Sequence record: PZ445488.1
From: a phage
Reading direction: 5' to 3' (one strand)
Length of the DNA: 64,000 nucleotides
Part shown: piece by piece, positions 1 through 64,000 of the stretch
Position numbering within the stretch: position 1 is the first letter of the stretch
How the letters are laid out: each line of letters opens with the position of its first letter
Position numbers and translations under genes: made by a program
The notes under the pieces: generated by a model
The model's input: the letters and a program-made list of their open reading frames with translations, nothing else
Databases searched by the model: none
Told to the model about the DNA's origin: nothing

Positions 1-398
1 GCATACGTTGCAATAATCATTGCTTCTTCACGCGTCCAGTAATTAGAGTATTGGTCAATAAAGCCTTGGTCGTCACCACAAACTTGTTGCGAGACTAATT
101 GAGGACCAACTATATCAAGTACTTCAGCCATATCTTTAGAGTAATGACGAACTCCAGGAATAACCAGAGTTCCACCGCTCTTCAATTTAAACCTATTAGC
201 TGCACATACTATAACACGTTGAACTTTTTGGTCATTGTTCCAATAGCACGTTTGCCAACAGATTTCAGGAACTTCATTCATTATATCATCAGCAGAATAA
301 TTATAACCGTATGACTGGAATTTTTCTGCTAGACTTTCAGGAGTCTCACGAGACAAGGCCAAATCTAATAGCTCTAAACGTTCTTTAAATGATTTCAT
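1..398 (-). CDS. hypothetical protein, N-terminal part only (gene runs off the window start)
   Basis: Minus-strand frame open from ATG (398-396) to position 1; ATG overlaps the TGA of the upstream ORF (ATGA coupling). Not in the ORF track because it has no stop in the window. Confidence 0.4.
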
Positions 399-739
399 TT
401 AAACCATTCCTTAATACGTTGCCAAATAGATTTTTGTGCTTGTTTATTTACACCAATCGAACGAATAACCGGTTGTGACTGCTGATATTCTTTATAATCT
501 TCTTTATAGATTTCGTAAGCTGCATCAACAAATGAACTGATCGCTGCCATAAAGTTTTTACGTATACCGCCAGGAGCTACTCCATTAGGGAATTCGGAAT
601 TTTCGCGAATAATTAAATATAACCCAGCTCTAACTTTAACGATAGTTCCAAGATAAGCCCCGTGGTACCAAATATCCCATCCTTCCTGAGTAGGTTCTGC
701 ACATTTACGAAGTTCGTTAATAATATTCAGCTTATTCAT
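395..739 (-). CDS. hypothetical protein (114 aa)
   Basis: Track ORF on operon strand, directly downstream of motA; no motif recognised. Confidence 0.5.
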
Positions 740-749
740 TATGTATTCC

Positions 750-1382
750 TCACAGTACGTTAGTTACAAGGGTAATGATTTCTTTAGACACATTAGGGAA
801 GTCAATGTAAGTATATTTACCACCGATCTTAATCTTAACATCATTTTCAAGAGAAGTAAACAGCTTTGATTCAGTTTCTGACATGTTGTATGCAAAGATT
901 CTAAGAGCGCCATCTCGTCGAATTTCAATTTGGCGAATGCCTAGAACTCGTTTAGCGAATCGAACTTCTAAGTTACTACGGTTTTCACCAATTTCTTTAA
1001 CTTCAACTTTATCTTTAATATTTTCAAAAACAAAGTTTGCTAATTCATGCATTTCAGGAGTAACTCCACGTGCTTTTCTGGTGTTACGTTTCTGAAGAAG
1101 TTCTGGAGCATTTTCTTGAGCAAATAGGTCTGCAGCTTTTTGGATAATATCCATTGCTTCGCCGGTTGCCACAAGTCCATCACCAGATTTTTCGACTAAA
1201 CCTTTCTTAATCAATACACCAATGTTAGAGTTAACAACTGATGCATTGTATTCTGCTTCCAGAGCTTCACGGACATTGGCAGCAGTGGTGAAGTTGTTCT
1301 TAATGATATAAACCATTATTGCAGCAGTTTTTTCATTCAGAGTGTTTTCAGAAGCTTTGATGATGTAAGTAACTTTAGACAT
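750..1382 (-). CDS. motA: MotA, activator of middle transcription
   Basis: 210 aa; N-terminus MSKVTYIIKAS...NSNIGVLIKKGLVEKSGDG...AQENAPELL matches recalled T4 MotA (211 aa); adjacent to gene 52 as in T4. Confidence 0.8.
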   Translation of the reverse strand: MSKVTYIIKASENTLNEKTAAIMVYIIKNNFTTAANVREALEAEYNASVVNSNIGVLIKKGLVEKSGDGLVATGEAMDIIQKAADLFAQENAPELLQKRNTRKARGVTPEMHELANFVFENIKDKVEVKEIGENRSNLEVRFAKRVLGIRQIEIRRDGALRIFAYNMSETESKLFTSLENDVKIKIGGKYTYIDFPNVSKEIITLVTNVL

Positions 1383-1410
1383 TTTATTTCTCCAAATTAG
1401 TATTTTTTTT

Positions 1411-1449
1411 TGATAGGTCTATAATATCATGTTTGAAGCAAAAGTAAAC
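1411..1449 (-). promoter_or_regulatory. early promoter with embedded stem-loop (PeSL-like), upstream of motA
   Basis: Plus strand tgataggtctataatatcatgtttgaagcaaaagtaaac; on minus strand reads GTTTAC(-35)-spacer-TATTAT(-10); near-identical copy at 1733-1770. Confidence 0.55.
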
Positions 1450-1486
1450 TTTATTTTGGGCTCTTTTTCAAAAGCCCTGGTAAAAT

Positions 1487-1702
1487 TTACAAACTCATTT
1501 CTTTAATAAGGCTAATAAGTTTTGCCTTTTTAGAACGAAGCTTTTCTAAATGATACCCGTTTGAACCGCGAACAACTAAAGAATTGATTTCAACTTCTAA
1601 GAAATTTAATTCTTCAACAAGTGCTTTACGGGGAGCATTCATACCAGGTTTAACTTTACCGAAACGAGTAGTTGTGTTTTGGGTTAATTTCATTTTAGAC
1701 AT
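1487..1702 (-). CDS. hypothetical protein (71 aa)
   Basis: Track ORF between 52 and motA; preceded by its own PeSL-like promoter. Confidence 0.45.
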   Translation of the reverse strand: MSKMKLTQNTTTRFGKVKPGMNAPRKALVEELNFLEVEINSLVVRGSNGYHLEKLRSKKAKLISLIKEMSL

Positions 1703-1732
1703 TTTATTTCTCCAATTTGGTTGTTTTGTTTT

Positions 1733-1770
1733 GATAGGTCTATAATATCATGTTTGAAGCACATGTAAAC
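1733..1770 (-). promoter_or_regulatory. early promoter with embedded stem-loop (PeSL-like)
   Basis: gataggtctataatatcatgtttgaagcacatgtaaac; duplicate of the 1411-1449 element. Confidence 0.55.
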
Positions 1771-1782
1771 TGTTTTGTGAGG

Positions 1783-1812
1783 AAAAATGCACAAAAGGGA
1801 GCTTCGGCTCCC
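1783..1812 (-). terminator. intrinsic terminator downstream of gene 52
   Basis: GC stem gggagc/gctccc (1797-1812) with 4-nt loop; minus-strand RNA followed by U-rich run UUUUGUGCAUUUUU. Confidence 0.5.
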
Positions 1813-1888
1813 TAATCATGTTTGTCCAACCAATACAACCAAATCACTAGTGCAGCTATTGCACTGAGAAATCCTAAGGCTAGGGCAC

Positions 1889-3214
1889 TCAAAGTGCCTC
1901 CAAGTCTTTAGTGTACTCTGTCACAACATCAGTAGACTTCCAATACTCATTTTCTTCTTTCTTAGCTTTAGCTTCTTCTGCTAGTTTACGTGCTTCATCG
2001 GAAGTGATATGGAAGATGTTAAGACCTACCAGTTTATCGACATGTTCTTTATACATTTCGATTTGTGCTAGCTCTTCGGTCAAAGCTTTACGAGTCTTGC
2101 CCTGAATCACAATTTCGCCACTGATAACTTTTTTGATGAAGTGTGCCTTAGCAAAAGCAAGTTTAAATGCTTTTTCAGATTCAAGGATTTTGTTGTCAAT
2201 ACGTTTCTGAACGTAAGTCTTACGGACTTCAACAAAATCTTTGATTAAGTCCACTACGTTATCGTAGACTGCTAATTTACCCTTTTCATTAATCACTGTG
2301 ATGTTTTGTGAACGACGTTCGATGAGACTAAAATCTTTCATGATTTTTTCATGACGTAGATCTTCATCATCAGGAAGCGAGTACTCTTTACGGAACTTCA
2401 CCTTAAACCCAAAGCCGTGTTCACCACAATCATCTTCCCATGAGATTAGACCTTTGTCTTCCAACGGGTCAAGAACCTTACTCACATACGTTTCACGGTC
2501 GAATTTATATGGGATTTCAGTTATCTGCATTTGAGTACGAGATGTGAACTTGTATGTTCCGTGAATCTCATAACGCCCATCAACTTCATGCACTTCACCA
2601 CGGAATTCCGGGAATTCAACTTTTGGCTTAGTGACATTTTTACCTTGAAGAGCTTGTAATACAGCCTTTTTGACTGATTTAAAACTATGAGGCAGAATAT
2701 TTGTTGCGTAACCGGTTGCAATACCAGAGACGCCATTCAAAAGAACTGTCGGAATAATAGGAAGATAGAATTTTGGTGGAACGTGTTCTTTATCTTCGTG
2801 AGCTGGAGCATATTCAGTATCTTTATATACGTTATAGAAATTTTTACTTACACGAGCAAAAATATAACGAGATGCTGCAGCTTTTTGGACTGTTCTAGAA
2901 CCAAAGTTGCCTTGGCCATCTAACAGTGGATAATTGTTGTTCCATGTGTTAGCCATTAATGCACCTGCATCTTGTGCAGAAGATTCACCATGGTGATAAC
3001 CTAAATCTGCAACACCGCCTGCAATTGACGCAAGTTTATGAAATTTTTCTTTATTACCACGAGCCAAATCTAATGCACGATGAACCACAAAACGTTGAAC
3101 CGGCTTAAATCCATCAATCATGTTTGGGATTGCACGGTTTTCAACGGTGTACATAGCATATGCTAAGGCTTCGTTATCAATAATACTTTTTAGATTACGA
3201 GAATTCAATTGCAT
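1889..3214 (-). CDS. 52: DNA topoisomerase II medium subunit (GyrA-like)
   Basis: 441 aa (T4 gp52 is 442 aa); GyrA/ParC-like breakage-reunion region; position beside motA. Confidence 0.85.
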   Translation of the reverse strand: MQLNSRNLKSIIDNEALAYAMYTVENRAIPNMIDGFKPVQRFVVHRALDLARGNKEKFHKLASIAGGVADLGYHHGESSAQDAGALMANTWNNNYPLLDGQGNFGSRTVQKAAASRYIFARVSKNFYNVYKDTEYAPAHEDKEHVPPKFYLPIIPTVLLNGVSGIATGYATNILPHSFKSVKKAVLQALQGKNVTKPKVEFPEFRGEVHEVDGRYEIHGTYKFTSRTQMQITEIPYKFDRETYVSKVLDPLEDKGLISWEDDCGEHGFGFKVKFRKEYSLPDDEDLRHEKIMKDFSLIERRSQNITVINEKGKLAVYDNVVDLIKDFVEVRKTYVQKRIDNKILESEKAFKLAFAKAHFIKKVISGEIVIQGKTRKALTEELAQIEMYKEHVDKLVGLNIFHITSDEARKLAEEAKAKKEENEYWKSTDVVTEYTKDLEAL

Positions 3215-3218
3215 ATTT

Positions 3219-3359
3219 TCACCATATTAATGAACGAATAACCATTATAACATCTGAAATGAAAAGCACTACTTGGATTAGTCCAAACATCACACCATAG
3301 TACAGAACCGTAAGCAACAACAAGAGCCCGAAGGCTCCTGCTAAGATTTTCTTAATCAT
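3219..3359 (-). CDS. small hydrophobic peptide (46 aa)
   Basis: Hand-translated MIKKILAGAFGLLLLLTVLYYGV...; start overlaps stop of next small ORF (TAATG); but contains a GAGCC-UUCG-GGCUC hairpin, so could be terminator sequence rather than coding. Confidence 0.3.
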   Translation of the reverse strand: MIKKILAGAFGLLLLLTVLYYGVMFGLIQVVLFISDVIMVIRSLIW

Positions 3360-3505
3360 TACTCGCCTTTTAATACGTTAAGAAGAGCTAAGACCGCTAA
3401 GGTACCTTGTGATACAGCCTGTTGAAATACTGTTGTTTCGCCTGTAACTAAAGTGTTAACGAATAAAAACGACCAACACAGCAATGCAATAATCCATGCT
3501 ACCAT
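3359..3505 (-). CDS. small membrane peptide (48 aa)
   Basis: Hand-translated MVAWIIALLCWSFLFVNTLVTGE...; GAGG Shine-Dalgarno 7 nt upstream; at the T4 ac/stp-equivalent position. Confidence 0.3.
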   Translation of the reverse strand: MVAWIIALLCWSFLFVNTLVTGETTVFQQAVSQGTLAVLALLNVLKGE

Positions 3506-3557
3506 TTTAATTACCTCAAAAATAAATTAAAGGCCTAACTTAATAGGCCTGTATAAA

Positions 3558-4004
3558 TTAGTAACTCTGCAGAATAAATTTGAAATTATCGGCCAGAAGA
3601 CGGTTCATTTCAGTGAGTGTTTGATATTCTGATGTATGGTTGCGAGTGAACGCTAGAGCCAATTGTCCTTTACCATAACCGGTAGTTAGGGGTTTCATGT
3701 TCTTAGCTGAAACAAAGATTACATCATATTCAATATTATTAGTGCCCATGGTACGGGCGAGTTGTGAGCGGCCTTGACGAATGTGAGAAAGAATTGCATC
3801 CAACCCTTGTTTAGAACGTTGACGTCCTACAAAGAATCGTGCTGCTACTTGTCGCCAATCAGATGAACCTTTAACAAAGAAGTAAAAACCTTCACGAGAA
3901 CGAAACTCTTTAGAAACTTCAGAACCGTATTCACCATTACGAACTACTGCAACAACTTCACCGCCAACTGCCAGAAGGTCTTTACGAGTTAAATATTTGG
4001 ACAT
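3558..4004 (-). CDS. ndd: nucleoid disruption protein Ndd-like
   Basis: 148 aa (T4 Ndd 151 aa); C-terminal block [13 protein letters not shown]...[39 protein letters not shown] matches recalled Ndd; between rIIB and 52 as in T4. Confidence 0.55.
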
Positions 4005-4042
4005 GCTAATTTCCTCAATTGATTAATGTTTTTGTAATCCAT

Positions 4043-4078
4043 GAGAGCATTATACTCTGCTCTCAAGAGTTTGTACAA
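4043..4078 (-). promoter_or_regulatory. early promoter upstream of ndd
   Basis: Minus strand TGTACA(-35)-17 nt-TATAAT(-10) (plus attata 4049-4054); same element repeated at 48952-48986. Confidence 0.5.
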
Positions 4079-4080
4079 TT

Positions 4081-4281
4081 TTATTCGGTTATATCAGAAC
4101 GTTCAAAAAGCTCTTCAACAGTTAAACATTCAGTGTCATCCTCAATAAAGAATCGAGTCCAACACGTTGGGGCGATACAGTTATGAGTTTGTCCGGTGAT
4201 AGAAGCTACACGAATAAGCTGCTGACCATTATTCAGAACAAATTTTTCACCAATTTCAACATCTTTAAAAAGCTTAGCCAT
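4081..4281 (-). CDS. hypothetical protein (66 aa)
   Basis: Track ORF with own PeSL-like promoter. Confidence 0.45.
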   Translation of the reverse strand: MAKLFKDVEIGEKFVLNNGQQLIRVASITGQTHNCIAPTCWTRFFIEDDTECLTVEELFERSDITE

Positions 4282-4300
4282 TTTGTGTTCCTCATGTTTT

Positions 4301-4339
4301 GATAGGACTACTATACCATAATCCTATCGTGATGTAAAC
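4301..4339 (-). promoter_or_regulatory. early promoter with embedded stem-loop (PeSL-like)
   Basis: gataggactactataccataatcctatcgtgatgtaaac; stem gatagga/tcctatc; GTTTAC on minus strand. Confidence 0.5.
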
Positions 4340-4531
4340 AATTAAATTACATTAAAATATGTTAAAGCCAGCCATGTTCCAGTGAACGAACATGCAATGT
4401 AAAAACCCGTATCACAAATTGTTCTTAGTACAATAAGAAGTGCATTTTTCATAAGTACCTCAACACAATTGAAAATATTATACAAATCATTGGGATACTA
4501 AGCAACCATATTCCTATCCACATTTTAGAGC

Positions 4532-4795
4532 TCATATCTCAACTTCCGCGAGTTCCATATATCCTTTGTTGATAACCTCTTTAAGGTCTTTAGAAAGAAT
4601 AACACCAAAATGGTCGTTCATATGTCCATTAACTAAACGAGTTATTTCGGCTTCAGATGACATATAAGGCACGTCTGAGTCCCAATGAGATAGACCCAAA
4701 TGGGTATAAATCATCCCTTCGTCATCTGCAGTGTTGTACATTGAAACAAATTCGCCTGTTACTTTATGTTTTGCGTAGAAAAATTTAAATTTCAT
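4532..4795 (-). CDS. hypothetical protein (87 aa)
   Basis: Track ORF with own PeSL-like promoter. Confidence 0.45.
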   Translation of the reverse strand: MKFKFFYAKHKVTGEFVSMYNTADDEGMIYTHLGLSHWDSDVPYMSSEAEITRLVNGHMNDHFGVILSKDLKEVINKGYMELAEVEI

Positions 4796-4812
4796 GATGT
4801 TATCCTCTTTTA

Positions 4813-4851
4813 GATAGGACTACTATATCATAGTCCTACTTAGTTGTAAAC
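4813..4851 (-). promoter_or_regulatory. early promoter with embedded stem-loop (PeSL-like)
   Basis: gataggactactatatcatagtcctacttagttgtaaac; stem aggacta/tagtcct. Confidence 0.5.
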
Positions 4852-4863
4852 ACTTTTGTGAAA

Positions 4864-5484
4864 TTAAAGATGAAGATACCACCCGTTGTAGTTGCTCTTG
4901 CGGACGATTTTCTTTAGGTCTTCATGGTCTCCCACGAACTTTATAGAATAAGAGAAGACGTCAGGTGAGGTTTCTTTGACATCTAATATAATAATGCAAT
5001 CTGCGACTCGATGGTTCAAGAAGGGCCCTATATTGATTCCATTACCACCCGGATAATCACCACTGTATCCTGTGGTAACCGAAATCCATTTCGAATCCAT
5101 CTGATGGGTCTTTACTTCTACGCGTAGACCACAGTACTTAGGATGAGCTAAAACGTCCCATGCATACGTGTACGGGTCTTCTACGTCTTCATTACCTTTA
5201 TTAACATATCCGTCTAGCCAATTTGCTACTACATACTCTGCAAAGACTGCAACCTTACAACGTCGAACAACGTCTTCTTTTATTTGACCTGGATCTTGTT
5301 TCAACGAGTACCGAGCAGTATCAGCGATCTTAACCTTCATTTCGCTAGTCAAAAACTCATTCGACAGGATAAATGTCGGAAGACTCTTCAGCCTCAACAG
5401 TCCCAAGTTCGTCTTTACCATAGATACCTCTAATGTGTAGTTCGCCAAAATAAATGCGGTCACCTTCTTCAAGATATTCTGCAT
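4864..5484 (-). CDS. hypothetical protein at the denB-syntenic position (start uncertain; 159-206 aa)
   Basis: Track ORF; the 5' end overlaps the upstream ORF in another frame, so an internal Met (5421 or 5340) is the likelier start. Identity with endonuclease IV not established. Confidence 0.4.
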   Translation of the reverse strand: MQNILKKVTAFILANYTLEVSMVKTNLGLLRLKSLPTFILSNEFLTSEMKVKIADTARYSLKQDPGQIKEDVVRRCKVAVFAEYVVANWLDGYVNKGNEDVEDPYTYAWDVLAHPKYCGLRVEVKTHQMDSKWISVTTGYSGDYPGGNGINIGPFLNHRVADCIIILDVKETSPDVFSYSIKFVGDHEDLKKIVRKSNYNGWYLHL

Positions 5485-5644
5485 CTACCGGTGGGATTTC
5501 AATAACAACTTCGTCACATTCTAACCAGCCATAGTGTGCATCACCTGGGTGTTTTACCAATTTAGCGCAATACACTGATTTACATTTATGATGGCCACGA
5601 AGATTAGCGATTTTGGATTCTGATACGTCAAATGGATGAATCAT
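5357..5644 (-). CDS. hypothetical protein (95 aa)
   Basis: Track ORF 5357-5683 trimmed to the Met at 5644 because the first 13 codons are the rIIB terminator hairpin. Confidence 0.4.
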   Translation of the reverse strand: MIHPFDVSESKIANLRGHHKCKSVYCAKLVKHPGDAHYGWLECDEVVIEIPPVDAEYLEEGDRIYFGELHIRGIYGKDELGTVEAEESSDIYPVE

Positions 5645-5654
5645 AATTACCCCT

Positions 5655-5681
5655 AAAGAAAAAAAGGGGACCGAAGTCCCC
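5655..5681 (-). terminator. intrinsic terminator downstream of rIIB
   Basis: Minus-strand RNA GGGGAC-UUCG-GUCCCC followed by UUUUUUUCUUU. Confidence 0.65.
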
Positions 5682-5686
5682 AATTA

Positions 5687-6622
5687 TTATTCTGCAAATA
5701 ATTCAGTAACGTCTGAAATTACTTCATAACGACAAGTACGCATCTTAGCATCACCATAGTCAACTGGGATGGATACAACATCACGTGGATGAACTTTAAC
5801 CTTCACAACTTTATCTGAGCTTGAACCAAAGTGGCGAATATAAGATTTAGCACAAACGTGGAGACCGCGAGAACAGGTTTGAGTATCATCGTCGTTAACT
5901 CGAGTACGAGGCATTGAAACAACTTTACCTGGGGAGTTATCAAATGTACCACTATAGCAGTCTAAATAGTCCTTACGAACTACTTTCCACGCATAGAAAT
6001 GACCATCTTCAGTGATTTCAATATCATTTGCAACCAAGAAGTCGAATAAACGTTGTACAGCTTTTTCGCTTGGGTTTTCTAACAGGTTTTCAAGGAACGG
6101 CAGATAGAATTTAAAGTCTTCGCCTTTTTCCATGGAATCAATAATACGATTAACCAAGCCAGAACGAATCTCTATACCTTGATAAAATAAACTACCACCT
6201 TCAATAACAACATTACCGTCAACAAACTTACTAATAGCTTTCTTGATGTTAATAAGTTCGACAGCTTTACTAAGGTTTCCTGCGACCAGATTAGCTTTAA
6301 TTTCTTCAAAATTTGCATGACTTGATGGGGTCGCATTGTATGCTACGCGTCCTTCAATAATTGAAATAAATTTAGATGACGCGTTCCATACTATTTCAGG
6401 ACGATGTCCGCCGATAATAGGTTCATTATTTTCTTGGACCTGTTCTTCGTCTTCAAATTCAGCTGCTTTCTCTTCAGCTTTAAAGTTCTTAACAATCTTA
6501 CGAAGAGTGTCAGTGGAAATATTGAAGTAATCAGCAATTTCCCGACGGGTCCATTGGCCTGATTTAACCAGACCGTAAGCTTCTAACTGTTCTTCTTGAG
6601 ACAAGCATTTAATATTGTACAT
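5687..6622 (-). CDS. rIIB: rIIB rapid-lysis/membrane integrity protein
   Basis: 311 aa (T4 rIIB 312 aa), immediately downstream of rIIA. Confidence 0.75.
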   Translation of the reverse strand: MYNIKCLSQEEQLEAYGLVKSGQWTRREIADYFNISTDTLRKIVKNFKAEEKAAEFEDEEQVQENNEPIIGGHRPEIVWNASSKFISIIEGRVAYNATPSSHANFEEIKANLVAGNLSKAVELINIKKAISKFVDGNVVIEGGSLFYQGIEIRSGLVNRIIDSMEKGEDFKFYLPFLENLLENPSEKAVQRLFDFLVANDIEITEDGHFYAWKVVRKDYLDCYSGTFDNSPGKVVSMPRTRVNDDDTQTCSRGLHVCAKSYIRHFGSSSDKVVKVKVHPRDVVSIPVDYGDAKMRTCRYEVISDVTELFAE

Positions 6623-6631
6623 AATGTTTCC

Positions 6632-8845
6632 TTATTTGGCTGCTTCCACAGCCTTCATGAATTTAACGATTTGAGCGACTTGTTCTTTAGAAAGAGTACC
6701 ACGTCGTCCCATGTAGTCTGACACAATATGATAATTGGTTTCGAATTCAATAACCATTTTATCATCATTATCGTAAGCATTATCTTTAAGCTTATCGAAA
6801 ATTTTAGCACACAATTCTAACTTCTTATTCAGGTCTGTATTAGTAGCACCTGCGAATCGATTCCATCCCCAACGATTATTTACTGTTGAGAGTTTTGCAA
6901 AGTCTTTACTGATTTCTTTGTTCTTAGAGCTAAAATACTTACTAAGGAAGTTAAGCTCTTCATTACGAGTAATATGATTCAAATAAGGCTGTGCTCTACG
7001 ACTTGGTGATACATACTCATCATAATCTACTTTATCGATTAGCGTAATATAGTCATTAATTGATTTTTCGAACAAGCATTCTACTTCACCAAGTTTACGA
7101 ACTTTCTTAGCAATCTGTGGACGAACTACAGTGAACTCTTTAATACCTGACAAATCAGCAATACGGGTCAAGAAATTGGAGTCATAGTTCAACCAACCTT
7201 TATCTGCGTCAAGACATTCAGCATTAGAACGATTACGAACTATAGCATAACCTTGGATTTCATCTGCTTCACTTGCCGGAATAAAGAGGTCTTCTGATAC
7301 CCAAACATCGTTTTCATTCTTAAAGAATCGATGAGCACTTGGGGATTTAGGACGAGGCTCATTAGTCCGTTTCCTGACTTCAATCCATGGCTTAACGATT
7401 TGTAAAAGCTCTGAAGTCTTGTACATGTTAATGTTGTCGCCATCAAAGATAACTTTAAGGCGTTCCAGAAGTTTCATTGCATCTTCGTCTGTAGGGTCAA
7501 CGAATAGTACGCTTTTACCAAAACCGCGTGGAACTTTACCGGTTAATTTAACCTCGTCTTTAGACATTTCAATTGAATTAAGAGCTCGCATTAATGGAAC
7601 GCGTCCCTTAACGTCGTCAATAACAATTTCAACGTTTTTAATGTTAATGCCAATCAGGCTGTTAATTGAAATAGTTGATGATGAGCTACCACTTTCACGA
7701 ATACGACGAAGACGAGGGGATTCAACGATATCGTATACGACGCCAAGATTACACCACTCAGGCCCCATTTTAAAACGTTTGTACAACTCAGAATAAGTTA
7801 GTTGTTCTTTAGAGTATTTCAGTGATTCAATATTAGACCCGGCCTTTTCCATGTATTTACGAGCGGTATAGCCAAGAGAATCAATTTCACGGAACACATG
7901 ACGTGGGTATTTACAATCAATCCATTTCTTAGAATCTTCAGCGAACAATTTAGCATCGATTTCTGCAACGCGTTTATGGATATTTGCTACCGTACGTTTA
8001 TCAAATGACAATGCTTCACGAGACGGAGCTACATCTAGTTCACCCATAGGGAATTTAATATAAGCTGTAGTGCATCGTGTCATCATCCATGTTTGTTCTT
8101 TAATAACACTTCCGATTGGATATACAATACCACCGTAAACAGCCATGATATTACCGCGTTCACCCCATGGAGCTTCCTTGGCCAAATATACATCATCAAA
8201 TTCAGGGAAGTATTTAATATCTTTAACACCACGAACTTCTGCAATATCACCTAGAGGACGCATAACATATGCAATTTCGGATGCGAACTTTTCAAAATCT
8301 TCCGGGTTAACCGGTACGACTACTTCTACACCAGTACGGTCATCAGGACCCATCTTATCTACAAAGGTCGGCTTAATTTGTGGACCCGTATCATCTTGGT
8401 AGATTACGTAACCACGAACTTCGCCGTTGTGATAAGACGTAAGGTTAAACGTATCGGTATATGCTAGCGGAGCTTTAGAGCCGAGTCCGAATCCACCGAT
8501 GAAATCGTTACTCGATGTTTTAGTTGAAGCAAAATATGAGTTATAGATTCCTGGCTCTTCGTCATTACCTCGAATGGTGAAATCGCTCATACCAGGACCA
8601 AAGTCTCGAACTACAAAACGTGGGTCTAAACGACCTGGAGCCTGAACAATAAACTTATCAGTGCAACCGTTAAGAATTTGTCCATCGATACAGTTTGTAA
8701 TTAATTCACGTACACAAGCCAATTCTTTGTTTGTATAAAGGTCATTAGACAAAATCTTATAAACTTTGCTATTGCCTTGAATAGTGAATGCTGTGCTCTT
8801 ACCACCGGAACCAATAATCGTTTCTTTAGCAGTTTCAATAATCAT
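6632..8845 (-). CDS. rIIA: rIIA rapid-lysis/membrane integrity protein
   Basis: 737 aa (T4 rIIA 725 aa); N-terminal ATPase-like region; synteny with rIIB and topoisomerase genes. Confidence 0.8.
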   Translation of the reverse strand: MIIETAKETIIGSGGKSTAFTIQGNSKVYKILSNDLYTNKELACVRELITNCIDGQILNGCTDKFIVQAPGRLDPRFVVRDFGPGMSDFTIRGNDEEPGIYNSYFASTKTSSNDFIGGFGLGSKAPLAYTDTFNLTSYHNGEVRGYVIYQDDTGPQIKPTFVDKMGPDDRTGVEVVVPVNPEDFEKFASEIAYVMRPLGDIAEVRGVKDIKYFPEFDDVYLAKEAPWGERGNIMAVYGGIVYPIGSVIKEQTWMMTRCTTAYIKFPMGELDVAPSREALSFDKRTVANIHKRVAEIDAKLFAEDSKKWIDCKYPRHVFREIDSLGYTARKYMEKAGSNIESLKYSKEQLTYSELYKRFKMGPEWCNLGVVYDIVESPRLRRIRESGSSSSTISINSLIGINIKNVEIVIDDVKGRVPLMRALNSIEMSKDEVKLTGKVPRGFGKSVLFVDPTDEDAMKLLERLKVIFDGDNINMYKTSELLQIVKPWIEVRKRTNEPRPKSPSAHRFFKNENDVWVSEDLFIPASEADEIQGYAIVRNRSNAECLDADKGWLNYDSNFLTRIADLSGIKEFTVVRPQIAKKVRKLGEVECLFEKSINDYITLIDKVDYDEYVSPSRRAQPYLNHITRNEELNFLSKYFSSKNKEISKDFAKLSTVNNRWGWNRFAGATNTDLNKKLELCAKIFDKLKDNAYDNDDKMVIEFETNYHIVSDYMGRRGTLSKEQVAQIVKFMKAVEAAK

Positions 8846-8857
8846 ATTTTTCTCTCA

Positions 8858-9058
8858 TCACAAGTTACGTTTAAAAATTTCTGCTACTTCAAGAAGTTCT
8901 TCTTTAGTAGCTGTATCGGTTTGTATTTTATATCGAATTTCTTTAAAGCGTTCTTTAAAGGACTCTGCTGACTCTATATCAAAAAATCTTTGGATAAGCC
9001 GGAATTCCCGGAGCACTGCTTTATCAAAAAGTTCCAAGTCCACGTTATATGTTCTCAT
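8858..9058 (-). CDS. hypothetical protein (66 aa), rIIA.1-like position
   Basis: Track ORF immediately upstream of rIIA. Confidence 0.45.
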   Translation of the reverse strand: MRTYNVDLELFDKAVLREFRLIQRFFDIESAESFKERFKEIRYKIQTDTATKEELLEVAEIFKRNL

Positions 9059-9150
9059 AATATTCTCTTCAGTAGATTCCTAGGGCACTATTACTAAAGA
9101 CCATATAATCTATCATCTTATGGGTAATAGTGCCTCAGGCGATTCAGGAT

Positions 9151-10251
9151 TTACGCTGTGAAGATTTTATCCCACATCGCAACAACTGCATCTCGGTTAT
9201 ACTTCTTCCATACTGCTTCAGCACGTTTAACTCGAGCTTCGTATGTGTCAGTGAATTCTAATACAGCTTTTGCGTAAAGCGCAACTACTTCTTTCTTAGG
9301 AGTAGAGGAATCAATTTCTACACGCACAGTATCTGGGTCATATTCGAATGTCGCGTGCGGATAATCCTTAAAAACTAACTGAATTACAGGGACACCTTTA
9401 GAGATGGCTTCAATAGAACTATTCTCTACCGTACCCGTGTCAGGACACGTATTGATAAGTGCTTTAGCTGTTTTAAGACGTTCCATGATTTCACTGTGTG
9501 GAGCATCAATAATAACAGGATACTTAGCCGGTGGTGCCCATTTACTAGGACAGTATCCTACACCATTTTCGCCTAGTGCTTTAATCGCTTCAAGAGCAAC
9601 ATCAGTACGACGCATTTTAGTGTCATAACGTTGTGCACTAATAATCAGATCAGTCGCCGGAAGAACTTCAGGTTTATCATTCAAACAAATAACCGGATAA
9701 TCTTCGGCTTCAAACAACGGATTTGCTCGCCAATAATCATAATCAATTTTGTCAGTCAGACCTGAAGTCATATAACAATATTTGCGTTCAAATTCACGGA
9801 AGGCTTTAGTAGGAGCATAACTCTTACCACCGTTCTTATGAATTTGAATAGTCTGGTCCCAAATTTGAACAATGCCACGAGATACCGGTTCAAATGGTGT
9901 TGCCATAAAATTCTTATGAACTTTAGAGAGACCCGCGTCTTTAATTGCCTGAACGGTTAGTTTGGTCGGTTCCATAGTAACAACAAAATCGTATTCATGG
10001 ATGCCGGCTAGTTCAACAATCTTACGAGCCATAGTATAACTCATACCTAGACTGAATTTAGTCAGATGACCAACAGGATGATGATTAACCTTCCAATCAC
10101 CAAATGTGTCATTATCAAAGCCGATATAATCAATATCAGCACCGATAGAAACTAAATATTTCAACACATTTAAATGTACTGCTTCAAGACCACCTTGTAC
10201 ACGTTCTGGGTTAAATGGGACTGCGCGAGATGGGATAAACATAACTTTCAT
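9151..10251 (-). CDS. GT-B fold glycosyltransferase (GT4-like)
   Basis: 366 aa; C-terminal ENSSIEAISKGVPVI fits the GT4 E-x7-E / G-x-P-V-I donor-binding motif; N-terminal MKVMFIPS...GGLE Rossmann start. Confidence 0.6.
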   Translation of the reverse strand: MKVMFIPSRAVPFNPERVQGGLEAVHLNVLKYLVSIGADIDYIGFDNDTFGDWKVNHHPVGHLTKFSLGMSYTMARKIVELAGIHEYDFVVTMEPTKLTVQAIKDAGLSKVHKNFMATPFEPVSRGIVQIWDQTIQIHKNGGKSYAPTKAFREFERKYCYMTSGLTDKIDYDYWRANPLFEAEDYPVICLNDKPEVLPATDLIISAQRYDTKMRRTDVALEAIKALGENGVGYCPSKWAPPAKYPVIIDAPHSEIMERLKTAKALINTCPDTGTVENSSIEAISKGVPVIQLVFKDYPHATFEYDPDTVRVEIDSSTPKKEVVALYAKAVLEFTDTYEARVKRAEAVWKKYNRDAVVAMWDKIFTA

Positions 10252-10260
10252 AATTAAGCC

Positions 10261-10294
10261 TTATTAAAATTAAAATGAAGCTCCCGAAGGAGCT
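10261..10294 (-). terminator. stem-loop terminator downstream of the topoisomerase gene
   Basis: agctcc-cgaa-ggagct hairpin (10279-10294) then U-rich UCAUUUUAAUUUU on the minus-strand RNA. Confidence 0.45.
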
Positions 10295-12129
10295 TAGGAC
10301 ATCCATTCTTTACGAAGTTCTGAATCATCACCCAACAACATTTCAAAGAGTTCTTTCCAATTTTCAGGAAGTTTAACTACGTCGTACACAGGGTTCTGAA
10401 TCATTTCACGATACTCTGACTTTTCAAGGGAGCCCAATCCCTTGATGTATCGAATACTATGCTTAGGCAGCGTATCTTTAACTTCTTCATACTCAGCTAC
10501 AGTATAAAACCATTTTTGAGTTTTGCCAATTTGTGCAATAATTACAGGTGTTTTAACAAAGCGAATACGTCCTTGTTCAAACAATTCAGGCCAATTACTA
10601 AAGAAAGCAAGCAAAGCAGGATAAATACTTCCAAGGCCGTCATGATCGGCATCGGTCATAATTGCAATATTACGATAGTTCGTATTCTCTGCCTTTTCAC
10701 CAAGAATAAGACCTGTGATAGCACAGATATCAAAGAGCTCTTTGTTCTTCATCATATCAGCATATGACATACCCCAGCTATTCATCACCTTACCACGTAA
10801 TGGGAATCCGCCGTGTAGTTCACGGTCACGAACATCAATGAGATAACCAATTGCCGAATCACCTTCTGTTAAGAACAATGTCGTATCTGCATCTTTACCA
10901 CATTGGTTAGCTTTAATATGCTTATGAACCTTAGCTTTAGTTGCCTTTTTAGCTGCTTTAGTTTCTGCGGCCTTTTCTGCTGCCAATTTACGAGCTAATG
11001 CTGCTTCAATTATAGGCATTAAAACTGCTTCAGAATTCAAAATATTTTTTGCCAATTTTTTGGTATCTAATTTAATATGCGTCCGAATTTCGCCATAAGG
11101 ACTTGTTAAACGCTCTTTGGTTTGGGAATCAAAACGAAGGTTCTTCATTCCACGAACGAACATTAAGAGAGTGAGACATTCCTTGATGCGCGCTTTAGTC
11201 ACGTCGATTTTATATTTGCGTTTAATAGCCGGAATTAATTCTTCGCAAATGTCGTCCATCACACATTCAATGTGATGACCGCCATTTTTGGTATGGATGT
11301 TATTAACATAAGTTAAATGACGGAAGCCATCTGGTGACCGACCAATGGCAATAGAGCATCCATCTTGTTCTTGAATGACGGTCTCTTCATCAAATTGTTT
11401 AGCAAACTTCTTAAAGTTACCTTTAATCCTTTTGCCATTAAATTTAAATTCAATACCAGGATAAACGACTGCCAATGTTTGGAGCCGGTCTATAGTAATA
11501 TCTTGGTATATTTTTTCAAATTGATTCATTTCAAAATGAGAGAAATCAGGAATAAACTCGACCTTAGTCCCGTTGTTTTTAGACGGCTTAGATTTCCAAG
11601 AAATATTATCAGCATTATTAGAACAATTAACTGTCAATTCGTTTTTACCATCTGAAGTAGTGCCAACAAAAGAGACAGAAAAAATATTTGTTAATGAAGA
11701 ACCGACACCGTTTTGTCCACCCGTAACACGTTCTTTGTCGTCACCAAAGTTGCCACCAGCTTTTGTACGTGTCCACGCCGCAACTGGTCCTGGAATTTCT
11801 TCTCCTTCAGGAGTAATAACTGTTTCTTGAGGAATACCTCGTCCATTATCTTCAACAGTCACTTTATTAGAATTTAAATCAATACTAACAGAAATTTTAT
11901 TAGCATATTTGAAATTGGTTCGAATAGCTTCATCTACCGAGTTGTCAATAATTTCATCAATTAATTTGAGAACACCTGCAACATATTTAACCTTTTTAAA
12001 TTCACCGAATAGGAAACGTTCTTGTTCTTCATTGGCAACACTTCCAATATACATGCCAGGACGCTTCAAACAATGCTCTTTATCAGATAGCATTTCAATT
12101 TTATTATCAATCATTAGATTTTCTCTCAA
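10294..12129 (-). CDS. 39: DNA topoisomerase II large subunit, GyrB-like ATPase + Toprim (single fused 39/60-type gene)
   Basis: 611 aa continuous ORF with GyrB-like ATPase N-terminus; in T4 this function is split into genes 39 and 60. Confidence 0.85.
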   Translation of the reverse strand: MRENLMIDNKIEMLSDKEHCLKRPGMYIGSVANEEQERFLFGEFKKVKYVAGVLKLIDEIIDNSVDEAIRTNFKYANKISVSIDLNSNKVTVEDNGRGIPQETVITPEGEEIPGPVAAWTRTKAGGNFGDDKERVTGGQNGVGSSLTNIFSVSFVGTTSDGKNELTVNCSNNADNISWKSKPSKNNGTKVEFIPDFSHFEMNQFEKIYQDITIDRLQTLAVVYPGIEFKFNGKRIKGNFKKFAKQFDEETVIQEQDGCSIAIGRSPDGFRHLTYVNNIHTKNGGHHIECVMDDICEELIPAIKRKYKIDVTKARIKECLTLLMFVRGMKNLRFDSQTKERLTSPYGEIRTHIKLDTKKLAKNILNSEAVLMPIIEAALARKLAAEKAAETKAAKKATKAKVHKHIKANQCGKDADTTLFLTEGDSAIGYLIDVRDRELHGGFPLRGKVMNSWGMSYADMMKNKELFDICAITGLILGEKAENTNYRNIAIMTDADHDGLGSIYPALLAFFSNWPELFEQGRIRFVKTPVIIAQIGKTQKWFYTVAEYEEVKDTLPKHSIRYIKGLGSLEKSEYREMIQNPVYDVVKLPENWKELFEMLLGDDSELRKEWMS

Positions 12130-12790
12130 ATTGCATGACTATATTTTTGTATGAACCTTCCGGAAATCCACGTTTAACGCTTTCTTTAGCAAATTTACCG
12201 ACCTTTGGTTTATCCAATTCTAACCATAATTTATATAAAGAAGATTCATATTCCCATACAGGACTTTTACGATTTTTAAGCCCACACTTTATAAGCGCTT
12301 CCTTTGTATGTTTCTTATTATAAAATGGATTGTTTTTGCCACTCATTGCTTTAGAATGTTCAGGGCGCTTAATTCCATACATCGGATTAAGATCGCCTTT
12401 CTTGATAATTGATTGTAGTTCAATAGTTTCTTCAGAGTGATTGTGTCCATAAAATGGATTTAACTCTTTTGAAACATCCATACCAAAGCACCCATCGACT
12501 GTGGCATAAGACATGTTGAAAAATTTTTCAGATTTAACCACATTATGCAATTTCTGGTAATACAACTCACAAAACGTCGCTTCTTCACGTGTATCAAATT
12601 CGCCAATAATACATGAATCAAATAAATGAGGATTATCTTTTATCTCTTTATCATAAATTTGTTTATATTTTTTCGACTTTACCGTACCATGATAGTAACT
12701 GTTTGTATGTTTATCAAGATAAGTAGACCCTATATAAAACGGTGGCAACTTATCGCCTGTGTATATTGTTAAGTATGTTATGTATTTCAT
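12107..12790 (-). CDS. GIY-YIG homing endonuclease (Seg-like) with NUMOD3 repeats
   Basis: 227 aa; YITYLTIYTGDKLPPFYIGST...YHG GIY-YIG core plus three NPxYG..HSEET-type repeats; 3' end overlaps the first 23 nt of gene 39. Confidence 0.75.
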   Translation of the reverse strand: MKYITYLTIYTGDKLPPFYIGSTYLDKHTNSYYHGTVKSKKYKQIYDKEIKDNPHLFDSCIIGEFDTREEATFCELYYQKLHNVVKSEKFFNMSYATVDGCFGMDVSKELNPFYGHNHSEETIELQSIIKKGDLNPMYGIKRPEHSKAMSGKNNPFYNKKHTKEALIKCGLKNRKSPVWEYESSLYKLWLELDKPKVGKFAKESVKRGFPEGSYKNIVMQFERKSND

Positions 12791-12824
12791 AAAGGTATTC
12801 TATCATCCGAAATCTAAAGCAAAA
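12791..12824 (-). promoter_or_regulatory. putative MotA-dependent middle promoter
   Basis: Minus strand TGCTTTA (MotA box) - 12 nt - TAGAAT; the same GCTTTA...CGGATGATAGAAT block recurs upstream of gene 47. Confidence 0.4.
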
Positions 12825-12838
12825 AGGGCCGAAGCCCT
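12811..12838 (-). terminator. stem-loop terminator
   Basis: agggc-cgaa-gccct hairpin then UUUUUGCUUU on the minus-strand RNA. Confidence 0.45.
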
Positions 12839-13260
12839 TATTTAAATTTAATTTTCTGAAGTGCATCAATTGCAGCCAGACGCCCTTGTTCACTTTTAAC
12901 TGTAATGACCACATCACCTGATACGATCACCGAACCATCAACAAATTCTATAGAGCCTTTTTTGAAATCAACTGACGTAGGTTCCGGAACTTCTTCAAAG
13001 AATTTAAATTCTGCACCATAAAGCAGAATATCACCTTGCATACTATGAATAGTTCGGCCATAATCGCCTACGGCTTCTACAGCAATAACCGAAACGCCGT
13101 AACCAATCATCTCTTCCACAATAAAATCTTTGGACAATAAAGTAGTATGCAGATTAGTATTAAGACGTTTACCAGTCGTATTAAGAATTCTCAAGAAATT
13201 ATCTTCTTGTCCTTTGATAATACGATATTTCTTACCAACTTCAAAACCTTTAAAAGCCAT
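12838..13260 (-). CDS. hypothetical protein (140 aa)
   Basis: Track ORF, operon strand. Confidence 0.45.
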   Translation of the reverse strand: MAFKGFEVGKKYRIIKGQEDNFLRILNTTGKRLNTNLHTTLLSKDFIVEEMIGYGVSVIAVEAVGDYGRTIHSMQGDILLYGAEFKFFEEVPEPTSVDFKKGSIEFVDGSVIVSGDVVITVKSEQGRLAAIDALQKIKFK

Positions 13261-13262
13261 AA

Positions 13263-13442
13263 TTAACCCTTTTTAAGTAAGTCGTAAAAACCACCGTTCA
13301 CATGTTTAGGAGCAGAAACCCGACGAGTAGACAGACGATGACATTCAGGGCAAACATCGTTTTCTCGTTCAGAAATTCTTTTAATTTTTTCATATTCATG
13401 GCCGCAATCTTCAGATTGGCATTTATAGTCGTATAACGGCAT
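13263..13442 (-). CDS. small zinc-ribbon protein (FmdB-like CxxC...CxxC), 59 aa
   Basis: Hand-translated MPLYDYKCQSEDCGHEYE...CPEC; below the 60-aa track cut-off. Confidence 0.4.
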   Translation of the reverse strand: MPLYDYKCQSEDCGHEYEKIKRISERENDVCPECHRLSTRRVSAPKHVNGGFYDLLKKG

Positions 13443-13447
13443 TATTA

Positions 13448-13876
13448 TTATTCCTTAAAATGTGCTTTCAACATTTGATACAAAGACCATGCCTGGTCGT
13501 TATTTTTGATAGTAATCGTCATCACCGGAAATTCAGACAATTCGTCAAGTTCACCAGAATCTTGCTCTTCGGACGCTTGATACGGATTTCCAACTTCATC
13601 AAAAAACTCTGCTTCATTCGTGGAGAGCCAGATAAAGTTTTCATCAAGGATATCACCACCTGTCGCGTATCCAACCATGCCAGTAGATGTCACAATTTTA
13701 GTAGGACGACCAAGATGGTCAACATCTAATACTTTAAATGGTTCCATGCCAAGACGTCGTGCATAAATCCCATTATCGGTGTGGTCCTTAATAAACTCTT
13801 CTTGGGCACGTTTATCTTTAAATTGGTACCACGAGTTAACGCGGAATTTATTAGCCATTAGTAAGTTTCCTTCCAA
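13448..13876 (-). CDS. hypothetical protein (142 aa)
   Basis: Track ORF, operon strand. Confidence 0.45.
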
Positions 13877-14130
13877 TAAGTTGTACCGTTTTCAGTGATT
13901 TCACGGAAGATACCGTAGATAGGCATTTCATCACCGAGTTTTTCGTAAACGTAAACCACTTCAGTGTAGCATAAAAATCCGGTCCAGTTTTTCTGTACAA
14001 CAACTAAATCAGGATTAAACAGAACATCTTCAAACTCATCGATGTTTGAATCAGTAGTTACGTTTTTAATGATTTGACGTTTCATAATATTCTCCTCTTG
14101 TTTTGATAGGTCTATAGTATCATAGACCAT
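13858..14130 (-). CDS. hypothetical protein (90 aa)
   Basis: Track ORF with own PeSL-like promoter and GAGGAG RBS. Confidence 0.45.
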
Positions 14131-14144
14131 AGTTGTTGTACATC
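14105..14144 (-). promoter_or_regulatory. early promoter with embedded stem-loop (PeSL-like)
   Basis: gataggtctatagtatcatagaccatagttgttgtacatc; stem ggtctat/atagacc. Confidence 0.5.
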
Positions 14145-14667
14145 ATTTTAGCAAAATAAAATCAACTTGTTCTGCCAATGAACGTCTAAACATTAATTGA
14201 CAACTTCCGAGGATGAAATCAGGTGCTTCATAGACCGCGATGTAGTATCCTTTAGCTTTCAAGAGTTCAACATCCACCTGGTCATCAAACCATGCATAAA
14301 CCGCGTCAACGCTTTCAAATCCAAAATAGAACCCTTGAGCCCAATCTTCACTCAATTCAAATGTGTACTCAATTCTATGGTATCTTAAGATATTTTGTTC
14401 AAGAAGTTTGTCTTCATTTACTGTAGGACGATTAGGGACATTATAGTTGTCGCCGTGATGGTAGAAGTTACCTGAGAGTATTCCATGCTTATCAAGGAAC
14501 TCCCATGTTTCTTCAGAGTTGTCAGTGCCAGACCAACCGTAAGGTGAGCGAGGTTCTTTATTCCAAGAGGTTTCCCAAATTCTGACGGCTTTACCGTCTT
14601 CGATAACAATTCCTGGTAATGATTCACGTTGAGTACAAAAACTACGTTCTACGCGGTAAACTAACAT
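14143..14667 (-). CDS. hypothetical protein (174 aa)
   Basis: Track ORF with own PeSL-like promoter. Confidence 0.45.
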   Translation of the reverse strand: MLVYRVERSFCTQRESLPGIVIEDGKAVRIWETSWNKEPRSPYGWSGTDNSEETWEFLDKHGILSGNFYHHGDNYNVPNRPTVNEDKLLEQNILRYHRIEYTFELSEDWAQGFYFGFESVDAVYAWFDDQVDVELLKAKGYYIAVYEAPDFILGSCQLMFRRSLAEQVDFILLK

Positions 14668-14672
14668 ATTAT

Positions 14673-14722
14673 TCTCCTCTGGTTGATATGGTTATAATAT
14701 CAAAACCAGAGGAGAAGTAAAC
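14673..14722 (-). promoter_or_regulatory. early promoter with embedded stem-loop (PeSL-like)
   Basis: 12-bp stem tctcctctggtt/aaccagaggaga around a loop containing tataat; GTTTAC at 14717-14722 on minus strand; the distal stem arm doubles as the GAGGAG RBS. Confidence 0.55.
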
Positions 14723-14726
14723 AACT

Positions 14727-15146
14727 TTATGCGAAAGCAGCTGGGCTATATTTTTTAATTTGGAATTCAGGAACTACCATGAACTGACCAGCGAAAACGA
14801 TGTTATAAAGCTTAACACCATCTTCTACCCAACGGTCGCTAATAAATCCGGCGATTTGCTTAGTTTTCCATGGCGTTCCATCAGTTGCCGCAGCAATAGT
14901 GAATTCATGGTCTTTTTCAACAGAAACTGATCTGCATAGTCCCCATTTGAACGCTTTTTCTTCTGGCTCAATGAACTGGCTTGAGACGTAGCCAATATTA
15001 CCATTAGCATCACGAACTTTAACTTGGTTACGACCAAAAACCGGATCACTCACAGAAAGAACTTCAACCAACTTCCCGGCAACTTTAGAGCGAGAAGCAA
15101 CAGATACATATACGTAATCACCTGTAGAGAGATTTACAATATTCAT
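14727..15146 (-). CDS. paralog family protein A (139 aa)
   Basis: C-terminal GFISDRWVEDGVKLYNIVF shared with the next two ORFs. Confidence 0.5.
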   Translation of the reverse strand: MNIVNLSTGDYVYVSVASRSKVAGKLVEVLSVSDPVFGRNQVKVRDANGNIGYVSSQFIEPEEKAFKWGLCRSVSVEKDHEFTIAAATDGTPWKTKQIAGFISDRWVEDGVKLYNIVFAGQFMVVPEFQIKKYSPAAFA

Positions 15147-15155
15147 AATAATTCC

Positions 15156-15641
15156 TTAAGCTTTACGAGGAGACACATAGCGAGTGATTTCAGATTCTTT
15201 AACAACTCTGAAGTCACCTAAGAATATGATATTGTATAACTTTTCACCATCTTCAACCCATTGGTCACTAATGAAGCCGCACATAGTATCAGTTTTGCTT
15301 GGATAACCGTATTCATCGATGAAGTCAAATTCTTTATCAGTCTGGAATTCAACGCCTTTGCAAAGGGCCCATTTGAACTGTACATTATGCTCTGTGGATT
15401 CAACTTTTTCTCTTGAAGCAAAAGCACTACTCACAGGCGTTTCCAAGAACTTTGCACGAACATAAGCAAATTTGGTTTCCTGTGTCCCAAAACTAGGAAT
15501 AATACGAACTTTTACCTCAGAATCTTCATCTTTAACGCCTTCTTTAAGTTGAATACTTACAACTTCGACCAATTTTCCTGCGGCTTTAGAACGAGATTTG
15601 TTAGATACGCGAACGATTTCACCAATAATACCAAGATTCAT
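15156..15641 (-). CDS. paralog family protein B (about 162 aa from internal Met)
   Basis: Track ORF 15156-15704 trimmed to MNLGIIGEIV...; shares SRSKAAGKLVEV and GFISDQWVEDGEKLYNIIF with neighbours. Confidence 0.5.
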   Translation of the reverse strand: MNLGIIGEIVRVSNKSRSKAAGKLVEVVSIQLKEGVKDEDSEVKVRIIPSFGTQETKFAYVRAKFLETPVSSAFASREKVESTEHNVQFKWALCKGVEFQTDKEFDFIDEYGYPSKTDTMCGFISDQWVEDGEKLYNIIFLGDFRVVKESEITRYVSPRKA

Positions 15642-15703
15642 AATTTCTCTCTCTTTGTTTAAATTGAATTCATTATACTCCATCCATCCTTGGATATACA
15701 ACA

Positions 15704-16198
15704 TTAATTAAGGATATTAACCACAGCACTACGTGGAACTACACTAAAATCACCTGCATGAACAACGTTCAGAAGTTCAACACCGTCTTCAATCCACTGG
15801 TCAGTTACCCATCCATTTACTGGACCTGCGAACGGGCGTCGAATTGAAACATATTTACACAGCAAATCAGTAGGCTCAATAGGCTTAATCAGAGTACCGT
15901 ACATACAAGCGATATCCATATCAATACAGATGTCTTTAACGGGTTCTACTTCTTCAATCAACAGTTCAAAGTCTGTGCTTGGAAGGGCGGTAGTAGAAAT
16001 TGTACCATATGAATTTTTAATTTCTAAGAATAACCAAGGGCCTTCAGCTTGTTTGATGAAGTTAACAATAGTGAAACTATTGCCTTGAGTGGCACCTAAA
16101 ATTTCACAAAACTTTTCGTAAGCTCGCACTGAAGCACTGTACCAGTTGATTTGTTTTTCGTCTTTCAGGATGTAAGTAGCCGTAGTATTGATATTCAT
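15704..16198 (-). CDS. paralog family protein C (164 aa)
   Basis: C-terminal GWVTDQWIEDGVELLNVV motif. Confidence 0.45.
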   Translation of the reverse strand: MNINTTATYILKDEKQINWYSASVRAYEKFCEILGATQGNSFTIVNFIKQAEGPWLFLEIKNSYGTISTTALPSTDFELLIEEVEPVKDICIDMDIACMYGTLIKPIEPTDLLCKYVSIRRPFAGPVNGWVTDQWIEDGVELLNVVHAGDFSVVPRSAVVNILN

Positions 16199-16228
16199 AA
16201 TGTTTTTCCTGTTTGGTTAAGATAGAAA

Positions 16229-16259
16229 GATTATACTCCAACCATCCTTGGTTGTAAAC
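16229..16259 (-). promoter_or_regulatory. early promoter, hairpin-in-spacer type
   Basis: attatactccaaccatccttggttgtaaac = minus GTTTAC-18 nt-TATAAT; spacer holds the caacca/tggttg hairpin; repeated at 57174 and 58193. Confidence 0.55.
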
Positions 16260-16264
16260 TGGTT

Positions 16265-16942
16265 TTATCGCTGTTTTACACTTATCGGGTCAGGATTCTC
16301 AGGGACATCTTCAAGGCCAAGCGCATAACGCTGAGCATATTTTAACATCAAAATATCTTTAGCACAATCGTGAATACTATCATGGGCAACGAATCCTTTT
16401 AGCGTACCCATCGGTAATGGACACATACTTAATCCTCGTGTCAACGAGTAAGCTTCGATTGCCGTACGAATATCACGTTGAGCCCAGAATTTAACAGGTT
16501 CTAATTTATCGGTATCAATATCTGGTTCAAGAACACCTTCATCACGATAGAGGTCACGAATCAAATCGACCAAGATCGGGAAGTCAAAGCTCATACCACG
16601 GCACCACATCTGTGATTTCCATTGGTCAACTTTATTAGCTCGACAATAATCTAAAAAGATTTTAATGCCTTCAAGCGTAGTGACATCGTCTTCAGACGGA
16701 GCCAGGTTTTTACGTGCTTCTGCTGATTGTTCTTTCCACCATTTCATAGTGGATTTAGCGAAAACTCGCTTCCCTTTTTGAGAAGCTAAATTAAATTTAA
16801 TTCGCTTACCTCGTTGAACAAGTTCTTCAAATGTTTCAACAACTTCAGGGTCGGAATTATATGCAATAACCGCAAGGTCAATAACAGCCGCTTTTGATGT
16901 ATTGCCGAATGTTTCAAAATCTATAATAACATCAGTGCTCAT
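16265..16942 (-). CDS. dexA: exonuclease A (DEDD 3'-5' exonuclease)
   Basis: 225 aa (T4 DexA 227 aa); N-terminal DFETFG exonuclease motif; adjacent to dda. Confidence 0.7.
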   Translation of the reverse strand: MSTDVIIDFETFGNTSKAAVIDLAVIAYNSDPEVVETFEELVQRGKRIKFNLASQKGKRVFAKSTMKWWKEQSAEARKNLAPSEDDVTTLEGIKIFLDYCRANKVDQWKSQMWCRGMSFDFPILVDLIRDLYRDEGVLEPDIDTDKLEPVKFWAQRDIRTAIEAYSLTRGLSMCPLPMGTLKGFVAHDSIHDCAKDILMLKYAQRYALGLEDVPENPDPISVKQR

Positions 16943-16951
16943 AATTTTCTC

Positions 16952-18265
16952 TCAAATAAAATGGACGTCAAAACGACCGCGAGTTGTGCCGACATACAAT
17001 AACTGTTTAGCTAATTCTGAATCAGCATAATGGATACACGGTGTATAAACAAAGGCCGTGTCAACAGACATACCCTGGGCCTTATGGAAGGTTGATACTG
17101 GTAGTGCCTTCACCTTAGTGAACATACGTTTAGCATCCCAGAATTCACTCCATGGAGCTTTACCACCTTTATTCCAGAATTTGTATGTTTCTGCTGTCTT
17201 AGCCAAAAACAAATTGAATTTATAAAGCTCTTCTTCAGAAGAAATAACCTTTATATCCTCGCGGACGTATTCTTCATCATCCACATATGTTTCTACTGTA
17301 AGATTCCAATATCGTATCATATACTCGCCTGAAACACCACGTGCTTTAACGAATGTAGACGTTTCTACAGCATCTCGAATACGAACGAATTGCCCGTTAT
17401 TGAAAAGCATTTCGGTCATATTTTTGCCATCTAGCTTATACGTCTTGGTAAACGGCTCTTGTAGAACAATGACCTCGTCTTTAATAAATGGTTTTTCTGT
17501 TTCGAGAAGTTTTCGGCGAATAATTGAATTCAACTTATCTACTGACTTATTTGTGAATGCCATCATTCGATTTTCGAAAAGGTCTTCAGGAGTTTTAACG
17601 ACGTTAAAATAGTTCATCATATACGATTTAAGGTCTGTATATCCATGAACACCGTGCCCATCAACTACTTTATCGTAAATCCATTTGCCATTACGAATAT
17701 CAGTCGCAACATCAATAATTGGTGCATTGCTACGTTTAACTTCTGTAAGGTTGCATTGCACGAAGTCTTTGTGAGTGAAGAAAGGACTTAGATACGCAGT
17801 TGATTCGCCTGGGTCTACCGGTCGAATTTGACATCGGTCGCCGATTCCAATTACTGTGCACCATTTAGGGATACTAGCTAACATTATTTTAAACAGAGAA
17901 CGGTCACACATTGACGCTTCATCAAATAACAGTACACGACACAAGGCTAAGTCGGGAACCTTTTTCTGTTCAAATAATACGTTTTCTTCGTATGTAGTTG
18001 GGTTGATTTTAAGAATGCTATGAATAGTCGATGCTTCTTGACCTGCAAGTTTGCTTAGAACCTTTTTAGCAGCGTGTGTAGGGGCTGCTAAAATAATACC
18101 TGATTCTCCAGAAGAAATAAGGGCTTCAACGATGAATCTAGTAAGGGTTGTTTTACCTGTACCAGCAGGCCCATTAATAGTTACGTGATGTTTCTTTTCT
18201 TTAATAGCTTTCATAACAACGTTGAAGGCGTTTTTCTGGCCTTCGGTCAAATCGTCAAATGTCAT
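16952..18265 (-). CDS. dda: Dda SF1 DNA helicase
   Basis: 437 aa (T4 Dda 439 aa); Walker A GPAGTGKTT; synteny. Confidence 0.8.
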   Translation of the reverse strand: MTFDDLTEGQKNAFNVVMKAIKEKKHHVTINGPAGTGKTTLTRFIVEALISSGESGIILAAPTHAAKKVLSKLAGQEASTIHSILKINPTTYEENVLFEQKKVPDLALCRVLLFDEASMCDRSLFKIMLASIPKWCTVIGIGDRCQIRPVDPGESTAYLSPFFTHKDFVQCNLTEVKRSNAPIIDVATDIRNGKWIYDKVVDGHGVHGYTDLKSYMMNYFNVVKTPEDLFENRMMAFTNKSVDKLNSIIRRKLLETEKPFIKDEVIVLQEPFTKTYKLDGKNMTEMLFNNGQFVRIRDAVETSTFVKARGVSGEYMIRYWNLTVETYVDDEEYVREDIKVISSEEELYKFNLFLAKTAETYKFWNKGGKAPWSEFWDAKRMFTKVKALPVSTFHKAQGMSVDTAFVYTPCIHYADSELAKQLLYVGTTRGRFDVHFI

Positions 18266-18573
18266 CGTAAAGTCCCTGCAATTGGAATACTAACAATACG
18301 ACCCGTGTCCAGGATTCGTTGATATAATCTTTGCGTCTCCGCATCTAGTTTAACGTGTTTCATTTCAAGCTTATTAAACCAGAACTTACGCGGAGTTTCG
18401 ACCATTCTTAGAACTCCCATTTTTAAATCTGTTTTATACTGTGTTTTCAAAGTATCGAAAACTTTATCTGCAATATCCTTTCTAAAAAATACTGCAGGAC
18501 GATGTTCATCAAGTGGAACCGGGACAGTAAATCCTTCCATATCTCGATAAACTATTGCATATACATAAACCAT
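18262..18573 (-). CDS. hypothetical protein (103 aa), dda.1-like position
   Basis: Track ORF overlapping the dda start by 4 nt. Confidence 0.45.
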   Translation of the reverse strand: MVYVYAIVYRDMEGFTVPVPLDEHRPAVFFRKDIADKVFDTLKTQYKTDLKMGVLRMVETPRKFWFNKLEMKHVKLDAETQRLYQRILDTGRIVSIPIAGTLR

Positions 18574-18575
18574 AA

Positions 18576-19324
18576 TTAACCTTTAATCAGTTGGAATAAT
18601 GATGCGCTAAGTGGTAAGCCACGTTTCAATTTTAATTTACCAATGAAACCAATCTTTTCAAAACGTTGCAGACCTTGGATAACTTTATCATATGTATCGA
18701 AAAGCGATTCAGCGTCAGTTAATTTAGTTTTAGTTTTCCAGTCAGAGCCTTTAAGAAGAACATTGAGTTTAGTAAGTTCATGTCCTTCCGCTTGATGTGA
18801 ACCATTAATGCGTGCTTTCAAAGCAACAATTCTAAGTTTAGATTCGTTAGATAAAGGTTGATTTTTCATCATGTTCGCCATATGCTTAACACGATTTTCA
18901 CGTTTTGCTCGGATTTTTAAAATAGTACCATAAACCTTTTTAATTTGGGCCCATTTCTTCTCGTCGAGATTAAGTTTCTCTACTTTACGGACAGAAGGAT
19001 TAGCGATACGTCTTGCAATGGCATCACGTTTCTCAATAAGTTCTTCTAATGTTAAATCAGAACGAGCCGTGTTATATTTTTTCTTAACTGGGATAACATT
19101 ACCTTTAATGTATCCTATATCGTTATTAAAACGTTCTAAGGATAATTTCTCACCTTCAACAGAGTTATTGAAAGATTCACCTGAGTAAGCGCAGACCTTT
19201 TGATCAAGAATGTTTTTAAGGTAATTAAAGTCTAAGTTAAAATCCTTAGAGCGTCTCTTCGCAGAAGCTCTGGTGTGGTAAAGACGACGATTGATTTTTT
19301 TTTAATTTTATTATTTGATAACAT
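18576..19324 (-). pseudogene. srd: srd-like gene interrupted by a 1-nt frame change in an A9 run (or sequencing error / slippage site)
   Basis: ATG at 19324 with AGGA RBS gives only 30 codons; shifting frame in the A9 tract (plus T9 at 19295-19303) joins a stop-free frame running into track ORF 18576-18881, about 250 aa in total (T4 Srd 247 aa). Confidence 0.45.
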
Positions 19325-19477
19325 AATATTTTCCTCTGTCTTACGGACGTTAAGGTCATTTAGCTGATAAGCTTATAATATCATGCCCTCAGGTAGTGTA
19401 CACTCTTTTTTCATAAAATGCTTTAATTTTTTATGTGTTATAATGGTTTTGAGTTCCATCCGGTTATTCCAATCCAG

Positions 19478-20086
19478 TCAGTAACCGACAATAGACAGAT
19501 TCCAGATTGTATAACGTCCATCTTGAATAATAGAATCTACACGCAGTGTAGTCCCTATAGGGAGCATAAATTCACATTCGTCAGATATAAGTCTAGCATT
19601 AGACCGTCTTGTCGCTTCAGGGAAAGCTCCATTGAACTCACAAGATGGCGCAGCCAGAATCATGTTAAGCATATGTTCACGGAAGTTGAAAGCAAATGGT
19701 GCATCTTTGATGCAGAACATATTAAATGTTCCATAAAAATTATATGAAGCGAAGTTACGTGCTACACCGAACACTGGACTAAAGCTCATTACTCTGTCAA
19801 ATTTAATAATACTACCAATGCCTTTATCAACAAGTGTGGCCATAGTTTTCTTAGAGATTCCACGATACATTGTCTCAGGAACTGAAGACGTCCAATTTCT
19901 ACGAACAATTGCACTTAAATCTTGTTGAATGCTATCAGGCTTGTTTTCCATACACTGCCATAGTACACTTTGTTCAATGTCGCTGAATTGCTCATCGATT
20001 TTGTACTGAAGCATATCTTGATAATCCGGGCATTGAGCACGACGAACCATTTCTTCAATTTCACACTCGTTATACGGCATAAACAT
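19478..20086 (-). CDS. ADP-ribosyltransferase, ModA/ModB-like
   Basis: 202 aa; ordered YRG ... SFS ... E-x-E motifs consistent with the R-S-E ADP-ribosyltransferase triad; at the modA/modB position. Confidence 0.5.
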   Translation of the reverse strand: MFMPYNECEIEEMVRRAQCPDYQDMLQYKIDEQFSDIEQSVLWQCMENKPDSIQQDLSAIVRRNWTSSVPETMYRGISKKTMATLVDKGIGSIIKFDRVMSFSPVFGVARNFASYNFYGTFNMFCIKDAPFAFNFREHMLNMILAAPSCEFNGAFPEATRRSNARLISDECEFMLPIGTTLRVDSIIQDGRYTIWNLSIVGY

Positions 20087-20143
20087 TTAGGTTTCTCCTG
20101 TGGTTGATAAAGGTATAGTATCATCATCGGAAGAGTTTGTACA

Positions 20144-20725
20144 CTAAAAATTCAACATTTTCAAATGAATGATTTTGTATAACCGAGATAAAGGGTCATA
20201 TTCTAAGTCTTCAATTTCTACAATCTCAAATCTAGAGATACCTGAGACCATATATTCTTGTTCAGATTCAATCATATCTAGGACGTCAACACGTTTTTCT
20301 TCCATAACATGCTTAGGGTTCTTTCCGGCGAGTACAATGTTAATCATGTTTTGGTAGTAATCAAAAATGAATGGAGCATTCCTGAGACTAAGAATAGTGT
20401 ACGTCTGATATTCCCAACTCCCAGAGAACTGTCTGGCCGTACCAAAGTCTGTTGTAAACGATGTTACTCGTCCAGGAGACCAATGGCATCCAACAGAAAG
20501 AAGGGAAAGACGTTCTACTTCTTCTGGAGTTACACCACGATAGAGTTCTACTGGTACTGTAGAAGTCATATGCTTACGAACAAGATGGTCTAATTCATAG
20601 TGGAAATCTGGGTCTTCCTTATAATCAGTGCAAGCCCAGAGAATGTTTTGTTCTTGTTTAGTGAATTTATCATCAATTAGTGCTGCGAGATATTCGCGTT
20701 CTTGAAGTTCAGATTGACATGTCAT
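20144..20725 (-). CDS. ADP-ribosyltransferase, ModA/ModB-like paralog
   Basis: 193 aa; LYRG ... SFTT ... ESEQEYMV motifs; tandem to the previous gene. Confidence 0.45.
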   Translation of the reverse strand: MTCQSELQEREYLAALIDDKFTKQEQNILWACTDYKEDPDFHYELDHLVRKHMTSTVPVELYRGVTPEEVERLSLLSVGCHWSPGRVTSFTTDFGTARQFSGSWEYQTYTILSLRNAPFIFDYYQNMINIVLAGKNPKHVMEEKRVDVLDMIESEQEYMVSGISRFEIVEIEDLEYDPLSRLYKIIHLKMLNF

Positions 20726-20743
20726 GATAGACCTCCATTTAAA

Positions 20744-20781
20744 GATAAGCCTATCATAACACGAGAGGAGGGAATGTAAAC
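20744..20781 (-). promoter_or_regulatory. early promoter
   Basis: Minus strand GTTTAC-17 nt-TATGAT upstream of the 193-aa gene. Confidence 0.45.
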
Positions 20782-20941
20782 TACTTTTTAAGCTTTCCTA
20801 CTAAAGGTCCATCAGGGCCAGGTTGTTCTAACATGAATAACGATGCTTTAAAAAGCAATGTCAACCCTTTCACCATTCGATACCATGTCTCAAAGTCTTT
20901 TTCCTTGATTTCTAGTAAGAATTTCTCTTTAAATTTCTCTT

Positions 20942-21130
20942 TCATTTCCAAGGACTCCATGGTGGAGGGTCGTCATAATAAGAGGCAAGGTCTTTCAGGG
21001 CTTCAACAGGTAAACTAAAGCCGTGTCGTTGTATAATACTATCTAGTTCATCGACAAGTTCACTACGATGCACTTTAGGAGCCTTGACTTCAGGCTCATC
21101 AAACATACTCATAAGGTCCATATTATTCAC
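20942..21130 (-). CDS. hypothetical protein (62 aa)
   Basis: Track ORF, operon strand. Confidence 0.4.
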   Translation of the reverse strand: MNNMDLMSMFDEPEVKAPKVHRSELVDELDSIIQRHGFSLPVEALKDLASYYDDPPPWSPWK

Positions 21131-21587
21131 CTAAATAAAAACTAGCAGGTTCAGAGAATGTTTCTAGTGCTACACCTTTTGTCTTAAAAAATTTCCAAAT
21201 AGCTCGTTGCAAATGGATTAAATCTGCTAATGATGTAATAAAGTATTTTTTGGCAAAATATGTATGGTCTCGCTTTTCAAACAGGTCTAAACGCTTTTCA
21301 GGATTCACATAAACAGCATTTTCTGTAGATTCATACCCTAAGTCCTTTATGCCTTCTTCAAGACTAAACGGAGAATTTTTAGAATGAGTAATAGCTCCAA
21401 CTCGCTCTACACGAATTTTGTAACCTTTAGGAATCTGCAATTTGCAGAATTCTTCTACGATATATTGCGGATTATTTAGACTTTTGTTAATGAGAATAGC
21501 TATTTCTAGTGGAGTCTTATCTTCTACTGGTATATGTTTAAATGACTTGGCTTCAAGCAAATACATTTTAAATAACATAGCATCCAT
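21123..21587 (-). CDS. hypothetical protein (154 aa)
   Basis: Track ORF, operon strand. Confidence 0.45.
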   Translation of the reverse strand: MDAMLFKMYLLEAKSFKHIPVEDKTPLEIAILINKSLNNPQYIVEEFCKLQIPKGYKIRVERVGAITHSKNSPFSLEEGIKDLGYESTENAVYVNPEKRLDLFEKRDHTYFAKKYFITSLADLIHLQRAIWKFFKTKGVALETFSEPASFYLGE

Positions 21588-21762
21588 TATAATTTCCTCG
21601 ATGGTTCACCCATATAAAGTTTTACAATACGTTCGCCTTCATCTTCGACGAGCTTTTCTTCATGTTTCTGGAATTCTTTAGCCATATTCTCTTCAAGAAC
21701 ATCCAGCCAATCTTCTGGACCGACACCATCATTCCAGCTTTTAAACCATTTTACTATTCTGT

Positions 21763-21951
21763 TCATTCGCAGCTCCCTGAGTCCGAACTACAATCGGAAT
21801 AACTTGAACCAGAATCTCCAGACCAGGATGATACGTAAGAATGATTATAACTTGAAGAGTTTGAAGCAGACTTAGGACGAATAACTTCTTCCATCATGAC
21901 GTCACCAATATATTCCCAACTTTTTTCATGTGTATCAGGAATAGGCATCAT
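21763..21951 (-). CDS. hypothetical Ser-rich small protein (about 62 aa)
   Basis: Track ORF 21763-22074 trimmed to an internal Met to avoid overlap; C-terminal low-complexity SSWSGDSGSSYSDCSSDSGS. Confidence 0.35.
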   Translation of the reverse strand: MMPIPDTHEKSWEYIGDVMMEEVIRPKSASNSSSYNHSYVSSWSGDSGSSYSDCSSDSGSCE

Positions 21952-21964
21952 ACCTTCGCCTGGT

Positions 21965-22192
21965 TTAACAACAAATAACTTCTTCAGCATCGTAAGCATT
22001 AATTGTTCCTCGAACAAAACGAACACCACCATCATCCCAACGGATTTCGGCATTAAATTTGACGTCTTCACCATCCATCATGAATGAGTGTACGACTACG
22101 TCATCATAATATCCAAGACCGTATTTCAGCGAAACTTCTTGTGCAATCAAAGCGCCTAATGTGTTATTAGGTTTAATCCAACGATTTAACAT
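21965..22192 (-). CDS. hypothetical protein (75 aa)
   Basis: Track ORF with GTTTAC early promoter about 55 nt upstream. Confidence 0.4.
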   Translation of the reverse strand: MLNRWIKPNNTLGALIAQEVSLKYGLGYYDDVVVHSFMMDGEDVKFNAEIRWDDGGVRFVRGTINAYDAEEVICC

Positions 22193-22254
22193 AATGTTCT
22201 CCTCTTGAGTAAGTAAGAATATCTTAACATAGTTTTTAGTGGATGTAAACTCTA

Positions 22255-22285
22255 GAAACGAAAAAAGGAATCCCGAAGGATTCCT
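22255..22285 (-). terminator. intrinsic terminator downstream of soc
   Basis: Minus-strand RNA AGGAAUCC-UUCG-GGAUUCCU followed by UUUUUU. Confidence 0.65.
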
Positions 22286-22293
22286 TAAATTAT

Positions 22294-22530
22294 TTAACCA
22301 CTTACTGGTGTAGGGGTAAACATTGCAGCGTTCTTAGTTTTCCAAGTTGCTGCATCAGAAACGACATCAGAATAAGCTGCCTTTTCTGATGGAAAGATTT
22401 GGTAATGAGAATCTGCAATCCGATGTTCGTTTGAATAAATCTCAAACGGTACAGAAACTTCCATACCTTTAACTTCTTTACCTTCACCCGCAGGATGCGT
22501 AAAGGTTTTGATGTTTACATAACCACCCAT
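22294..22530 (-). CDS. soc: small outer capsid protein Soc
   Basis: 78 aa; GYVNIKTF and HYQIFPSEKAAYS match recalled T4 Soc; TATAAATA late promoter 33 nt upstream. Confidence 0.7.
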   Translation of the reverse strand: MGGYVNIKTFTHPAGEGKEVKGMEVSVPFEIYSNEHRIADSHYQIFPSEKAAYSDVVSDAATWKTKNAAMFTPTPVSG

Positions 22531-22562
22531 AATTAACTCCTTTGTTGTTTAATTACAGGTGT

Positions 22563-22570
22563 ATTTATAA
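22563..22570 (-). promoter_or_regulatory. T4-type late promoter TATAAATA for soc
   Basis: Plus tatttata = minus TATAAATA, about 30 nt upstream of the soc ATG. Confidence 0.65.
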
Positions 22571-22575
22571 CTTAA

Positions 22576-23094
22576 TTAGTAACCATTATCCTGACGTTCA
22601 AAGTTGTGTTGGTTTTTCAAGTAGTAAAGTTTAAAGATTTCTTCAGCCGAAAGACCTAGACCTTGGAACATATTTAGAACGAAATGCAGAATATCAATCA
22701 TTTCAAATTTAATTTCAAGCTGGTCTTCAGGAGACAGTTCATCAATACGACGATTTCGATATTCAGCATGTTGTGCCTTCCACGGCTTCCATACACTGCT
22801 GGCGGCTTTTTCACCATTGCTCATACCACCAAGTGAAGTCAGCAGTTCACGGAATTCATCATCAATATAATCTTTCTGATTACGCAGCCAATCAACAACA
22901 TCACCAGCAGTGGCCAATTCATCAGGATGTTTGTTATGTTCAGGCTTGTCATTTGCCAGACGAACCTGTAAAGATTTTTGCATATCAAGCATTACCTGCA
23001 GTGGGTCTTTATCTTCGTGAATCAGAGCATTAAAATAAGCTTCTTCTGCTTTATCAACACCAGAAATAAGTTGTGAACATTCATTAAAGTGCGC
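22576..23094 (-). CDS. 56: dCTP pyrophosphatase (dCTPase/dUTPase)
   Basis: 172 aa from the second ATG (first ATG lies in the AAAGGAAA RBS); MAHFNEC...DPLQVMLDMQ...ELLTSLG...SPEDQLEIKFE...EEIFKLYYLKN matches recalled T4 gp56. Confidence 0.75.
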   Translation of the reverse strand, partial: AHFNECSQLISGVDKAEEAYFNALIHEDKDPLQVMLDMQKSLQVRLANDKPEHNKHPDELATAGDVVDWLRNQKDYIDDEFRELLTSLGGMSNGEKAASSVWKPWKAQHAEYRNRRIDELSPEDQLEIKFEMIDILHFVLNMFQGLGLSAEEIFKLYYLKNQHNFERQDNGY

Positions 23095-23185
23095 CATTAT
23101 TTTTCCTTTCAATTCAGTATAAGAGAGTTAATTCTAACATTAATTTTATAAAGCGTAATAAATAATAGGTAACCAAGGAGATATT

Positions 23186-23383
23186 ATGTTTAAACTTCCA
23201 TCGTTAATCAACGCTATTAAAGGCAATAAAAAGAAAACTGCTATCGCTGCAATAGTTGTAGGCGGCATTATTTCATGGAACTTCGGGATTGCACCATTGT
23301 TAGTTGCCCATGGTATTATAGTTCCTTCTGTTCCATTGGATACTGTAGTTGATTTGGCCTTTGCTATTATAGGACTTGTTTAA
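23186..23383 (+). CDS. small two-helix membrane protein (65 aa), opposite strand to the operon
   Basis: AAGGAG RBS 7 nt upstream of ATG; hydrophobic AIAAIVVGGIISW...LAFAIIGLV; lies in the 56-61 intergenic gap, convergent with gene 61. Confidence 0.35.
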   Translation: MFKLPSLINAIKGNKKKTAIAAIVVGGIISWNFGIAPLLVAHGIIVPSVPLDTVVDLAFAIIGLV

Positions 23384-24402
23384 ATCTTCGAATAACGAGA
23401 TAATCTCATTTTAGCATGCAACCCACTTGAAATATTCTGTTTCATATATTCTAAAATTTCTTGTGGTGTTGCATTTTCTTTCATTACCATATCATTCACA
23501 TCCTTTGAACTCCATGGAGCTCGGTCCCAGAACATAACACGTTCGCCTGCATCTACTAATCGCTTCATACGAGCTATAGTATCCGGATGCCTAGGTTCAT
23601 TATCCATTACCCATACCCGACGTTCTTTAAATGGTACCACATCTAAATCTATTGAGCCGCCTGTAATAGCGATTGCGTTTGGTATGAATAAACTATCAAT
23701 AGGACCTTCCATTACCCAGACGTCTCCTTCCTTAACACGTTCAACACCATAAATTTTTGTTGCAGACTCAAAAGCTTTAATAGTGATATATTTCTGAGGA
23801 GCATCTTTGCGAAGTGCACGTCCTTGAAATGACTCAGCCTTCCCGTCTTTATTAAAAATAGGAATCACTAAACGCGGTTCTGGAATCTCTTTCTTATACG
23901 TGCCTGGTTGAATCTTGTTGACCAATTTAGGCCATTCTAATGTGAACCATAATCTGTTCCATGATTCTTTAGGAATACACCGGGACTTAACATATTTCAC
24001 AATAGGATGCTCTTCAGGCAACTTGTCCAGACGAGAACAAGACGGCAAAGAATTTATAGTCTTTTTCTCCGGTTCTGGTTTATGTTCAGGAACCTTTTCA
24101 ATCTTTGGTTCCATTCTAGCTTTTTCTTTACGAACTTCCATTAGATATTCACGATAAAGCTCTTCGTCATACTCTTTTAAGTATCCGGAAATTGTATTAT
24201 GATATTGACAGTTATAGCAATGCACATTACCTGGAGTACCGCCATAATACCATCCGCGAGCTTTCATTGCATCTGTCTGGGAGTCGCCACAAACCGGGCA
24301 TCGAAATGTTAATTTAAATGTGCTTGAATTATTGATTTGTCTAAAACGAGGTAGGTGAGAAAACGCACGATAAGCAAATTCATTATCTATCCATTCAGCC
24401 AT
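23380..24402 (-). CDS. 61: DNA primase
   Basis: 340 aa (T4 gp61 342 aa); N-terminal zinc ribbon CPVCGDS...CYNC followed by Toprim-like region. Confidence 0.8.
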   Translation of the reverse strand: MAEWIDNEFAYRAFSHLPRFRQINNSSTFKLTFRCPVCGDSQTDAMKARGWYYGGTPGNVHCYNCQYHNTISGYLKEYDEELYREYLMEVRKEKARMEPKIEKVPEHKPEPEKKTINSLPSCSRLDKLPEEHPIVKYVKSRCIPKESWNRLWFTLEWPKLVNKIQPGTYKKEIPEPRLVIPIFNKDGKAESFQGRALRKDAPQKYITIKAFESATKIYGVERVKEGDVWVMEGPIDSLFIPNAIAITGGSIDLDVVPFKERRVWVMDNEPRHPDTIARMKRLVDAGERVMFWDRAPWSSKDVNDMVMKENATPQEILEYMKQNISSGLHAKMRLSRYSKI

Positions 24403-24441
24403 AGTATTCTCCAGAGGCCTTAAATTAATAAGGCCATCATA

Positions 24442-24936
24442 TCACAACTTATTAATATTTACTTTAATTCGCTTTCTTTTCTTGGAAGGAATTTGTTCTG
24501 GACCTTTATTTACGACTGCACCTGTAGTTGTTCCTGATGCAATAGCTTGAGGACTGCCACCTGAATCACCAGCAACCATATCCTCAAATAAAGGGAGTTC
24601 TTTAAATATTTCTTTCTGTTGTTCTTCAGTAATGTTATAGCGTGAAGCTACAGCACTCCAGGCAGACATCATTGAGGCCATTCCATTAAGACCTGGAACA
24701 GTACTCATCATTCGCTTCATTGAACGAACTGAAGCATGAAAAGGTGTATAAGCCGCTTTCTCTTCGGGAGTAGAAGGACGTTTAAGAACACTTCCACGTT
24801 CGTCGATTATTTTGGCTTCGTACGCTTTCCATTCGGTAAAAGGTTTTTGCATTAGTCGAATAAACTTATATGCGTAAACAGAATCTATTGCAGTGTTAAT
24901 AATACCCATAGGTACCTCCTGAGTATATTTAATCAA
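24442..24936 (-). CDS. hypothetical protein (164 aa)
   Basis: Track ORF in the 61.x-equivalent block. Confidence 0.45.
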   Translation of the reverse strand: MIKYTQEVPMGIINTAIDSVYAYKFIRLMQKPFTEWKAYEAKIIDERGSVLKRPSTPEEKAAYTPFHASVRSMKRMMSTVPGLNGMASMMSAWSAVASRYNITEEQQKEIFKELPLFEDMVAGDSGGSPQAIASGTTTGAVVNKGPEQIPSKKRKRIKVNINKL

Positions 24937-25126
24937 TCACAAAGATCGCTTTATCACCGTTCGCATCTGTGACTTCATATGTAGTGTCTTCATAGTGTGG
25001 AATATTCCAAATTACACCATCATTAGCTTTTACGCTAATATGGTATTGGTGTTTTGAAACAACTTCATAATCTTCAAAACTTGTAAAAACACTAATTTTA
25101 GAACCAGTGCAAATTGCAGTAGTCAT
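24929..25126 (-). CDS. hypothetical protein (65 aa)
   Basis: Track ORF, operon strand. Confidence 0.4.
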   Translation of the reverse strand: MTTAICTGSKISVFTSFEDYEVVSKHQYHISVKANDGVIWNIPHYEDTTYEVTDANGDKAIFVID

Positions 25127-25127
25127 T

Positions 25128-25787
25128 TTAACCTCGATTCATAAATGCATTAAATATTTGGTCATCAACAGAAATTTCTAATTCGACTTCAATTGTTTCA
25201 GCCTTTTCTTCAGGTGGTAATTCGTATCCACACACTACAATTTTTTCATCGATATCAAAATATACAGAAGCAATACGATTAATGTTACTTTCAGTTAAGT
25301 CTAAATCAACATCAACATCTTTTTGACCTACACTTAAAGGATAACTAATACGAGTTATTTTATTATCTTTAACAAAGAGTCCACCAACATACTCTGTACT
25401 ACGTTTGAAGTTTACACGTTTCCGAATTGAAAGATATGATACATCTTTACCGTGAGCTCGGCTCATAGGACATAATGAATAACTAGAATAAGAGATGTCA
25501 AATCCTACGCCTTCAACATGTGCTAGAGTATCATGAGTAAACCAATTATAGTCGTATGCCAAATCCATTAAATTATAATATGTGAAAGGCACTGGATTAA
25601 CATCATATGTTGTACCTTTAAAATCTGCCCAGGCAACGATTTCGTTATCTTTAACAATTACAAAAATTACACCAATATGGTATCCGTTATTATTTTCATT
25701 CGGCGTTATATTATAACATTGTGCATTAGGAAATTTACCATATTTAAATGGCGCGTTTTTGTGCATGTAATAAATCATATTATTCAC
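25128..25787 (-). CDS. hypothetical protein (219 aa)
   Basis: Track ORF in the 61.2-equivalent position. Confidence 0.45.
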   Translation of the reverse strand: MNNMIYYMHKNAPFKYGKFPNAQCYNITPNENNNGYHIGVIFVIVKDNEIVAWADFKGTTYDVNPVPFTYYNLMDLAYDYNWFTHDTLAHVEGVGFDISYSSYSLCPMSRAHGKDVSYLSIRKRVNFKRSTEYVGGLFVKDNKITRISYPLSVGQKDVDVDLDLTESNINRIASVYFDIDEKIVVCGYELPPEEKAETIEVELEISVDDQIFNAFMNRG

Positions 25788-26073
25788 CTGTGATTTCGGT
25801 TACGATATCTTTGTTATCGAAATTAGGGTCACAATACAAAACATAGTTGTACTGCATGATACCGCCAGACTTAAGTTGTTCAACAACTTTATTAACCATA
25901 TTAGGACGGTCTCGTTTAGTGATGTTCATGATATCAGAGAAGATTTGTTGTTCAACATCTTCTTGATTTGCAGTCATTGACCACTCACAGAGGTCTTTAT
26001 CATAACCTGCTGTAACTGGAGCTGGTGCACATGATACTGCAAGTAAGATTGCTGCCAATGATAACTTTTTCAT
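25780..26073 (-). CDS. sp: Spackle-like periplasmic protein (lysozyme inhibitor / superinfection exclusion)
   Basis: 97 aa with signal peptide MKKLSLAAILLAVSCAPAPVTA; GYDKDLCEWSM...GGIMQYNYVLYCD matches recalled T4 Sp (97 aa); between 61 and 41 as in T4. Confidence 0.6.
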   Translation of the reverse strand: MKKLSLAAILLAVSCAPAPVTAGYDKDLCEWSMTANQEDVEQQIFSDIMNITKRDRPNMVNKVVEQLKSGGIMQYNYVLYCDPNFDNKDIVTEITGE

Positions 26074-26093
26074 TTTAACTCCTTAGTTGATTT

Positions 26094-26132
26094 GATAGGA
26101 CTACTATACTATAGTCCATCTATAATGTAAAC
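26094..26132 (-). promoter_or_regulatory. early promoter with embedded stem-loop (PeSL-like)
   Basis: gataggactactatactatagtccatctataatgtaaac. Confidence 0.5.
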
Positions 26133-26136
26133 AAGT

Positions 26137-26385
26137 TTATTCTTTTTCGCGAATAATAATTACTTGTTGAGGCTGCTGAGCAGATTTCTTTTCGGCAACG
26201 ATAGACCAAATTAAAGTTCCAATCCAACCAATCATCGTCCAGTTAAAGAGTAAAGATACAAAGAAGATTGCTGTTGTGCTTTTTGTGCCACGAATAAGTG
26301 CGATTACCCAAGGCAACATGTAAATGATGATTGAACCAATACCTGCGATTAAAACTGCTACTGAACTAGCTACGAATAATTCCAT
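26137..26385 (-). CDS. small two-helix inner-membrane protein (82 aa), possible immunity-type
   Basis: Two hydrophobic segments (SSVAVLIAGIGSIIIYML / LLFNWTMIGWIGTLIWSIV); own promoter and AGAGGAAA RBS. Confidence 0.5.
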   Translation of the reverse strand: MELFVASSVAVLIAGIGSIIIYMLPWVIALIRGTKSTTAIFFVSLLFNWTMIGWIGTLIWSIVAEKKSAQQPQQVIIIREKE

Positions 26386-26410
26386 GTTAATTTCCTCTTG
26401 ATTTGTTATG

Positions 26411-26443
26411 TTTATAGTATCTTATTTTAACTTTGGTGTAAAC
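26411..26443 (-). promoter_or_regulatory. early promoter
   Basis: Minus strand GTTTAC-18 nt-TACTAT. Confidence 0.45.
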
Positions 26444-26446
26444 CGA

Positions 26447-26815
26447 TTAATTAAATTTGTTTAAACGTTCAATACACTGGACATAGTTATTCGCGATTTG
26501 TTTCTGGGAAGGCTCTTTACCAGTTGTTTCAACATAGCGAATGAATGCGATTTCAGTAGCCTGTAGACAATGTTCTTTAACGCGTTGTTCTTTTGACAAT
26601 GCTACAGTATCAGAATCACGATAACGTTGAGCATGAGCATCAGCTTTAATCATTCGATTACCTACAGTAACCGGGTCTTCCACTTCAACTTTAGGTTGGT
26701 CATACTGTTTAACATTCGGATTGTAAATCAATTGGCCAACGTTATTAGGGATAAAGCCATGAGCACCACATCCGGTTAATCCAAATACCATTGCTAAAGT
26801 GATTAATTTTTTCAT
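26447..26815 (-). CDS. predicted lipoprotein (122 aa)
   Basis: Signal peptide ending in lipobox LTGC (MKKLITLAMVFGLTGC). Confidence 0.55.
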   Translation of the reverse strand: MKKLITLAMVFGLTGCGAHGFIPNNVGQLIYNPNVKQYDQPKVEVEDPVTVGNRMIKADAHAQRYRDSDTVALSKEQRVKEHCLQATEIAFIRYVETTGKEPSQKQIANNYVQCIERLNKFN

Positions 26816-26834
26816 TTCAATTTCCTCTGTAGTT

Positions 26835-26873
26835 GATAGAAAGATAGTAACGCAGTATGTGGTGCTTGTAAAC
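26835..26873 (-). promoter_or_regulatory. early promoter
   Basis: gatagaaagatagtaacgcagtatgtggtgcttgtaaac; GTTTAC on minus strand. Confidence 0.45.
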
Positions 26874-26885
26874 AGTTATTTAAAA

Positions 26886-27074
26886 TTATTGAAAATCTGC
26901 TTCGAAAACTTTCTCGTCATTAACAAATGCTTTAACTAATGCGTTGTTCACTTCGGCAAGTTGTACCGTAACCCACTCGATTTCTTCGCGATCACCTGAT
27001 AACATGATATCTTTAGTGAACATCTCACCGCTTTTAAACCAACCGATAAAAGTAACTTTAGTTAATTTGCCCAT
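26886..27074 (-). CDS. dmd: Dmd-like antitoxin (discriminator of mRNA degradation)
   Basis: About 62 aa from the second Met; VTFIGWFKSGEMFTKDIML...AEVNNALVKAFVNDEKV resembles recalled T4 Dmd (60 aa); adjacent to gene 41 as in T4. Confidence 0.5.
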   Translation of the reverse strand: MGKLTKVTFIGWFKSGEMFTKDIMLSGDREEIEWVTVQLAEVNNALVKAFVNDEKVFEADFQ

Positions 27075-27388
27075 ATTTCCTCGCAAAATGCCCATTCAGC
27101 GTGATAAACTGTAGCACCTTTAGTATCATTCATTTGAACTACGTCTACTGGAGAAATTACTCGATAGAGACGTGGTTCACCTCCATAAGAGCGTGCTGCT
27201 CGTCCTGCATAAATCTTTGCTAAACCGATATCTTCAGTAAAGAATACACGATTCAAGTTTTTCTTACGTCCAGTTTCAGACAGAACTCCTGTTTCTTCAG
27301 GAGGACAAAGCATGTTTTCGATGTTAGCTGAACTACTTGAACCGTGATAAAAAATCTTAAATTCTGCTTTGCAATCGATGGTTTCCAT
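27062..27388 (-). CDS. hypothetical protein (108 aa)
   Basis: Track ORF with own early promoter (27410-27448). Confidence 0.45.
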   Translation of the reverse strand: METIDCKAEFKIFYHGSSSSANIENMLCPPEETGVLSETGRKKNLNRVFFTEDIGLAKIYAGRAARSYGGEPRLYRVISPVDVVQMNDTKGATVYHAEWAFCEEIWAN

Positions 27389-27409
27389 TTTGTTCTCCTC
27401 TTGGTTGGT

Positions 27410-27448
27410 GTAAGTACATCATATCATGCCTAGAGGAAGATGTAAACC
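27410..27448 (-). promoter_or_regulatory. early promoter
   Basis: Minus strand GTTTAC-18 nt-TATGAT. Confidence 0.45.
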
Positions 27449-27454
27449 CCGAAA

Positions 27455-27478
27455 GGAGACCGAAGTCTCCTTTTTATT
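27455..27478 (-). terminator. stem-loop at the 3' end of gene 41
   Basis: ggagac-cgaa-gtctcc perfect hairpin; the T5 run lies on the plus-strand side, so polarity is ambiguous. Confidence 0.4.
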
Positions 27479-28919
27479 AAAATTTTAACTCATTGGCTAA
27501 GCTATCTAGGTCAGCACGTGTTGCTTTGGCTTTACCTACGCGTTCCGTACGATTCACCTCTGCCTGACGCATCTGAGCACCTGCGTTTTCATTTACTGTG
27601 TTAGGTGTGTTCATGCCTTCTTGCTCAATCTCAATCCATTTCTGGTTGCCTTTACGTACACCCATCAAGAACTTGTTCCACTTATTCTTATCACCGTATC
27701 GTGATTTGATTTGTTTGATAAGTTGTTGTTCAGCTTGTGCAAGTTCTTCGGTTTCAATTACGGCCAACATGAAATCTGCCGTTGCTGGTAAACCTGCTGA
27801 TTCTGCGATATCACTCATGTTCATGTCTGAAGCATCCCATGCTGCACGTCCTACTTGGGCTGCAGTCCATAGAACTGTTTCAGATTCTACTGCTAATGCA
27901 CGAAGTTCTTCTGCGATAGCTTTAACTAATGTGTAGCTATTTTCAGTGTAAACTCTGATACGACAAGACCCACAAATACCTAAGTAATCAACCATGATTA
28001 CAGATGGCACAAAGTTCTTCTTAAGTTTTAACTCATTAAGCAATGCACGGAATGTATTAGCATTAGCTCCACCAGTAGGATACTGTTTAACTACTAAACG
28101 TCCTAATGTGGATTTTGAACGCCATTTTTCCATCTTGGCTTTATATTCAGCATAAGATACGTTACCATCATCGATATCATCGAGCGATACGTCAAGCATA
28201 TTTGCATCTATACGCTTAGCACAAACTTCTTCAGCCATTTCCATGGAAATATAAAGAACATTATGTCCTGTTTGAAGATAATCTGCAGCAAGTGAACAAA
28301 GGCCTAAAGATTTACCAACGTTAACACCGGCCATTAAAACGTTCAGTGTACCTGTTTCTGCGCCACCTTTGGTGATTTTATTAAGAATGTTTAATTTGAA
28401 CGGGACCTTACGTGCTTTATTTAGATAAGAAAGCCAGCGTGCTTCATAGTCTTCCATCCAGTCATGTCCAACATAACTATCAAACGAAATTGAAAGTGCT
28501 TGACGCATAATATCAGGAATAGCTCCTACGTCAGGCATTTTCTTGTTACGTTGTTCTGGAGGTAGTTCAGCATTAGACTGAATCTCAATGATTTTGGATG
28601 TAGCATTATACATCGCTTTTTGCTGGACATATTTCTCAGTTTCTTTAACCAACCATTCGTGGTCTTCAGGAGTATCAGCCAATTTTTCAATTAGGTCTGA
28701 AGTTCCTTTATATTCGGCTTCAGTTAAAGAACTGTTATCTAAAGCCACCTTTAACGCATTGATAGATGGCATTGCATTATATTCGTTAACGTGGCTCTTT
28801 ATAATTTTAAAGACGTTTTTTGCCGGTCCACGCTCAAAATACTCAGAATCCATATAAGGCCAGACCTTAGAAAAATAAGCCTGGTCATATACTAGATGAG
28901 ACAAAATAATTTCTACCAC
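27477..28919 (-). CDS. 41: replicative DNA helicase (DnaB-like)
   Basis: 480 aa (T4 gp41 475 aa); Walker A GVNVGKS; synteny with 61 and uvsX. Confidence 0.85.
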   Translation of the reverse strand: MVEIILSHLVYDQAYFSKVWPYMDSEYFERGPAKNVFKIIKSHVNEYNAMPSINALKVALDNSSLTEAEYKGTSDLIEKLADTPEDHEWLVKETEKYVQQKAMYNATSKIIEIQSNAELPPEQRNKKMPDVGAIPDIMRQALSISFDSYVGHDWMEDYEARWLSYLNKARKVPFKLNILNKITKGGAETGTLNVLMAGVNVGKSLGLCSLAADYLQTGHNVLYISMEMAEEVCAKRIDANMLDVSLDDIDDGNVSYAEYKAKMEKWRSKSTLGRLVVKQYPTGGANANTFRALLNELKLKKNFVPSVIMVDYLGICGSCRIRVYTENSYTLVKAIAEELRALAVESETVLWTAAQVGRAAWDASDMNMSDIAESAGLPATADFMLAVIETEELAQAEQQLIKQIKSRYGDKNKWNKFLMGVRKGNQKWIEIEQEGMNTPNTVNENAGAQMRQAEVNRTERVGKAKATRADLDSLANELKF

Positions 28920-28928
28920 GATAACTCC

Positions 28929-29270
28929 TTAAAAGAATTTAAATTTTTTCTTGGTTCGTTCATTAAAAGCTTGTTGTACTTGCATTGTAACACATTTTTC
29001 AACATGTGGTGCAAGTTCTGCTTTTCTGTCCTGGTCAAGAACTGCAAAGTCCATTACGATTTTACCATCAACCCAGTCTAGTTTTGTAATATAGACTATA
29101 TGATGAGAACCATCTTCAAGTGTAATCAGAATCTCTTGAATGACATTTTCCATTGCTGAACGGATAATTTTAAGAGATTCATTAAACACTCGTTCTTTGC
29201 GAATGTCTTCCCCTTCCGAAGAAGGGGATTCATCAACGATTTCTAGATTTAAATCATCGAGATTATTCAT
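28929..29270 (-). CDS. 40: gp40-like protein (114 aa)
   Basis: Track ORF 28929-29414 trimmed to Met 29270 to remove the overlap with uvsX; length and position match T4 gp40. Confidence 0.45.
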   Translation of the reverse strand: MNNLDDLNLEIVDESPSSEGEDIRKERVFNESLKIIRSAMENVIQEILITLEDGSHHIVYITKLDWVDGKIVMDFAVLDQDRKAELAPHVEKCVTMQVQQAFNERTKKKFKFF

Positions 29271-30435
29271 CGAAATCTTCCATTTCGTCAAGGTCGTTTT
29301 CAATATCTGCTGCAGACGGAGCATCAGAAGCTTTAACAGGAACTTTAGTTGTTGCTTTGCAATTAATAAGGTCGTTAACAGCGTCATCAACTTCTTTAAT
29401 AGAAGAGATAGCACCTAGTTTATATTTAGTTTCAATTGCATCTCGGAAAGGTTTGTGTTTAAACAACGGTCCCCAGAATTCTACACAATCAGTAGCTTTA
29501 GCACGCCACGATTTCTCTTCACGAATCATTTCACCTGTTTCTTCGTCAAGGAATTCACGAGCATACCAACCAGCTTTAGGCTTAACAACAAATCCAATTT
29601 CAGTTGCCATTTCTAACAAGCCACTGAATGGATCAATACCGCCATCAAAATTAACCGTGATTGGGAAAGTAGATTTCTCTTTAACTGTACGAGATTTTTC
29701 TGCTTTCAACGTGAAGTCATAACCGGTCAATTCTGTACCTTCTTTAACCTGACGTTTAGAGATAAAGAATACAGTGTTAGCAGAGTAAAGAATACCTGTA
29801 CCACCACCCATAATCTCTTTAGGATATAGTCCGCCGATTTCCATTGCTGTATGGTTGATTGCAACACACGGAATATCTTTAATAGTCAGATAAGGAGTCA
29901 CAATGCGGAACAGAGATTTAAGTGCCTTAGCACGAGACATATCACCTACAACTTTCTCGTTCAATGCATCTTCGGTTTCTTTCTTAGATGCAGTATTACC
30001 GATTGAATCGATAAAGATAATAACTTTATCACCGCGTTCAATAGCATCAAGCTGATTAGTCATATCGACTTTAAGTTGTTCGACAGACTGAATTGGTGTA
30101 TGAACTACGCGGTCCAAATCAACACCCATTGAACGAAAATAAGATTCTGAAGCACCAAATTCAGAATCATAGAACAAACAAATTGCATCTTTATATTTCT
30201 TCATATACGCTGCAACCATAGTTAGTCCAAACAGCGTTTTAAAGTGTTTAGAAGGAGCAGCAAAAATAGTTAAGCCTGATTGCAATCCTGCATTCAGAGA
30301 ACCACCTAGTGCGATATTCAACATCGGAATACGAGTAGGGACTTCATCACGATTATTAAACAGCTTAGACTTAGTCAAGTCTGCAGTCATTTTAGAAGTA
30401 GAAGCTTTAATCAGACGAGATTTTAAATCAGACAT
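29263..30435 (-). CDS. uvsX: UvsX recombinase (RecA-like)
   Basis: 390 aa; MSDLKSRLIKASTSK...GWYAREFLDEETGEMIREEKSWRAK matches recalled T4 UvsX over most of its length. Confidence 0.9.
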   Translation of the reverse strand: MSDLKSRLIKASTSKMTADLTKSKLFNNRDEVPTRIPMLNIALGGSLNAGLQSGLTIFAAPSKHFKTLFGLTMVAAYMKKYKDAICLFYDSEFGASESYFRSMGVDLDRVVHTPIQSVEQLKVDMTNQLDAIERGDKVIIFIDSIGNTASKKETEDALNEKVVGDMSRAKALKSLFRIVTPYLTIKDIPCVAINHTAMEIGGLYPKEIMGGGTGILYSANTVFFISKRQVKEGTELTGYDFTLKAEKSRTVKEKSTFPITVNFDGGIDPFSGLLEMATEIGFVVKPKAGWYAREFLDEETGEMIREEKSWRAKATDCVEFWGPLFKHKPFRDAIETKYKLGAISSIKEVDDAVNDLINCKATTKVPVKASDAPSAADIENDLDEMEDFDE

Positions 30436-30533
30436 TGTATTTTTCCATAGGCATCATTATATTTTACTCATGTTTAAAAGATAAGATGATTATATACTAA
30501 GGGTTATACAGCATTTAAAACTTTAAATGGCTC

Positions 30534-31082
30534 TTAACGAGCCCATTTGATGATTTCTGTAATCAAACCATTACGTTCGCTTGCATTAAATCCTATAACT
30601 TTGTTAGCACCATCATGATTAAGTAATTGATATGTTTGGATTTTGTTATGAATTGCAAACTCTTCAAAATGTGAAATGACTGTATTAAAACCGAATGAAG
30701 ACAAAGTAATAAGGTCGTCTTCAAAACTTTCAGTCATTTCGTTACGTGTTAAAATAATTGTGAACACATCATGGTTTTGGCAAAGACGAACATAATCCTG
30801 CTCATAAACATCAAGAACAGAGTCCGCATCTTGACGAATACGTCCATAAACCCAGTTACTAATATATCCACGGTCTAACAGATAAATCTTAGTAGGGTCT
30901 AAATAATTCAACATCGTTTCGAAACAGCCAACTTCATTTCGAGACTTAACATCGAAACGTCCATCAACTGTTCGTTTAGGGAAATCAATCTTTACATATC
31001 TTTCACTAATTTCCATTATGTCATTAATGAAAGTTGTTTTACCGGCATTATCCGGGCCATCTACTAAAATAATTTTAGCCAT
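30534..31082 (-). CDS. P-loop nucleotide kinase, thymidylate-kinase-like
   Basis: 182 aa; Walker A DGPDNAGKTT and DRGYIS (DRY-type) motif; start overlaps stop of the upstream gene. Confidence 0.5.
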   Translation of the reverse strand: MAKIILVDGPDNAGKTTFINDIMEISERYVKIDFPKRTVDGRFDVKSRNEVGCFETMLNYLDPTKIYLLDRGYISNWVYGRIRQDADSVLDVYEQDYVRLCQNHDVFTIILTRNEMTESFEDDLITLSSFGFNTVISHFEEFAIHNKIQTYQLLNHDGANKVIGFNASERNGLITEIIKWAR

Positions 31083-31083
31083 T

Positions 31084-31983
31084 TTATTCCTCGATTACGA
31101 CATCTTCGTATTTAGGTATATTATACGGCGAAGAAATTAAAGCGTTAAAGTAGATGAACTCACCAAGACCTGGATGGAATACTTCTTCAGGATTTTCGAA
31201 ATATTGAATCTTCGGGCGTCCTTTAAGAATTTTATAGTACTCAGTTTTAGTTGGTTTAAAAATTCGAATCAGCGCTTCTTCAGGATACTTATTTCTGTCG
31301 AAGCTATTATTTGGATCGGTTATATAAAGCGGTTGGCCTAATTGAATTGCACATTCAACCACTTGTTCAAAACGATAGCACGGGTCACTAATTCGAAATG
31401 GATGAAAAATACCATCTAGATGAATAGGAGCCAAATCACCTACAAGACGCTGCATGATGGAAGGACGTATAACTTTCTGAGTTACGATAATCTTATTACC
31501 ATCTGCACCGGCGTTAACCAGCACTTCTTTTTGACGTTCATTCAACACAGTAGTTTGAAGTGAACGATTAACCGACAACATATCGGTTTTTAAGAATTCG
31601 TCAATATAAAAACGTGGTTTATTAGGGTCTGCCGTGATATTGAAATTGAATTCTACATCAAAAGCGCCGTCATATCCAGTGATATCTGTTATTAGAAAAT
31701 CACAATCATAATAAGCAATTAATGAATCAACCACAAATTCATTTTCAGACCAGAAATATTTACGAGTGTTATACGCGTTATCTTTATACCATAATGGAAC
31801 AAACTTAAATTCCGGGAAAAGACGTTCACATTCTTTAATATCAGATGCATTACGTGGATATGTAATCACATCACCTGGATTAGCACGGTGCAAATGAAGT
31901 TGGAAGTTGCCATCCTTAAGGATAGCATACTGTCCAGTTTCATAAGACCGCATACTCAAGATTGGTACGCGGAAAATAGCCAT
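31084..31983 (-). CDS. hypothetical protein (299 aa), candidate hmC sugar transferase
   Basis: Sits where T4 carries beta-gt; its ATG overlaps the stop of gene 42 (ATGA). No catalytic motif recognised; the functional call is by position only. Confidence 0.4.
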   Translation of the reverse strand: MAIFRVPILSMRSYETGQYAILKDGNFQLHLHRANPGDVITYPRNASDIKECERLFPEFKFVPLWYKDNAYNTRKYFWSENEFVVDSLIAYYDCDFLITDITGYDGAFDVEFNFNITADPNKPRFYIDEFLKTDMLSVNRSLQTTVLNERQKEVLVNAGADGNKIIVTQKVIRPSIMQRLVGDLAPIHLDGIFHPFRISDPCYRFEQVVECAIQLGQPLYITDPNNSFDRNKYPEEALIRIFKPTKTEYYKILKGRPKIQYFENPEEVFHPGLGEFIYFNALISSPYNIPKYEDVVIEE

Positions 31984-32699
31984 TAGTCAAGGAATCCTTT
32001 AACATAATCAAAATCACGTTCAAACACATGGGCACTTACCATGGTATGAGTATAATCACCAACTTCTACACCGCATTCGTTAGCGATATAATGAAGTAAT
32101 TTTCCTTGGAGATAAAAATCCAACTGCATAACAACAGCACAGTTCTGAGAACGCATATGACAGTGGGTATAAAGCTTACCATCACGAATATAATAAGTTA
32201 CTGAGTCAGTACATGGATATTCAAGTGTTTCGTCCGAATCAAGCAAAGCCTGATCAGAACTTTCTAGAATTTGGAACACAACTCTTCGAGAGTTAGGTTT
32301 TTCTTTAAGTTCTTTTAGAAGAGTTGGTAATTGGGCCGCAATGCGAGGACCATAGAAAGTGTTGAAGTTCGCCGGCAAAACATCTGATTTTGGTTTAGAA
32401 ATAAATTTAGCGACATTAGGATATGCCTTAAACGCTTCTTCTGCGTTGGTACCACCAGAAATCATAAACTTCCAGAAGTCTTCGGCATATTCATAAGAGA
32501 TGCGGTTAATACGTGGGTCGGTCATTTTGAATGATGATGGAGTGTCAACAACTACTGTCATAGACCCAATTTCATTACAACGTCCAATACGAGAATCAGT
32601 TACGAATTCCGGGTTTTCTAAAATTTCACGATTGACTGCTTTAAATGCGGTTTGAAAATCTGCGGCTTTGATATATTTCATTGTGTTATGTTTTCCCAT
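31983..32699 (-). CDS. 42: dCMP hydroxymethylase (thymidylate-synthase fold)
   Basis: 238 aa (T4 gp42 246 aa); NSRR and YPCTD motifs at the positions of the recalled T4 gp42 blocks; synteny. Confidence 0.8.
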   Translation of the reverse strand: MGKHNTMKYIKAADFQTAFKAVNREILENPEFVTDSRIGRCNEIGSMTVVVDTPSSFKMTDPRINRISYEYAEDFWKFMISGGTNAEEAFKAYPNVAKFISKPKSDVLPANFNTFYGPRIAAQLPTLLKELKEKPNSRRVVFQILESSDQALLDSDETLEYPCTDSVTYYIRDGKLYTHCHMRSQNCAVVMQLDFYLQGKLLHYIANECGVEVGDYTHTMVSAHVFERDFDYVKGFLD

Positions 32700-32741
32700 G
32701 TTTACCTCAATACAATTTATTATATACTCAATTCATAAAGC

Positions 32742-32981
32742 TTATTTGAATTTCTTGGCAATGTTGATATAACGTAAAGCTTCAGAATCTATACTTCCAA
32801 GAACACTATGAAGAAATGCATCAGCGTAGTATTCCAATTGAACAGGTTCTTTAATCACTTTAGCCGCTTTGGTTTCAAACAGGCCCATCAGGGCCTTTTT
32901 AAGAATTTGTTCGTTAGTGTTCAGTTTCATAGTCAAAATCTCTTCGTTAAGTTTATAATTAAAACTTTTTCTAGAAATCAT
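32742..32981 (-). CDS. hypothetical protein (79 aa)
   Basis: Track ORF overlapping the stop of the 386-aa gene. Confidence 0.4.
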   Translation of the reverse strand: MISRKSFNYKLNEEILTMKLNTNEQILKKALMGLFETKAAKVIKEPVQLEYYADAFLHSVLGSIDSEALRYINIAKKFK

Positions 32982-34138
32982 TCCGGGTACCTCAAAGCGT
33001 CATCAGAGCTAGTTATATCAATAATAGATATGGAGTTTTCTGCTAACCCGTTTTTAGATAATTGACGTTTATAATATCTTTCACAATATGTACACGTCGT
33101 CCCGCAGATTTCATTAGCACAATCGAAATCTGGATGTCTGAACCACCTTTTTTCTAAAAAGCCATCTAACAAAGAGGTTTCAATATTTACTGTATGTGAA
33201 AACTCAGTTTCGTTTTCAAGAGTGAAAATAGTCTCTAAAGGCTTCCACAGTTCTAACAAATTACCTTCAAACTTTTCAGAAGCGTATGCTTCAAGAACTT
33301 TCAAAATGTAGTCTGTGCTACCTGTACGTCCTGAAACTTTGAATTGAGTGATACCAATATCATTATAAAGTTTCAAATCTTGAGGACGAACAAAACGAGT
33401 TCTCAGCCAGTTAAATGGGTCTGTATCACGAGCTTTAATACAGTGTTGCATTGGATATCCATTTAAGGATTTAGCATCATCAGCGGTAACATCAGTACTA
33501 TGGAAAATATAGCAAGAGTCACGATAGCTACAATGTGTTGTATACCCTTTACCAGCATTAGAACAGAACTCATTTACAAGAACTTCAAATATTATATTGT
33601 TCTTATTGCAAAACTCTGCTGCACGCTTCAGGAAAGAAACTGAACGGTTCTTATGAATTCCGCAGCAGACCTTTTTGATATTATATTGGTCATGCAAGTA
33701 TTTGATTTGAGTTACAGCATCGACATGTAGAATTGTTGAAACTTCAATCTCAATATCTTTATTGACTTCACGAACAATTTCCATAACAACAGGGTTAGCG
33801 ATAGTAATACGCCATACGCCTATTGACCAAAGATACTGAACATAATCCTGAATAGCTTTCTTCTTCCACTCAACTAGTTCTCTTTTTGAACCAGGATTTA
33901 TCGTGTTGAGTGTATAGTTAAAGCAAATACCTAATTCGTTACAACGTTTAACGTAATCTTCTAACATCTTTTTGTCAACGTCAGGAAGCCTAAAATCAGG
34001 TCTGGCTGCTACAAAAGCCATTTCTCTTGTAGAGCCGTATACTTCGTTTATCAAGCTATTAGGATAAGTTTTATTGAGCTCTACGATTTTATCAAGAAGA
34101 GCTAAATCAAAATTCGTTCCGATTTTAAAAGTATTCAT
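32978..34138 (-). CDS. hypothetical Cys-rich protein (386 aa), possible Fe-S / U32-like enzyme
   Basis: Cys clusters EFCSNAGKGYTTHCSYRDSCYIFHS and C-terminal CANEICGTTCTYC (Cx4Cx3Cx2C); not the radical-SAM CxxxCxxC layout; fold unassigned. Confidence 0.4.
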   Translation of the reverse strand: MNTFKIGTNFDLALLDKIVELNKTYPNSLINEVYGSTREMAFVAARPDFRLPDVDKKMLEDYVKRCNELGICFNYTLNTINPGSKRELVEWKKKAIQDYVQYLWSIGVWRITIANPVVMEIVREVNKDIEIEVSTILHVDAVTQIKYLHDQYNIKKVCCGIHKNRSVSFLKRAAEFCNKNNIIFEVLVNEFCSNAGKGYTTHCSYRDSCYIFHSTDVTADDAKSLNGYPMQHCIKARDTDPFNWLRTRFVRPQDLKLYNDIGITQFKVSGRTGSTDYILKVLEAYASEKFEGNLLELWKPLETIFTLENETEFSHTVNIETSLLDGFLEKRWFRHPDFDCANEICGTTCTYCERYYKRQLSKNGLAENSISIIDITSSDDALRYPE

Positions 34139-34195
34139 TTTTTTTGCATCTCACGTTAATTGATGCGATGGTTTTTGCAGGTCTTACTTAAATTA

Positions 34196-34597
34196 TTATA
34201 GATTAGGTTTATATGATTTAAATGTTTCGAATTCGCCTTTATTCATAAGAGCTTTGAATTCGTCAGGACGCATAGCTTTGTCGTCGATAATCCAATCATA
34301 TACTGGTTTATGTGTTAGCAAATTATGGTACTTCAAGCCAATGTTTGCCAAGTTCTGAATCAGACTTGGGAGAATGTCAATTGCTATACGACCAGGACCT
34401 ACTGACTTCATACCACGAGCCGTGTAAAGCGTTATGGTATGCCCTGCATCATACAGGGCATTAATGGCAGACACCATTTCGACGTCTGGTTTGAAGTTCA
34501 CGTAATCACGATTGTTATTCCATTCCGTGATGCAATCATCGATATCAAAACAAAGATTAAGCATGTTTTCTACATGGTGCATTAGATTCGTTCCCAT
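34196..34597 (-). CDS. HAD-like phosphatase (small)
   Basis: Ordered motifs FDIDDCIT (I), ITLYTARG (II), THKP (III), DWIIDD (IV); likely starts at Met 34582, overlapping the upstream stop. Confidence 0.45.
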   Translation of the reverse strand: MGTNLMHHVENMLNLCFDIDDCITEWNNNRDYVNFKPDVEMVSAINALYDAGHTITLYTARGMKSVGPGRIAIDILPSLIQNLANIGLKYHNLLTHKPVYDWIIDDKAMRPDEFKALMNKGEFETFKSYKPNL

Positions 34598-36270
34598 TGA
34601 TGAGTGATATCGCCACCGATTGGACGATAGGAAACACCAGTTTCTTTATCAGTTAGTACCCATTTACCAGGATTTTTTGTAATCAGAGTAGCCGTTACAG
34701 GTTCTGCTACGTCATAACTAATAGAGCCGTCTTGAAGTACACGGCCCATGTTATGTAATTGCTTAGTCAGAAGTTCCATACCTTTATAATATGCGGCCAC
34801 CGCTTTAAGTGGATTATTCTTGAAATAACCACCTAATGCAATCCAGATAATTGCTACTGCCAAATGATGATACTCATTAAACGAACTCATCTTTCCATAT
34901 TTGTAAACTAATGGATTGATGTTAATAGTCACATTACAAGTTGTTTCATCAATAGTAAACTGACCCCAGGTCGGATTAGCATTGAATTCATCATAACCTG
35001 AAACAGCATAAAGCACTTTAGCTTCATCGTACAATTTTGGCCCGTAAATCTTGGTTTCACCAAAATATCCACGAGGGTCGATAAACTTGACTTCACCATT
35101 ATCAGTAATCATAGTATTACTGAAGTTCGGGTCGCCGTGAATAACAGAGTACTGTCCCTGAGAACGGTTATGATAACGAATAAGATGTTCTAAAGCTTGT
35201 TTCAACATTGGCTTCAGACGTCCAATCTTAGTGTAGTTCACGTGTGTGATTTTACCAAATGAATCAATCAATGGCTGAATGCTTTCACAACGATCAATAA
35301 CTTTCGTATAGAACTCTTTAGTGAAATCACGGCGAACAGTTTCAGGACTTACAAAATAAGTGTCTGTGCTGAATTTCAGTGCATCTAAAATTGCATCAAC
35401 AATTTGTGGACGAGCAAGACTTGATTTGGATTTAATATATTCAAATGCCGGCTTACCTTTAATGCGTTCCATAATAAAGTGGCCGCCAGGATGATAACTT
35501 ACAATCCGTGGAACTGAATCTGATTTAACTTTCTTATACCAATTGACTTCATCTTTTTGAAGTGCAACGCCCTGTTCTGTTAAAGCAATCTTTGTTACCG
35601 TTTCTTCGCCAATTTCAACTGCATTAAAACTACGATTAAGTTCACGAACTTCATGAGCTTTTTCAAGTTTAGGCATATCACCTAAATCAATTAGATTCAT
35701 AAGCTCTGATTTATTGAATGCACTACCGTAAAGGAATTCTACGAAATCACGTCCTTTGCAGTATTCGTGAATTTCCTCATCAGTAGAACCCATGTAGAAT
35801 TCCCAGTCTTTGAACTGATAAATTCCTACAACATTACCACCTGTTGAACCTACGTTAGTGATATTTTCACCATCGAAATTATATCGACATTCATCACCCT
35901 TAACATAGATTGCGTTAACATTCCAAGACCATGAACCAAAGTCAGGAATAATATCACACCAGTTAACAATTACGTTATGGCCATCTAAATCTTTGTATAA
36001 TTTAGCAAGAGCATAAGCAGAACCATACGCTTCATCAACTGTACGAATAGTCACATTGAACCCTTCTTGCTCGCAATAAGCTCGAACAGTTTCAGCAAAT
36101 TTTGAATGAACTACTACAATAATTTCATCTGCGCCAAGGTCAGAATAAATTGTATACAAATTGCTCAGAATAGTGTCTTGTTTATAGTTAACAAGCACCT
36201 TAGGAATATGGTGCGTTATTGGATACAAACGAGTTGCCAGTCCAGCACCAAGAATAACAGCTTTTTTCAT
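34582..36270 (-). CDS. bifunctional sugar-1-phosphate nucleotidyltransferase (RmlA/GlmU-like) + anomeric sugar kinase (APH/choline-kinase fold)
   Basis: 562 aa; N-terminus AVILGAGLATRLYPIT (G-x-G-T-R-L-x-P-x-T); C-terminal half has HGDPNFSN (Brenner HGDxxxxN) and FIDPRG (DFG-like). Confidence 0.7.
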   Translation of the reverse strand: MKKAVILGAGLATRLYPITHHIPKVLVNYKQDTILSNLYTIYSDLGADEIIVVVHSKFAETVRAYCEQEGFNVTIRTVDEAYGSAYALAKLYKDLDGHNVIVNWCDIIPDFGSWSWNVNAIYVKGDECRYNFDGENITNVGSTGGNVVGIYQFKDWEFYMGSTDEEIHEYCKGRDFVEFLYGSAFNKSELMNLIDLGDMPKLEKAHEVRELNRSFNAVEIGEETVTKIALTEQGVALQKDEVNWYKKVKSDSVPRIVSYHPGGHFIMERIKGKPAFEYIKSKSSLARPQIVDAILDALKFSTDTYFVSPETVRRDFTKEFYTKVIDRCESIQPLIDSFGKITHVNYTKIGRLKPMLKQALEHLIRYHNRSQGQYSVIHGDPNFSNTMITDNGEVKFIDPRGYFGETKIYGPKLYDEAKVLYAVSGYDEFNANPTWGQFTIDETTCNVTININPLVYKYGKMSSFNEYHHLAVAIIWIALGGYFKNNPLKAVAAYYKGMELLTKQLHNMGRVLQDGSISYDVAEPVTATLITKNPGKWVLTDKETGVSYRPIGGDITHQWERI

Positions 36271-36308
36271 GTTGTGGTCCTCATTGGTAAGTAGGTGTAT
36301 TGTACACT

Positions 36309-36455
36309 ATTCTAGTTAAAGCATTCATACTTTGCTTGTAGTCCAATCATAATCCATCCGATTATAAGAGTCGGAATCATTACTGGAGCCGTTAAGCTCC
36401 AGTAGATAGTCATGACAAGCATCAATAGTAAAAGTCCTATTGTTATTGCTTTCAT
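36309..36455 (-). CDS. small membrane peptide (48 aa)
   Basis: Hand-translated MKAITIGLLLLMLVMTIYWSLTAPVMIPTLIIGWIM...; ATG overlaps the TGA of the isomerase gene. Confidence 0.3.
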
Positions 36456-37087
36456 TGTTCGCCTCGTAACATGGCACCTAGTGCACCACCAGGGTGGAAC
36501 TTAAGGAAGTCATTAGAGGTAAATCCGCGTTCAGACGAAAGGTTGATAGCGAACGTATCGATAAGCGCTAACAACAATGTAGTGGACATTGTAGGAGCCA
36601 GAGAATTCTCATCAACCTCTACCGCGATACCGGTACAGAATGTATAATCAAAAAGAGCTTCGTATTCTTGTGGAATGTCCGGGTTACAATGCAACAGAAT
36701 CTGTTTGACATTTGGACGAATCATTTTAAGATGCTTAGCCACGCCTATCATTTCTTCAGTCTTACCAGAACGACTAATATGAATCAACACATCATTAGGC
36801 GCAATGAATCCTGCATCACCGTGAGAATAATGCCCAGTGTTCAAGTACATACTCGGGATACCGAGCGAAGCAAATGTCTCAGAAGCTTTAGTTGCAATAT
36901 TAGCATTCTTACCAACACCTGTAATAATTACTCGGCTTTCATAATTACTAAGTCCAGGGCGTCGAAGAGTTTCTAGAATAGCATTATAACGAGCAGGGTT
37001 TTGACTAATTACTTTGGCCATAGCGGCCAAAGAAGAAGCTTGTTTTATGATTGCGTCAATAGCGATAGTAATAGGAGTAGTTTTCAT
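36452..37087 (-). CDS. SIS-domain sugar-phosphate isomerase, KdsD/GutQ-like arabinose-5-phosphate isomerase (no CBS domains)
   Basis: 211 aa; TGVGKNANIATKASETFASLGIPS...HGDAGF...ISRSGKTEE...LAPTMSTT...RGFT.NDF..HPGGALG aligns block-for-block with recalled E. coli KdsD SIS domain. Confidence 0.7.
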   Translation of the reverse strand: MKTTPITIAIDAIIKQASSLAAMAKVISQNPARYNAILETLRRPGLSNYESRVIITGVGKNANIATKASETFASLGIPSMYLNTGHYSHGDAGFIAPNDVLIHISRSGKTEEMIGVAKHLKMIRPNVKQILLHCNPDIPQEYEALFDYTFCTGIAVEVDENSLAPTMSTTLLLALIDTFAINLSSERGFTSNDFLKFHPGGALGAMLRGEQ

Positions 37088-37127
37088 ATTTCTCTCATTT
37101 AATTAGTTTACCGTCCATGACATTATA

Positions 37128-39839
37128 TCAAAAATCGAACATATCGAACAGAGATGCTTTCTTCTCGTAATCGAGTTTCGCTGCTGATGTGAATCCTTCA
37201 AGTGGTTTAATAAATGTCTTCTCAAGGAGAACAGTGTAGTCCATCCAATGAAGTACGTCGTCTTTAATTAAATCTGTGATTTCAGTACCAGAAGGCCATG
37301 CGATACATTTATCACCGAATGGGTTTCCATCACGTAAAGGCAGAACGTATACCTTTTCGCCTTCTACAACTTGTGGAGCATCAATATTACCTTTGATAGC
37401 TCTGTTATATGTCAGAATTCCACGAATATGGAACGGGCATTTAGGACCAGGGAATCCACCAACGTCATATTTAGCAATGTTATTCGCAGAAGATACCGAC
37501 GCGATGCTAATATAATTCAATTGACGGAATTCTTTTTCAAACTCTTTAAAATATTCTTGTAATGATTCTTCACCTTCTTGAAGCATACGACGAATACATT
37601 CTTTAAGAGCTTTCTGTACTGCTTTAGGGGTCGAAGATTTCTGTGTTTCGAGACCCATGATTTTGAGTTTAGGCTCAGCGTATCTGGTTCCTTCCATATC
37701 CCACACGTTTAATGCATAACGTTTCTTACCAGTCCAGAATCCACCAATACCTTTAGAACCGAGTGGAGGACCAGCAATAGCTTCTCGGTCCATGAACATC
37801 AAATGTTGCTTATTATTCATGTATTCACACATTTCACGGAAACCTCTATCAATAGCCGGTTCCATACGTTCACGAGCAAACTTATCTAAGAAGTCTACCC
37901 AATGGTTGGTATCACGGAATTTAGATTCACCAACCTTATCGATAATTTTATCAGCAGATACGTAAATAGAGTCTGTATCACCATAAAGAACGAAAGCTTC
38001 ACCTTCTGTACCACAAACTTCATTCAGATATTCATTAACTTTACGTTCAATCCACTGTAAAGCCATTTGCCCGAATGTTGTGATTGCAGTAGCATTACGC
38101 AAATCATAATAACGGAACCAAACGTTACCAAGTGCACCATAAAGCGAGTTGATGAGCAATTTACGGTTAATTTGTGCAGTCATACCTGCAACTTCAGTAC
38201 GTTGAGCTCTAAACAACATTTCATTAAGAGATTTAGCAGACAACTTTTTAATCTTTTCTTTAATCTCGTCAGTGAAGTCGAAACGATAATCAACATCTAA
38301 TGGTTCGTCAACAGAAAGATTAGGATTATGTAACGCCTCTTTAATTATTTCACCATTACGTTGAGCCGCAAGCATATAACCTTTATGTTCTTTACGTTGA
38401 TTAAAGACCTTAGTGATTTCAGTTGGAACTACACCATCACGGTCTTTATAATACATCATGCCGTTAGGAGAGCAACTGTACACATCTGAAGGACGTTCAG
38501 CGATTGCGTTAATATAATCATGCAATGGAGCTACTTTAAACGTTCCTGCTATTGTTTCTGGGCTAATATTCACTTGGCGAATAATACTTGGATACAGAGA
38601 TGTAAGGTCGAAACTCATTACATATTTGTATCGATTTGGAATAGGTTCCTTAACAAAAGCGCCAGGATAAGGTTGAACCGGGTGAGAACGACCTTGTGGA
38701 ATCACCTTGTTCTGCTCTTTAAGGCTATTAAAAATAATAGCATCCCATGTTTTAATTGGGCTGAACACAGATTGAATCTGTATCTTAGCATAATAACCCA
38801 TGTCCAAACTCAAGTTGATGAACTGGCGCTTAGCATCAATTTGCAATACACGATACACGTCGATAATGTTATAAGAAATATATCGTTGGTGATTGCTTTC
38901 ACGAAGCTTAGAAATAGGGCCGTCATATTTCAGTTTACCGACATTCAATTCAAATTCTGAAATGTAATCCAGAGAATACGACGGTTGGTTTGTGAAAGAG
39001 AATTTTTTGTAAAGGTCAATGTAATCAAGAACAGAAATACCGAACAATGTAATGATTTCACGAGAACCATACATGTTTTCGATAACTTTAACACGAGTTT
39101 TACGATGTGGTGATAAACGTTTCGCAGTAGATTCGCCAAAAATATTCTTGATTCGGTTATACACATATGGAATATCAAATGACTCAACGTTCCATCCGGT
39201 TAAAATGACAGGAGTTTTCTGTTGCCAGAAGTTGAGATATTCCATCAACAATTCTTTTTCGTTATCGAACGGCATATAAATGATTTTATCGATAATTTCG
39301 GATGGAACTTCATCACCACCTTGTTCTTGAAGCTTAGCCGCAATTTCGATAGACCATTCTTCTACATTACCATATGGAGAATTCAAAAGGTCGAATACGT
39401 AGAACCTGTCGTCAATTGAGTCATAATGGGTGATAGCATCAATCGGATGTTTTGCTTGTGACGGCTCAGGGAACCCATCCGGAGATGTTACTTCGATATC
39501 GAAGTTAGCCACACGAATTTTTGTATGGTCGTATTTGATTTCATAGTTATAAGTGTCAGACAAATACGACAATTTGAAATCGTCCATACCTAATGCTTCA
39601 AGACCGATATCTTCCATGCGTTTAATCCATTGGGAGGCATCACGCATATTAGCGAACAACTTACGAGTACACGGCTTACCGTAGATATCGAAATATTTCG
39701 TAGCCTGACTTTCTGGACAATGAGCAAACAATGATGGTTTATATTCTACTTCACGAGTACGTTCACGGCCATTAGAATCGATGTAACGTTCAAAAATTGA
39801 ATCACCAATCTGTTCAACCGTTAAGTAAAATTCTTTCAT
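37128..39839 (-). CDS. 43: DNA polymerase (family B) with 3'-5' exonuclease
   Basis: 903 aa (T4 gp43 898 aa); YGDTDS polymerase motif C and SLYPS motif A; uninterrupted. Confidence 0.9.
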   Translation of the reverse strand: MKEFYLTVEQIGDSIFERYIDSNGRERTREVEYKPSLFAHCPESQATKYFDIYGKPCTRKLFANMRDASQWIKRMEDIGLEALGMDDFKLSYLSDTYNYEIKYDHTKIRVANFDIEVTSPDGFPEPSQAKHPIDAITHYDSIDDRFYVFDLLNSPYGNVEEWSIEIAAKLQEQGGDEVPSEIIDKIIYMPFDNEKELLMEYLNFWQQKTPVILTGWNVESFDIPYVYNRIKNIFGESTAKRLSPHRKTRVKVIENMYGSREIITLFGISVLDYIDLYKKFSFTNQPSYSLDYISEFELNVGKLKYDGPISKLRESNHQRYISYNIIDVYRVLQIDAKRQFINLSLDMGYYAKIQIQSVFSPIKTWDAIIFNSLKEQNKVIPQGRSHPVQPYPGAFVKEPIPNRYKYVMSFDLTSLYPSIIRQVNISPETIAGTFKVAPLHDYINAIAERPSDVYSCSPNGMMYYKDRDGVVPTEITKVFNQRKEHKGYMLAAQRNGEIIKEALHNPNLSVDEPLDVDYRFDFTDEIKEKIKKLSAKSLNEMLFRAQRTEVAGMTAQINRKLLINSLYGALGNVWFRYYDLRNATAITTFGQMALQWIERKVNEYLNEVCGTEGEAFVLYGDTDSIYVSADKIIDKVGESKFRDTNHWVDFLDKFARERMEPAIDRGFREMCEYMNNKQHLMFMDREAIAGPPLGSKGIGGFWTGKKRYALNVWDMEGTRYAEPKLKIMGLETQKSSTPKAVQKALKECIRRMLQEGEESLQEYFKEFEKEFRQLNYISIASVSSANNIAKYDVGGFPGPKCPFHIRGILTYNRAIKGNIDAPQVVEGEKVYVLPLRDGNPFGDKCIAWPSGTEITDLIKDDVLHWMDYTVLLEKTFIKPLEGFTSAAKLDYEKKASLFDMFDF

Positions 39840-39886
39840 TATTTTTCCTTTAGACGAGTTATTGTCTTTTGTTTGTTGATGAACTT

Positions 39887-39915
39887 ATTATACTCCAAAT
39901 GGGACCGAAGTCCCA
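39887..39915 (-). promoter_or_regulatory. regA-43 intergenic stem-loop with adjacent -10-like box
   Basis: tgggac-cgaa-gtccca hairpin 5 nt after the regA stop; minus-strand TATAAT immediately downstream, about 50 nt before the gene 43 ATG. Confidence 0.4.
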
Positions 39916-39920
39916 TTGCT

Positions 39921-40298
39921 TTAATTACCAATTGTATATTTTGCTTTCAAAGTCCAGTCATCTTTCTGTTTAAAAGAGATAACACGGAAGTTATTAGTCA
40001 GGCCAAACAGATCTTCACGAGCAGAGTCTTCAATAACAATCAAGCCCCAGTCTTCAAGCAACTGAGCAATCGAATCACGACGCTGATAGTCTTCACCATC
40101 AATATCAACCTGACGTCCATCCATACGCAACATTTCTTTAAAGTGGACAATATAGTACTTACCTTGCTTTTGGAGGATATGACAAGACTGGTAAAGGACT
40201 TTATCTTTGTTATTAGCGATGCCCATACGGGTTAGAGTCTCTTTGACTTTCAGAAAATCTTCAGGGTTCTTCAATTTAATTTCAATCATTTTTACCAT
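39921..40298 (-). CDS. regA: RegA translational repressor
   Basis: 125 aa; [28 protein letters not shown]...[15 protein letters not shown]...[11 protein letters not shown] matches recalled T4 RegA. Confidence 0.8.
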
Positions 40299-40855
40299 TC
40301 CAATGCTAATTTTTTAAATTGTTTTTGTTCTTTTACGTTTTTAGTAACTTCTTTGAGAAATTCATCAGTGACCATGGCCTTCAGTTCTTTAAGGACTATT
40401 GGCAACTTGTTATTTTTTTCAAGGAGCCGCTTATACTCGGTAGCATCATTCATGTTGATTGTGTAATGTTTCATCAACAGTTTGATAACTAGTAACTCTG
40501 AAGTGTCTTCGACTAGTTTAGCCCATTTAGAGAATCGACGACCACGCGGAATTGCCGCCATCATATAGTTGAAGTGCGCTTCATCACTTAATTCAGAACC
40601 GACTAAGTTCATCATGTAAACGGCTGGCATACATTCTGGAAACTGTGATAATGAGTTCTCAACCATAAATTTTGAGTAGTCGACCTGAGCAATTGACATA
40701 GATTTCTTTTCATTAATAGCATTAATGATTTTAAAGAATTCATTCTCAGGTTTTTCTTTAAACATATCAGCACATTTTTGAATCGCATCAGCGTCATTAG
40801 ACTTCCATGCAATTTGGTGCTCGTTAAGCTGGACGTCATCATCGAATAAGTTCAT
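40292..40855 (-). CDS. 62: clamp loader small subunit
   Basis: 187 aa (T4 gp62 187 aa); between regA and 44. Confidence 0.75.
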
Positions 40856-40856
40856 A

Positions 40857-41819
40857 TTATTTCCAAGTCAGTTCGCAGGTCAGTTGAAGAAGCATATACA
40901 TAACATGTAATTCAATATTACATGCTAGTCCATGAAACTTATTATTTTCGCCTGCAATTTCGTAAAGCGAAATAATACTTTTACCGGGTGCAACTTGGTC
41001 ATAACATTCTGAAACTAATTTATCGATGAACCATGAATAATCTGCAGCATATTTTGGAGCTAATGCACGAAGCTGTTTGATATCTTTGTTCTTCATTGCT
41101 TCGATAACATCAGAGACTGTGCCACGGTCATTAGTTACGATAGACAGAATACCTGCATCAAGAACACCTTTAGACGAGTACTGGTCTAATTGGCCAATTG
41201 TGCGACGAAAGTCTGGGAAGTTCTTTTTAACCAGAGCTGCAACAACTTTCATATCAGCGATTTCGATATTTTCGTTCTTACAGATTTCAACCATACGATG
41301 AATCATTTTCTTCATCATCGAGATTTTATCTTCTTCAGTCGGACGACCGAATTCGATAACTCGACAACGACTACGTAATGGTTCAATAATTCCATCAATA
41401 TTGTTAGCAGTGATAATAATAGAGCAGTTACTAGAGAATTCTTCCATAAACGTACGAAGGTGACGTTGTGATTCGGCAAGGCCACTACGGTCAAATTCGT
41501 CAATAACAATAACTTTAGGCTTGCCTTCCATTGAGACTGAACGAGCGAATGCAGTTAACGGACCACGCACAAAATCAATCTTACAATCAGAACCGTTGAC
41601 GAACATCATTTCGGCATTGATATCATTACATAATGCTTTTGCTACGGTTGTTTTACCTGTACCAGGAGAAGGAGAGTGCAAAATAATATGAGGAAGTTTT
41701 CCTTTAGATACTAAAGACTTGAATATTTCATGGTCATACGCAGGCAGAATACATTCGTCAATGGAAGAAGGACGATATTTCTGTTCTAGAATGTGTTCTT
41801 TGGAATTGATAGTAATCAT
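40857..41819 (-). CDS. 44: clamp loader large subunit (AAA+)
   Basis: 320 aa; Walker [11 protein letters not shown], Walker B VIVIDEFD. Confidence 0.85.
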
Positions 41820-41894
41820 GTAATTTTCCTCATTATCATTAAACTGGAGGATTTCTCCTCCATAATCGTACTACATTAAACGTAAAGCTTTGAC

Positions 41895-42581
41895 TTAGAA
41901 GTCGTGAGTAGAATCGGCTTCCATTGCAATAACATAACTTACTTGAGAGCTTTCAAACTTGGCTGCAACTTTATCACCAGCTCCCCACAACATTACTTTA
42001 TAGTTACCTGGCTGGATTTTCATATTAGCCATGTTGATTACGAAGTTAAAGTTGTTAGAACCATCATAATCGGTAAGAGTCAAAGAATACTTAGGACGAG
42101 TCAAGCCAGAATCTTCAACTTTATTGTAACCATTGATAACAATTTTACCATCTTTATTTGTAATAGCAATTGTATCAATCTGAAGACCACGTGAAACTCG
42201 AAGCAATTGTTGAAGGTCTTCGGCTTTAATTTCAGTAATCACAGAAGCCACTGGGAATTGAATTGGCTTATTAGGAAAAACAATGGTGCTCTTGTCGGCA
42301 GCAGGCCAATAAACTGTGGAACGTGTATCTGCAATTTTAATATTGCCATCAGTGTGCATTGAAATTTCAGCATCATCAGACACTAGACTCAAAATGCTTA
42401 AGAAGCTATTCAAATCATAAAGTGCTACGTCAAAATCAATTTCATCAGAGATATTTGCTTCTGCATAAGTGGTGCCATTAACTGCACGAGTCATAATAAA
42501 TTTACCTTGACTCAGCAGAATACCGGAGTTAATAGAGGCAAAGTTTTTCAGAATAGCGATAGTATCTTTAGACAGTTTCAT
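41895..42581 (-). CDS. 45: sliding clamp
   Basis: Track ORF 41895-42596 trimmed to MKLSKDT...; 228 aa; matches recalled T4 gp45 along its length. Confidence 0.85.
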   Translation of the reverse strand: MKLSKDTIAILKNFASINSGILLSQGKFIMTRAVNGTTYAEANISDEIDFDVALYDLNSFLSILSLVSDDAEISMHTDGNIKIADTRSTVYWPAADKSTIVFPNKPIQFPVASVITEIKAEDLQQLLRVSRGLQIDTIAITNKDGKIVINGYNKVEDSGLTRPKYSLTLTDYDGSNNFNFVINMANMKIQPGNYKVMLWGAGDKVAAKFESSQVSYVIAMEADSTHDF

Positions 42582-42623
42582 TTTATTTCCTTTCAAGACA
42601 ATTCAAAGTTTATAACAAATTTA

Positions 42624-43040
42624 TTATGCATCAACCATCTGCTTTTTAATAGCTTCAGGCAGTGATTCAATATATTCTGGAATTTTAGAAGCAACAATTT
42701 CGCCAGCTGCAATTAATTGTTCGTCTGCATCAACACAGTAGAAATCTTCCAGACGCTCAGAACCGTCTTTATCAAGAACGATTTTTCCACCGGCTTCAAT
42801 AGAATCTTTATAGTGCTTACGCATCAGATGAATCCACATATCAGATACATCGTTATCAATAAAACCATAAATCATAAAACGAGTTTCTTGTGGCAAAGAT
42901 TGAAGCTTTTTAGCACTTGCGTCATCACAATGCAGGACCCATGCTTTACGAACACGATTATGGTTATGCGGGTTAGCGTCAGTACGGATAGAAGTAACTT
43001 TCAGATCAGCAGCAGTGAAACCTTTAGCAGTAGTAAACAT
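42624..43040 (-). CDS. rpbA: RNA polymerase binding protein RpbA-like
   Basis: 138 aa at the rpbA position between 45 and 46; assignment by synteny. Confidence 0.45.
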   Translation of the reverse strand: MFTTAKGFTAADLKVTSIRTDANPHNHNRVRKAWVLHCDDASAKKLQSLPQETRFMIYGFIDNDVSDMWIHLMRKHYKDSIEAGGKIVLDKDGSERLEDFYCVDADEQLIAAGEIVASKIPEYIESLPEAIKKQMVDA

Positions 43041-43052
43041 ATTATTTCTCTC

Positions 43053-43253
43053 TTATTCGTAGAAGTCAGTAACTGTCCATGCGGAATTGCGATTAGACAT
43101 TATTTTATTATACTCATCTTTAAAAGCAGATTTGAGCATTTGTTCAGTAACAATATGTTCTTCACCTGAAAACGTATTGGTCAAAACATATTTTTTAATT
43201 TCAGGGACAACGAGAAGATGTTGTCCGGTTGAATACTCCATGTTGTTCTCCAT
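43053..43253 (-). CDS. hypothetical protein (66 aa)
   Basis: Track ORF between 46 and rpbA. Confidence 0.4.
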   Translation of the reverse strand: MENNMEYSTGQHLLVVPEIKKYVLTNTFSGEEHIVTEQMLKSAFKDEYNKIMSNRNSAWTVTDFYE

Positions 43254-43295
43254 TTAATTTGATGTGGTCATTATAACCACATCGTGTTAAAGCGT

Positions 43296-44984
43296 TTATG
43301 AAACAGTCATTACCGTAAATCGTCCAACTTTGCTCATCTGAAGATGTTGTCCATAACGTTGAGGGTCATGGTCTCGATGAGAGATAATGAACACATTAGT
43401 ATTTTGTAAACTTCCAAGAATGGTATCTATAGCCTTAACAGCCTCAGAATCGACAGCACCATCAAAAACCTCATCAAGAATCAGAGTGTTGATTTTAACG
43501 CCAGAGACCTTTTCAGCAATATCTCGCCATGTAAACAACAATGCGATATCGATACGTGCCTTTTCACCTTGACTAAATGAAGCATAACTGAACTCTTCAC
43601 GGCCACGTGATTTTATAGATTCATTGAATTCTTCGTCAATAGAAAACACGTAATCAGCTTCCATGATTTTAAGATAGTGGTTAATCTGCTTGTTGAACAG
43701 AGGCACATATTTTTTAATGATAGCACCTTTAATACCAGAATCTTTTAACATATCTGTGATAATACCACGATGGTATTTTTCAAGAACGATATCCGATTTT
43801 GTTTTAATGATTTTATCAAGTTCTTTTTGAAGCAAAGCTATCTCATCGGCGTGGTCGATAAATTCCGCCGAGGCTTGCTCTATTGCAGCTTTAACTTTCT
43901 TAGCTTTATCAATAGTGGCAATCATTGCTTGTTTCTTGGTACGGATATCGGATGCAAGGTCCTGTTTAGTCTTAACATTAGCTCGATATTCGTCCACTAG
44001 GACACTCAGATTATCTCTGTGGCAGGTAAGTTGCTCGAATGAGTGATTACATTCATGAAGCTTATCGGTAATCTTAGAGACAATAGGGTCACCCTGGTGC
44101 AACTGTGATGCGCAAGTAGGACATGTACCGCCATCATGATACATCTTAATAACTTTGTTATATGAGTCAATTTTAGATTTAATCAAGAATGCTTCTTGTC
44201 CGATCTTGTTGAATGCCTCAGTAGGGTCTTCGTCAAGAACGATATTAAGTAGACGCTCGTTAGCTTCTTCAATTTCTGCTTTTAATGAACGAGCTTCTTT
44301 GGCTAGGTCGTCATACATATTCTGTAGACGCGCTACATTATCGCCAGATAATTTCTTTTGACGTTCGATATTCTCGTTATAAATCTTAATTTGTTGGATA
44401 ATACCATCTTTCTTGGCATCGAGAACTTGTCCCTGGGAATTAAGTTCTCGAACTTGAGACTTATTGATTTTATCCATTTCAGCTAGTGTTCCAACTTCTA
44501 ATAAGTCTTCAACAAGCTTTCTGCGAGCAGGGGTGCTAAGAGCCATGAAAGGGGTATACCCTGCCGTCCCAAGCACAACGATCTGTTTAAAAGACGCGTA
44601 TGACATTCTGATGCTACGTTCAAATTCTTCTTGGAAGTCACGACTGCTGGCAGATTCATCAAGACGAACACCGTCAACGGAGATTTCGAAAATATTAGGC
44701 TTTTGGCCTCGTTTAATGAAGTATTTTTTATCATCGAATTCCATCCAAAGCTCAACTAAGAGCTCTTTCTTGTTCGTGCTATTAATGATTTGTCCTTTCT
44801 TAACATCACGAAATGGTTTACCGAAAAGTCCGAAAGTAATGGCTTCTAACATCGTAGATTTACCACCGCCATTTTTACCAGTGATTAATGTCTTTTGGAC
44901 TTTATCTAATTGGATATCAATAGGATTCCCACCTACCGACATGATGTTTTGATAACGAACACGATTTAATTTAAATGATTTCAT
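43296..44984 (-). CDS. 46: recombination endonuclease subunit (SbcC/Rad50-like)
   Basis: 562 aa (T4 gp46 560 aa); Walker A GKNGGGKST, coiled-coil middle, C-terminal LILDEVFD Walker B. Confidence 0.85.
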   Translation of the reverse strand: MKSFKLNRVRYQNIMSVGGNPIDIQLDKVQKTLITGKNGGGKSTMLEAITFGLFGKPFRDVKKGQIINSTNKKELLVELWMEFDDKKYFIKRGQKPNIFEISVDGVRLDESASSRDFQEEFERSIRMSYASFKQIVVLGTAGYTPFMALSTPARRKLVEDLLEVGTLAEMDKINKSQVRELNSQGQVLDAKKDGIIQQIKIYNENIERQKKLSGDNVARLQNMYDDLAKEARSLKAEIEEANERLLNIVLDEDPTEAFNKIGQEAFLIKSKIDSYNKVIKMYHDGGTCPTCASQLHQGDPIVSKITDKLHECNHSFEQLTCHRDNLSVLVDEYRANVKTKQDLASDIRTKKQAMIATIDKAKKVKAAIEQASAEFIDHADEIALLQKELDKIIKTKSDIVLEKYHRGIITDMLKDSGIKGAIIKKYVPLFNKQINHYLKIMEADYVFSIDEEFNESIKSRGREEFSYASFSQGEKARIDIALLFTWRDIAEKVSGVKINTLILDEVFDGAVDSEAVKAIDTILGSLQNTNVFIISHRDHDPQRYGQHLQMSKVGRFTVMTVS

Positions 44985-45235
44985 ATGTATTCTCTTCGAA
45001 TGAAGTCCTCTACATATTTTAACATGTCATCCCTATCAGCAAAATATTCATCTAGTTCTGCATACATAACAACACCTGGGGCGTACTCACAGGTAACATA
45101 CATTGTTCCAAAGAAACGAGGAGTTGATTCCTCGTAATTCTCAGTCCATTCAACTATACCAATATAACCGTCACCAACACTAAATTCATGACGATGGATT
45201 TCATAATCAGTCTTCGTCATTATACGCATCCTCAA
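44981..45235 (-). CDS. hypothetical protein (84 aa)
   Basis: Track ORF between 47 and 46. Confidence 0.4.
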   Translation of the reverse strand: MRMRIMTKTDYEIHRHEFSVGDGYIGIVEWTENYEESTPRFFGTMYVTCEYAPGVVMYAELDEYFADRDDMLKYVEDFIRREYI

Positions 45236-45464
45236 TACACGCTTCAGCCATTTTAAGAATAGAGCCAGGAGTATCGTTGTCCATTATATTAAAGCTAAAT
45301 TCAATAGCCCAGTCGGTACAGACATGAACGGCTTTAACTTCATTGCCTTCAACGCGTAATGGCTCAATCCAATACTTGATAGTGTTCTCGAATCCATCAT
45401 CATCTTTAACGTCTATTTCAACTTCAAGCCCGAGCCCAGCATTGTTAAATTCATCTAAAGTCAT
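45207..45464 (-). CDS. hypothetical protein (85 aa)
   Basis: Track ORF between 47 and 46. Confidence 0.4.
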   Translation of the reverse strand: MTLDEFNNAGLGLEVEIDVKDDDGFENTIKYWIEPLRVEGNEVKAVHVCTDWAIEFSFNIMDNDTPGSILKMAEACIEDAYNDED

Positions 45465-46480
45465 TGTGTTGCCTCAATATAAAGTTCGTTGGAATATTTG
45501 ACCAGCGCTTCTCTGTCTTCGTCTGAGATATCTGGAATCGCGTCAATATATTCTTTAATGATATCTTGAAGTGATTTAATCTCGATTTCCTGGTCGTCAT
45601 CAGATTCAACACTGTTATCAACTTTAGAAACCATACGAAGAGAGTGAACTACTTTTTCAAGTTCAGATTCAAACTTAGTCAACTCTGAATCAATTTCTGA
45701 TACTATAACACGTACGGCTAGATTAGTATAATCAGAATAATTAATTTTGCCTTTAAACGGATAAGTGATTCGTCGATGCCATGTTGTTTCATTAGGAATA
45801 AATTCCATACGTTCAACATCAGTGTCAAATACCCAGAATCCGCGCGGATCGTTCTCATCACCTGCAGTAAGGGTCCATGGTGTCCCAATATATTTGACGT
45901 TAGCAGCTTCAGAGATTGTGTGGAAGTGGCCAGACCAGACTTGTTTATAGGTCTTTAAGAAATCAGGTTCAAGCCCATGAGACTTCATTCCTTTATAGAA
46001 ATAAAAACCGTTCAGTTCCCAGTGACCAACACAATACGCAGCAGAAGAAGTCTTGATGTGCTCTAAGATTTCACCTGTATTTTCTTCACACATCCACGGA
46101 ACGATATCGATCAGACATCCGTCAAAATCTACAGTAGTTGGATGTTCGTAAATAGTAAAGTTTTCAAATTGAGTTAACAATTCAGAAACAGTGTTAGGTG
46201 TTATTGTATTCTTAAACGCCATGTCATGGTTTCCTATCGTGACATGAACGTGAATGCCTGCCTTAGAAATCATATCAACGATTTCACGATTGAATTCCAT
46301 TGTACGATGTGTTATTGCTTTACGGACGTCGAACCAATCACCGTACTGAATCCAAGTTTTAATCCCGTGTTTCTTAGAGTATTCAATTGCTTGACGAATA
46401 CCATCGCGTTGAATATCTTGAACCCATGGGTCGTCTTGTTTGACTCCAATATGGAAGTCGCCTAAGTGCAAAATTTTCAT
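45461..46480 (-). CDS. 47: recombination endonuclease subunit (SbcD/Mre11-like phosphoesterase)
   Basis: 339 aa (T4 gp47 339 aa); N-terminal MKILHLGDFH metallophosphatase motif. Confidence 0.85.
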   Translation of the reverse strand: MKILHLGDFHIGVKQDDPWVQDIQRDGIRQAIEYSKKHGIKTWIQYGDWFDVRKAITHRTMEFNREIVDMISKAGIHVHVTIGNHDMAFKNTITPNTVSELLTQFENFTIYEHPTTVDFDGCLIDIVPWMCEENTGEILEHIKTSSAAYCVGHWELNGFYFYKGMKSHGLEPDFLKTYKQVWSGHFHTISEAANVKYIGTPWTLTAGDENDPRGFWVFDTDVERMEFIPNETTWHRRITYPFKGKINYSDYTNLAVRVIVSEIDSELTKFESELEKVVHSLRMVSKVDNSVESDDDQEIEIKSLQDIIKEYIDAIPDISDEDREALVKYSNELYIEATQ

Positions 46481-46497
46481 ATTATTTCCTCATTAGT

Positions 46498-46530
46498 TAA
46501 TTCATTCTATCATCCGTTTATAAAGCAAAA
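46498..46530 (-). promoter_or_regulatory. putative MotA-dependent middle promoter for 47/46
   Basis: Minus strand TGCTTTA - 12 nt - TAGAAT, 22 nt upstream of the gene 47 ATG with GAGGAAA RBS. Confidence 0.5.
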
Positions 46531-46550
46531 AAGGAACTCCGAAGAGTTCC
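46519..46550 (-). terminator. intrinsic terminator
   Basis: Minus-strand RNA AGGAACUC-UUCG-GAGUUCCU followed by UUUUUUGCUUU. Confidence 0.6.
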
Positions 46551-46762
46551 TATCCACATAGTACACCATACAGAGGCTCATTTGAACTTTTAAATCGAAT
46601 GGGCTTGTATGTAATAGTTCCTTCGGCTTTAGCTTTATCATAAGACTCTTTAAAACGTCTCATTCTTTCTGCTTTGCCTTTACGGATTTTATCGAAATTT
46701 TCAGAAGTCGGGATGTTCGTCATGCATAATCACCTCTCAGAAAATACCTAAATCGATTTCTC

Positions 46763-46984
46763 TCATCGTTTCCACCATTTCTTAACTTGAAATGAATCAA
46801 CCCACACGAGTTGTTTTGGGTCTGCCTTTACAATAGGCGGACAAATTTCTGTAATAGAACCGTCGTGATATTCCTTTTCAGAAATTTTAACACAAAGAGG
46901 ACCTCCCAATTTAAGGGTGAACCCTGCATTCAGCTTCAGACGTTTAAACTTTGTTTGAACTAGCGCCATTAATGATGTCCTCAA
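46763..46984 (-). CDS. hypothetical protein (73 aa)
   Basis: Track ORF in the interval where T4 carries alpha-gt. Confidence 0.4.
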   Translation of the reverse strand: MRTSLMALVQTKFKRLKLNAGFTLKLGGPLCVKISEKEYHDGSITEICPPIVKADPKQLVWVDSFQVKKWWKR

Positions 46985-47267
46985 TAGCCTGACGAGTAGT
47001 AACCCACTGGATTTTAATTAACTTGTCATTATATGGTTGTCGTAGAATATCCCGAGATTTCTTAATAGCATATTCGTAAGCTTCGAAGTTGTTTTGAATT
47101 GCTGCTTCTTGAGCATGAGCATAAAGACGGTTTAGTTCAAAACGATTCTTTTTAAGAATCTTTTCGGATTTTTTACGTGCTTCAGCTTCATTTTTCTTTT
47201 GGATTTCTTGTAGCATTTTAGCTACTGCATCTTCTGCTTCTTTATTTTCAATAATCTCGGTAGTCAT
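46944..47267 (-). CDS. hypothetical protein (107 aa)
   Basis: Track ORF, operon strand. Confidence 0.4.
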   Translation of the reverse strand: MTTEIIENKEAEDAVAKMLQEIQKKNEAEARKKSEKILKKNRFELNRLYAHAQEAAIQNNFEAYEYAIKKSRDILRQPYNDKLIKIQWVTTRQAIEDIINGASSNKV

Positions 47268-47268
47268 A

Positions 47269-47478
47269 TTATCTCATTAAATTAAAATAAAAACGTCCAT
47301 CCTCTTCAATACAGAACTCATACTCAACCGGAGTCCCATTTATCGAAAATGACACGTCATGTGGGTTCAAAGGGTCGATGTCAAAATTAATTTTAAATTC
47401 ACGACCCAACAGTTTTACCAAATAAGGGATTGCTTCGTCAAAAGGTTCTTCTAAGTAGTTAGAGATGTCAATTGTCAT
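47269..47478 (-). CDS. hypothetical protein (about 69 aa)
   Basis: Track ORF 47269-47562 trimmed to an internal Met to limit overlap with gene 55. Confidence 0.35.
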
Positions 47479-48025
47479 CCTCATATAAAAAATCCAAACT
47501 AGGCGAATCGCTAACAACTTCCTTCTTTTCAGCCCCAGGAGCTTTATAAGCGGATTCTTCATAATGCGTCATTTTATCGTAGATGTCTTGAATAAACGTT
47601 TCATCTACCAACGCTACCATATCATCGTCATGACTGTCGTAGACATTATGAACGAAGTAACTATATTTCTTTGCAACTTCCTTACGTTCTTTTTTGATAC
47701 GTTGGACAAAAGCATTAAAACAAGCTCGAGTTATGTATGCATGTGGGTTATTGTACTTAGTTTCGTCGAAATTATGAAGTCCCTTAATAGAGGCTTCAAT
47801 CCCATCTGCAATCATCTCCTGCTTCCAAGACTGGGTATATCCTGAAAAGTTGAAACGTTTGGACAGGCCTTCGGCAATAAGCATAATTGCTAAACCGATG
47901 GTATCATTCTGACGAATAATTTTGTTTGGGTCTTTATTATTTAAGAGCTCCTTTTTCCACTCGATTATAGCGGCGAGAAGCTCTTTATTATTCACATAGT
48001 TATTTTTAGGTTTTTGTTCAGTCAT
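47468..48025 (-). CDS. 55: late-transcription sigma factor
   Basis: 185 aa from [17 protein letters not shown]...; [59 protein letters not shown] matches recalled T4 gp55. Confidence 0.85.
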
Positions 48026-48046
48026 AAGTACCTCTTGGCTCAATTC

Positions 48047-48090
48047 ATAGGTCTATTATATCATAATATTTAGAGACCTATCTTAAAGCA
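48047..48090 (-). promoter_or_regulatory. stem-loop element with MotA-box-like motif upstream of gene 55
   Basis: ataggtct...agacctat hairpin (PeSL type-1 core) and minus-strand TGCTTTA. Confidence 0.35.
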
Positions 48091-48097
48091 CGAGATA

Positions 48098-48367
48098 CTA
48101 TCGGAGCAAACAATAAGCCTGAAACACTTTTTCCATTAAACGTTTGAACTCATGTATATCAATATAAAGCTCAGTAAGACCGGCATTATAAAGAAAATCT
48201 AAAAAGTTCTCATGTGTTTCGTTATAGTCGCCTTCATTTAATTGAGATACATGAGTTTCCCAAAAACCAACACCTTTAACGAATGGAAAATACGTGACTT
48301 TCATGTATTCGTCAACATAAAATTCGCCCAGCTTTTCTTCAGTTATACTGATTCGAGTTAATTTCAT
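48098..48367 (-). CDS. hypothetical protein (89 aa)
   Basis: Track ORF, operon strand. Confidence 0.4.
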   Translation of the reverse strand: MKLTRISITEEKLGEFYVDEYMKVTYFPFVKGVGFWETHVSQLNEGDYNETHENFLDFLYNAGLTELYIDIHEFKRLMEKVFQAYCLLR

Positions 48368-48591
48368 TCTAGTTCCTTTGCTGCTTCAAGAGCAGCATCA
48401 AGCGAATCAAATTGGTCAACGAAATCAATATTCAACGCATCGTCAACCGTAGCATATAGCCACCATTGTTTAAATTCATATTCTAGAATAAATCCAGGAC
48501 CTTCGATCTGAGGAAGACCTAGACTATTTGTACCAACTTCGTAACCAGCTAGACGCAGATCATTAATCAAAGTTTCTGTTAGTACGCTCAT
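48364..48591 (-). CDS. hypothetical protein (75 aa)
   Basis: Track ORF with 4-nt overlap to neighbour. Confidence 0.4.
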   Translation of the reverse strand: MSVLTETLINDLRLAGYEVGTNSLGLPQIEGPGFILEYEFKQWWLYATVDDALNIDFVDQFDSLDAALEAAKELE

Positions 48592-48920
48592 TTTACCGCC
48601 TTAACAATTTTCAAGTCAGCGAATTTTTTCTTACGTTGATTTTTCATACGACGGATAGTTTTTTCAGAGATTTCATGTTTCTGATAAGCTTTAGATTCAA
48701 CACCAAATGCAGCAACGTCAAATTCAGAAAGAATATATTGTACTAGAATTTCGCGAATAGAATTACGTCCAATTTTCTGGTCGTGTTTTTGCATGATTTC
48801 ATAAAGACGGAATTCCCACGCGTCAAGAACTTGAGGAGTAACAATACCACCTTTTTCTAGAAGACTAACAACTTTATCGAAAGCGAAAGAGTTCACTACG
48901 TTTTTGATTTTAGTAGACAT
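48588..48920 (-). CDS. hypothetical protein (about 110 aa)
   Basis: Track ORF 48588-48959 trimmed to Met 48920 (AGAGGAAAA RBS) because the first ATG lies inside the promoter -10. Confidence 0.4.
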   Translation of the reverse strand: MSTKIKNVVNSFAFDKVVSLLEKGGIVTPQVLDAWEFRLYEIMQKHDQKIGRNSIREILVQYILSEFDVAAFGVESKAYQKHEISEKTIRRMKNQRKKKFADLKIVKAVK

Positions 48921-48951
48921 ATTATTTTCCTCTGTTATTTTATTATCCAAC

Positions 48952-48986
48952 GAGAGCATTATACTCTGCTCTCAAGAGTTTGTGCG
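48952..48986 (-). promoter_or_regulatory. early promoter (copy of the ndd promoter)
   Basis: gagagcattatactctgctctcaagagtttgtgcg, near-identical to 4043-4078. Confidence 0.45.
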
Positions 48987-49226
48987 TTATTTCGTGATAA
49001 GATAATGTAAATAGTTTGCTTGACGAACACTGATATCAACACCCATATCAAAGATACCTTTATAGAACGGGTATTTGTTTTCAGTAGAATCTAGACTAAA
49101 AGCCTTTCCGCCACAACTAACGGTAATAGCATCAGTTAAAGTGTCATATGCAAACTTAATAGTTGAGCCGTTCACTACGACTTCAAGACGTTTTTTCGAT
49201 GTAATAATGTCTAATTCTTGTTCCAT
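48987..49226 (-). CDS. hypothetical protein (79 aa)
   Basis: Track ORF, operon strand. Confidence 0.4.
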   Translation of the reverse strand: MEQELDIITSKKRLEVVVNGSTIKFAYDTLTDAITVSCGGKAFSLDSTENKYPFYKGIFDMGVDISVRQANYLHYLITK

Positions 49227-49286
49227 GATATTTTCCTCATTTTAAGACGATAGGAAGATAACACTTCTTCCTACCATCGTAAACTA

Positions 49287-49499
49287 TTAACCGAACTTTT
49301 TAGCGCCTTTCCAGCCTTCGTACATAATTGCGCAAGTCAATAGCACAGCATGTTGGCATTCTTTGTATTTGTAAATCCAGAACCAGCGTAAAAAGTCTTC
49401 ATCCTCAACACCGTTGAGTTTCATATTGGCAAAGAATTCGGCACGTTCTTCACGAAGTTGCCATGACACAATATTTTCAGGATTCATTTTGTGTTCCAC
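49287..49499 (-). CDS. hypothetical protein (70 aa)
   Basis: Track ORF, operon strand. Confidence 0.4.
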   Translation of the reverse strand: MEHKMNPENIVSWQLREERAEFFANMKLNGVEDEDFLRWFWIYKYKECQHAVLLTCAIMYEGWKGAKKFG

Positions 49500-49711
49500 G
49501 CCCCATTTTCATCGATGAACTTAATCCAGTCATTTACAGACCATTTAGTTGTATCACCCTTTGGATTAACATTTAAAGTATATAATCCCTGCTTAAAAAG
49601 CATTCGTTTGATATTCATAATTTCCTCAACTGTAACGATAACATTCGTTAGCTTTACGTTTGGCTTCAGTATGAGAAGTATTATAATCATACTCTTCTTT
49701 ACTGTAAACAT
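49484..49711 (-). CDS. hypothetical protein (up to 75 aa; start uncertain)
   Basis: Track ORF; 5' part overlaps the upstream ORF in another frame. Confidence 0.3.
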   Translation of the reverse strand: MFTVKKSMIIILLILKPNVKLTNVIVTVEEIMNIKRMLFKQGLYTLNVNPKGDTTKWSVNDWIKFIDENGAWNTK

Positions 49712-49949
49712 CTTTTTTCAACTTACGAACCTCTTTGCGGAGTTGTCGATTCATTTCATTCTTGACTTCAGAATCAACACCTTTCATACGTTTCCATTTA
49801 TCTGAGCGGAAGATGTTTTCAACCATGTCTTTGTGGCTAACACCGTCAGGAGCTTTACGCTTACCAAAATAGTCGTAATCGCGAACTTTCAAATCTTTAC
49901 GACGATATGTTTTACCCATAAGTACCTCAGAGGTTGATTGATACGACAC
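49626..49949 (-). CDS. hypothetical basic protein (107 aa)
   Basis: Track ORF, Lys/Arg-rich. Confidence 0.4.
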   Translation of the reverse strand: MSYQSTSEVLMGKTYRRKDLKVRDYDYFGKRKAPDGVSHKDMVENIFRSDKWKRMKGVDSEVKNEMNRQLRKEVRKLKKDVYSKEEYDYNTSHTEAKRKANECYRYS

Positions 49950-50175
49950 GTTTGATAAAATTCACTTCACTTACTGAAAGGTCTTTGAGACCGATTGATT
50001 CTAAACGCTGAGTAAGCGTCAACATCGGGATATAATCCCATTGTGTTTTAGTCGTTTGATAAGTACGGACGCCATTAGCAATTTCAACATGTAAATCGGA
50101 AATGGTAATGAATACCAGTCGCTCGTCATTAACTTTAAGGGTTAGAACAACTTTCTTTGAATCTAAACTAATCAT
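49927..50175 (-). CDS. hypothetical protein (82 aa)
   Basis: Track ORF, operon strand. Confidence 0.4.
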   Translation of the reverse strand: MISLDSKKVVLTLKVNDERLVFITISDLHVEIANGVRTYQTTKTQWDYIPMLTLTQRLESIGLKDLSVSEVNFIKRVVSINL

Positions 50176-50474
50176 GGCTTAATTTCCTTCGCAATTGAAC
50201 AGAAGATACCACGGTCACAAAGCATTTCACCAATTTCTGGATATTTGATTGAACGGTACCAAACATCCAGGCTTGAAACTCTGGTTATCTGTACTGCATT
50301 ACCGTTGACAGAATAATACTGGTCAACCTTAATTTCTTTATCTTCAATTGTCATTTTATTTTCCTCTATAGTAGATGGTTTAATCTTAACACATCTATTG
50401 AGGATGTAAACTGTTTTATGAAAATATTTTTGATTTGAGAGGGGCACAAGGAGATAGTGAAGTGAGGATTCCAA
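50172..50474 (-). CDS. hypothetical protein (100 aa)
   Basis: Track ORF, operon strand. Confidence 0.4.
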   Translation of the reverse strand: MESSLHYLLVPLSNQKYFHKTVYILNRCVKIKPSTIEENKMTIEDKEIKVDQYYSVNGNAVQITRVSSLDVWYRSIKYPEIGEMLCDRGIFCSIAKEIKP

Positions 50475-50489
50475 TAGATTATATTAGAA

Positions 50490-50521
50490 ATGGGATAAAG
50501 AAGACCAGGCGGCACCTGGTC
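50490..50521 (-). terminator. stem-loop terminator downstream of the nrdH-like gene
   Basis: gaccagg-cggca-cctggtc hairpin followed by UUCUUUAUCCC on the minus-strand RNA. Confidence 0.4.
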
Positions 50522-50843
50522 AATCTTCTATGATATCAGAGTCGTATCCTAATGAAATCAAGGACTTTTTAAACTCTGCAATATTCTTTTGTTTCTTATC
50601 ATTTAAAAATATGACAGGATAACGAATATTAAGTGAAGTGAATCCTGCACGTTTAGCAAGAGATACGATTAAAGGACGATCATATTCAATCTTACCATTA
50701 TTAGTGAGGACTTTATAAAATGTATAAGGAGCATTGAGCTCCTTTAAAAGTTTTGTAACAGTATAACATCCTGGACAACGACCTACTTCTTCAGGGATGC
50801 CATAAATTTCAATCTTGTTCTTTAAGTTCGAGTTTTGTTCCAC
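50520..50843 (-). CDS. nrdH: glutaredoxin-like protein (NrdH-like)
   Basis: CPGC redox motif; likely GTG start at 50843 with AAGGAA RBS (about 107 aa); the longer track ORF 50520-50972 overlaps the upstream gene. Confidence 0.5.
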   Translation of the reverse strand: MEQNSNLKNKIEIYGIPEEVGRCPGCYTVTKLLKELNAPYTFYKVLTNNGKIEYDRPLIVSLAKRAGFTSLNIRYPVIFLNDKKQKNIAEFKKSLISLGYDSDIIED

Positions 50844-51126
50844 GAGAAATAATTCCTTGATAAGCCCAATAAGGAGGATTAACAGAATCATCACCAGAGT
50901 TTTCTTCAGGAAAATAAACCTGGATAACAAATCCAGATGCATCAAATGTAAAATAAACTGTAGGCAGTTCACCTAACAATTCGACACGAGCATTAATTTC
51001 TTCGAGATCTCGTTCGCGTTCAGCCCAAAAACTAGGATTTAGATTACATTCGTAAAAATAATAGTCATTACCGAACATATCAAACCCATTCCAACTCTCT
51101 ACCACGTACCGCTCAAAACTAATCAT
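50809..51126 (-). CDS. hypothetical protein (105 aa)
   Basis: Track ORF, operon strand. Confidence 0.4.
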   Translation of the reverse strand: MISFERYVVESWNGFDMFGNDYYFYECNLNPSFWAERERDLEEINARVELLGELPTVYFTFDASGFVIQVYFPEENSGDDSVNPPYWAYQGIISRGTKLELKEQD

Positions 51127-51128
51127 AA

Positions 51129-51344
51129 TTAAGCCTTTTTATCAAGAACAGAATTCAGTCTGTTAGTAATTTTATCCAGACGCTCATTGAACTCATTAGA
51201 AGATAAGCCCTTTTCTGGAGAAATTAAACTAATCACGAAAAATACACCAGTAAAAGGAATAAGAAAAATAGCTCCAACTGCCATAAACAAAAAGAACGTT
51301 ACAGTTGTAAGAAAATCAGCTAAACCTTTACGAAATTTATACAT
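51129..51344 (-). CDS. small membrane protein (71 aa)
   Basis: One long hydrophobic segment TTVTFFLFMAVGAIFLIPFTGVFFVISLI. Confidence 0.4.
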   Translation of the reverse strand: MYKFRKGLADFLTTVTFFLFMAVGAIFLIPFTGVFFVISLISPEKGLSSNEFNERLDKITNRLNSVLDKKA

Positions 51345-51458
51345 ATTTACCCTTAATTAATTAACCAAGCATTGATAAGCACTAAACCATATTGCGAATA
51401 AAATTCTGGACCAAAATGAAAAATCATATCATTTATAGTATCCATAATGTAATTCAAT

Positions 51459-51929
51459 TTAATCATGTTTCCACACCCCATCGGTATTTGACCAAAGTCG
51501 CTGATTATCTGATCCTCGCCACAGCTTTTTGGTCGGAAGATTTTTCTCATACTTCCCATCAATAATAACATCAACATATTTAAGCATTTCTAGCTGTTTA
51601 ATATCTTCAAACTTATATCCTGTCCACAACCAAATGCTTTTATTGGGATAAAGATTTTTTACTGTTTGAACAATGTAATGAATAACATCTCGGTTATCAG
51701 GATAGAGAGGGTCTCCTCCGGTTATAGTTAATCCTTCTATATAATCATTATTCAAACATTCAATTAATTGTTCTAGTGTTTCACCAGTGAATGGAATACC
51801 ATTTCTAGCGTTCCATGTTGATTTATTATAACACCCTTCGCATTTATGCAAACAACCTGTAACGAAAAGAACGACCCTACAACCAGGGCCATTCACAAAA
51901 TCGCAAGGATAAAATCTATCATAATTCAT
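51459..51929 (-). CDS. nrdG: anaerobic ribonucleotide reductase activating protein (radical SAM)
   Basis: 156 aa (T4 NrdG 156 aa); CLHKCEGC = CxxxCxxC cluster. Confidence 0.8.
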   Translation of the reverse strand: MNYDRFYPCDFVNGPGCRVVLFVTGCLHKCEGCYNKSTWNARNGIPFTGETLEQLIECLNNDYIEGLTITGGDPLYPDNRDVIHYIVQTVKNLYPNKSIWLWTGYKFEDIKQLEMLKYVDVIIDGKYEKNLPTKKLWRGSDNQRLWSNTDGVWKHD

Positions 51930-53743
51930 TGGTGTTTAACCCTATGCATGATTTCTTTATTTTTACCGAGATTAAATCCGCGTTCGTTCGGATTTCCAAG
52001 ATAACCGCATGTTCTTCTTATGGTGTTCATCTTTTTAGGATCAGTTTCTCCACAAACTGAACAAACAAATCCGTTTTCAGTAGGAGTCATTTCATGGGTA
52101 CTTCCACACGTAAAACATTTATCTACTGGCATATTAACACCAAAATAATCTAAATGTTGTGCAGCATAATCCCACACAGCCTCAAGACCTTTTAGGTTAT
52201 TTTTCATATCAGGAAGTTCAACATAAGAAATGTGACCACCTGTCGCAATGAAATGATATGGCGCTTCACGAGAAATCTTTTCAAACGGAGTAATATTTTC
52301 TTCTACTGAAACATGGAAACTATTAGTGTACCAGCCTTTATCAGTGACATCCTTTACACTTCCATATTTTTCTGTATCAAGTTTACAGAAACGATAACAC
52401 AAGTTTTCAGCAGGAGTAGAATATAAACTAAAAGCAAATCCAGTTCTTTCAGTCCACTGTTTAAGATGAGCATTCATTTTAGTTAAAATTTCTTGTCCAA
52501 TATCACGACCAACAAGAATATTCAATTCATGAATACCAATATATCCTAAAGACACTGAACTTCTACCGTTTTTAAATAACTCAATTATATCATCGTCGGG
52601 TTTAAGACGAACACCAAATGCACCTTCTTGGTAAAGAATAGGAGCAACAGTAGCTTTAACTCCTTTTAAGGAACTAATTCTACACATCAAGGCTTCAAAG
52701 CACAGATCCATTCGTTCATTAAATAACTCAACAAATTTCTGTTCATTGAACTGTGTTCCAATATAAGAATCTAACGCGATGCGAGGAAGATTCAGTGTTA
52801 CAACACCGAGATTATTACGTCCATCAAGAATTTCATTACCAGTCGAATCTTTCCATACACTCAAGAAACTACGGCAGCCCATTGGAGAAACAGGAATAGA
52901 TGAGCCGGTGATAGCTTTATTATTCTTAACAGAAATAATGTCAGGATACATTCTTTTGCTTGCACACTCTAGAGCGAGTTGCTTAATATCATAGTTCGGA
53001 TCGTCTTTATAAAGATTAACACCCTCTTCGACAAACATAACAAGTTTAGGGAAAATAGGAGTTATTCCATCACGACCAAGACCTTTAATCCGATTTTTCA
53101 GAATTGCTTTCTGAATCATTCGTTCGGTCCAATCAGTTCCAGTACCAAATGTAATTGTTACAAAAGGCGTTTGCCCGTTTGAACTAAAAAGAGTATTTAC
53201 CTCATACTCATAAGCTTGAAATGCGTCATATACATCTTTTTCTGTTTTAGATTGAGCATAATTCAGAATGTCTGGTATTTGCCATTTTTCTGCATCTTCA
53301 ACATGTTTAGCGTATGTACGTTTAACATAAGGAGAAAGAACTTTATCGACATTCGCAAATGTAGTTCCGCCGTACTGATGTGAAGCAACTTGTGCAGTAA
53401 TTTGTGCCATAATTGCAGTAGCAACACCAATCGATTTAGGCGTTTCAATTTGAGCATTGCCCAATTTAAATCCGTTCTCAAGCATCCCCTTTAAATCGAC
53501 TAAACAGCAATTGGTAAACGGAAGAGCAGGAGAATAATCAATATCATGCATGTGGATAATTCCACTTTCATGCGCATTCATAATAAAAGACGGGACCATA
53601 TTTTTGGCAATGTGCTTAGACACAATACCAGCCATAAGGTCCCGTTGAGTTGGAAAAACACGAGAATCTTTATTAGCATTCTCGTTCAAAAGATCTTTAT
53701 TAGTTTTATAAATTAATCCTTCAATTTCTTTTTCAATTTTCAT
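51926..53743 (-). CDS. nrdD: anaerobic ribonucleoside-triphosphate reductase
   Basis: 605 aa, uninterrupted; C-terminal glycyl-radical motif RRTCGYLG and CxxC zinc site. Confidence 0.85.
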   Translation of the reverse strand: MKIEKEIEGLIYKTNKDLLNENANKDSRVFPTQRDLMAGIVSKHIAKNMVPSFIMNAHESGIIHMHDIDYSPALPFTNCCLVDLKGMLENGFKLGNAQIETPKSIGVATAIMAQITAQVASHQYGGTTFANVDKVLSPYVKRTYAKHVEDAEKWQIPDILNYAQSKTEKDVYDAFQAYEYEVNTLFSSNGQTPFVTITFGTGTDWTERMIQKAILKNRIKGLGRDGITPIFPKLVMFVEEGVNLYKDDPNYDIKQLALECASKRMYPDIISVKNNKAITGSSIPVSPMGCRSFLSVWKDSTGNEILDGRNNLGVVTLNLPRIALDSYIGTQFNEQKFVELFNERMDLCFEALMCRISSLKGVKATVAPILYQEGAFGVRLKPDDDIIELFKNGRSSVSLGYIGIHELNILVGRDIGQEILTKMNAHLKQWTERTGFAFSLYSTPAENLCYRFCKLDTEKYGSVKDVTDKGWYTNSFHVSVEENITPFEKISREAPYHFIATGGHISYVELPDMKNNLKGLEAVWDYAAQHLDYFGVNMPVDKCFTCGSTHEMTPTENGFVCSVCGETDPKKMNTIRRTCGYLGNPNERGFNLGKNKEIMHRVKHQ

Positions 53744-54213
53744 TTTAAACTCTTTCTAAGCTGCTTTTTGAATGAAGCTATTAATTGTGTTTTAGTATCA
53801 GATTCATTATATTCAAATCCTCTTTGAAGCATCTCAGTCATCATTTCCTCTTTACCTAGTCTTGAGAACTCTTTAGTTTTGTCTGGAACAAAATTAGGAT
53901 GGATATTATTATCAGAATAATCTTGTTTCAAATAAGCAAGAAGAGCTTCAAGCCATTCGAGGTAGTCGACATCACGACCTTTAAGACCAGAACGGTTGAA
54001 CTTATGCTTCATTTGGCCTTCTGCTGCGTTGCACAGATTACAGAGTAATCCACGAACTCTACCGGCTTTTGGCCCGTTTAACTCGTGGTCGTGGTCAAGA
54101 TGGTTACCTTGAACATCAGGGTCTAATTCACGGTGGCAAATAGGACACTTACCGTTCTGTGCATCATAAAATTTTTGTTTTTCTTCTTTATATTTTGCGC
54201 CTGATAATAACAT
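53740..54213 (-). CDS. 49: endonuclease VII (Holliday junction resolvase)
   Basis: 157 aa (T4 EndoVII 157 aa); CPICHREL...HLDHDH His-Me finger; TATAAATA late promoter 30 nt upstream. Confidence 0.8.
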   Translation of the reverse strand: MLLSGAKYKEEKQKFYDAQNGKCPICHRELDPDVQGNHLDHDHELNGPKAGRVRGLLCNLCNAAEGQMKHKFNRSGLKGRDVDYLEWLEALLAYLKQDYSDNNIHPNFVPDKTKEFSRLGKEEMMTEMLQRGFEYNESDTKTQLIASFKKQLRKSLK

Positions 54214-54242
54214 GATAAACCCTTACCTTAAATAGATAAGGG

Positions 54243-54250
54243 TATTTATA
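54243..54250 (-). promoter_or_regulatory. T4-type late promoter TATAAATA for gene 49
   Basis: Plus tatttata = minus TATAAATA, 30 nt upstream of the ATG. Confidence 0.6.
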
Positions 54251-54252
54251 AT

Positions 54253-54450
54253 TTAGTAAATGTTATAAAAGTTACGATGAGAACGTTTAGCTTTGCGAAG
54301 CTGACGTTTAGTAGGACGAACTGTAAATGGTTGTCCAGAGAAAAAATTCGGATCGGTTTTAATAAGCAAATACCAATCACGCTTGCCATTTTTTAATAAA
54401 CGGTACAATAATTTAACTTGCATAATAATCTCTTCCCATTTCCATATCAA
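54253..54450 (-). CDS. hypothetical protein (65 aa)
   Basis: Track ORF, operon strand. Confidence 0.35.
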   Translation of the reverse strand: MIWKWEEIIMQVKLLYRLLKNGKRDWYLLIKTDPNFFSGQPFTVRPTKRQLRKAKRSHRNFYNIY

Positions 54451-54551
54451 TTAATTCATTTATTGAAGGTTCATCATAACATGGTTCTTCGTCGTTGTAA
54501 ACCGTTTCGACGTCTGGCTCGACAGTCTCCCATCGAGCCGAATACCATGGT

Positions 54552-54908
54552 TTAACCCCGGAGTTTATTGAGCTCTTCATAATCAATCCAGGATTCTAGC
54601 CCTGATGGCAGGTCACATTCAATGTTCCACAGAAGCTCTTCAATGGCTTGCAGGCGATTATATTCTTCAACGGTAATGGTAACCATTGGTGCAACCGGTT
54701 CTGCCTTTTTAACCATCATGTCGTTCATCAGGACGTAAAGGTCATCACGAACGACAGTGTCGTTCCAACCCCATGATTTGGCTTCGTAAGCTAATGATGA
54801 AGGGAGCACATTTAAAACTTCAATAATAGTTGGAGCATCAGGACCAAGTTCATTGGCACAAACTTCGTATACATCTTGGAAATCTTTAAGATTTAATGAA
54901 TATGTCAT
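54552..54908 (-). CDS. hypothetical protein (118 aa)
   Basis: Track ORF, operon strand. Confidence 0.4.
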   Translation of the reverse strand: MTYSLNLKDFQDVYEVCANELGPDAPTIIEVLNVLPSSLAYEAKSWGWNDTVVRDDLYVLMNDMMVKKAEPVAPMVTITVEEYNRLQAIEELLWNIECDLPSGLESWIDYEELNKLRG

Positions 54909-54926
54909 TTAAAATATTCTCGCAGT

Positions 54927-55223
54927 TTATTGTTCTACCCAGGCACAGGAAACTTCGAAATCAGGACCACCGTATTCCCAGTGATATTCACCAACAGGAA
55001 TCCAGTCACCGTGCTCGTTTTCTTCATAGTCCTCAGCCTCAAGGCCAACGAATCGCCATTGGACACCGATGATTCGATTACCCATTAATATATGAAATTC
55101 ACCCCATGGATTATCGATAGCATATTGGATATCGTTCTTAGCACGAGAACACATTTCTTGATATAACAAAGCTTCTAATTCGCCCTGATCATAAGGGCCC
55201 GGGAAAGTTAAATCAATACTCAT
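54927..55223 (-). CDS. hypothetical protein (98 aa)
   Basis: Track ORF, operon strand. Confidence 0.4.
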   Translation of the reverse strand: MSIDLTFPGPYDQGELEALLYQEMCSRAKNDIQYAIDNPWGEFHILMGNRIIGVQWRFVGLEAEDYEENEHGDWIPVGEYHWEYGGPDFEVSCAWVEQ

Positions 55224-55483
55224 TTAAAATATTCTCGTAGTTGGTCAAATCCACCAATATGACTTCCATCAGGAGCAAATACTTGAGGCATAGTCAATCC
55301 AACTTGTGATTCACGTCCAAGCTTAACCAGAAGCTCAGCAATTTTCTCATCATCAAAAACACCTTTTTCTGGCATAACATTAATGAATTCGAATGGCTGT
55401 TTCTTAACAGTCAGCAATCGTTTCGCATTATCACAATAAATGCATTTATGAATAGTAGAGTCATACCCGTACACTTTAAACAT
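55220..55483 (-). CDS. nrdC: thioredoxin/glutaredoxin NrdC
   Basis: 87 aa from MFKVYGYDS...; CIYC redox motif; matches recalled T4 NrdC. Confidence 0.7.
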   Translation of the reverse strand: MFKVYGYDSTIHKCIYCDNAKRLLTVKKQPFEFINVMPEKGVFDDEKIAELLVKLGRESQVGLTMPQVFAPDGSHIGGFDQLREYFK

Positions 55484-55889
55484 TATTTTTCCTTTCATCG
55501 ATTAAATATGCAATGCCAAATACAATACATGTAATAAAACCTGTGATACAGATAGAAACCAACAACACTGTACCAAAGAACCAAATCAAGTTATTTTTAG
55601 TAGTTTGTTTGATATCCATCTCACGAATTTCTATAGCTATCGTATCACCTTTATTCAGAAGCGTATAAAACGACGGTGATACACGCCTGTCAAAAACTCG
55701 TCCTTGCTCATCTTTATAGACTGCAATAAATTCTAATTTAGAATATTTTCCTGTAGATTGGCCTGAGATTAATTCCACTACCTCCACAGGAATTACTTTA
55801 GTTTCCATGTAAGTATTCTGACTGTTCCAAATGAATGGAATAATGGCAAAAACTAAAGCTGCGATAAAACAACGAAGGCTATATCTCAT
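55476..55889 (-). CDS. membrane protein (137 aa)
   Basis: N- and C-terminal hydrophobic helices. Confidence 0.4.
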   Translation of the reverse strand: MRYSLRCFIAALVFAIIPFIWNSQNTYMETKVIPVEVVELISGQSTGKYSKLEFIAVYKDEQGRVFDRRVSPSFYTLLNKGDTIAIEIREMDIKQTTKNNLIWFFGTVLLVSICITGFITCIVFGIAYLIDERKNNV

Positions 55890-56194
55890 TATAATATTCT
55901 CTCAAATTTGTGGAAGCATTTACGGCATTTCAATTTCAAGTTATCAGTGGTCCAGTTAACCAGTTGGACTTGGATAGTTCCACATTCCGGGCATGGATGT
56001 TTTGCTGCTGATTTGGCAGCATTTTCACGTCGTTCAACCATTTTCATTATTTCGTTCCATGCCGGAGGAACGAACTCTTCTTCACCGTGGATTTTATCTC
56101 GCTGAACAAATTCAATCTTTGAACTATCGTCAATAAACTTAACCAAGCAGTGGTTAGTGTTCATATCAATATCCTCTAAAAGACGTAGTTTCAT
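55889..56194 (-). CDS. zinc-ribbon protein (101 aa)
   Basis: C-terminal CPECG...CRKC. Confidence 0.4.
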   Translation of the reverse strand: MKLRLLEDIDMNTNHCLVKFIDDSSKIEFVQRDKIHGEEEFVPPAWNEIMKMVERRENAAKSAAKHPCPECGTIQVQLVNWTTDNLKLKCRKCFHKFERIL

Positions 56195-57144
56195 TATAAC
56201 ACCTCAATGGCATTTCGTAAACCATCCGCTTTTGCATTCAGAGCTTTTAATGATTTAGTTTGTTCTGCAATCTGGGCTTCGACTTCTTTCAGACGTGATT
56301 TGAGGTATTCACGTTCTTCGCTCAGGTTATCAACCTTTTCTGCTTTAGGTTCTTTAATAGGCTTAGACTTAAACACATTAGGATTCTTCAGCTTAATTCG
56401 GGTGCGAGAACTATATAACATTGAACCGTTATCTTCGGATTCGTCGAACGTTTCAACAACATCCATAGTCTCTAACAATGTAATAAGTTTATAAGACAAT
56501 GAACGAACGGTTTTGTTATGCTTATTAATTTCTTCAGCTTTCATGGTACCGAGATTACGTGAGTAGTAATAAGGAACCTGGATATCAATTGATAATGATG
56601 CGTTACCATTACCGGTTGGTTTGAATACTGCAGTAACCCAATCTTTAACATGAACTTTATTTGTACGGCCATCACCGCCAGTGAATAATTTACGAGAATG
56701 TTTAAAAAGCATATTCACTTGGTTATTGAATTCACAAGCAAATTTATCAGCAAATTTAGTTTCAGGAATGGTAGATAACCAATCAGCCAAATGAGTCTTT
56801 TTAACATCATTAACAATAGTGAATTCAACCAAATCGGTTTTAGATGTCACAGATTTAATAAAGCTCGGCTTCATAAAGTTTTTAATGTTATCGCGAGCTA
56901 CAGTAGAAGATAATAAACGAGAACGTTTGAACCATTGAAGCAGTGTCCCTAATGAATGAGAATACGCATTCTGAGTATCTTTACAGATATGATTTTCTTG
57001 ACCTGTGTATGTACCAAAATCGCGAAGAATACCACTTACTACATCTCGGTGTGGAACATCAAATCCTAGTGCACCAACAGCGCGCTTGGCATGAACGTTA
57101 GCGATAAGACCGGCAAAGTATTCAATGTAATGTGAACGTGTCAT
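56194..57144 (-). CDS. hypothetical protein with C-terminal coiled coil (316 aa)
   Basis: Heptad-like C-terminus LSEEREYLKSRLKEVEAQIAEQTKSLKALNAK; own hairpin-in-spacer promoter. Confidence 0.45.
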   Translation of the reverse strand: MTRSHYIEYFAGLIANVHAKRAVGALGFDVPHRDVVSGILRDFGTYTGQENHICKDTQNAYSHSLGTLLQWFKRSRLLSSTVARDNIKNFMKPSFIKSVTSKTDLVEFTIVNDVKKTHLADWLSTIPETKFADKFACEFNNQVNMLFKHSRKLFTGGDGRTNKVHVKDWVTAVFKPTGNGNASLSIDIQVPYYYSRNLGTMKAEEINKHNKTVRSLSYKLITLLETMDVVETFDESEDNGSMLYSSRTRIKLKNPNVFKSKPIKEPKAEKVDNLSEEREYLKSRLKEVEAQIAEQTKSLKALNAKADGLRNAIEVL

Positions 57145-57173
57145 AATATTTTCCTCTCGTTAAGATAGATTCA

Positions 57174-57203
57174 TTATACTCCAACCATCCTTGGTTGTAA
57201 ACC
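57174..57203 (-). promoter_or_regulatory. early promoter, hairpin-in-spacer type
   Basis: attatactccaaccatccttggttgtaaac, exact copy of 16229-16259. Confidence 0.55.
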
Positions 57204-57206
57204 GTT

Positions 57207-58166
57207 TTATGATTTTAATGCATTCATTGCATTAAAAAGTTTAGAATACTGCAACTGGAGATTCGTTACAACACTTTGAGCATCACGAAGCTTAGCTTGT
57301 GCTTTGTCAAGTTCAACGGACAGTTGGTCCATAGTGGCCTTGATTTGATTGTAATGGTAATCTTCGACCGGAAGAAGGTCATTAGAAACATTTAGTTTTA
57401 CTGCAGACAGTTTGCACACATTTGGCAAACCTTTAAACATTGATTTACCCGAAGTAGAATATGAACCTAGAACTTCAGCATTACCAATTGGGGTTGCAGT
57501 AATTGACGCTTCAAATGTTGCATTTTCCTTTTTAAGATTTTGATAGTATTCAGAGTCTTTGTGCCACCATGGCGCAGGAACCTTTTTACCAATAGATACA
57601 CGAGCCTGGATAGCGATATGGCCCTTATTCTTGATAGGGTCGATAATATTAAGCTCACGAGAATAAATTGCTTTAATCTGGTGGATATTATCACCTAAAA
57701 CTTCCAACGCTTGGTGGAATACACGAGCAACGTTATCATTCTTAGGTTTATACGTAAGAGTGAACTCGTTCTCACTGATAACCATGATTTCCAACTTATC
57801 GTAAGTATATTTCAAATGTTTCATGTTAATTGCTTGAGGACGAATACGAGAAGCAATGGCCATCAGATTGTTAAGGTTATTCCGGAACTGCTTAGCGAAA
57901 TATTGTCCTTCACCGCCAATACAAAAATTACGAAGTTTCTGTTTGGCTAATAAACGGCTGAACTCACCATTTTTAATGAACTCTTTAACGGGCGTGTTAG
58001 TAACACATTCAAATTGAGTAAACATACGAGAAGTAATCCCATAATACGAACAGACTTCCTCAATCTCTTCAGGAGTTTTTACAGGCATACGGATAGGATT
58101 AGGTCCTGGAGTATATGCGTTCGAGGTAAATTCTTTGATAAGTTCTCTACGTGTAATAAAAGCCAT
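57207..58166 (-). CDS. hypothetical protein with C-terminal coiled coil (319 aa)
   Basis: C-terminal MDQLSVELDKAQAKLRDAQSVVTNLQLQYSKL; own hairpin-in-spacer promoter. Confidence 0.45.
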   Translation of the reverse strand: MAFITRRELIKEFTSNAYTPGPNPIRMPVKTPEEIEEVCSYYGITSRMFTQFECVTNTPVKEFIKNGEFSRLLAKQKLRNFCIGGEGQYFAKQFRNNLNNLMAIASRIRPQAINMKHLKYTYDKLEIMVISENEFTLTYKPKNDNVARVFHQALEVLGDNIHQIKAIYSRELNIIDPIKNKGHIAIQARVSIGKKVPAPWWHKDSEYYQNLKKENATFEASITATPIGNAEVLGSYSTSGKSMFKGLPNVCKLSAVKLNVSNDLLPVEDYHYNQIKATMDQLSVELDKAQAKLRDAQSVVTNLQLQYSKLFNAMNALKS

Positions 58167-58192
58167 TTTATATTCCTCATGTTGAAAAATTT

Positions 58193-58223
58193 ATTATACT
58201 CCAACCATCCTTGGTTGTACATC
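58193..58223 (-). promoter_or_regulatory. early promoter, hairpin-in-spacer type (variant -35)
   Basis: attatactccaaccatccttggttgtacatc. Confidence 0.5.
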
Positions 58224-59217
58224 ATTCCTTAAGAAGTTTTACTACTTGAATAAGATTAGCTCGTTCTGTTTTATTTTTACCATTTAAGCCTGCTAATCGT
58301 GAGATTTCATCGTCAGTCTGTTGAATAGTTACATTAAGTTCGTTAATCAAAGCTTCAAAGTATTTGATTTGCTCAGCATGTTTTGATTCAAATTTCTGAA
58401 CCGGAATAACGTCTTGGTTCAGTTCATCAATAAGGTCTTTAAGAGCATCTTCTTGGTTGATATCATATTCAACTTCTTTTATTTCTTCAACGAGCTCGTC
58501 TTTATATCTAACGTCTTTTAGTCCTGGAGCTGGTCCTGAAATCTCTTCTTTAAGAGTACAAACATACCCAATACGGTATCCAATGCCGTCTCGCTTGATA
58601 TCAACTTCGTCGATAAATCCACAATGTTTAAGACCAGAGCCGATTATGTCAAAATATCCTTGACGTCGTCCTTCAAACGTTACACGAACTACTAAGACAG
58701 TTTTACCACCAACCTTTTGAAGCTCACATTTATAAAAGTCTGTTGAACCTGAATAACGTGGATGAGTTTTAAAGTTCATCTGACGATCTAGGCCCATTTG
58801 TAAACGTGCTGTTACGGCCATAAAACGTGTTTGGTTCTCGTTAAGATGAGCAACAATCCATTTCAAAGGCATTTTACACTGTTCACGACCGAACAAATCA
58901 GTACGTCCTAGATTACGCAGGATATTGTTAGAGTTAATCATCGACAGAACGTTAAGTTTATTCAGCGCGCTGAAGATTCCATCAGCCATTGATTTTCCAT
59001 AACCTTTACACGCTTTAATAAGTGCTCGCGGCAGATTAGTATAGATTTCAGACGGCATATGAAAATCAAATTTACTAGTCAGTAATTGATGAACTTGGAT
59101 AGCAATTTGCTCATAATTAAGTGCTCTGCGATCGTTATGGTCTTTAAACCACACTTTAATCTGTGAAGCACATAAACCGTTAATTTCATGTTTTACCGCA
59201 TCAGATGTAATACTCAT
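58222..59217 (-). CDS. hypothetical protein with C-terminal coiled coil (331 aa)
   Basis: C-terminal EQIKYFEALINELNVTIQQTDDEISRLAG. Confidence 0.45.
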   Translation of the reverse strand: MSITSDAVKHEINGLCASQIKVWFKDHNDRRALNYEQIAIQVHQLLTSKFDFHMPSEIYTNLPRALIKACKGYGKSMADGIFSALNKLNVLSMINSNNILRNLGRTDLFGREQCKMPLKWIVAHLNENQTRFMAVTARLQMGLDRQMNFKTHPRYSGSTDFYKCELQKVGGKTVLVVRVTFEGRRQGYFDIIGSGLKHCGFIDEVDIKRDGIGYRIGYVCTLKEEISGPAPGLKDVRYKDELVEEIKEVEYDINQEDALKDLIDELNQDVIPVQKFESKHAEQIKYFEALINELNVTIQQTDDEISRLAGLNGKNKTERANLIQVVKLLKE

Positions 59218-59279
59218 AACTATTTCCTCAGATTGAATTGGAACTCAAAACCATTATAACCCGTCCTTGGGTAAAGCGT

Positions 59280-59807
59280 TTATGCGTGAACCGTCTTTAA
59301 ACGTTCTTCAAATTTCCGAAGAGTACTAATACGTTCTGCTTTCTGTTTTGTATAGTTTGCAATACGTTCTGAAGTGAGAGCGTATCGTTCGTTTACTGTT
59401 TCTTTCATGAAGTCAGGGATTTCACGAGAAGCTTTAATTTCATCAAACTTGTCGAGTACTGCCTGGTCTTCAGCGATTAAATTTTCATACATCTCGATAT
59501 CTTTCTTGATAAACTCGATATCTTCCTGAGTTACTTTGGATAAACGAGATGCTTTATCCTTTTTGTACTGCTCGTTAGTTTCACGAGACCAGAATAATGT
59601 ACGTTTTTTGTTAGTGTTTTTGTAGACTTCCACAATTCCAACTGAATCGATGATAACAATCCAATTCCAGCGAGATTTGAAAATCTGACCTCCATCCACG
59701 GTAATCTCGTTACCATAAGCAACGTCATTAAAGAACTTGCTCTGTGCTTCAGATTTAAATTTACCGTCGTTATAATTTACCAGGTTGAAAATATCTTTAG
59801 CGTTCAT
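59280..59807 (-). CDS. hypothetical protein (175 aa)
   Basis: Track ORF with PeSL-like promoter. Confidence 0.45.
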   Translation of the reverse strand: MNAKDIFNLVNYNDGKFKSEAQSKFFNDVAYGNEITVDGGQIFKSRWNWIVIIDSVGIVEVYKNTNKKRTLFWSRETNEQYKKDKASRLSKVTQEDIEFIKKDIEMYENLIAEDQAVLDKFDEIKASREIPDFMKETVNERYALTSERIANYTKQKAERISTLRKFEERLKTVHA

Positions 59808-59825
59808 GTTTTACCTCCAGTAGTT

Positions 59826-59863
59826 GATAGGTCTATAATAACATAACCATAGACCTTGTAAAC
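59826..59863 (-). promoter_or_regulatory. early promoter with embedded stem-loop (PeSL-like)
   Basis: gataggtctataataacataaccatagaccttgtaaac. Confidence 0.55.
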
Positions 59864-59865
59864 AA

Positions 59866-60153
59866 CTAAAAGAAACTTTTTTCGGTATTTTTTCCACTGA
59901 ACCAAACAGACTTCGGGATTTTTTGTAATTTTTCAGATTTAAGTTTCTCTTCCTGTTCTTTCTTATATACACTCTTGTCGTACTGGAGCATCTCTATGGC
60001 ATTCTTTTGCAAATGATCTAAGGTAATTAAGGCTTTAGTTTTTCCTTTCAAGGAAGAGTCCTGGCGAACTTCCTCGCTATATTGCATCGTAGAACTAACC
60101 ATACGATGTGCATAGAGTTCGACTGCGGCTTTAATTTTTTGCATAAAATCCAT
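59866..60153 (-). CDS. hypothetical protein (95 aa)
   Basis: Track ORF, operon strand. Confidence 0.4.
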   Translation of the reverse strand: MDFMQKIKAAVELYAHRMVSSTMQYSEEVRQDSSLKGKTKALITLDHLQKNAIEMLQYDKSVYKKEQEEKLKSEKLQKIPKSVWFSGKNTEKSFF

Positions 60154-60290
60154 AACATATCCTCTTTGATTTGTACATCATTATTTTAAATATTTCTATG
60201 CCCTCAGTAGGTTCCTGGTGTCCTTCTTTGAGGTAAGCCATATGATTATTCATCTTTATGGCTTTTGTTACCTCAGGACTTCCTGTAAGC

Positions 60291-61292
60291 TTATTTCAGT
60301 AAAGTTACTTCAGAGATTTCCTCCCAACCATCTTTATCAGTTGAAATAAAATCTGCTACATAAAGAGCCGTACGTAATGATACATTGCGAAGACGAGATA
60401 CGTTAGCCTTCATCCAGGACAATGCTTTGTACGTTTCAGCATCAGTCAAGCCACGTTTCTGCATCATGTCAGTAGATAATATTACATCTTCAACTCGAAC
60501 CATAATCTCTTCATTAGAGTGTACTCCAAGGTCCAAATACACTGAACGAGATACTAAAGCTTGAAGGTGTGGAGCAAGTTTCGAACCGCGTTCTAACTCT
60601 TTATCAATATCAACGTTTGTAATGAAAACGATAGTACCTTCAAACTCAAATTCTTTATCGATACCCTTATCCTCGAGATAAGATGACGCAGTGCTCCAAC
60701 AAACTTTGCGTTTATCTCCGGTATCTAATGCTGCTTTAAGAAGGTTCAGGATGTCCATATCTGAGAATACGTCAACGTCATCGATTAAGAGAACGCTGTC
60801 TTCATCACGGTTGAGCCAAAGTTGTTCGTAAAGGCCAATACCGGAGATTTTACCATTAATGCTTTTGTATTTGATGAAACCATTATCATTAGCATTATTA
60901 AGTGCTTTATCCAGAGAATACGTCTTACCAATACCAGCTGCACCTGAAATAATGAGTGAACGAATTTTGCCATCAATAATGCCATTCGTCATCATGTTCA
61001 TTACTTTAAAGCGTTTGTTGATACGAGTTTTCATATCTTCAGTGCTTTCAACAACTGCAACTGGTGACGTCTCAACTCCTTCCATTACGATGTCTGATTT
61101 GAAGACCCATACTCCACGTTCAGAACCATCAATCATAACGAAAATTTTACCGTCACCTAAGTGGGAACATTCAGGATTAAGCTTTGCCGGGAACCATGTC
61201 TTTGTGGCAACATAAGAACCAGAGATTTCGTTATTACGATAGATACCTTTTTTGATTTGAACGTTGAACATTTTATTCTCCAATTTACTCAT
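60291..61292 (-). CDS. P-loop NTPase (AAA-like) of unknown function (333 aa)
   Basis: Walker A SGAAGIGKTY and Walker B VLLIDDVD after a roughly 110-aa N-terminal domain. Confidence 0.5.
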   Translation of the reverse strand: MSKLENKMFNVQIKKGIYRNNEISGSYVATKTWFPAKLNPECSHLGDGKIFVMIDGSERGVWVFKSDIVMEGVETSPVAVVESTEDMKTRINKRFKVMNMMTNGIIDGKIRSLIISGAAGIGKTYSLDKALNNANDNGFIKYKSINGKISGIGLYEQLWLNRDEDSVLLIDDVDVFSDMDILNLLKAALDTGDKRKVCWSTASSYLEDKGIDKEFEFEGTIVFITNVDIDKELERGSKLAPHLQALVSRSVYLDLGVHSNEEIMVRVEDVILSTDMMQKRGLTDAETYKALSWMKANVSRLRNVSLRTALYVADFISTDKDGWEEISEVTLLK

Positions 61293-61300
61293 TTCGTTTC

Positions 61301-61338
61301 GATAGGTCTATAGTATCATATCCTAAAAGCATGTACAC
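61301..61338 (-). promoter_or_regulatory. early promoter with embedded stem-loop (PeSL-like)
   Basis: gataggtctatagtatcatatcctaaaagcatgtacac. Confidence 0.45.
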
Positions 61339-61344
61339 TACTTT

Positions 61345-61385
61345 TTAAAAATATTTTAACCCCCTAAGGGGACCCGAAGGTCCCC
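61345..61385 (-). terminator. stem-loop terminator
   Basis: ggggacc-cgaa-ggtcccc hairpin right after the stop of the 88-aa gene, followed by a U-rich stretch. Confidence 0.45.
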
Positions 61386-61389
61386 ACAT

Positions 61390-61656
61390 TTACTTATCAC
61401 ACTTAGCAACATAATTAGGCATATCACAGAATACAGAGCGAGTAACTACTCGTCCCTTTGACCATGCTTCAGTTGCTTGTCCGGCCGTGCTATTAATATA
61501 GCTTGATTTAATGTTCTCAATACCCTGAGAATGTGATGCATTTACCGAACCGTTAGAAGGCGCAGGAGCCGGTGGTAACCAGTCTCCTGCGCCCGTGGTA
61601 GCACCAACAGAGAATGCCATCATTACTGCGAATAAACCAATTACTAATTTTTTCAT
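61390..61656 (-). CDS. secreted/periplasmic small protein (88 aa)
   Basis: Signal peptide MKKLVIGLFAVMMAFSVGA; TATAAATA late promoter 29 nt upstream. Confidence 0.5.
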   Translation of the reverse strand: MKKLVIGLFAVMMAFSVGATTGAGDWLPPAPAPSNGSVNASHSQGIENIKSSYINSTAGQATEAWSKGRVVTRSVFCDMPNYVAKCDK

Positions 61657-61683
61657 ATTTACCTCAAGTTAATGGTTATTTAT

Positions 61684-62673
61684 CTATTTATAGTAAGAAT
61701 TATGATTTTCGAGATAGACTTGCTCAAGGAAATCATCCCAGAAACTCATATCTACTTTTTGTTGCATACCATTCTTGGCAGCTTGTTCTGACGCATGTTC
61801 AACTTGGTCAACGATATCTTCTAGGAATTCTTGTACAGTTTTAAACGTATGTTTACCAAGCTTAACATCGAGAATAAATGGAGCATCTTGAAGTGGGTAA
61901 ACCAGGTCGCCGGTTTTGTAAATTTCCAATAATTGAAGTCCACCACGACATGCATGACTCAATGCTTTCCAGTCAATACCTTCGTTAGCTTCTGCCTTAC
62001 GAGCACGTTCACCATAGTTCTCTTCCAGTTTAACCAGGATGGCATTGAACTCTTTATTGGTTAACGTGTCTTGGAATTTACGGTCTAACAGATTATAGAA
62101 TGTTTGCTTACCTGTTTTCTCGTTTTCGGTTTCAACCCACGAAGCAAATTCACCTACAGGCAGAACATTCTTCATATGTGATAAACGAATTACTGCACCA
62201 TTATCAAAGTATTGTCCCCATTCATTAGAACGTTTAAGGGCTTGACGAAGAACAGCCAGTCGAGAACCCTTGACACCGTATTTAGAAGCTTGCTTACGGA
62301 CATACCCTAAATAAGATTTCATGTTAGTGGTATAGAAACGAGACCTGTTATCTTGAATATACTTCCATACATCAGGCAAATCAGATTTAACTACTAGACT
62401 TGGTGGAGTGTGAAGCATATCTAATGCGACGGTTTCACCATCCGCAGCTAGTTTAAAGAAATATTTGAGACTATACAACTCATGGTCTACGTCGTCTTTT
62501 GTGTTCTTAGAAGATGTGTTATTCGTGTTCTTGCTCATGTGTTCTTTAACGTTACCGGTCAAGATATCACGAGCATGAGGGACATAAATTTCTTTAAAAT
62601 CGACGTCAGATTCAGGAGTAGACGTTCCATAAAGGTGGCTACCAAAGTAGCTTTTCATAATTGTTTTCATCAT
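61684..62673 (-). CDS. Pol-beta-type nucleotidyltransferase-fold protein (329 aa)
   Basis: N-terminal FGSHLYGTSTPESDVDF = G-S-x9-D-x-D minimal NTase signature. Confidence 0.5.
   Translation of the reverse strand: MMKTIMKSYFGSHLYGTSTPESDVDFKEIYVPHARDILTGNVKEHMSKNTNNTSSKNTKDDVDHELYSLKYFFKLAADGETVALDMLHTPPSLVVKSDLPDVWKYIQDNRSRFYTTNMKSYLGYVRKQASKYGVKGSRLAVLRQALKRSNEWGQYFDNGAVIRLSHMKNVLPVGEFASWVETENEKTGKQTFYNLLDRKFQDTLTNKEFNAILVKLEENYGERARKAEANEGIDWKALSHACRGGLQLLEIYKTGDLVYPLQDAPFILDVKLGKHTFKTVQEFLEDIVDQVEHASEQAAKNGMQQKVDMSFWDDFLEQVYLENHNSYYK
61685..61692 (-). promoter_or_regulatory. T4-type late promoter TATAAATA
   Basis: Plus tatttata = minus TATAAATA; overlaps the stop codon of the upstream gene. 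Confidence 0.55.
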
Positions 62674-63143
62674 TTAGCCTTATATTCAAGAGTAGGACAG
62701 ACTTTTTCTTTACGAGCTTTAAGGTATTCACCTATTAATGATTTCTTACGTTCAATAGGCTCAAGTCCATTTTTAATTCGTTCTTGGTTTTGCGCAATGA
62801 GCTCAATTTCTTTATAATATTTTCTGTCGTTATATTTGTCTAACAACCAAGACGGACCAATTACCAACCCGGTAGCAATAAAAGCCATGACTGCTACAAT
62901 TAAAATGCCTACACCAATTGAGGCTGGAACTAATGTCCATAGACTGCTAAAAACAAAGAATTTAGTTAAAATTTCCTGGCCAATGATTGTGACTGCTGCT
63001 AAAATCGCAAATCCAATAATTGAAACAGCCAATACCGGGATTAACGTTTTCCAAAAATAAGCACATAATGTTTTCGGACGATTCCACGTACTATTGAACG
63101 CGGCATAAATTTTAAAGTGCCAAGAGTTTTCATTGATAATCAT
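62670..63143 (-). CDS. membrane protein (157 aa)
   Basis: Several hydrophobic helices (LIPVLAVSIIGFAILAAVTII; LVPASIGVGILIVAVMAFIATGLVI). Confidence 0.45.
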   Translation of the reverse strand: MIINENSWHFKIYAAFNSTWNRPKTLCAYFWKTLIPVLAVSIIGFAILAAVTIIGQEILTKFFVFSSLWTLVPASIGVGILIVAVMAFIATGLVIGPSWLLDKYNDRKYYKEIELIAQNQERIKNGLEPIERKKSLIGEYLKARKEKVCPTLEYKAK

Positions 63144-63152
63144 AATAATTCC

Positions 63153-63695
63153 TTATTTCAAAGTCGGGATAATAGAATCGAGATAAGCTTTAAGAGCAAC
63201 TGCTTCATCTTTGTCTAATGTAACGATATGTTGACGAAGGTCATCAATTTGGCGAATAACTACGACATCACCGTCTTCATAAGAAGGATTAACGCCTAGG
63301 ACCGTTGTATAGTCAGGGCGGTCCTGATTTGTAATAAAAGCATTACGGCATTTAGCCCATTGAAGTTTGGCTTTTTTGACTGTTTCAGATTCCATGAATT
63401 CTTTCACCTTAGTGACAAATGTTTTCCAATTATTAATAGAAAAACATTTGTCTTCAGTTTCGATATTAACCCCACTATAAAGTCCGTGATAAAAACGAAC
63501 TTGAAGGTCTTCATCAATGTTAATTACAGATGCATGGCCGGGTGGATTGAGTTTCAAAATCTTGTCCAGTTCCATAGGAAGAATAGTAACAGCATCATCT
63601 TCTTGTGTCAGAACGTAAGCATAACCACGTTTTTCGATACATAAATCACCAAACAACTCGGTTGTTTCAATTACAATTTTCATATTATTCACCAA
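63153..63695 (-). CDS. hypothetical protein (about 176-180 aa)
   Basis: Track ORF begins with TTG; the ATG four codons in (63683) is the likelier start. Confidence 0.4.
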   Translation of the reverse strand: MVNNMKIVIETTELFGDLCIEKRGYAYVLTQEDDAVTILPMELDKILKLNPPGHASVINIDEDLQVRFYHGLYSGVNIETEDKCFSINNWKTFVTKVKEFMESETVKKAKLQWAKCRNAFITNQDRPDYTTVLGVNPSYEDGDVVVIRQIDDLRQHIVTLDKDEAVALKAYLDSIIPTLK

Positions 63696-63864
63696 TTAAA
63701 GTTTCAACAAAATTCACCAAAGCATTCTGGCACGCATCAACCTGATTTTCATAAAAGTCTCCGTTATCATTTACCGCGTGATAAGCTACATCATTCAAAT
63801 CTGAATCGGCTTCACGTAGGTCACGGATAAGGCCCATCAATTTATTAGCTTGTTCACGGGTCAT
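63685..63864 (-). CDS. hypothetical small protein (59 aa)
   Basis: Hand-translated MTREQANKLMGLIRDLREADSDLN...; below the track cut-off. Confidence 0.3.
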   Translation of the reverse strand: MTREQANKLMGLIRDLREADSDLNDVAYHAVNDNGDFYENQVDACQNALVNFVETLIGE

Positions 63865-64000
63865 TTTACCATACTCGTTTCAATAAGATTCACTATGCCG
63901 TTTACCATGTTATAAGTAAACATCGGATAATTGTATTGTACTACAACATAAGCGATAAGCAAAAGTTTCATTTTGTTCTCCGTTCATTTTGGTAGGACTA

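Follow-up and report, generated by a model that had tools for sequence, protein, structure and literature searches.

This phage DNA carries a short element in many copies on one strand, two of which flank a single gene, motB.2. The question raised by the locus is what these copies are, what the stem-loops associated with some of them would do, and whether they take part in gene shuffling. The whole stretch of 64,000 nt that was analyzed (hereafter the window) is, judged from its sequence, an RB69-like Mosigvirus, a T4-type phage, sharing 97-98% identity with Mosigviruses and 100% with a CEV1 fragment. We consider the following explanation the best overall, and a probable one: the copies are T4-type early promoters, part of them encode hairpins that could form in read-through RNA only, and their cores would serve as crossover points.

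Predicted early promoters on the minus strand

The first-pass annotation had listed eleven positions of an element of about 40 nt. All eleven bear it on the minus strand, the listed coordinates being the low-coordinate, +1-side ends. The common layout is GTTTAC, 17-18 nt, TAnnnT and then AG(A/T)CCTATC around +1, and A-rich DNA lies upstream of GTTTAC-N17/18-TAnnnT at every listed site. The elements would be strong early promoters dependent on sigma-70: the -35 is the T-even GTTTAC, the -10 is of the extended type, and the C-rich discriminator (..CCTATC) around +1 is conserved. Six matches to the strict pattern GTTTAC-N15-19-TANNNTAGNCCTATC were counted (0.00 expected, 100 shuffles), and 11 to the 3' box TANNNTAGNCCTATC with at most one mismatch (0.85 expected). 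A looser scan of the minus strand yielded 23 pairs of GTTTAC-like and -10 boxes, each followed by a Shine-Dalgarno sequence (SD), an ATG and an open reading frame (ORF). Three extra promoters with weaker -35 boxes (4078, 48987 and 58222) bring the total to at least 26; the sites listed at first are all real but form a subset of these. The ndd promoter (4042..4078) was missing from that list. A further site, 13723, sits within goF and is probably a false call, and TGCTTCA in the spacer of the motA promoter was rejected as a Mot box because its distance from the -10 is ~5 nt too short.

Each promoter sits in a ~60-nt intergenic gap, and an early gene's SD and ATG follow immediately. By crude gene calls, 18 of the 23 -35 boxes are intergenic and the remainder overlap final codons of the upstream gene; the -35-like box of cef, for instance, overlaps the motB.2 stop codon. 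Start sites were assumed to lie 7 nt past the -10, and the resulting 5'UTRs mostly measure 20-25 nt, with a maximum of 33 nt (motA, ORF71 and nrdC.10). The ORF downstream of the cef promoter (13858-14085) matches Pfam T4_Cef (4.8e-34). "Small non-core ORFs", as the downstream genes had been called, is loose wording, since they include motA, modA, modB, imm-region genes and nrdC.x.

The predicted promoter identity agrees with RB69, whose early promoters were predicted by Nolan et al. 2006 (PMC1524935). The elements at 14105 and 14673 coincide with Pe:6863 (cef) and Pe:7443 (motB.2) of that list, and the other listed elements map onto further RB69 promoters in it. Likeness to the RB69/T4 early promoter consensus extends to the loci, the GTTTAC -35, the -10 and the preference for C at -3 to -1. 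The passages from Nolan et al. 2006 mention neither hairpins nor SD pairing, and "stem-loop" occurs in them zero times. Promoter features were sought in the T4 RefSeq and GenBank entries and were absent there, and our search for T4 or RB69 start-site or 3'-end datasets returned none.

Table 1. Predicted promoters, hairpins and the gene between the two promoters at the locus
Feature	Position	Strand	Details
motA early promoter	1414..1449	-	AGACCTATC box, no hairpin; downstream copy of duplicated core
71-aa ORF (1487-1702) early promoter	1735..1770	-	upstream copy of duplicated core
ndd promoter	4042..4078	-	TTGTAC -35; GAGAGC/GCTCTC around TATAAT; RB69 Pe:165022
ndd.1 promoter	4303..4339	-	class A hairpin GATAGGATTAT/ATAGTCCTATC, z -4.9; RB69 Pe:165283
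RB69 ORF270c-orthologue promoter	4815..4851	-	class A hairpin TAGGACTAT/ATAGTCCTA, z -2.5; RB69 Pe:165795
cef early promoter	14107..14143	-	-35-like ATGTAC 14138-14143, 18-nt spacer, -10 TACTAT 14114-14119
cef promoter, predicted +1	A14107	-	orthologue of RB69 Pe:6863
cef class A hairpin	14109..14128	-	GGTCTAT(G)/(T)ATAGACC; covers -10 and discriminator
motB.2 orthologue	14143..14667	-	174 aa; flanked by the motB.2 and cef promoters
motB.2 class B hairpin	14672..14716	-	5' arm 14697-14716 pairs with 3' arm 14672-14689
motB.2 early promoter	14687..14722	-	-35 GTTTAC 14717-14722, 17-nt spacer, -10 TATTAT 14694-14699
motB.2 promoter, predicted +1	A14687	-	orthologue of RB69 Pe:7443
motB.1 early promoter	16223..16259	-	core AACCAAGGATGGTTGGAGTATAAT; spacer hairpin CAACCA/TGGTTG
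modA early promoter	20108..20144	-	GTGTAC -35; no convincing hairpin
modB early promoter	20746..20781	-	-10 region TGTTATGATAG pairs with start-codon region CTATCATGACA
sp (spackle) promoter	26096..26132	-	class A hairpin GGACTAT/ATAGTCC, z -1.9; RB69 Pe:19020
ORF040c-orthologue early promoter	27411..27447	-	anti-SD TCTTCCTCT; chimeric
55.2 promoter	48951..48987	-	core identical to ndd core at 4042-4078
ORF075c-orthologue promoter	49248..49284	-	13-bp hairpin GATGGTAGGAAGA/TCTTCCTATCGTC, -20.2 kcal/mol, z -5.1
55.6 early promoter	50376..50411	-	anti-SD ATCCTC plus TAGATG/CATCTA pairing
nrdC.8 promoter	59828..59863	-	hairpin GGTCTATGG/ATTATAGACC, z -1.9
nrdC.10 early promoter	61303..61338	-	preceded by terminator-like hairpin CCCCTTAGGGGG; chimeric

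Hairpins in the promoter cores

In the motB.2 promoter, the anti-SD sequence TTCTCCTCTGG stands immediately past the -35, within a 5' arm upstream of the predicted +1, and the 3' arm contains the SD GAGGAG (14674-14679), which precedes the ATG (14665-14667) by 6 nt; the -10 occupies the loop and the inner helix. The predicted folding energy is -23.9 kcal/mol (z -6.18, equaled by 0 of 200 shuffles), and that of RNA from the predicted +1 is 0 kcal/mol. The computed probability of an unpaired SD is 0.00 in read-through RNA versus 0.51 in promoter-proximal RNA. Two earlier proposals for this site, that the distal stem arm doubles as the ribosome-binding site and that read-through transcripts would have a sequestered SD, are both upheld by these predictions, and SD sequestration at 14673 is strongly supported.

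In the window and in RB69 the neighbors of the gene are a motB-like ORF and cef; in four other genera it immediately follows dexA. Its stems read TTCTCCTCTGGTT/AACCAGAGGAGAA in Mosigvirus, TTCTCCTCATG/CATGAGGAGAA in Dhakavirus and TCCTCGGTTAG/CTACTGAGGA in the T4 group. The hairpin is kept in Mosigvirus, Dhakavirus and Tequatrovirus with fully compensatory changes, and is rebuilt with a relocated arm in two further genera (Kosakonia phage 305 and Pectobacterium PM2). Four pairs show two-sided and none one-sided change, a count that omits the T4-type rows, misregistered in the first alignment and treated separately, and 0 of 500 shuffles match the covariation score. Compensatory conservation of the anti-SD hairpin in at least three genera thus makes motB.2 a testable case of promoter-dependent translation from an early promoter.

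Similar pairing with the SD or start codon (class B) is probably present at modB, 55.6 and the ORF040c orthologue. The modB promoter has a CCCTCCTC box past the -35, with a predicted probability of an unpaired SD of 0.05 in read-through versus 0.28 in promoter-proximal RNA, and T4 modB shares the pairing (TATGATAG/CTATCATG); the corresponding values for 55.6 are 0.17 and 0.73. The hairpin at 27447 is individually not significant (z -0.6, no better than shuffles). T4 nrdC.8 has an anti-SD hairpin, unlike nrdC.8 of the window. Anti-SD tetramers occur in 4 of 23 spacers in the window (P = 0.012) and in 5 of 29 in RB69 (P = 0.005). SD accessibility of promoter-bearing versus other genes was not significantly different across the set (P = 0.06), so SD masking is gene-specific rather than a class property, and as a trait of all promoter-bearing genes it is not supported. 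The known soc hairpin, used as a control, was recovered by the identical screen.

A second type of hairpin (class A: cef, ndd.1, sp, ORF270c, ORF075c, nrdC.8, ndd and 55.2) extends from the -10 to ~+2 and leaves the SD free; the register of nrdC.8 differs from that of the remaining members. The cef hairpin (-9.5 kcal/mol) is individually weak (z -1.3, no better than shuffles). Dhakavirus cef promoters have a hairpin in equal register with other stem sequences, the T4 cef stem measures 13 bp, and RB69 carries CGAGAGA/TCTCTCG at the 55.2 locus instead. Two-sided change was seen at 10 of 13 class A pairs across ten promoters from three genera, a statistic that is inflated because the aligned promoters were picked for folding and include paralogues. 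The published RB69 list provides the unbiased test: 5 of its 29 promoters form at least 7 of 8 pairs in one fixed register, and eight alternative registers yield 0-1 promoters each (permutation P = 0.0002).

Over the whole set, hairpins are present in about one third of the promoters (~9-12 of at least 26). Seven of 23 cores fold at -9 kcal/mol or below, versus 4.9% of background 38-mers (binomial P = 8e-5). Inside the helices, 11 G.U pairs stand against a single A.C, which points to sense-strand RNA rather than duplex palindromes. The first-pass annotation had put the -10 inside a stem-loop throughout. This is the case at 4301, 4813, 14105, 14673, 26094 and 59826 and, in another form, at 20744, but 1411, 1733, 20105 and 61301 have the box and no meaningful hairpin; promoter-core folding found no stem-loop at 1449, 1770, 20144, 26443, 26873 and others. 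An Rfam scan of the whole window gave 0 matches at gathering score. In IMG/VR, a protein-seeded locus search retrieved near-identical relatives only, and an exact-pattern scan returned 104 mostly unrelated stretches, in which the useful matches were Mosigvirus, Dhakavirus and T4-type copies plus one paralogous promoter.

Read-through RNA, translation and termination

In the mechanism that we propose, the promoter spacer DNA encodes the 5' arm of the hairpin. As this arm precedes the predicted start site, RNA from a gene's own promoter would lack the hairpin, and upstream-derived read-through RNA alone would form it. With the SD or the start codon as the 3' arm, class B read-through RNA would be translationally silent, and the gene would be expressed from its own early promoter only. 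The T4 motB.2 SD is a mapped in-vivo RegB cut site, and structure inhibits RegB (PMC1702504). The motB.2 and cef SDs of the window read GGAG, then AAUAAUA/AAUAUUA, and by sequence fit the RegB targets (GGAG/U plus an A-rich tail in early SDs; PMC1702504); we infer that class B read-through RNA is probably shielded from the nuclease. Class A hairpins, for their part, may insulate against or attenuate incoming transcription, or act as a 3'-end barrier after cleavage at a downstream SD.

Class B would place the switch of T4 e, soc, 49 and I-TevI on an early instead of a late promoter. Translation initiation regions masked by a hairpin and containing an internal promoter are documented for T4 e, soc, 49, I-TevI/II/III and segB and for Aeh1 mobE (PMC3014915, PMC2988022), and the window's own soc has the hairpin. 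In these genes, as predicted here, the SD or AUG is sequestered in long transcripts and RNA from the internal promoter, which has no 5' arm, can be translated. The documented cases in those reviews, however, all involve a late promoter (TATAAATA) and delayed expression, whereas the internal promoter of motB.2 is of the early type (GTTTAC/TATTAT). motB.2 would therefore work like this family without being a strict member, its predicted expression being limited to the early burst and decoupled from upstream transcription. The literature searched contained no early-promoter version of the hairpin switch.

A wider generalization is tentative: many T-even early promoters might be "transcript-origin switches" that leave upstream RNA silenced (class B) or marked and insulated (class A). 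If so, each promoter and gene unit would be expressed from its own promoter only, wherever inserted, and this autonomy would explain how cassettes shuffle via promoter cores without disturbed expression. Such switches, if general, would help to explain the dense, terminator-less early-promoter arrays of T-even genomes and could be of use to phage engineers as a compact insulator; T4-type gene expression as generally understood would be unchanged.

Alternatively, the hairpins could be terminators or attenuators that halt polymerase arriving from the upstream cassette, with incidental effects on translation. An RB49 stem-loop of the promoter-early-stem-loop (PeSL) type reduced lacZ expression as much as rrnB T1, the hairpins of the window sit just past upstream stop codons, and classic terminator hairpins lie just upstream of the promoters at 61338 (CCCCTTAGGGGG + T-rich) and 27447 (GGAGACTTCGGTCTCC + TTT). 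On the gene strand, however, the sequence after class A and B hairpins is rich in A and has no U tract, and none of them is terminator-like, so that the canonical terminator reading was rejected; with class A hairpins lacking a U tract, the terminator role proposed for PeSL stem-loops is unsupported by sequence here. A terminator scan from 12000 to 17000 called none on the minus strand at 14109-14128 or 14672-14716, and only 14109-14128 passes, weakly, when read on the plus strand. Moreover, it is specifically with the SD that the motB.2 stem covaries, and T4 early units are known for read-through into downstream genes. We regard termination as a possible but doubtful account of these hairpins.

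Probable crossovers at promoter cores and relation to known cassettes

Returning to our preferred explanation, promoter cores could act as crossover points because several copies share nearly the same sequence over 20-32 nt; crossovers between them would delete, insert or re-pair promoter and gene units (PeSL-type shuffling). Core families comprise 2-4 copies, with identity reaching non-consensus spacer and 5'UTR positions; the core AACCAAGGATGGTTGGAGTATAAT, for example, is found in three copies (16223-16259, 57166-57202 and 58186-58222). In the motA/ORF71 region, a unit at 1458-1777 lies between duplicated promoter cores in the window. RB69 has a single promoter there, which matches the 1770 copy in its 5' half and the 1449 copy in its 3' half. 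ORF71 is distributed over about half of the Mosigviruses and also occurs in Dhakaviruses. In JS98 the two core copies are mutually identical and differ from the two of the window, and in both genomes core copies are more alike within the genome than to their orthologues.

Two promoters of the window are chimeric relative to those of RB69, the crossover lying within the shared core, and a third junction falls at the SD. The promoter at 61338 combines RB69 Pe:55296 (5' half) with Pe:55018 (3' half), and that at 27447 consists of RB69 Pe:20971 joined at the SD to RB69 ORF040c; RB69 ORF041c and Pe:20537 are missing from the window. Another junction between the window and RB69 lies 20-27 nt upstream of the promoter at 26873. 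The crossovers fall within the -10/discriminator block. These chimeras are as predicted by the PeSL shuffling model, and the modular shuffling proposed earlier gains from the two chimeric promoters and the SD junction but not from the frequency of indels: 4 of 9 indels touch cassettes, no excess over an intergenic-only null (P ~0.1) in which cassettes make up ~21% of crude intergenic space. With nine events, an indel-cassette association beyond intergenic location was discarded as unsupported.

Convergent selection for a strong promoter consensus, with immobile cassettes and ordinary intergenic deletions as indels, is an unlikely source of the similarity. The conserved blocks (-35, TGn, -10 and CCTATC) are indeed features of the RB69 promoter consensus, the indel enrichment vanishes against the intergenic null, and the 27447 junction is SD microhomology only. 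Convergence does not, however, readily account for identity at non-consensus positions within families, for clean 5'/3' chimeras of RB69 promoter pairs, for within-genome copies closer than orthologues in JS98 and the window, or for motB.2 having moved locus along with its promoter and hairpin.

It is improbable that the inverted repeats function at the level of duplex DNA, whether as an operator for a dimeric shut-off protein of phage or host or as a nuclease-attracting cruciform or palindrome and recombination hot spot: the class A dyad center is fixed at -11/-12, early-promoter shut-off is still without an explained mechanism in the literature, and the crossovers lie in the -10/discriminator block, but stem sequences differ wholly among promoters and yet pair, which argues against sequence-specific protein recognition, the G.U excess would leave the complementary strand mismatched, and the fixed register is also explicable by geometry, because spacer and discriminator are the sole free positions in a 60-nt gap.

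Read as early promoters with partly hairpin-forming cores, the elements resemble the PeSL cassettes of T4-type phages (Arbiol et al. 2010, PMC2839356; Comeau et al. 2014, PMC4122927), and the finding is real and mostly ordinary, such cassettes having already been described. Both have a strong sigma-70-type early promoter preceded by AT-rich DNA, and SD and ATG at the 3' end, and about a third of the window promoters also have the stem-loop within or beside the promoter; both are intergenic, repeated and beside variable early ORFs, and indel junctions between close relatives fall in the element. A stem-loop overlapping the -10, as here, is among the commonest subclasses in RB49/phi1. Window stems, however, are short and AT-rich, unlike the polyG/polyC stems of RB49, and most of them either overlap the -10 or are paired with the SD, whereas those published for the T4/PST pair are found a short way upstream of the promoter. 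The earlier label "PeSL-like" is supported by hairpins that are enriched and covary, but only ~1/3 of the window promoters have one. The RB69 group would join the phage lineages carrying promoter/stem-loop cassettes, and it contributes clean sequence examples of crossovers within promoter cores. Lambdoid morons are likewise single accessory genes with their own promoter (and terminator), but according to the PeSL authors they have no conserved flanking sequence mediating movement; here, the flanking cores would be the crossover sites.

Predicted early promoters of an RB69-like phage

Over 13000-16000, the window shares 97-98% identity with numerous phages of the RB69 type, Shigella phage Shf125875 and OLB35 among them, and is 100% identical to a fragment (2.9 kb) from Escherichia phage CEV1; the genus Mosigvirus includes both Shf125875 and RB69. 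Gene order is collinear with RB69, starting in the arn/motA region, passing rIIA, the motB/cef cluster and replication genes and ending at nrdC.11/mobD.1; nearly all genes lie on the minus strand. Read on the minus strand, every copy of the repeated element picked out by the first-pass annotation has a -35 of GTTTAC (or GTGTAC/ATGTAC), a gap of 17-18 nt, TAnnnT and an AG(A/T)CCTATC(A/T) box in that order, with a Shine-Dalgarno sequence (SD) and an ATG about 20-33 nt beyond this box. The element is thus real and non-random, its list being incomplete and restricted to the subset with the AG(A/T)CCTATC box. In shuffled sequence, 0.00 matches to the strict promoter pattern were expected against six found, and 0.85 to the 3' box against 11. 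A looser scan yielded 40 minus-strand and 14 plus-strand candidates; SD, ATG and an ORF came next in line at 22 of the former and none of the latter. Our set of 23 promoters comprises these 22 minus-strand sites and the cef element (-35 ATGTAC), added by hand. Searching with core sequences retrieved three additional promoters with weaker -35 boxes (4078, 48987, 58222; promoters are named by the high-coordinate end of the -35).

By sequence, these elements match the T4-type early promoter consensus. Nolan et al. 2006 (PMC1524935) built a model of RB69 early promoters with a GTTTAC -35, an A-rich stretch at -40 to -44 and C preferred at -3 to -1, and list 58 sites (Pe). Both elements in 14105-14722 have RB69 orthologues, Pe:6863 and Pe:7443, with identical motifs; others map to Pe:162713, 165283, 165795, 19020, 53683, 55018/55296, 12829 and 13466, among others. 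Genes driven include cef, motB.2, motB.1, motA, modA, modB, sp, imm, imm.1, ndd, ndd.1, nrdC.3/.8/.10, 55.2/55.6 and several small ORFs. The idea that such cassettes flank small non-core ORFs fits loosely: the downstream genes are early and mostly dispensable; they are not only small ORFans, with motA, modA and imm among them. Promoter, translational and attenuation functions here are those that we infer from sequence.

Stem-loops at the promoters

Seven of the 23 promoters fold at <= -9 kcal/mol, compared with 4.9% of same-strand background 38-mers (P = 8e-5; 38 nt, spacer to +8), despite the higher AT content of promoter regions. Dinucleotide shuffles of ~60-nt segments gave z-scores of -6.2 (14722, motB.2), -5.1 (49284), -4.9 (4339, ndd.1), -2.5 (4851), -1.9 (26132, sp, and 59863, nrdC.8), -1.3 (14143, cef) and -0.6 (27447). 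Because our own hairpin set had been picked by folding, the published RB69 list was tested as well, on 29 of its sites. At least 7/8 pairs form in register u(k+4):d(k) in five of these promoters, compared with 0-1 in each of eight other registers, and a permutation of upstream against downstream halves across promoters gave P = 0.0002 for this count (mean, P = 0.055). A subset of promoters, rather than all of them, is therefore under selection for pairing.

Two designs recur. Class A hairpins have their 5' arm within the spacer and, in the loop, the extended -10 with most of the -10 itself; their 3' arm extends from the -10 end to about +2. In class B, an anti-SD box just 3' of the -35 (TTCTCCTC, TCTTCCTCT, ATCCTC) pairs with the SD. 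With the start predicted 7 nt past the -10, the 5' arm lies upstream of it in both classes, so the hairpin could form solely in RNA initiated upstream. A third placement is a small hairpin, CAACCA/TGGTTG, entirely inside the spacer, and classic terminator hairpins lie just upstream of promoters 61338 and 27447. A similar variety of placements is found among the promoter-early stem-loops (PeSLs) of RB49/phi1 (PMC2839356, PMC4122927).

Coordinates and sequences of hairpins, promoter cores and loci differing from RB69
Feature	Coordinates	Strand	Sequence or content
motB.2 hairpin arms	14697-14716, 14672-14689		
cef stem, window and RB69			GGTCTAT/ATAGACC
cef stem, Dhakavirus			(G/A)ATAGGGTA/TACCCTATC
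cef stem, T4			13 bp, ATCAGTAGTTGAT/ATCAACTACTGAT
ORF at T4 cef promoter (T4 coordinates)	6520-6600	-	SD (GGAGAATAAAATG), MENSLKVLILF
ndd and 55.2 promoters	4042-4078, 48951-48987	-	identical 29-nt core AAACTCTTGAGAGCAGAGTATAATGCTCTC
Spacer-hairpin promoter core, 3 copies	16223-16259, 57166-57202, 58186-58222	-	AACCAAGGATGGTTGGAGTATAAT; before motB.1, nrdC.3, next nrdC gene
Hairpin upstream of gene 55 orthologue	48046-48090	-	ATAGGTCT/AGACCTAT around TATAAT
soc leader	22530-22580	-	late promoter TATAAATA; AATTAA/TTAATT
Extra unit relative to RB69	1458-1777		71-aa ORF and promoter
JS98 counterpart (JS98 coordinates)	420-800		
88-aa ORF	61390-61656	-	N-terminus MKKLVIGLFAVMMAFSVGA
227-aa ORF	12107-12790	-	three NUMOD3 motifs (Pfam PF07460, E 4.8e-11)
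Segment replacing RB69 5333-5498	11967-12789		
GC-rich hairpin	12824-12839		AAGGGCTTCGGCCCTT, T tracts on both strands
Non-promoter junctions	54264-54318, 54927-55208, 60120-60290		

At the cef promoter, a hairpin is present in each of three genera, its stems being unrelated between them. A gap-free, single-register alignment accommodates ten class A promoters (window, Dhakavirus and T4), with 10/13 pairs changed on both sides among members picked by folding. Even at the ~96% identity of RB69 and the window, their 55.2 promoter stems are set apart by a double change of A-T to C-G. Class A helices hold 11 G.U against one A.C, an excess that speaks for pairing in the sense-strand RNA rather than for a palindrome in duplex DNA or a protein-bound operator. 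Their SD is largely open, and no U tract was found after the hairpins. Attenuation or insulation of incoming transcription, as in the PeSL proposal, is compatible with the data as a tentative possibility at most; a barrier to 3' exonucleases after RegB/RNase E cleavage at the next SD is compatible to the same tentative degree.

The ndd and 55.2 promoters share their core across 45 kb, and the RB69 55.2 copy has a different stem with complementarity retained, which points to conversion between the two distant promoters or else to a compensatory double change. In T4, an unannotated 11-codon ORF lies 3' of the hairpin-embedded promoter before cef; it is absent at the Mosigvirus cef promoter. The hairpin upstream of the gene 55 orthologue has the AGACCTAT box, no GTTTAC and a Mot-box-like GTGCTTTA upstream, and may be a middle-promoter counterpart (PmSL-like).

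Predicted Shine-Dalgarno masking at motB.2 and other genes

The first-pass remark that read-through transcripts, started upstream, would have a sequestered SD at 14673 proved the best-supported and least documented part of its interpretation. The motB.2 hairpin is predicted at -23.9 kcal/mol with GAGGAG buried, and RNA from +1 (14687) folds as unstructured; P(SD unpaired) is 0.00 in read-through and 0.51 in promoter-proximal RNA. The design is kept with differing stem sequences in Mosigvirus, Dhakavirus (JS10, VR5, IMG/VR contigs) and Tequatrovirus (T4, wV7, Ozark), between which MotB.2 proteins are about 33-36% identical. Kosakonia phage 305 and Pectobacterium PM2 have the 5' arm relocated to just past the -10, where it is still upstream of the expected start and pairs with the SD/AUG. 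Nine non-identical sequences were compared, two of them paralogous promoters of like design: 4/14 pairs changed on both sides and none on one; no shuffle attains the covariation score, and slid registers collapse. The T4 hairpin has three G.U pairs and no A.C. In vivo, RegB cuts just two GGAU sites in T4, the motB.2 SD among them, and its cleavage is prevented by RNA structure (PMC1702504); these data fit a mixed pool of open promoter-proximal and closed read-through transcripts. Published cases of hairpin masking (e, soc, 49, I-TevI/II/III, segB, mobE) all involve late promoters (PMC3014915, PMC2988022), and no description of an early-promoter version was found in the literature searched.

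Predicted SD/AUG accessibility is 0.05 in read-through versus 0.28 in promoter-proximal RNA for modB, where CTATCATG at the start codon is the pairing partner of the -10 region (T4 modB is alike), 0.17 versus 0.73 for 55.6, and 0.02 versus 0.71 for the orthologue of RB69 ORF040c. Anti-SD tetramers are enriched in spacers of the window (4/23, P = 0.012) and RB69 (5/29, P = 0.005). Since the read-through versus promoter-proximal difference in accessibility of all promoter-bearing genes did not differ significantly from that of other genes (0.245 versus 0.173, P = 0.06), masking is to be argued for individual genes. As a positive control with a high difference, this screen recovered soc, where the late-promoter arrangement is known. 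Its leader shows pairing across the start region (predicted accessibility 0.29 in long, 0.71 in short RNA), the known T4 arrangement.

Chimeric promoters and other differences from RB69

BLAST comparison with RB69 revealed nine indel or replacement events, four involving promoters. First, the window has an added unit between gene 52 and motA; the single RB69 promoter corresponds to the 1770 copy on its 5' side and the 1449 copy on its 3' side, with the crossover inside a 32-nt shared core. The 71-aa ORF occupies this locus in about half of Mosigviruses and in Dhakaviruses, JS98 having the same order of gene 52, promoter, small ORF, promoter and motA. The two 41-nt JS98 promoter copies are identical to each other and unlike both window copies, thus indicating conversion between copies (concerted evolution). 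Second, the nrdC.10 promoter consists of the Pe:55296 5' half and the Pe:55018 3' half, fused within the -10/discriminator block ATGnTAnTATAGACCTATC that both share, and RB69 ORF102c is absent. Third, promoter 27447 is Pe:20971 fused at the SD to ORF040c, ORF041c and Pe:20537 being absent. Fourth, RB69 gene 61.4 is missing, with the junction 20-27 nt upstream of promoter 26873. Moreover, motB.2 with promoter and hairpin follows dexA in four genera, and in Mosigviruses its neighbours are instead cef and a motB-like ORF. Promoter cores form families of 2-4 near-identical copies.

Four of nine events is no significant excess against an intergenic null, because cassettes already fill about 21% of crudely defined intergenic DNA; the chimeric junctions, rather than the indel count, are the real evidence for apparent cassette behaviour. 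Together with the RB69 promoter orthologues and enriched hairpins, they support the proposed reading of the elements as putative PeSL-type early promoters. The finding fits the PeSL concept (PMC2839356, PMC4122927) and the RB69 promoter predictions (PMC1524935), and is nothing categorically new.

In place of the unrelated ORF102c region stands the 88-aa ORF, with a signal-peptide-like N-terminus and no Pfam match. The 227-aa ORF, absent from RB69, sits in a replaced segment, immediately 3' of topoisomerase gene 39 and between that gene and the ORF005c orthologue, and resembles an insertion of the homing-endonuclease type; the GC-rich hairpin looks like a bidirectional intrinsic terminator. The non-promoter junctions with RB69 cover, among other changes, a missing pin region and an insertion of ~280 bp near nrdC.

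Follow-up and report, generated by a model that had tools for sequence, protein, structure and literature searches.

Three small genes lie in tandem on the minus strand of the window, by which we mean the whole 64,000-nucleotide stretch of phage sequence record PZ445488.1 analyzed here. Their open reading frames run over 14727-15146 (139 aa), 15156-15704 (a mechanical 182 aa) and 15704-16198 (164 aa), and they sit between the topoisomerase gene and dexA, as an earlier note on this DNA had claimed. The 4.1 kb around them is 97-98% identical in DNA to genomes of Mosigvirus, the RB69-like T-even phages (for example OLB35, Shigella phage Shf125875 and phiC120), and by this measure the window is an RB69-like Mosigvirus of the T-even group. 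Gene order is dexA, motB.1, motB, motB-like, motB.2-like, cef and goF, identical in RB69 and Shf125875; the latter is annotated as topoisomerase 60plus39, ORF005c, 39.2, goF, cef, motB.2, ORF010c ("similar to motB"), motB, motB.1, dexA and dda. The proposed equivalence to the motB/cef/goF region of T4 holds, and the three genes occupy the position that defines MotB proper: the early region from dexA to cef/goF, on one strand. T4 itself has the order cef, motB, motB.1, motB.2, dexA, so that the motB.2 homolog adjoins dexA in T4 and cef in the window. Plus-strand open reading frames within the region are 40-65 aa long and mechanical only, and none is supported.

All three proteins carry the W(V/I)EDG C-terminal motif that had been reported for them, within a shared core of which each protein has its own version (GFISDRWVEDGVKLYNIVF, GFISDQWVEDGEKLYNIIF and GWVTDQWIEDGVELLNVVH; consensus G[FWY][IV][ST]D[QR]W[VI]EDG.[KE]L[YL]N[IV][IV]). 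The 139-aa protein aligns with the 161/182-aa protein over its full length (42% identity, BLASTP E 3e-29), and the 164-aa protein aligns with the other two over just its last 29-36 residues (E 1e-10 and 6e-10). A comparison of the MotB.1-family and MotB-family profiles with hhalign gives a probability of 99% and E 5.6e-18. The pairwise and profile-profile values together establish that the C-terminal similarity is real. The motif is invariant across the 33 and 37 homologs of the two family alignments, and all three proteins exceed the curated whole-protein gathering score of 25 bits for Pfam PF17613 (motB, Modifier of transcription), at 180.6 bits for the 161/182-aa protein, 75.6 for the 139-aa protein and 35.3 for the 164-aa protein. 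The match of the last spans residues 84-159 and covers the C-terminal half of the profile alone. An N-terminal SRSK..AGKLVEV block, which the earlier note had extended to all three, is present in the 139-aa and 161-aa proteins and missing from the 164-aa protein, whose N-terminus is unrelated. Six-frame HMM and regular-expression scans of the 64 kb window found no fourth copy of the motif. At its C-terminus each of the three carries the MotB C-terminal domain (CTD), modeled as an all-beta barrel of ~55-75 residues. Judged by these alignments the genes are paralogous through this domain, but they are not an equivalent triplet: two encode KOW-type MotB proteins and one encodes MotB.1.

Comparison with T4 MotB settles the identity of the middle gene as the motB ortholog. 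Its 161-aa product (15156-15641, minus strand, read from Met22 of the 182-aa frame) matches PF17613 almost end to end (E 2.7e-53, positions 5-157 out of 162) and phrog_1671 at E 2e-69, and is 57% identical to T4 MotB (NP_049626) over its full length in a BLASTP alignment that begins at Met22. We take the product to be 161 aa because the first 21 codons of the 182-aa frame overlap a copy of a ~64-nt promoter/leader, described below, and T4 has an early promoter at that place. The MotB proteins of T4 and RB69 likewise start at the equivalent of Met22, and the 182-aa reading is rejected. MotB proper (phrog_1671) is defined by a full-length two-domain match, with a KOW-like N-terminal domain carrying SRSKAAGKLVEV and a FKW...WVEDG.KLYN CTD. 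The 161-aa protein (PF17613 positions 5-157) and the 139-aa protein (phrog_1671 positions 2-166) both show this match, whereas the 164-aa protein matches positions 124-161 alone. Like T4 MotB, the window protein has a basic KOW-like N-terminal domain bearing SRSKAAGKLVEV, an acidic linker and the CTD, and its gene is placed between dexA and cef with a putative early-type promoter ahead of it. Unlike T4 MotB (pI 9.2), it is acidic overall (pI 5.6), and its DNA affinity could therefore differ. The window allele is only 77% identical to RB69 MotB although the flanks are ~98% identical, and motB is unusually divergent within Mosigvirus (dS against RB69 of 0.65, versus 0.07-0.23 for its neighbors).

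The second MotB copy (14727-15146, minus strand, 139 aa) starts 9 nt past the motB stop codon and is of the RB69ORF010c type (phrog_1671 E 6.6e-51). It retains the two-domain plan of MotB with a shortened N-terminal hairpin and, in the family alignment, a deletion of the ~22-residue linker; the net charge of its N-terminal domain is 0. If the CTD is a docking module, as considered below, this protein would amount to a compact form of MotB whose N-terminal domain is less basic. The equivalent gene in Shf125875 is annotated 'similar to RB69ORF010c; similar to motB', and the window protein is a member of the clade of the RB69ORF010c / RB32ORF010c 'MotB-like protein', from which it shows no difference. 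This clade is tight (84-96% identity, length invariant at 139 aa across 25 clusters), and its members always lie immediately downstream of motB. In addition, three proteins from short metagenomic contigs (P0055, P0045 and P0035) join a MotB-type N-terminal domain and linker to a CTD or C-terminal end of the 139-aa type. These chimeras look like products of unequal recombination between tandem paralogs, in which two genes would have collapsed to one.

The 164-aa gene is a full-length motB.1 (15704-16198, minus strand). Its product matches phrog_2333 at E 1.3e-82, residues 1-164 aligning to profile positions 42-210, and is 37% identical to T4 MotB.1 (BLASTP E 1e-26). The end-to-end match to phrog_2333 that marks this family, including a non-KOW N-terminal domain and a DPTDLLC...WIEDGVELLNVVH CTD, is what we find here. 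MotB.1 comprises a predicted beta-rich N-terminal domain (residues ~1-85), a disordered linker (86-107) containing DMDIACMYGTLIKP, and a MotB-type CTD (108-164; EPTDLLC...GWVTDQWIEDGVELLNVVHAGDFSVVPRSAV, window 15707-15877, minus strand), which is the sole part common to the other two genes. T4 MotB.1 ('Category 2' of Patterson-West et al. 2021) has the same CTD subtype, DPTDLLC...GWVTDQWIEDGVELLNVVH, but T4-type MotB.1 proteins (143-145 aa) are without the ~20-residue linker insertion that holds DMDIACMYGTLIKP. The linker motif, D(M/T)D(I/V)A(C/S)MYGT(L)IKP at window positions 15878-15943, travels with the MotB.1-type CTD in other proteins (P0096, P0097, P0104, P0105, P0124, P0125, P0143 and P0222-P0224), and is missing from the 143-145-aa T4 type. 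Its place is the linker in this phage, as in KOW-type proteins from Klebsiella phages, and the extreme N-terminus in other architectures; within the window, a search for D[MT]D[IV]A[CS]MY finds it in MotB.1 alone. AlphaFold2 predicts this region to be disordered, and the motif is a candidate short linear interaction motif. Taken together, the identity of the three genes as motB.1, motB and a second motB copy is, by sequence comparison, close to certain.

Two reference genomes carry disrupted versions of motB.1. In T4 (NC_000866.4, 7289-7316, minus strand; compare window 15707-15800), one extra G lies within the WIEDG codons (ATTGGAAGATGG versus ATTGAAGATGG), cutting the protein to 119 aa ('13.8 kDa'), and the missing residues EDGVELLNVVHAGEYSVVPRSAVVAILN are encoded in the next frame. 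The extra G occurs only in AF158101/NC_000866 and not in 13 other T4, T4T, RB55 and RB59 records, and an intact 143-aa T4-type MotB.1 (P0078) is found on 256 contigs. As read from these records, the 119-aa form is a single-base frameshift artefact of the reference, and the true T4 MotB.1 is a 143-aa protein with a complete CTD. Kim et al. 2025 give the MotB.1 monomer as 13.8 kDa and sourced T4 sequences from NC_000866.4 (PMC12152347), suggesting that their MotB.1 constructs were probably of the truncated form. The RB69 '29-aa hypothetical peptide' (RB69p012, NC_004928 5377-5873; 'Category 3' of Patterson-West et al. 2021) is a C-terminal remnant of motB.1: compared with the window, two single-base insertions in the RB69 reference (ccgTttcgc and gacggTtgttg) split the gene. 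By the same comparison this peptide is a frameshift artefact, with the same kind of origin as the 119-aa T4 protein.

Upstream of motB.1, a consensus scan identifies a putative early-type sigma-70 promoter (TTTACA-17-TATAAT, 11/12 matches; 16230-16258, minus strand). A repeat search shows a similar leader and promoter-like sequence upstream of motB (15636-15700, minus strand), with TATAAT at 15672-15677 and a weak -35 element, lying within the mechanical extension of the 182-aa frame; T4 has a clear early promoter, GTTTAC-N17-TATAAT, at the equivalent place. The ~64-nt promoter/leader copies (ccaaggatggNtggagtataat onward to the ATG) before motB.1 (16193-16256) and motB (15636-15698) are ~75-80% identical, and the start-to-start spacing of 557-558 nt suggests duplication of a whole promoter-leader-gene unit. 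A plausible Shine-Dalgarno/ribosome-binding site precedes each of the three genes.

Further along the same strand lies a strong RNA hairpin at 14672-14716 (dG -25.5 kcal/mol, z -5.0 against shuffles), and the Shine-Dalgarno sequence GAGGAG that serves the 174-aa motB.2-like gene (ATG at 14667) falls in its 3' arm. The -10 box of an early-type promoter-like site (14694-14721, TTTACT-16-TATTAT) overlaps the loop and inner stem of this hairpin. The ribosome-binding site of the motB.2-like gene would thus be sequestered in read-through transcripts and accessible in those that start at the proximal promoter, an organization well known from T4. Cef (14083-14102) and the motB.2-like gene (14665-14684) have near-identical ribosome-binding and start contexts, AAC(A/C)AGAGGAGAATA(T/A)TATG, which places the real cef start at 14085 (75 aa, MKRQII...) and not at the start of the 90-aa open reading frame. 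Directly downstream of the fused 60plus39 topoisomerase gene, with a 23-nt overlap with its start, lies a free-standing homing-endonuclease-like frame (12107-12790, minus strand, 227 aa) with NUMOD3 motifs and matches to phrog_10820 and phrog_314. Shf125875 and RB69 have just a short intergenic gap there, so this frame is an insertion found in this phage alone or in some of its relatives. The region also contains two GoF-like paralogs on the minus strand, both phrog_622 (12838-13260 and 13448-13858). They are goF, with 72% identity to T4 GoF, and a 140-aa protein of the RB69ORF005c type. The latter matches the MotB.1 family phrog_2333 weakly (E 0.0017), in agreement with a published link between the N-terminal folds of GoF and MotB.1. 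When the MotB.1-family profile was compared with both GoF-like proteins of the window as a check on this link, nothing significant resulted. An Rfam scan of both strands over 12000-19000 gave a single match, to Y_RNA, which falls below threshold (26 bits; cut-off 38) and which we take as chance.

A tblastn search with the 164-aa protein finds 749 phage records, and one with the 139-aa protein finds 778, of which 208 match at 80% identity or more, none at 60-80%, and 570 below 60%; these 570 are MotB proper. An exhaustive HMM search with the CTD profile against 1.84 billion cluster representatives gave 28 hits. Two of these (P0231 and P0234) are long repeat proteins that look spurious, and the rest are small MotB- or MotB.1-type proteins with KOW-type, LSm-type or doubled N-terminal domains before the same CTD, leaving no credible case among these representatives outside T-even-type proteins. 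A chance or low-complexity origin of the similarity has essentially no probability: the shared region in the 164-aa protein is short (~30 aa), and nothing else speaks for such a match, which is refuted by the pairwise and profile E-values, the Pfam scores and the invariance of the motif. The similarity therefore survives formal alignment statistics, which the earlier note had set as its refutation test. That note had also read the genes as a lineage-specific expansion, which in its strict form would be an uncharacterized small family distinct from motB/cef/goF and peculiar to this lineage. The 139-aa copy is indeed absent from T4 and occurs in just 208 of the 778 matching records, and the gene order differs from that of T4, with the motB.2 homolog by cef rather than dexA. 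However, Pfam, PHROG and BLASTP all identify the family as MotB itself, and the motB and motB.1 pair, of which T4 has both members, is found in Tequatrovirus, Mosigvirus and phages of Klebsiella, Yersinia and Enterobacter. The 139-aa copy occurs at the same position in Tequatrovirus GiZh, RB68 and Aplg8, directly after motB in GiZh, and its 37-42% identity to MotB proteins marks it as an old duplicate. Moreover, the same layout, with motB in two copies alongside motB.1, has been published for RB69 (PMC7827196, section 3.2). MotB identity, the wide distribution of the pair and the Tequatrovirus copies together refute the expansion as a whole, and we regard it as very improbable. What stands is narrower: the reading fits the 139-aa copy only, which is patchy, and even this copy is shared with some Tequatrovirus.

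It is equally improbable that this is a dispensable, hyperplastic region in which one or two of the genes are decaying duplicates, on the way to pseudogenes, with no function of their own. In favor of this reading, T4 does not require the region (PMC7827196), the T4 and RB69 reference genomes have frameshifted motB.1 genes, and the metagenomic fusion proteins described above could be read in the same way. Against this, dN/dS relative to RB69 and GiZh is 0.11-0.30 across all three genes (139-aa gene 0.11-0.15, motB 0.22-0.23, motB.1 0.18-0.30), the length of the 139-aa protein is invariant in its clade, each gene has a plausible ribosome-binding site, and the frameshift in T4 is seen in the reference record only. 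More than 200 genomes carry the 139-aa form intact. By these substitution ratios, all three genes are functional and under purifying selection. Between the window and GiZh, protein identity is 89% for the 139-aa protein and 74% for MotB, compared with 68% for dexA, 48% for motB.1 and 35% for motB.2 in the flanks, and dS is 0.54 for the 139-aa gene and 0.97 for motB versus 2.2 for dexA. The motB and motB-like block thus appears to move between genera, and the motB/motB.1 pair is old within T-even phages. We conclude that the cluster very probably represents the motB.1, motB and motB-like early genes of an RB69-like T-even phage, with a MotB-type function, an old gene pair and a mobile block.

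AlphaFold2 models built with family alignments reach a mean pLDDT of 84.8 and a pTM of 0.67 for the 139-aa protein, and a mean pLDDT of 79.4 for MotB.1, whose CTD is at ~90 and whose linker residues 86-107 fall below 50. Strand order in each domain is beta-beta-beta-beta-3_10-beta. An OB-fold is recognized by a barrel of five strands, in which a helix separates strand 3 from strand 4, and by OB-fold structural neighbors; no OB-fold is among the top structural matches of our models, and matches to EF-P span just ~60 residues. Against viral models, every Foldseek match with an E of 0.001 or better is a protein from a T4-type phage. The tandem SH3-like barrels of Spt5 KOW6-KOW7, NusG KOW, 53BP1 tandem Tudor and KIN17 resemble the models in fold only, not in family or function, at 10-21% sequence identity and without detectable sequence homology, and a sequence search of the PDB with MotB gave no meaningful match (best E 0.93). 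Our models favor, though not decisively, an SH3/Tudor/KOW-like barrel for the CTD over an OB-fold. Patterson-West et al. 2021 had proposed, from HHpred, an OB-fold of the cold-shock DNA-binding type for the MotB CTD (PMC7827196). Kim et al. 2025 describe the N-terminal domain of MotB.1 as an LSm/SH3-like barrel common to GoF and Frd.2, a family defined by an N-terminal five-stranded bent antiparallel beta sheet (PMC12152347).

In T4, the presence of motB about doubles the burst size. A 2021 paper by Son et al. in NAR is said, from its title, to report nucleoid compaction by MotB and H-NS de-repression. T4 MotB binds DNA tightly and independently of sequence, alters H-NS-DNA complexes and is toxic in E. 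coli (PMC6070864, PMC7827196); it changes the H-NS footprint and up-regulates genes of the H-NS regulon (PMC7827196). Patterson-West et al. 2021 considered that either MotB domain could bind DNA, and did not find a DNA-independent contact between MotB and H-NS (PMC7827196). T4 motB.1 knock-outs are without phenotype in laboratory conditions (PMC12152347). By orthology with T4 MotB at 57% identity, for which these properties have been shown, we propose that the 161-aa protein would be an abundant early nucleoid-associated protein with tight, sequence-nonspecific binding to the DNA of both host and phage, and that it would alter H-NS-DNA complexes and lead to de-repression of H-NS-silenced genes.

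The net charge of the KOW domain is +4 in the window MotB and +5 in T4 MotB, suggesting that DNA binding most likely sits there. The conserved CTD core is acidic, with a CTD net charge of -4 for the window MotB and -3 for MotB.1, and the domain also occurs in MotB.1, a strongly acidic protein of pI 4.5; the CTD is thus likelier to be a docking or self-association module than a DNA-binding surface. Judged from charge and domain distribution only, we give this division of labor, with DNA binding in the KOW domain and docking or self-association in the CTD, about an even chance. In front of the CTD, MotB and the 139-aa paralog have a KOW-like barrel and MotB.1 a different beta-rich domain; under this division of labor MotB.1 would contribute another N-terminal activity to the shared partner or assembly. 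In a more specific proposal, the CTD would act as an SH3/Tudor-like docking or oligomerization module through which MotB, its short paralog and MotB.1 assemble with one another or on one host target. Such an assembly would join a DNA-coating KOW domain to an LSm-like, possibly RNA-binding, MotB.1 domain. We consider this proposal unlikely. The alternative in which the CTD is a cold-shock-type OB-fold that confers DNA binding, making all three proteins DNA-binding and redundant on the nucleoid, is unlikely too, if slightly less so.

The three-gene cluster is a published family met again in a close relative of RB69. Patterson-West et al. 2021 aligned 102 phage homologs, showed that MotB and MotB.1 share the CTD, and suggested that one of motB and motB.1 probably arose by duplication of the other (PMC7827196). 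With the family, the shared domain and the RB69-type layout (motB twice, together with motB.1) already in the literature, Pfam and PHROGs, the cluster has little discovery value in itself; what we add is the placement of the CTD fold, purifying selection on all three genes, and the frameshift artefacts in T4 and RB69. For T4 specialists, possible uses are that the CTD looks SH3/Tudor/KOW-like rather than OB-like, with a charge pattern that argues against a DNA-binding surface, and that the 119-aa MotB.1 of recent experiments is truncated, the RB69 29-aa category having a like origin. If the CTD does prove to be a docking module, the experiments published with negative outcome for T4 MotB.1 would have to be done again, as they probably used the 119-aa reference form, which is without the rest of the CTD barrel.

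Follow-up and report, generated by a model that had tools for sequence, protein, structure and literature searches.

A strain-private nine-adenine tract splits the srd gene of a Mosigvirus phage matching Escherichia phage CEV1, with a real and recent frameshift as the favoured explanation

In dnaX-type −1 frameshifting, the slippery sequence A_AAA_AAG is accompanied by an upstream Shine-Dalgarno-like element and a downstream hairpin. The frameshift hot spots at A runs in phage T4 reflect Streisinger-type replication slippage, and the classic runs there are five or six A's long. As to longer runs, in many bacteria transcriptional slippage turns efficient once a run reaches nine A or T, and slippage at this length is selected against (PMC1088944); the RNA polymerase of E. 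coli requires at least eight A's, and insertion rescues only a few percent (PMC6260861). In E. coli, C-AAA-AAA near a start codon caused 25-60% −1 frameshifting although no stimulator was present (PMC1851650), and the Citrobacter tssM gene is rescued via transcriptional slippage on an A11 tract (PMC4256274). The gene that concerns us here, srd, is a T4-type gene: according to the passages of two papers that cite Qi et al. 2015 (PMC7430671, PMC4980113), T4 Srd binds RNase E on the catalytic half of the enzyme and speeds host mRNA decay.

We describe an srd gene that is split at an A9 tract in a 64,000-nucleotide stretch of phage DNA (sequence record PZ445488.1; this whole stretch is referred to as the window). 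The gene lies on the minus strand. A Shine-Dalgarno sequence, GAGG, can be read directly at 19333-19336 and ends 8 nt before an ATG (19324-19322); from this ATG the 0-frame encodes MLSNNKIKKKSIVVFTTPELLRRDALRILT and then meets a TAG stop (19234-19232), such that the start frame (19232-19324) has just 30 codons and runs right through the tract. The tract itself occupies 19295-19303 (T9 on the plus strand) and is read in the start frame as AAA AAA AAA, which presents the slippery heptamer A_AAA_AAA. A second frame, at −1 relative to the first, opens straight behind a TAA (19304-19302), contains no stop between 19301 and 18579, and closes with a TAA at 18578-18576; its 241 sense codons (KKINRRLYH...LIKG; 18576-19301 with the stop) are homologous to Srd of phage HX01. 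We refer to this second frame as the srd body; a −1 shift or a single added A leads into it from the start frame. An initial annotation had proposed an RBS-preceded ATG at 19324 reading only 30 codons, to be joined to a roughly 240-codon stop-free frame ending at 18576, and both of these features check in every coordinate. Its description of the tract as A9 plus T9 at 19295-19303 holds for the tract but not for the implied pair, which is one tract viewed on both strands. We also looked for an alternative in-frame start that would serve the srd body on its own: there is no ATG, GTG or TTG before Met148, and the first codons directly follow the TAA.

Upstream of the gene, a consensus scan located an early-type sigma-70 promoter-like site (19375-19402, minus strand) with TGTACA, a 16-nt spacer and a TG-extended TATTAT. 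The site is some 50 nt ahead of the srd ATG and looks like the early promoter of motA elsewhere in the window; this consensus match suggests that srd may be read by host RNA polymerase.

The identity of the gene is clear from several directions. The first seven srd codons (MLSNNKI) are the same as in the intact Srd of relatives, and the downstream frame encodes a protein with 99.2% identity to residues 9-248 of HX01 Srd. When the two frames are rejoined, the protein matches PHROG 1400, ‘Srd anti-sigma factor’, with an E value of 1.8e-97 over residues 5-249 of 249; bearing in mind both of these similarities, the long open frame is no chance ORF, and the srd-like identity that had been proposed for it is upheld. 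The rejoined protein is also 98% identical to cluster representatives, it aligns end to end with 26 family members (the T4-type sequence included), and it retains residues that the family alignment marks as invariant, among them C45-A-Y-S, E64-R65 and G75-N-V. The genomic setting is equally typical: the window has the order modB (20144-20725), modA (19478-20086), srd, dda.1 (18262-18573) and dda (16952-18265), and the same order is found in six annotated relatives. In the Mosigvirus phages HX01, JS09, LH01 and SA79RD, the slot between modA and dda.1/dda is filled by a single 747-nt CDS named ‘Srd anti-sigma factor’. T4 Srd and its Mosigvirus orthologues thus have this slot and the full-length PHROG 1400 match in common with the window gene. 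Where the window gene departs from the family is in the single uninterrupted frame: the other members that we read are single-frame proteins of 247-262 aa, whereas the window srd is broken at a private A9, has a start frame of 30 codons, and carries in addition an Asp15→Tyr change. On sequence similarity, then, the gene is srd of a Mosigvirus phage matching Escherichia phage CEV1, and its product would be a T4-type early protein that stimulates RNase E.

Sequence searches of Pfam and PDB with Srd returned nothing significant. As a separate observation, Srd residues ~5-158 also match PHROGs annotated as endonuclease, HNH endonuclease and endonuclease VII (E values from 1.8e-18 to 5.7e-11). The invariant residues of Srd (C-A-Y-S-G-E, E-R, G-Y..G-N-V..V-K..Y-N) look like a degenerate HNH-type core, a resemblance that comes without support from the Pfam and PDB sequence searches.

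Comparison of the tract with relatives changes the description of the lesion. Six aligned relatives read ATT AAC AAA ATC (Ile-Asn-Lys-Ile) where the window reads ATT AAA AAA AAA TC, i.e., AACAAAA has become AAAAAAAAA through a C→A substitution together with two extra A's. The one-nucleotide frame change of the initial annotation is therefore correct in the sense that one A or a −1 shift restores the frame, but it does not describe how the window differs from its relatives. All of the ~154 phage genomes that cover the site are two bases shorter and no more than 96.2% identical over a 106-nt query; in the 22 relatives that were read directly, AAC or AAT followed by AAA is present without exception. 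None of 26 diverse Srd-family proteins (cluster representatives) has an extra residue at the tract position. A gapped-pattern scan of IMG/VR, metagenome contigs and GTDB genomes found no A-run allele: its three true srd matches all read AACAAAA (the sequence found in one IMG/VR contig and two metagenome contigs), and the remainder were chance matches. In the cluster members that are 249 aa long, the additional residue stems from a T4-type MK- start and not from the tract. At the protein level, exact look-up of the 30-aa product returned no record, and exact look-ups among ~15 billion proteins found neither the A10 form, nor the A7 form, nor a form that differs by Tyr15 only, while the ancestral-type Srd (Asn8 and Asp15, otherwise identical) is present on 23 contigs. 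By all of these comparisons, the A9 tract is a derived, strain-private state.

This private distribution makes it very unlikely that the tract is a selected, programmed recoding site, at which −1 frameshifting or transcriptional slippage would deliver the 30-aa product and full-length Srd in a set, regulated ratio. What recommends that idea is that A_AAA_AAA conforms to the X_XXY_YYZ pattern and stands in the correct register (codons 9-10, AAA AAA) for a −1 shift from the upstream frame into the Srd frame. The srd heptamer thus resembles that of dnaX in its pattern, its register and its use of tRNA-Lys; it differs in ending in A where dnaX has G, and in having no hairpin, no internal Shine-Dalgarno-like element and no conservation. 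The 111-nt segment that begins at the tract folds with −13.6 kcal/mol (z = −0.86), and 42 of 200 shuffled sequences fold as well, so there is no significant downstream stimulatory structure; nor is there an internal Shine-Dalgarno-like stimulator 6-17 nt upstream of the tract, the only such element being srd's own RBS about 30 nt upstream. Precedents exist in dnaX, in IS elements (PMC1088944) and in tssM (PMC4256274). Against programmed recoding stand the counts for the two-frame arrangement (0 of 22 relatives read, 0 of ~154 genomes by alignment length, and 0 of 26 family members) and a 30-aa product that has no record in the collection. We regard this reading as highly improbable, and the comparative sequence data already come close to refuting it.

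The tract may nevertheless permit some unprogrammed rescue of the full-length protein. By a ribosomal route, Lys tRNAs reading codons 8-10 (AAA AAA AAA) would slip by −1 on A_AAA_AAA, and the next codons read would be ATC AAT CGT. By a transcriptional route, host RNA polymerase would add one A on the nine-A run; the tract, which lies downstream of the promoter-like site, has the length of about nine A or T at which such slippage is expected. Both routes would give the same 249-aa Srd variant (MLSNNKIKKK-INRRLY...). The likeness to described slippage-rescue systems is considerable: the tssM A11 tract (PMC4256274), the ORFs with 9A/9T (PMC1088944) and pDEST17 (PMC1851650) have, like srd, a frameshift in an A run of at least eight within a gene that is transcribed and translated by E. 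coli, and in these systems, too, the full-length protein is regained through one more A or a −1 slip of the ribosome. The C-AAA-AAA of pDEST17 is, like the srd tract, near the start codon. For tssM and the IS elements, the arrangement is both functional and conserved; the srd A9, by contrast, occurs in one phage strain, and its rescue is something that we deduce. By analogy with these systems, rescue of Srd is probably partial and unregulated, and the allele leaky.

The srd body shows no decay over its 241 codons. Compared with 19 intact relatives, the window srd has four private substitutions: two missense changes near the tract and two that are synonymous, which are too few for a test of relaxed selection. 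The first missense change, Asn8→Lys, results from the C→A; the family varies at position 8, where Lys is among the residues. The second is a G→T at 19280 (minus strand), 15 nt downstream of the tract and absent from all 19 intact relatives, which replaces Asp15 by Tyr in the Srd frame; at position 15, close genera have Asp or Glu and distant ones a hydrophobic residue. Three readings follow from the lack of decay: the frameshift is very recent, it is bypassed in function, or it is not real. We also note that three private changes (C→A, the two added A's and G→T) fall within 24 nt, with only two other private changes in srd.

The provenance of the window bears on whether the frameshift is real, and the CEV1 draft is the one other assembly available for comparison. 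Two contigs of the CEV1 draft assembly (GCA_003060545.1), KM389390.1 (contig00005; window positions 34099-19307) and KM389397.1 (contig00012; 19293-15752), match the window over 18.3 kb with 100% identity and without gaps, and five further draft contigs that we tested are 99.9-100% identical to it (the contigs compared, KM389389-KM389397, span window positions 1-51671). A match of 99.9-100% points to CEV1, or to an indistinguishable stock, as the source of the window. The private G→T at 19280 is present both in the window and in contig00012, at 14 nt from the contig end. The draft leaves a 13-nt hole between these two contigs; it covers 19294-19306, precisely the tract and its flanks, so the draft gives no length for the tract, and at least one data set failed to read through it. 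There are three other holes: 34100-34149, which contains a T8 run (34138-34145); 1338-1487, which contains the other T9 run of the window (1403-1411) and a promoter repeat; and 11713-11730, which is without a run. Three of the four holes thereby coincide with the three longest A/T runs in the window.

It is this behaviour of the draft that keeps alive a serious rival explanation, in which the tract length is miscalled, the phage has an intact srd, and the frameshift is a feature of the record alone; the true tract would then be A10 (Ile-Lys-Lys-Lys-Ile, with one extra Lys) or A7 (Ile-Lys-Lys-Ile). The draft, which has Newbler-style ‘contig000NN’ names and is flagged UNVERIFIED, breaks exactly at the tract, and two of its three other holes contain the other longest runs; it also undercalls homopolymers by one base at three sites relative to the window (34158, 40310 and 43797), and an A10 undercalled in the same manner would become A9. 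This, the type of error seen in the draft, is the likeliest form of a miscall. A true A7 would need a two-base overcall, which is unusual. The pristine body fits a functional in-frame gene, whether with a true A10 or a true A7, just as well as it fits a real and recent frameshift. Furthermore, the private changes cluster near a draft contig end, which may reflect either a local mutational cluster or locally poor sequence, and a platform that miscalls long runs would also lengthen both nine-base runs of the window: these two are longer than in HX01 and in nearly all relatives, while the other three of its five A/T runs of at least seven (A7 at 5659, T8 at 34138 and T7 at 40413) have the same length as in HX01.

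Other evidence weighs on the side of a real A9. The window differs from the draft at the three undercalled homopolymers and at about six mismatches, mostly within ~50 nt of contig ends; at all of these sites the window agrees with HX01, and none of them is among the indels that separate the window from HX01. Compared with the CEV1 draft, the window is a finished and corrected sequence, which implies better data or careful finishing, and it still has the A9 and the G→T, which tilts the balance towards a real A9. When the window was aligned to ~69 kb of HX01, srd was the sole frame-broken ORF at high identity, one of 137 matched ORFs in 64 kb (137 being the HX01 ORFs on the gene strand with a match in the window). 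The other unpaired one-base indels relative to HX01 sit in intergenic or divergent stretches, so the homopolymer-linked frameshifts elsewhere in the assembly that would mark an artefact were not found; the rest of srd and the rest of the window are intact. A length miscall alone is also an insufficient source of the difference from relatives, since that difference includes the C→A substitution, and no in-frame allele with the private residues (the A10, A7 and Y15 forms) occurs among the ~15 billion proteins. We judge a miscall to be possible but less likely; it remains a serious competitor because the draft of the same phage broke exactly at the tract, and the real, strain-specific frameshift is favoured over it.

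As to how a real A9 could have arisen, we propose two steps. First, the C→A change would have fused the two runs of the ancestral A2-C-A4 (codons AAC AAA, Asn-Lys) to one unbroken A7; second, the A7 would have gained two A's by replication slippage to become A9, which would have moved the 241-codon body into the −1 frame. A comparable history can be read in a second tract of the same window, in the 5'UTR of motA between the early promoter and the RBS (1403-1411; T9 on the plus strand, A9 on the gene strand). Most relatives have AAAACAAA at this site, phage 55 has A8, the window A9 and G53 A11; the variants of this tract indicate that fusion by C→A and length drift occur naturally in the phage group. 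Lengths of 8, 9 and 11 are the signature expected of the slippage known from the T4 hot spots, with which srd shares a change of run length in a T-even gene; unlike the classic hot spots, the srd run was first made by a substitution that fused two shorter runs.

The sequence around the motA tract has a peculiarity of its own: an ~85-nt repeat of ~88% identity (1374-1458 and 1694-1779) places an early promoter and leader upstream of both motA and a 71-aa ORF (1487-1702), and it probably contributed to the draft hole at 1338-1487. Exact look-up of the window's MotA protein returned no record.

Long runs are scarce in this lineage. The window has 53 A/T runs of six but only five of at least seven, against ~51 expected from a first-order model, and 145 kb of HX01 and other CEV1 sequence contain none of nine or more; this scarcity suggests strong avoidance of A/T runs of seven or more. 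Such avoidance fits runs that are unstable or costly, and it bears on a special case of the real frameshift: a hypermutable on/off switch, in which A9 is real, the stock is a mixture of A8, A9 and A10 arising by replication slippage, and Srd could be switched on or off with high frequency according to the state that the host at hand favours. The varied lengths of the motA tract in different isolates agree with this idea, as do the independent losses of srd in other isolates (see below), and a stock of mixed tract lengths would likewise account for the break of the draft assembly at the tract. On the other hand, the tract is found in one phage only, without sign of selective maintenance, and hypermutability follows from any long run and is not in itself a sign of adaptation. 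We therefore consider an adaptive switch unlikely, and it is similarly doubtful that A9 acts as a reversible dimmer, with A9 genomes of an A8/A9/A10 stock supplying a reduced dose of full-length Srd through slippage. If this were true, the dose of an RNase E activator would be tuned or switched between hosts, and a lytic T-even phage would show contingency-locus-like behaviour.

Disruptions of srd are not confined to the window. In phage AV115 (OR352945.1) the gene is independently frameshifted by an A6→A5 change in the codons for Lys81-83; a 2-nt AG deletion is present in the Logan assembly of SRR6379779, and a 1-nt deletion in that of DRR869236. Either srd is lost recurrently in Mosigviruses, or these three other frameshifts are errors. 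Two short ENA contigs that might have added a further disruption are uninformative: over the first 61 nt, at the end of a short contig, the sequence is unrelated. In one relative a neighbouring gene differs: a Logan contig of SRR31707853 has, after dda.1, a 156-aa product with helicase-family and motB-family matches in place of the 437-aa Dda, which suggests a deletion that fused dda to the motB region.

Taken together, of the three causes that had been left open for the split gene (a sequencing error, a true frameshift mutation, or slippage-dependent expression), conserved or programmed slippage is effectively excluded by a private tract that lacks downstream structure, while the real frameshift is favoured by a corrected window that keeps the A9, with a miscall still a serious rival. 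Our preferred reading, which we hold with a modest degree of confidence, is that srd has suffered a real, recent and strain-specific frameshift from tract fusion and replication slippage, and that the allele is probably leaky; we infer the nine-base length of the tract in the DNA, the order of the mutational steps and the rescue by slippage. Formally, the allele is a pseudogene of a dispensable, non-essential accessory early gene. The A9 is an accident in a slippery tract, either an ordinary strain-specific lesion or a base-calling slip, and no selected recoding device. Indels in A/T homopolymers that slippage may rescue are a well-known kind of event, and the case involves neither a new gene family nor a new mechanism.

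For annotation, our analysis means that srd should be marked as frameshifted at a homopolymer, instead of being entered as a 30-aa and a 101-aa ‘hypothetical protein’. The tract also offers a natural substrate for measuring A9 rescue near a start codon in phage-infected E. coli. Host-factor screens and O157:H7 biocontrol work make use of CEV1 (PMC7553319). Should the tract be real, this phage would be a natural srd-deficient or srd-hypomorphic Mosigvirus, and its shut-off of host mRNA may differ from that of T4 or RB69.

Follow-up and report, generated by a model that had tools for sequence, protein, structure and literature searches.

Gene organization between genes 56 and 61

The window, by which we mean the whole 64,000-nucleotide stretch of DNA that was analyzed, comes from a Mosigvirus-type T4-like phage. 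The 282-bp gap between gene 56 and gene 61 in this window was found to be mostly filled by an ORF on the plus strand (23186..23383, +), which begins with ATG and consists of 65 codons followed by TAA, thus encoding a 65-aa protein (MFKLPSLINAIKGNKKKTAIAAIVVGGIISWNFGIAPLLVAHGIIVPSVPLDTVVDLAFAIIGLV). Gene 56, which encodes dCTPase, is located on the minus strand at 22576..23097/23112 and constitutes the downstream neighbor on the early strand; its likely start is the ATG at 23097 (MAHFNE...). Gene 61, which encodes the DNA primase, occupies 23380..24402 on the minus strand and converges with the 65-aa ORF, with which it has 4 nt in common: the stop codons of the two genes overlap in TTAA at 23380-23383. 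This arrangement confirmed the earlier placement of the ORF in the 56-61 gap in convergent orientation to gene 61. The same 4-nt overlap between the ORF and gene 61 was detected in RB69, T2, T4, CF1, Potts1 and Kosakonia phage 305. The 4-nt overlap of the stops leaves no space for a terminator between the two genes, and a terminator scan of positions 22900-23800, which include this junction, found no terminator-like site. The ORF region shared 100% identity with a fragment of Escherichia phage CEV1, and many RB69/HX01-like phages matched it at ~98%.

A greedy ORF map of the window, with a minimum length of 50 aa, contained 96 minus-strand ORFs versus 6 plus-strand ORFs. None of the other five plus-strand ORFs was preceded by a Shine-Dalgarno sequence, in agreement with the preliminary description, according to which the 65-aa ORF was the only convincing plus-strand gene candidate. 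The longest of these five, a 150-aa ORF at 42717, was rejected as a gene, as it runs antisense to two real minus-strand genes.

Late-promoter motif and ribosome-binding site

Inspection of the upstream sequence identified an element resembling the -10 element of T4 late promoters, AATAAATA, at 23157..23164 on the plus strand, 21 nt upstream of the ATG of the 65-aa ORF. The consensus of T4 late promoters is TATAAATA at -13 to -6, and an A at -13, as in the window, is the commonest variant in T4, with A or T being common in its relatives (PMC2988020, PMC1524935). The ORF thus has the arrangement that defines T4 late genes, a TATAAATA-type element at -13 to -6 without a -35 element, and transcription would start near 23170. 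In each of the eight genera sampled, N[A/T]TAAATA was found 12-22 nt upstream of the ATG of the orthologue, and the flanks of the motif differed. A perfect TATAAATA was present upstream of the orthologue in Potts1 and Kosakonia phage 305, and position -13 was G or C, which are rarer variants, in the orthologue promoters of T4/T2, Gaprivervirus and Jiaodavirus (G in T4). The only copy lacking a late-promoter motif of its own was the downstream member of a tandem pair in phage UPEC01 (UPEC01b, described below). The HMM-based list of RB69 late promoters compiled by Nolan et al. does not contain a site upstream of the RB69 orthologue, RB69ORF029w (PMC1524935).

The Shine-Dalgarno sequence AAGGAG is located at 23175..23180 on the plus strand and is separated from the ATG by a 5-nt spacer, so that the strong AAGGAG site at ideal spacing reported in the preliminary description was borne out. 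Every separately promoted orthologue contained AGGAG, GGAGG or GAGGA 3-5 nt before its ATG, and UPEC01b had no such match. These motifs suggest that the 65-aa ORF has its own gp55-type late promoter, in the opposite orientation, and is therefore very probably made late in infection. Because no terminator-like site lies between the ORF and gene 61, the late transcript would run antisense into the primase gene. Literature searches that covered the names of the ORF, small T4 proteins lacking annotation, and late or antisense transcription around gene 61 retrieved nothing on the ORF.

Read-through into gene 61 would not be universal, because in Jiaodavirus the ORF and gene 61 are separated by a hairpin. 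This GC-rich hairpin (GGGGCtttgGCCCC), observed in Klebsiella phage KMI13 (L006 1660-1700), resembles a terminator that acts in both directions. The window, T4 and RB69, in which the ORF and gene 61 overlap, do not have it.

Several other promoter-like sequences were noted in the window. The heptamer ATAAATA occurred 6 times versus 29.3 ± 4.8 expected, a five-fold depletion, and only two of the occurrences were on the plus strand. The plus-strand copy that does not belong to the 65-aa ORF, at 10621, was rejected as a gene promoter, as it lies antisense inside the topoisomerase gene and is followed by neither an ORF nor a Shine-Dalgarno sequence. The depletion of ATAAATA across these 64 kb of early genes suggests selection against spurious late promoters. 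On the minus strand, three TATAAATA sites were found (at 22569, 54250 and 61692). The perfect match at 22562-22569 (-) lies past the 3' end of gene 56 and directly upstream of soc (22294..22530, -), and it agrees with the late promoter known for soc, which is an established late gene; the equivalent soc site in the RB69 late-promoter list is Pl:15279 (PMC1524935). A weak sigma-70-like match, TTGATT-17-CATAAT, was present on the minus strand at 23183-23211, within the 5' end of the ORF, and could serve gene 56; the number of matches of this type was not above shuffle expectation.

Distribution of the gene and selection on its product

Homologues of the 65-aa protein were detected by tblastn in ~840 phage records from at least eight genera, namely Mosigvirus, Tequatrovirus (T4, T2), Gaprivervirus, Moonvirus, Jiaodavirus, Dhakavirus, Kanagawavirus and Marfavirus. 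Every homologue inspected was 63-67 aa in length and directly followed gene 61, on the strand opposite the early genes. The window protein matched phrog_2024 over its entire length (E = 1.9e-27, 95.8 bits, residues 1-65 against profile positions 1-65 of 65), and it shares the synteny of this family, on the opposite strand and immediately downstream of the primase gene 61. The annotation of phrog_2024 is 'unknown function'. RB69ORF029w (NP_861719; also RB32ORF030w), which is annotated as 'hypothetical protein', differs from the window protein by one residue and has the same position, strand, promoter and Shine-Dalgarno sequence, as well as a nearly identical upstream sequence, with no structural difference from the window ORF.

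The T4 orthologue is intact, encodes 66 aa and is 54% identical to the window protein. It is located at 17738..17938 (+) of NC_000866 (L002 3239-3439), in the gap between dam and gene 61, and is preceded by GATAAATA and AAAGGAGG, and the reference annotation contains no feature there. The ORF is also unannotated in the records of JS98, JS10 and IME08.

Two paralogous subfamilies were distinguished: type A, which comprises the window and T4 proteins, and type B, which starts with MGTLFYQIWKL and occurs in Dhakavirus, Marfavirus and Gaprivervirus. In the Gaprivervirus UPEC01 (L003), a type A gene (1501-1698) is followed in tandem by a type B gene (1707-1907), the two being 9 nt apart. In UPEC07 (L004, around 1700-1800), type A was kept and type B had decayed, having lost its start and gained a stop.

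No opposite-strand ORF was found after gene 61 in Slopekvirus, Krischvirus, Pseudotevenvirus, Bragavirus, Biquartavirus or Lazarusvirus. Gene 56 directly follows gene 61 in KP15, Krischvirus and RB16, and another gene on the same strand follows it in Bragavirus, Biquartavirus and Lazarusvirus. Because the Straboviridae outside Tevenvirinae lack an opposite-strand ORF after gene 61, the ORF looks like an insertion between the primase and dCTPase genes at the base of Tevenvirinae, whose ancestor would have acquired it in reversed orientation together with its own gp55-type late promoter. The locus would thus present a late 'moron' that entered an early replication operon in the reverse direction.

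To estimate the selection acting on the protein, dN/dS was calculated by the Nei-Gojobori method (NG86). The ratio was 0.07-0.30 in most close pairs, indicating that the protein is under purifying selection; the window and L009, for instance, were separated by 13 synonymous and 4 non-synonymous changes. Type A genes of Gaprivervirus, where the paralogue coexists, gave higher ratios (0.34-0.64), which suggests redundancy between the paralogues. Synonymous sites were saturated between genera, and the ORF, its length and residues W31, N32, P37, G43, P47 and G63 persisted. We conclude that 23186..23383 is a true gene that encodes a protein and is orthologous to RB69ORF029w. The proposal that a small membrane protein is encoded here by a real gene on the plus strand is supported by this conservation, by the synteny, the purifying selection and the strong Shine-Dalgarno sequence, and by the predicted helices described below. 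That proposal was made by an author who could not see the existing annotation in RB69 and hundreds of relatives, the late-promoter motif or the link to PF11351.

Predicted membrane protein, remote holin homology and possible roles

Hydropathy analysis (Kyte-Doolittle) of the 65-aa protein identified hydrophobic segments at residues ~18-41 and ~51-65, and the AlphaFold2 model (mean pLDDT 77) contained helices at residues 4-13, 15-41 and 51-62. The N-terminal segment (residues 1-17; 23186..23236, +) is Lys-rich and includes the short amphipathic helix 4-13, and the positive-inside rule would place the N-terminus in the cytoplasm. It is followed by a long predicted transmembrane helix (residues 15-41; 23228..23308, +), which carries the invariant W31-N32 and P37. 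For RB69ORF029w, a single transmembrane segment (residues 21-41) and no signal peptide were predicted by Nolan et al. 2006 (PMC1524935, suppl. 2). Following the long helix is a conserved loop, G43-x3-P47-x3-L-[DE], also written HG-x3-P-x-xP, and after this loop hydropathy and AlphaFold2 place a short hydrophobic C-terminal helix (residues 51-62; 23336..23371, +). The two hydrophobic helices announced in the preliminary description were thus recovered as segments, but the second comprises only ~12-15 residues, so that a two-pass topology is plausible, and a helix of this length may or may not span the membrane. The model and the hydropathy profile point to a small inner-membrane protein as the probable product of the ORF.

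Direct scans with the window protein gave no Pfam hit, even at E ≤ 10, and no NCBIfam hit. A word-indexed homologue search with the single sequence recovered 7 close relatives only, and an alignment query reached further. A pattern scan of IMG/VR identified 96-aa proteins whose C-terminal 45 and N-terminal ~12 residues align with the ORF; the N-terminal segment of the ORF (residues 1-17) aligns with the IxxIIELIKSG N-terminus of the 96-aa homologues from prophages, and the T4-like proteins resemble these homologues minus a charged linker of ~31 residues. The 96-aa homologues are common in enterobacterial prophages, P0015 alone being found on 941 contigs. They matched phrog_2024 with E values of 1e-9 to 4e-11, and matched PF11351 (GTA_holin_3TM) with E ~0.01 and 14-17 bits, which is below the gathering threshold of 24.8 bits.

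A profile of the combined family was searched against 1.84 billion representative proteins and retrieved only 38 clusters at E ≤ 1e-3. Four of these clusters (P0146, P0152, P0154 and P0155), retrieved at library-wide E values of 1e-5 to 8e-4, scored 30-56 bits on PF11351, for which the cutoff is 24.8. The profile built from T4-like proteins only (A5) was aligned by hhalign with these four PF11351 members, and the comparison, with a template of four sequences only, gave probabilities of 96.8-97% and E values of 1e-10 to 3e-10 over 45 columns. Reversed or column-shuffled templates scored 8-14, versus 57 for the real one. The aligned stretch of the window protein, residues 20-64 (23243..23377, +), corresponds to the last two hydrophobic segments of PF11351, and the motifs W-N-[FY]-x3-P and G-x3-P-x3-L-[DE] are common to PF11351 members and the ORF.

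The full PF11351 architecture, which comprises an N-terminal hydrophobic helix, a charged or coiled linker ending in WRP, two further transmembrane segments and a basic C-terminus in a total of ~110-150 aa, is not present in the ORF. With 65 aa, the ORF protein lacks about one-third of the domain, including the linker, the WRP and the basic C-terminal tail, and it ends at the GL[VI] that precedes this tail. The window protein does not reach the gathering threshold of 24.8 bits, whereas homology to bona fide PF11351 members is detectable at the profile level. On this evidence the ORF and the PF11351 lineage are homologous, but by the criterion of Pfam itself the ORF does not count as a member. 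The ORF product resembles PF11351 proteins in being a small phage membrane protein that is probably made late. The RcGTA holin, from the rcc00555-rcc00556 endolysin-holin locus, is an experimentally supported PF11351 member (PMC5026251), and another member, TeaA of Vibrio phage ICP1, collapses the PMF and gives DNP-triggered lysis (PMC7182436). Within PF11351, holin activity, which comprises PMF collapse, lysis on addition of an energy poison and endolysin release, has been demonstrated only for ICP1 TeaA and the RcGTA locus. Many PF11351 members from marine phages are named 'holin' on the domain alone. The ORF does not adjoin an endolysin gene, any holin activity of its product would be putative, and T4-type phages already have holin T.

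The genomic context of the homologues was also surveyed. The neighbors of the ORF in T4-like phages are the genes for primase and dCTPase (or dam, or Hoc-like genes) and not lysis genes, and the ORF does not lie in a lysis cassette with an adjoining endolysin or spanin gene. In siphophages and prophages, the homologues are surrounded by tail or late genes, have EndoVII or SegE-like genes as neighbors and do not form part of a tight lysis cassette. At a prophage end in an enterobacterial chromosome (CP153342; L034 7218-11592), a 96-aa homologue lies beside genes for a SegE-like GIY-YIG protein and a KAP NTPase, with a lysozyme gene ~1.4 kb away on the other strand. In siphophage contigs, the homologue accompanies genes of the tail module (the phrog_1924 'minor tail protein' and a tail assembly chaperone) and no endolysin gene. 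A search for an endolysin gene near bona fide PF11351 hits found none nearby on one contig; the other contig is very short. A recurring group, consisting of the 96-aa homologue, a ~189-aa phrog_1924 'minor tail protein' and a ~103-aa protein, was observed in L034, and this trio reappears, reordered, in siphophage contig L041.

Two known types of holin were compared with the ORF. Holin T of T4 (218 aa) has a large periplasmic domain and one transmembrane segment. Together with the antiholins RI and RIII, this holin occurs in the same phages and in the inner membrane, and the ORF protein, being probably made late, could act in the same permeabilization step; however, there is no sequence similarity between the two, a Pfam scan gave no Phage_holin_T hit, and the ORF protein has almost no soluble domain. 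The class II holins or pinholins, such as S68 of phage 21, are similar to the ORF protein in size (65-70 aa) and to its predicted two-helix hairpin, but no sequence relationship was detected. This class is defined by two transmembrane segments in an N-in/C-in topology, a charged C-terminal tail and a dual-start motif. By these features, the ORF protein has two predicted helices, the second of which comprises 12-15 residues, and no charged C-terminal tail. The dual-start motif of class II holins is not conserved in the ORF family: T4 has M1...M6, and the window protein has M1 only.

The explanation that we favor, with a probability of roughly 0.55, is that the ORF is a conserved late gene encoding a holin-derived accessory inner-membrane protein. 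According to this explanation, a late transcript with a short leader and a strong Shine-Dalgarno sequence would yield a 65-residue inner-membrane protein with a Lys-rich cytoplasmic N-terminus, a long transmembrane helix, a short periplasmic turn and a hydrophobic C-terminal helix, which may form a helical hairpin or a re-entrant tail. The protein would be a shortened remote PF11351 homologue that kept the last two hydrophobic segments and lost the linker and the WRP. It would accumulate late in the cytoplasmic membrane and tune permeabilization or the timing of lysis together with T, the main holin, and would not be a stand-alone holin. T4 t mutants fail to lyse, and because t is required for lysis, the ORF protein cannot replace holin T or be a self-sufficient holin. 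Taken alone, the accessory role in membrane permeabilization or lysis timing, which, like late transcription and topology, we infer from the sequence, has about one chance in three of being right. A bolder version appears unlikely; in it, the protein is an overlooked component of T-even lysis, a late holin-family hairpin that serves as a co-holin or intramembrane antiholin, partners or modulates T and helps to set lysis timing or inhibition, its late transcript also running antisense into the primase gene.

The main rival is a real late membrane protein with a role outside lysis, such as superinfection exclusion, anti-defense or a membrane-anchored helper function in a late process or in virion assembly, for which the holin ancestry would be merely historical. 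We regard this as possible but doubtful. The prophage-end homologue beside the KAP NTPase and SegE-like genes, a typical position for moron or exclusion genes, and the siphophage homologue among tail-module genes rather than with an endolysin are consistent with such a role, as are the loss of part of the holin domain and the complete lysis set that T4 already has. However, the only families with significant similarity to the ORF are holins, and comparison with Pfam, NCBIfam and PHROGs revealed no resemblance to proteins of the Imm, Sp or Cor type. Exclusion in particular fits poorly with the late-promoter motif of the ORF, since Imm and Sp, the known exclusion proteins of T4, are made before late transcription begins. 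A mainly regulatory role was also considered, in which a late antisense RNA into gene 61 shuts down the primase and the early operon and the peptide is secondary. The conserved tail-to-tail overlap of 4 nt and the missing terminator-like site would suit this role, and in T4 several sites are known where both strands are transcribed, though not at the same time (PMC2988020). That the role is purely antisense-regulatory is nevertheless improbable, because selection acts on the protein, as seen in the dN/dS well below 1, the invariant W-N, P, G and P residues and the conserved strong Shine-Dalgarno sequence; the Jiaodavirus hairpin between the ORF and gene 61 also argues against it. That the ORF arose by chance in an AT-rich spacer, or is a remnant resembling a type I toxin without a function for the phage, might be suggested by its small size, its hydrophobicity and its absence from the curated T4 reference annotation. 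This reading is effectively refuted by the sequence comparisons, because the ORF, its length and its key residues persist in 8 genera despite saturated synonymous sites; purifying selection, the retained promoter and Shine-Dalgarno motifs and the maintenance of paralogous subfamilies at the same locus likewise argue against it.

The ORF itself is not new, because many genome annotations already list it as a hypothetical protein. The missing T4 annotation, the conserved late-promoter motif and the link to a holin family appear to be unreported. T4 is a reference organism of molecular biology, and its curated genome annotation lacks this gene, which is under selection and conserved in all genera sampled within its subfamily. 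The holin lineage and the likely late promoter provide a concrete hypothesis on the function of the ORF that can be tested cheaply. If the protein does act in lysis, the T-even lysis system, which is among the best studied, would have an overlooked component that is missing from the T4 reference annotation; if it does not, the ORF would simply add to the small accessory membrane proteins of the T-even group.

Some orthologues carry functional labels in public records. The labels 'head morphogenesis' in T2 and 'DNA packaging ATPase' in UPEC01 were not accepted, as they look like artefacts of annotation transfer, and the T2 label 'putative head morphogenesis protein' also sits on an unrelated 61.1 homologue. 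Spurious names, 'DNA packaging ATPase' and 'major capsid domain-containing protein', were likewise observed on small ORFs of UPEC01 and UPEC07. The loci with spurious product names in public records are L001 2492-2692, L001 3720-3884 and L003 1707-1907.
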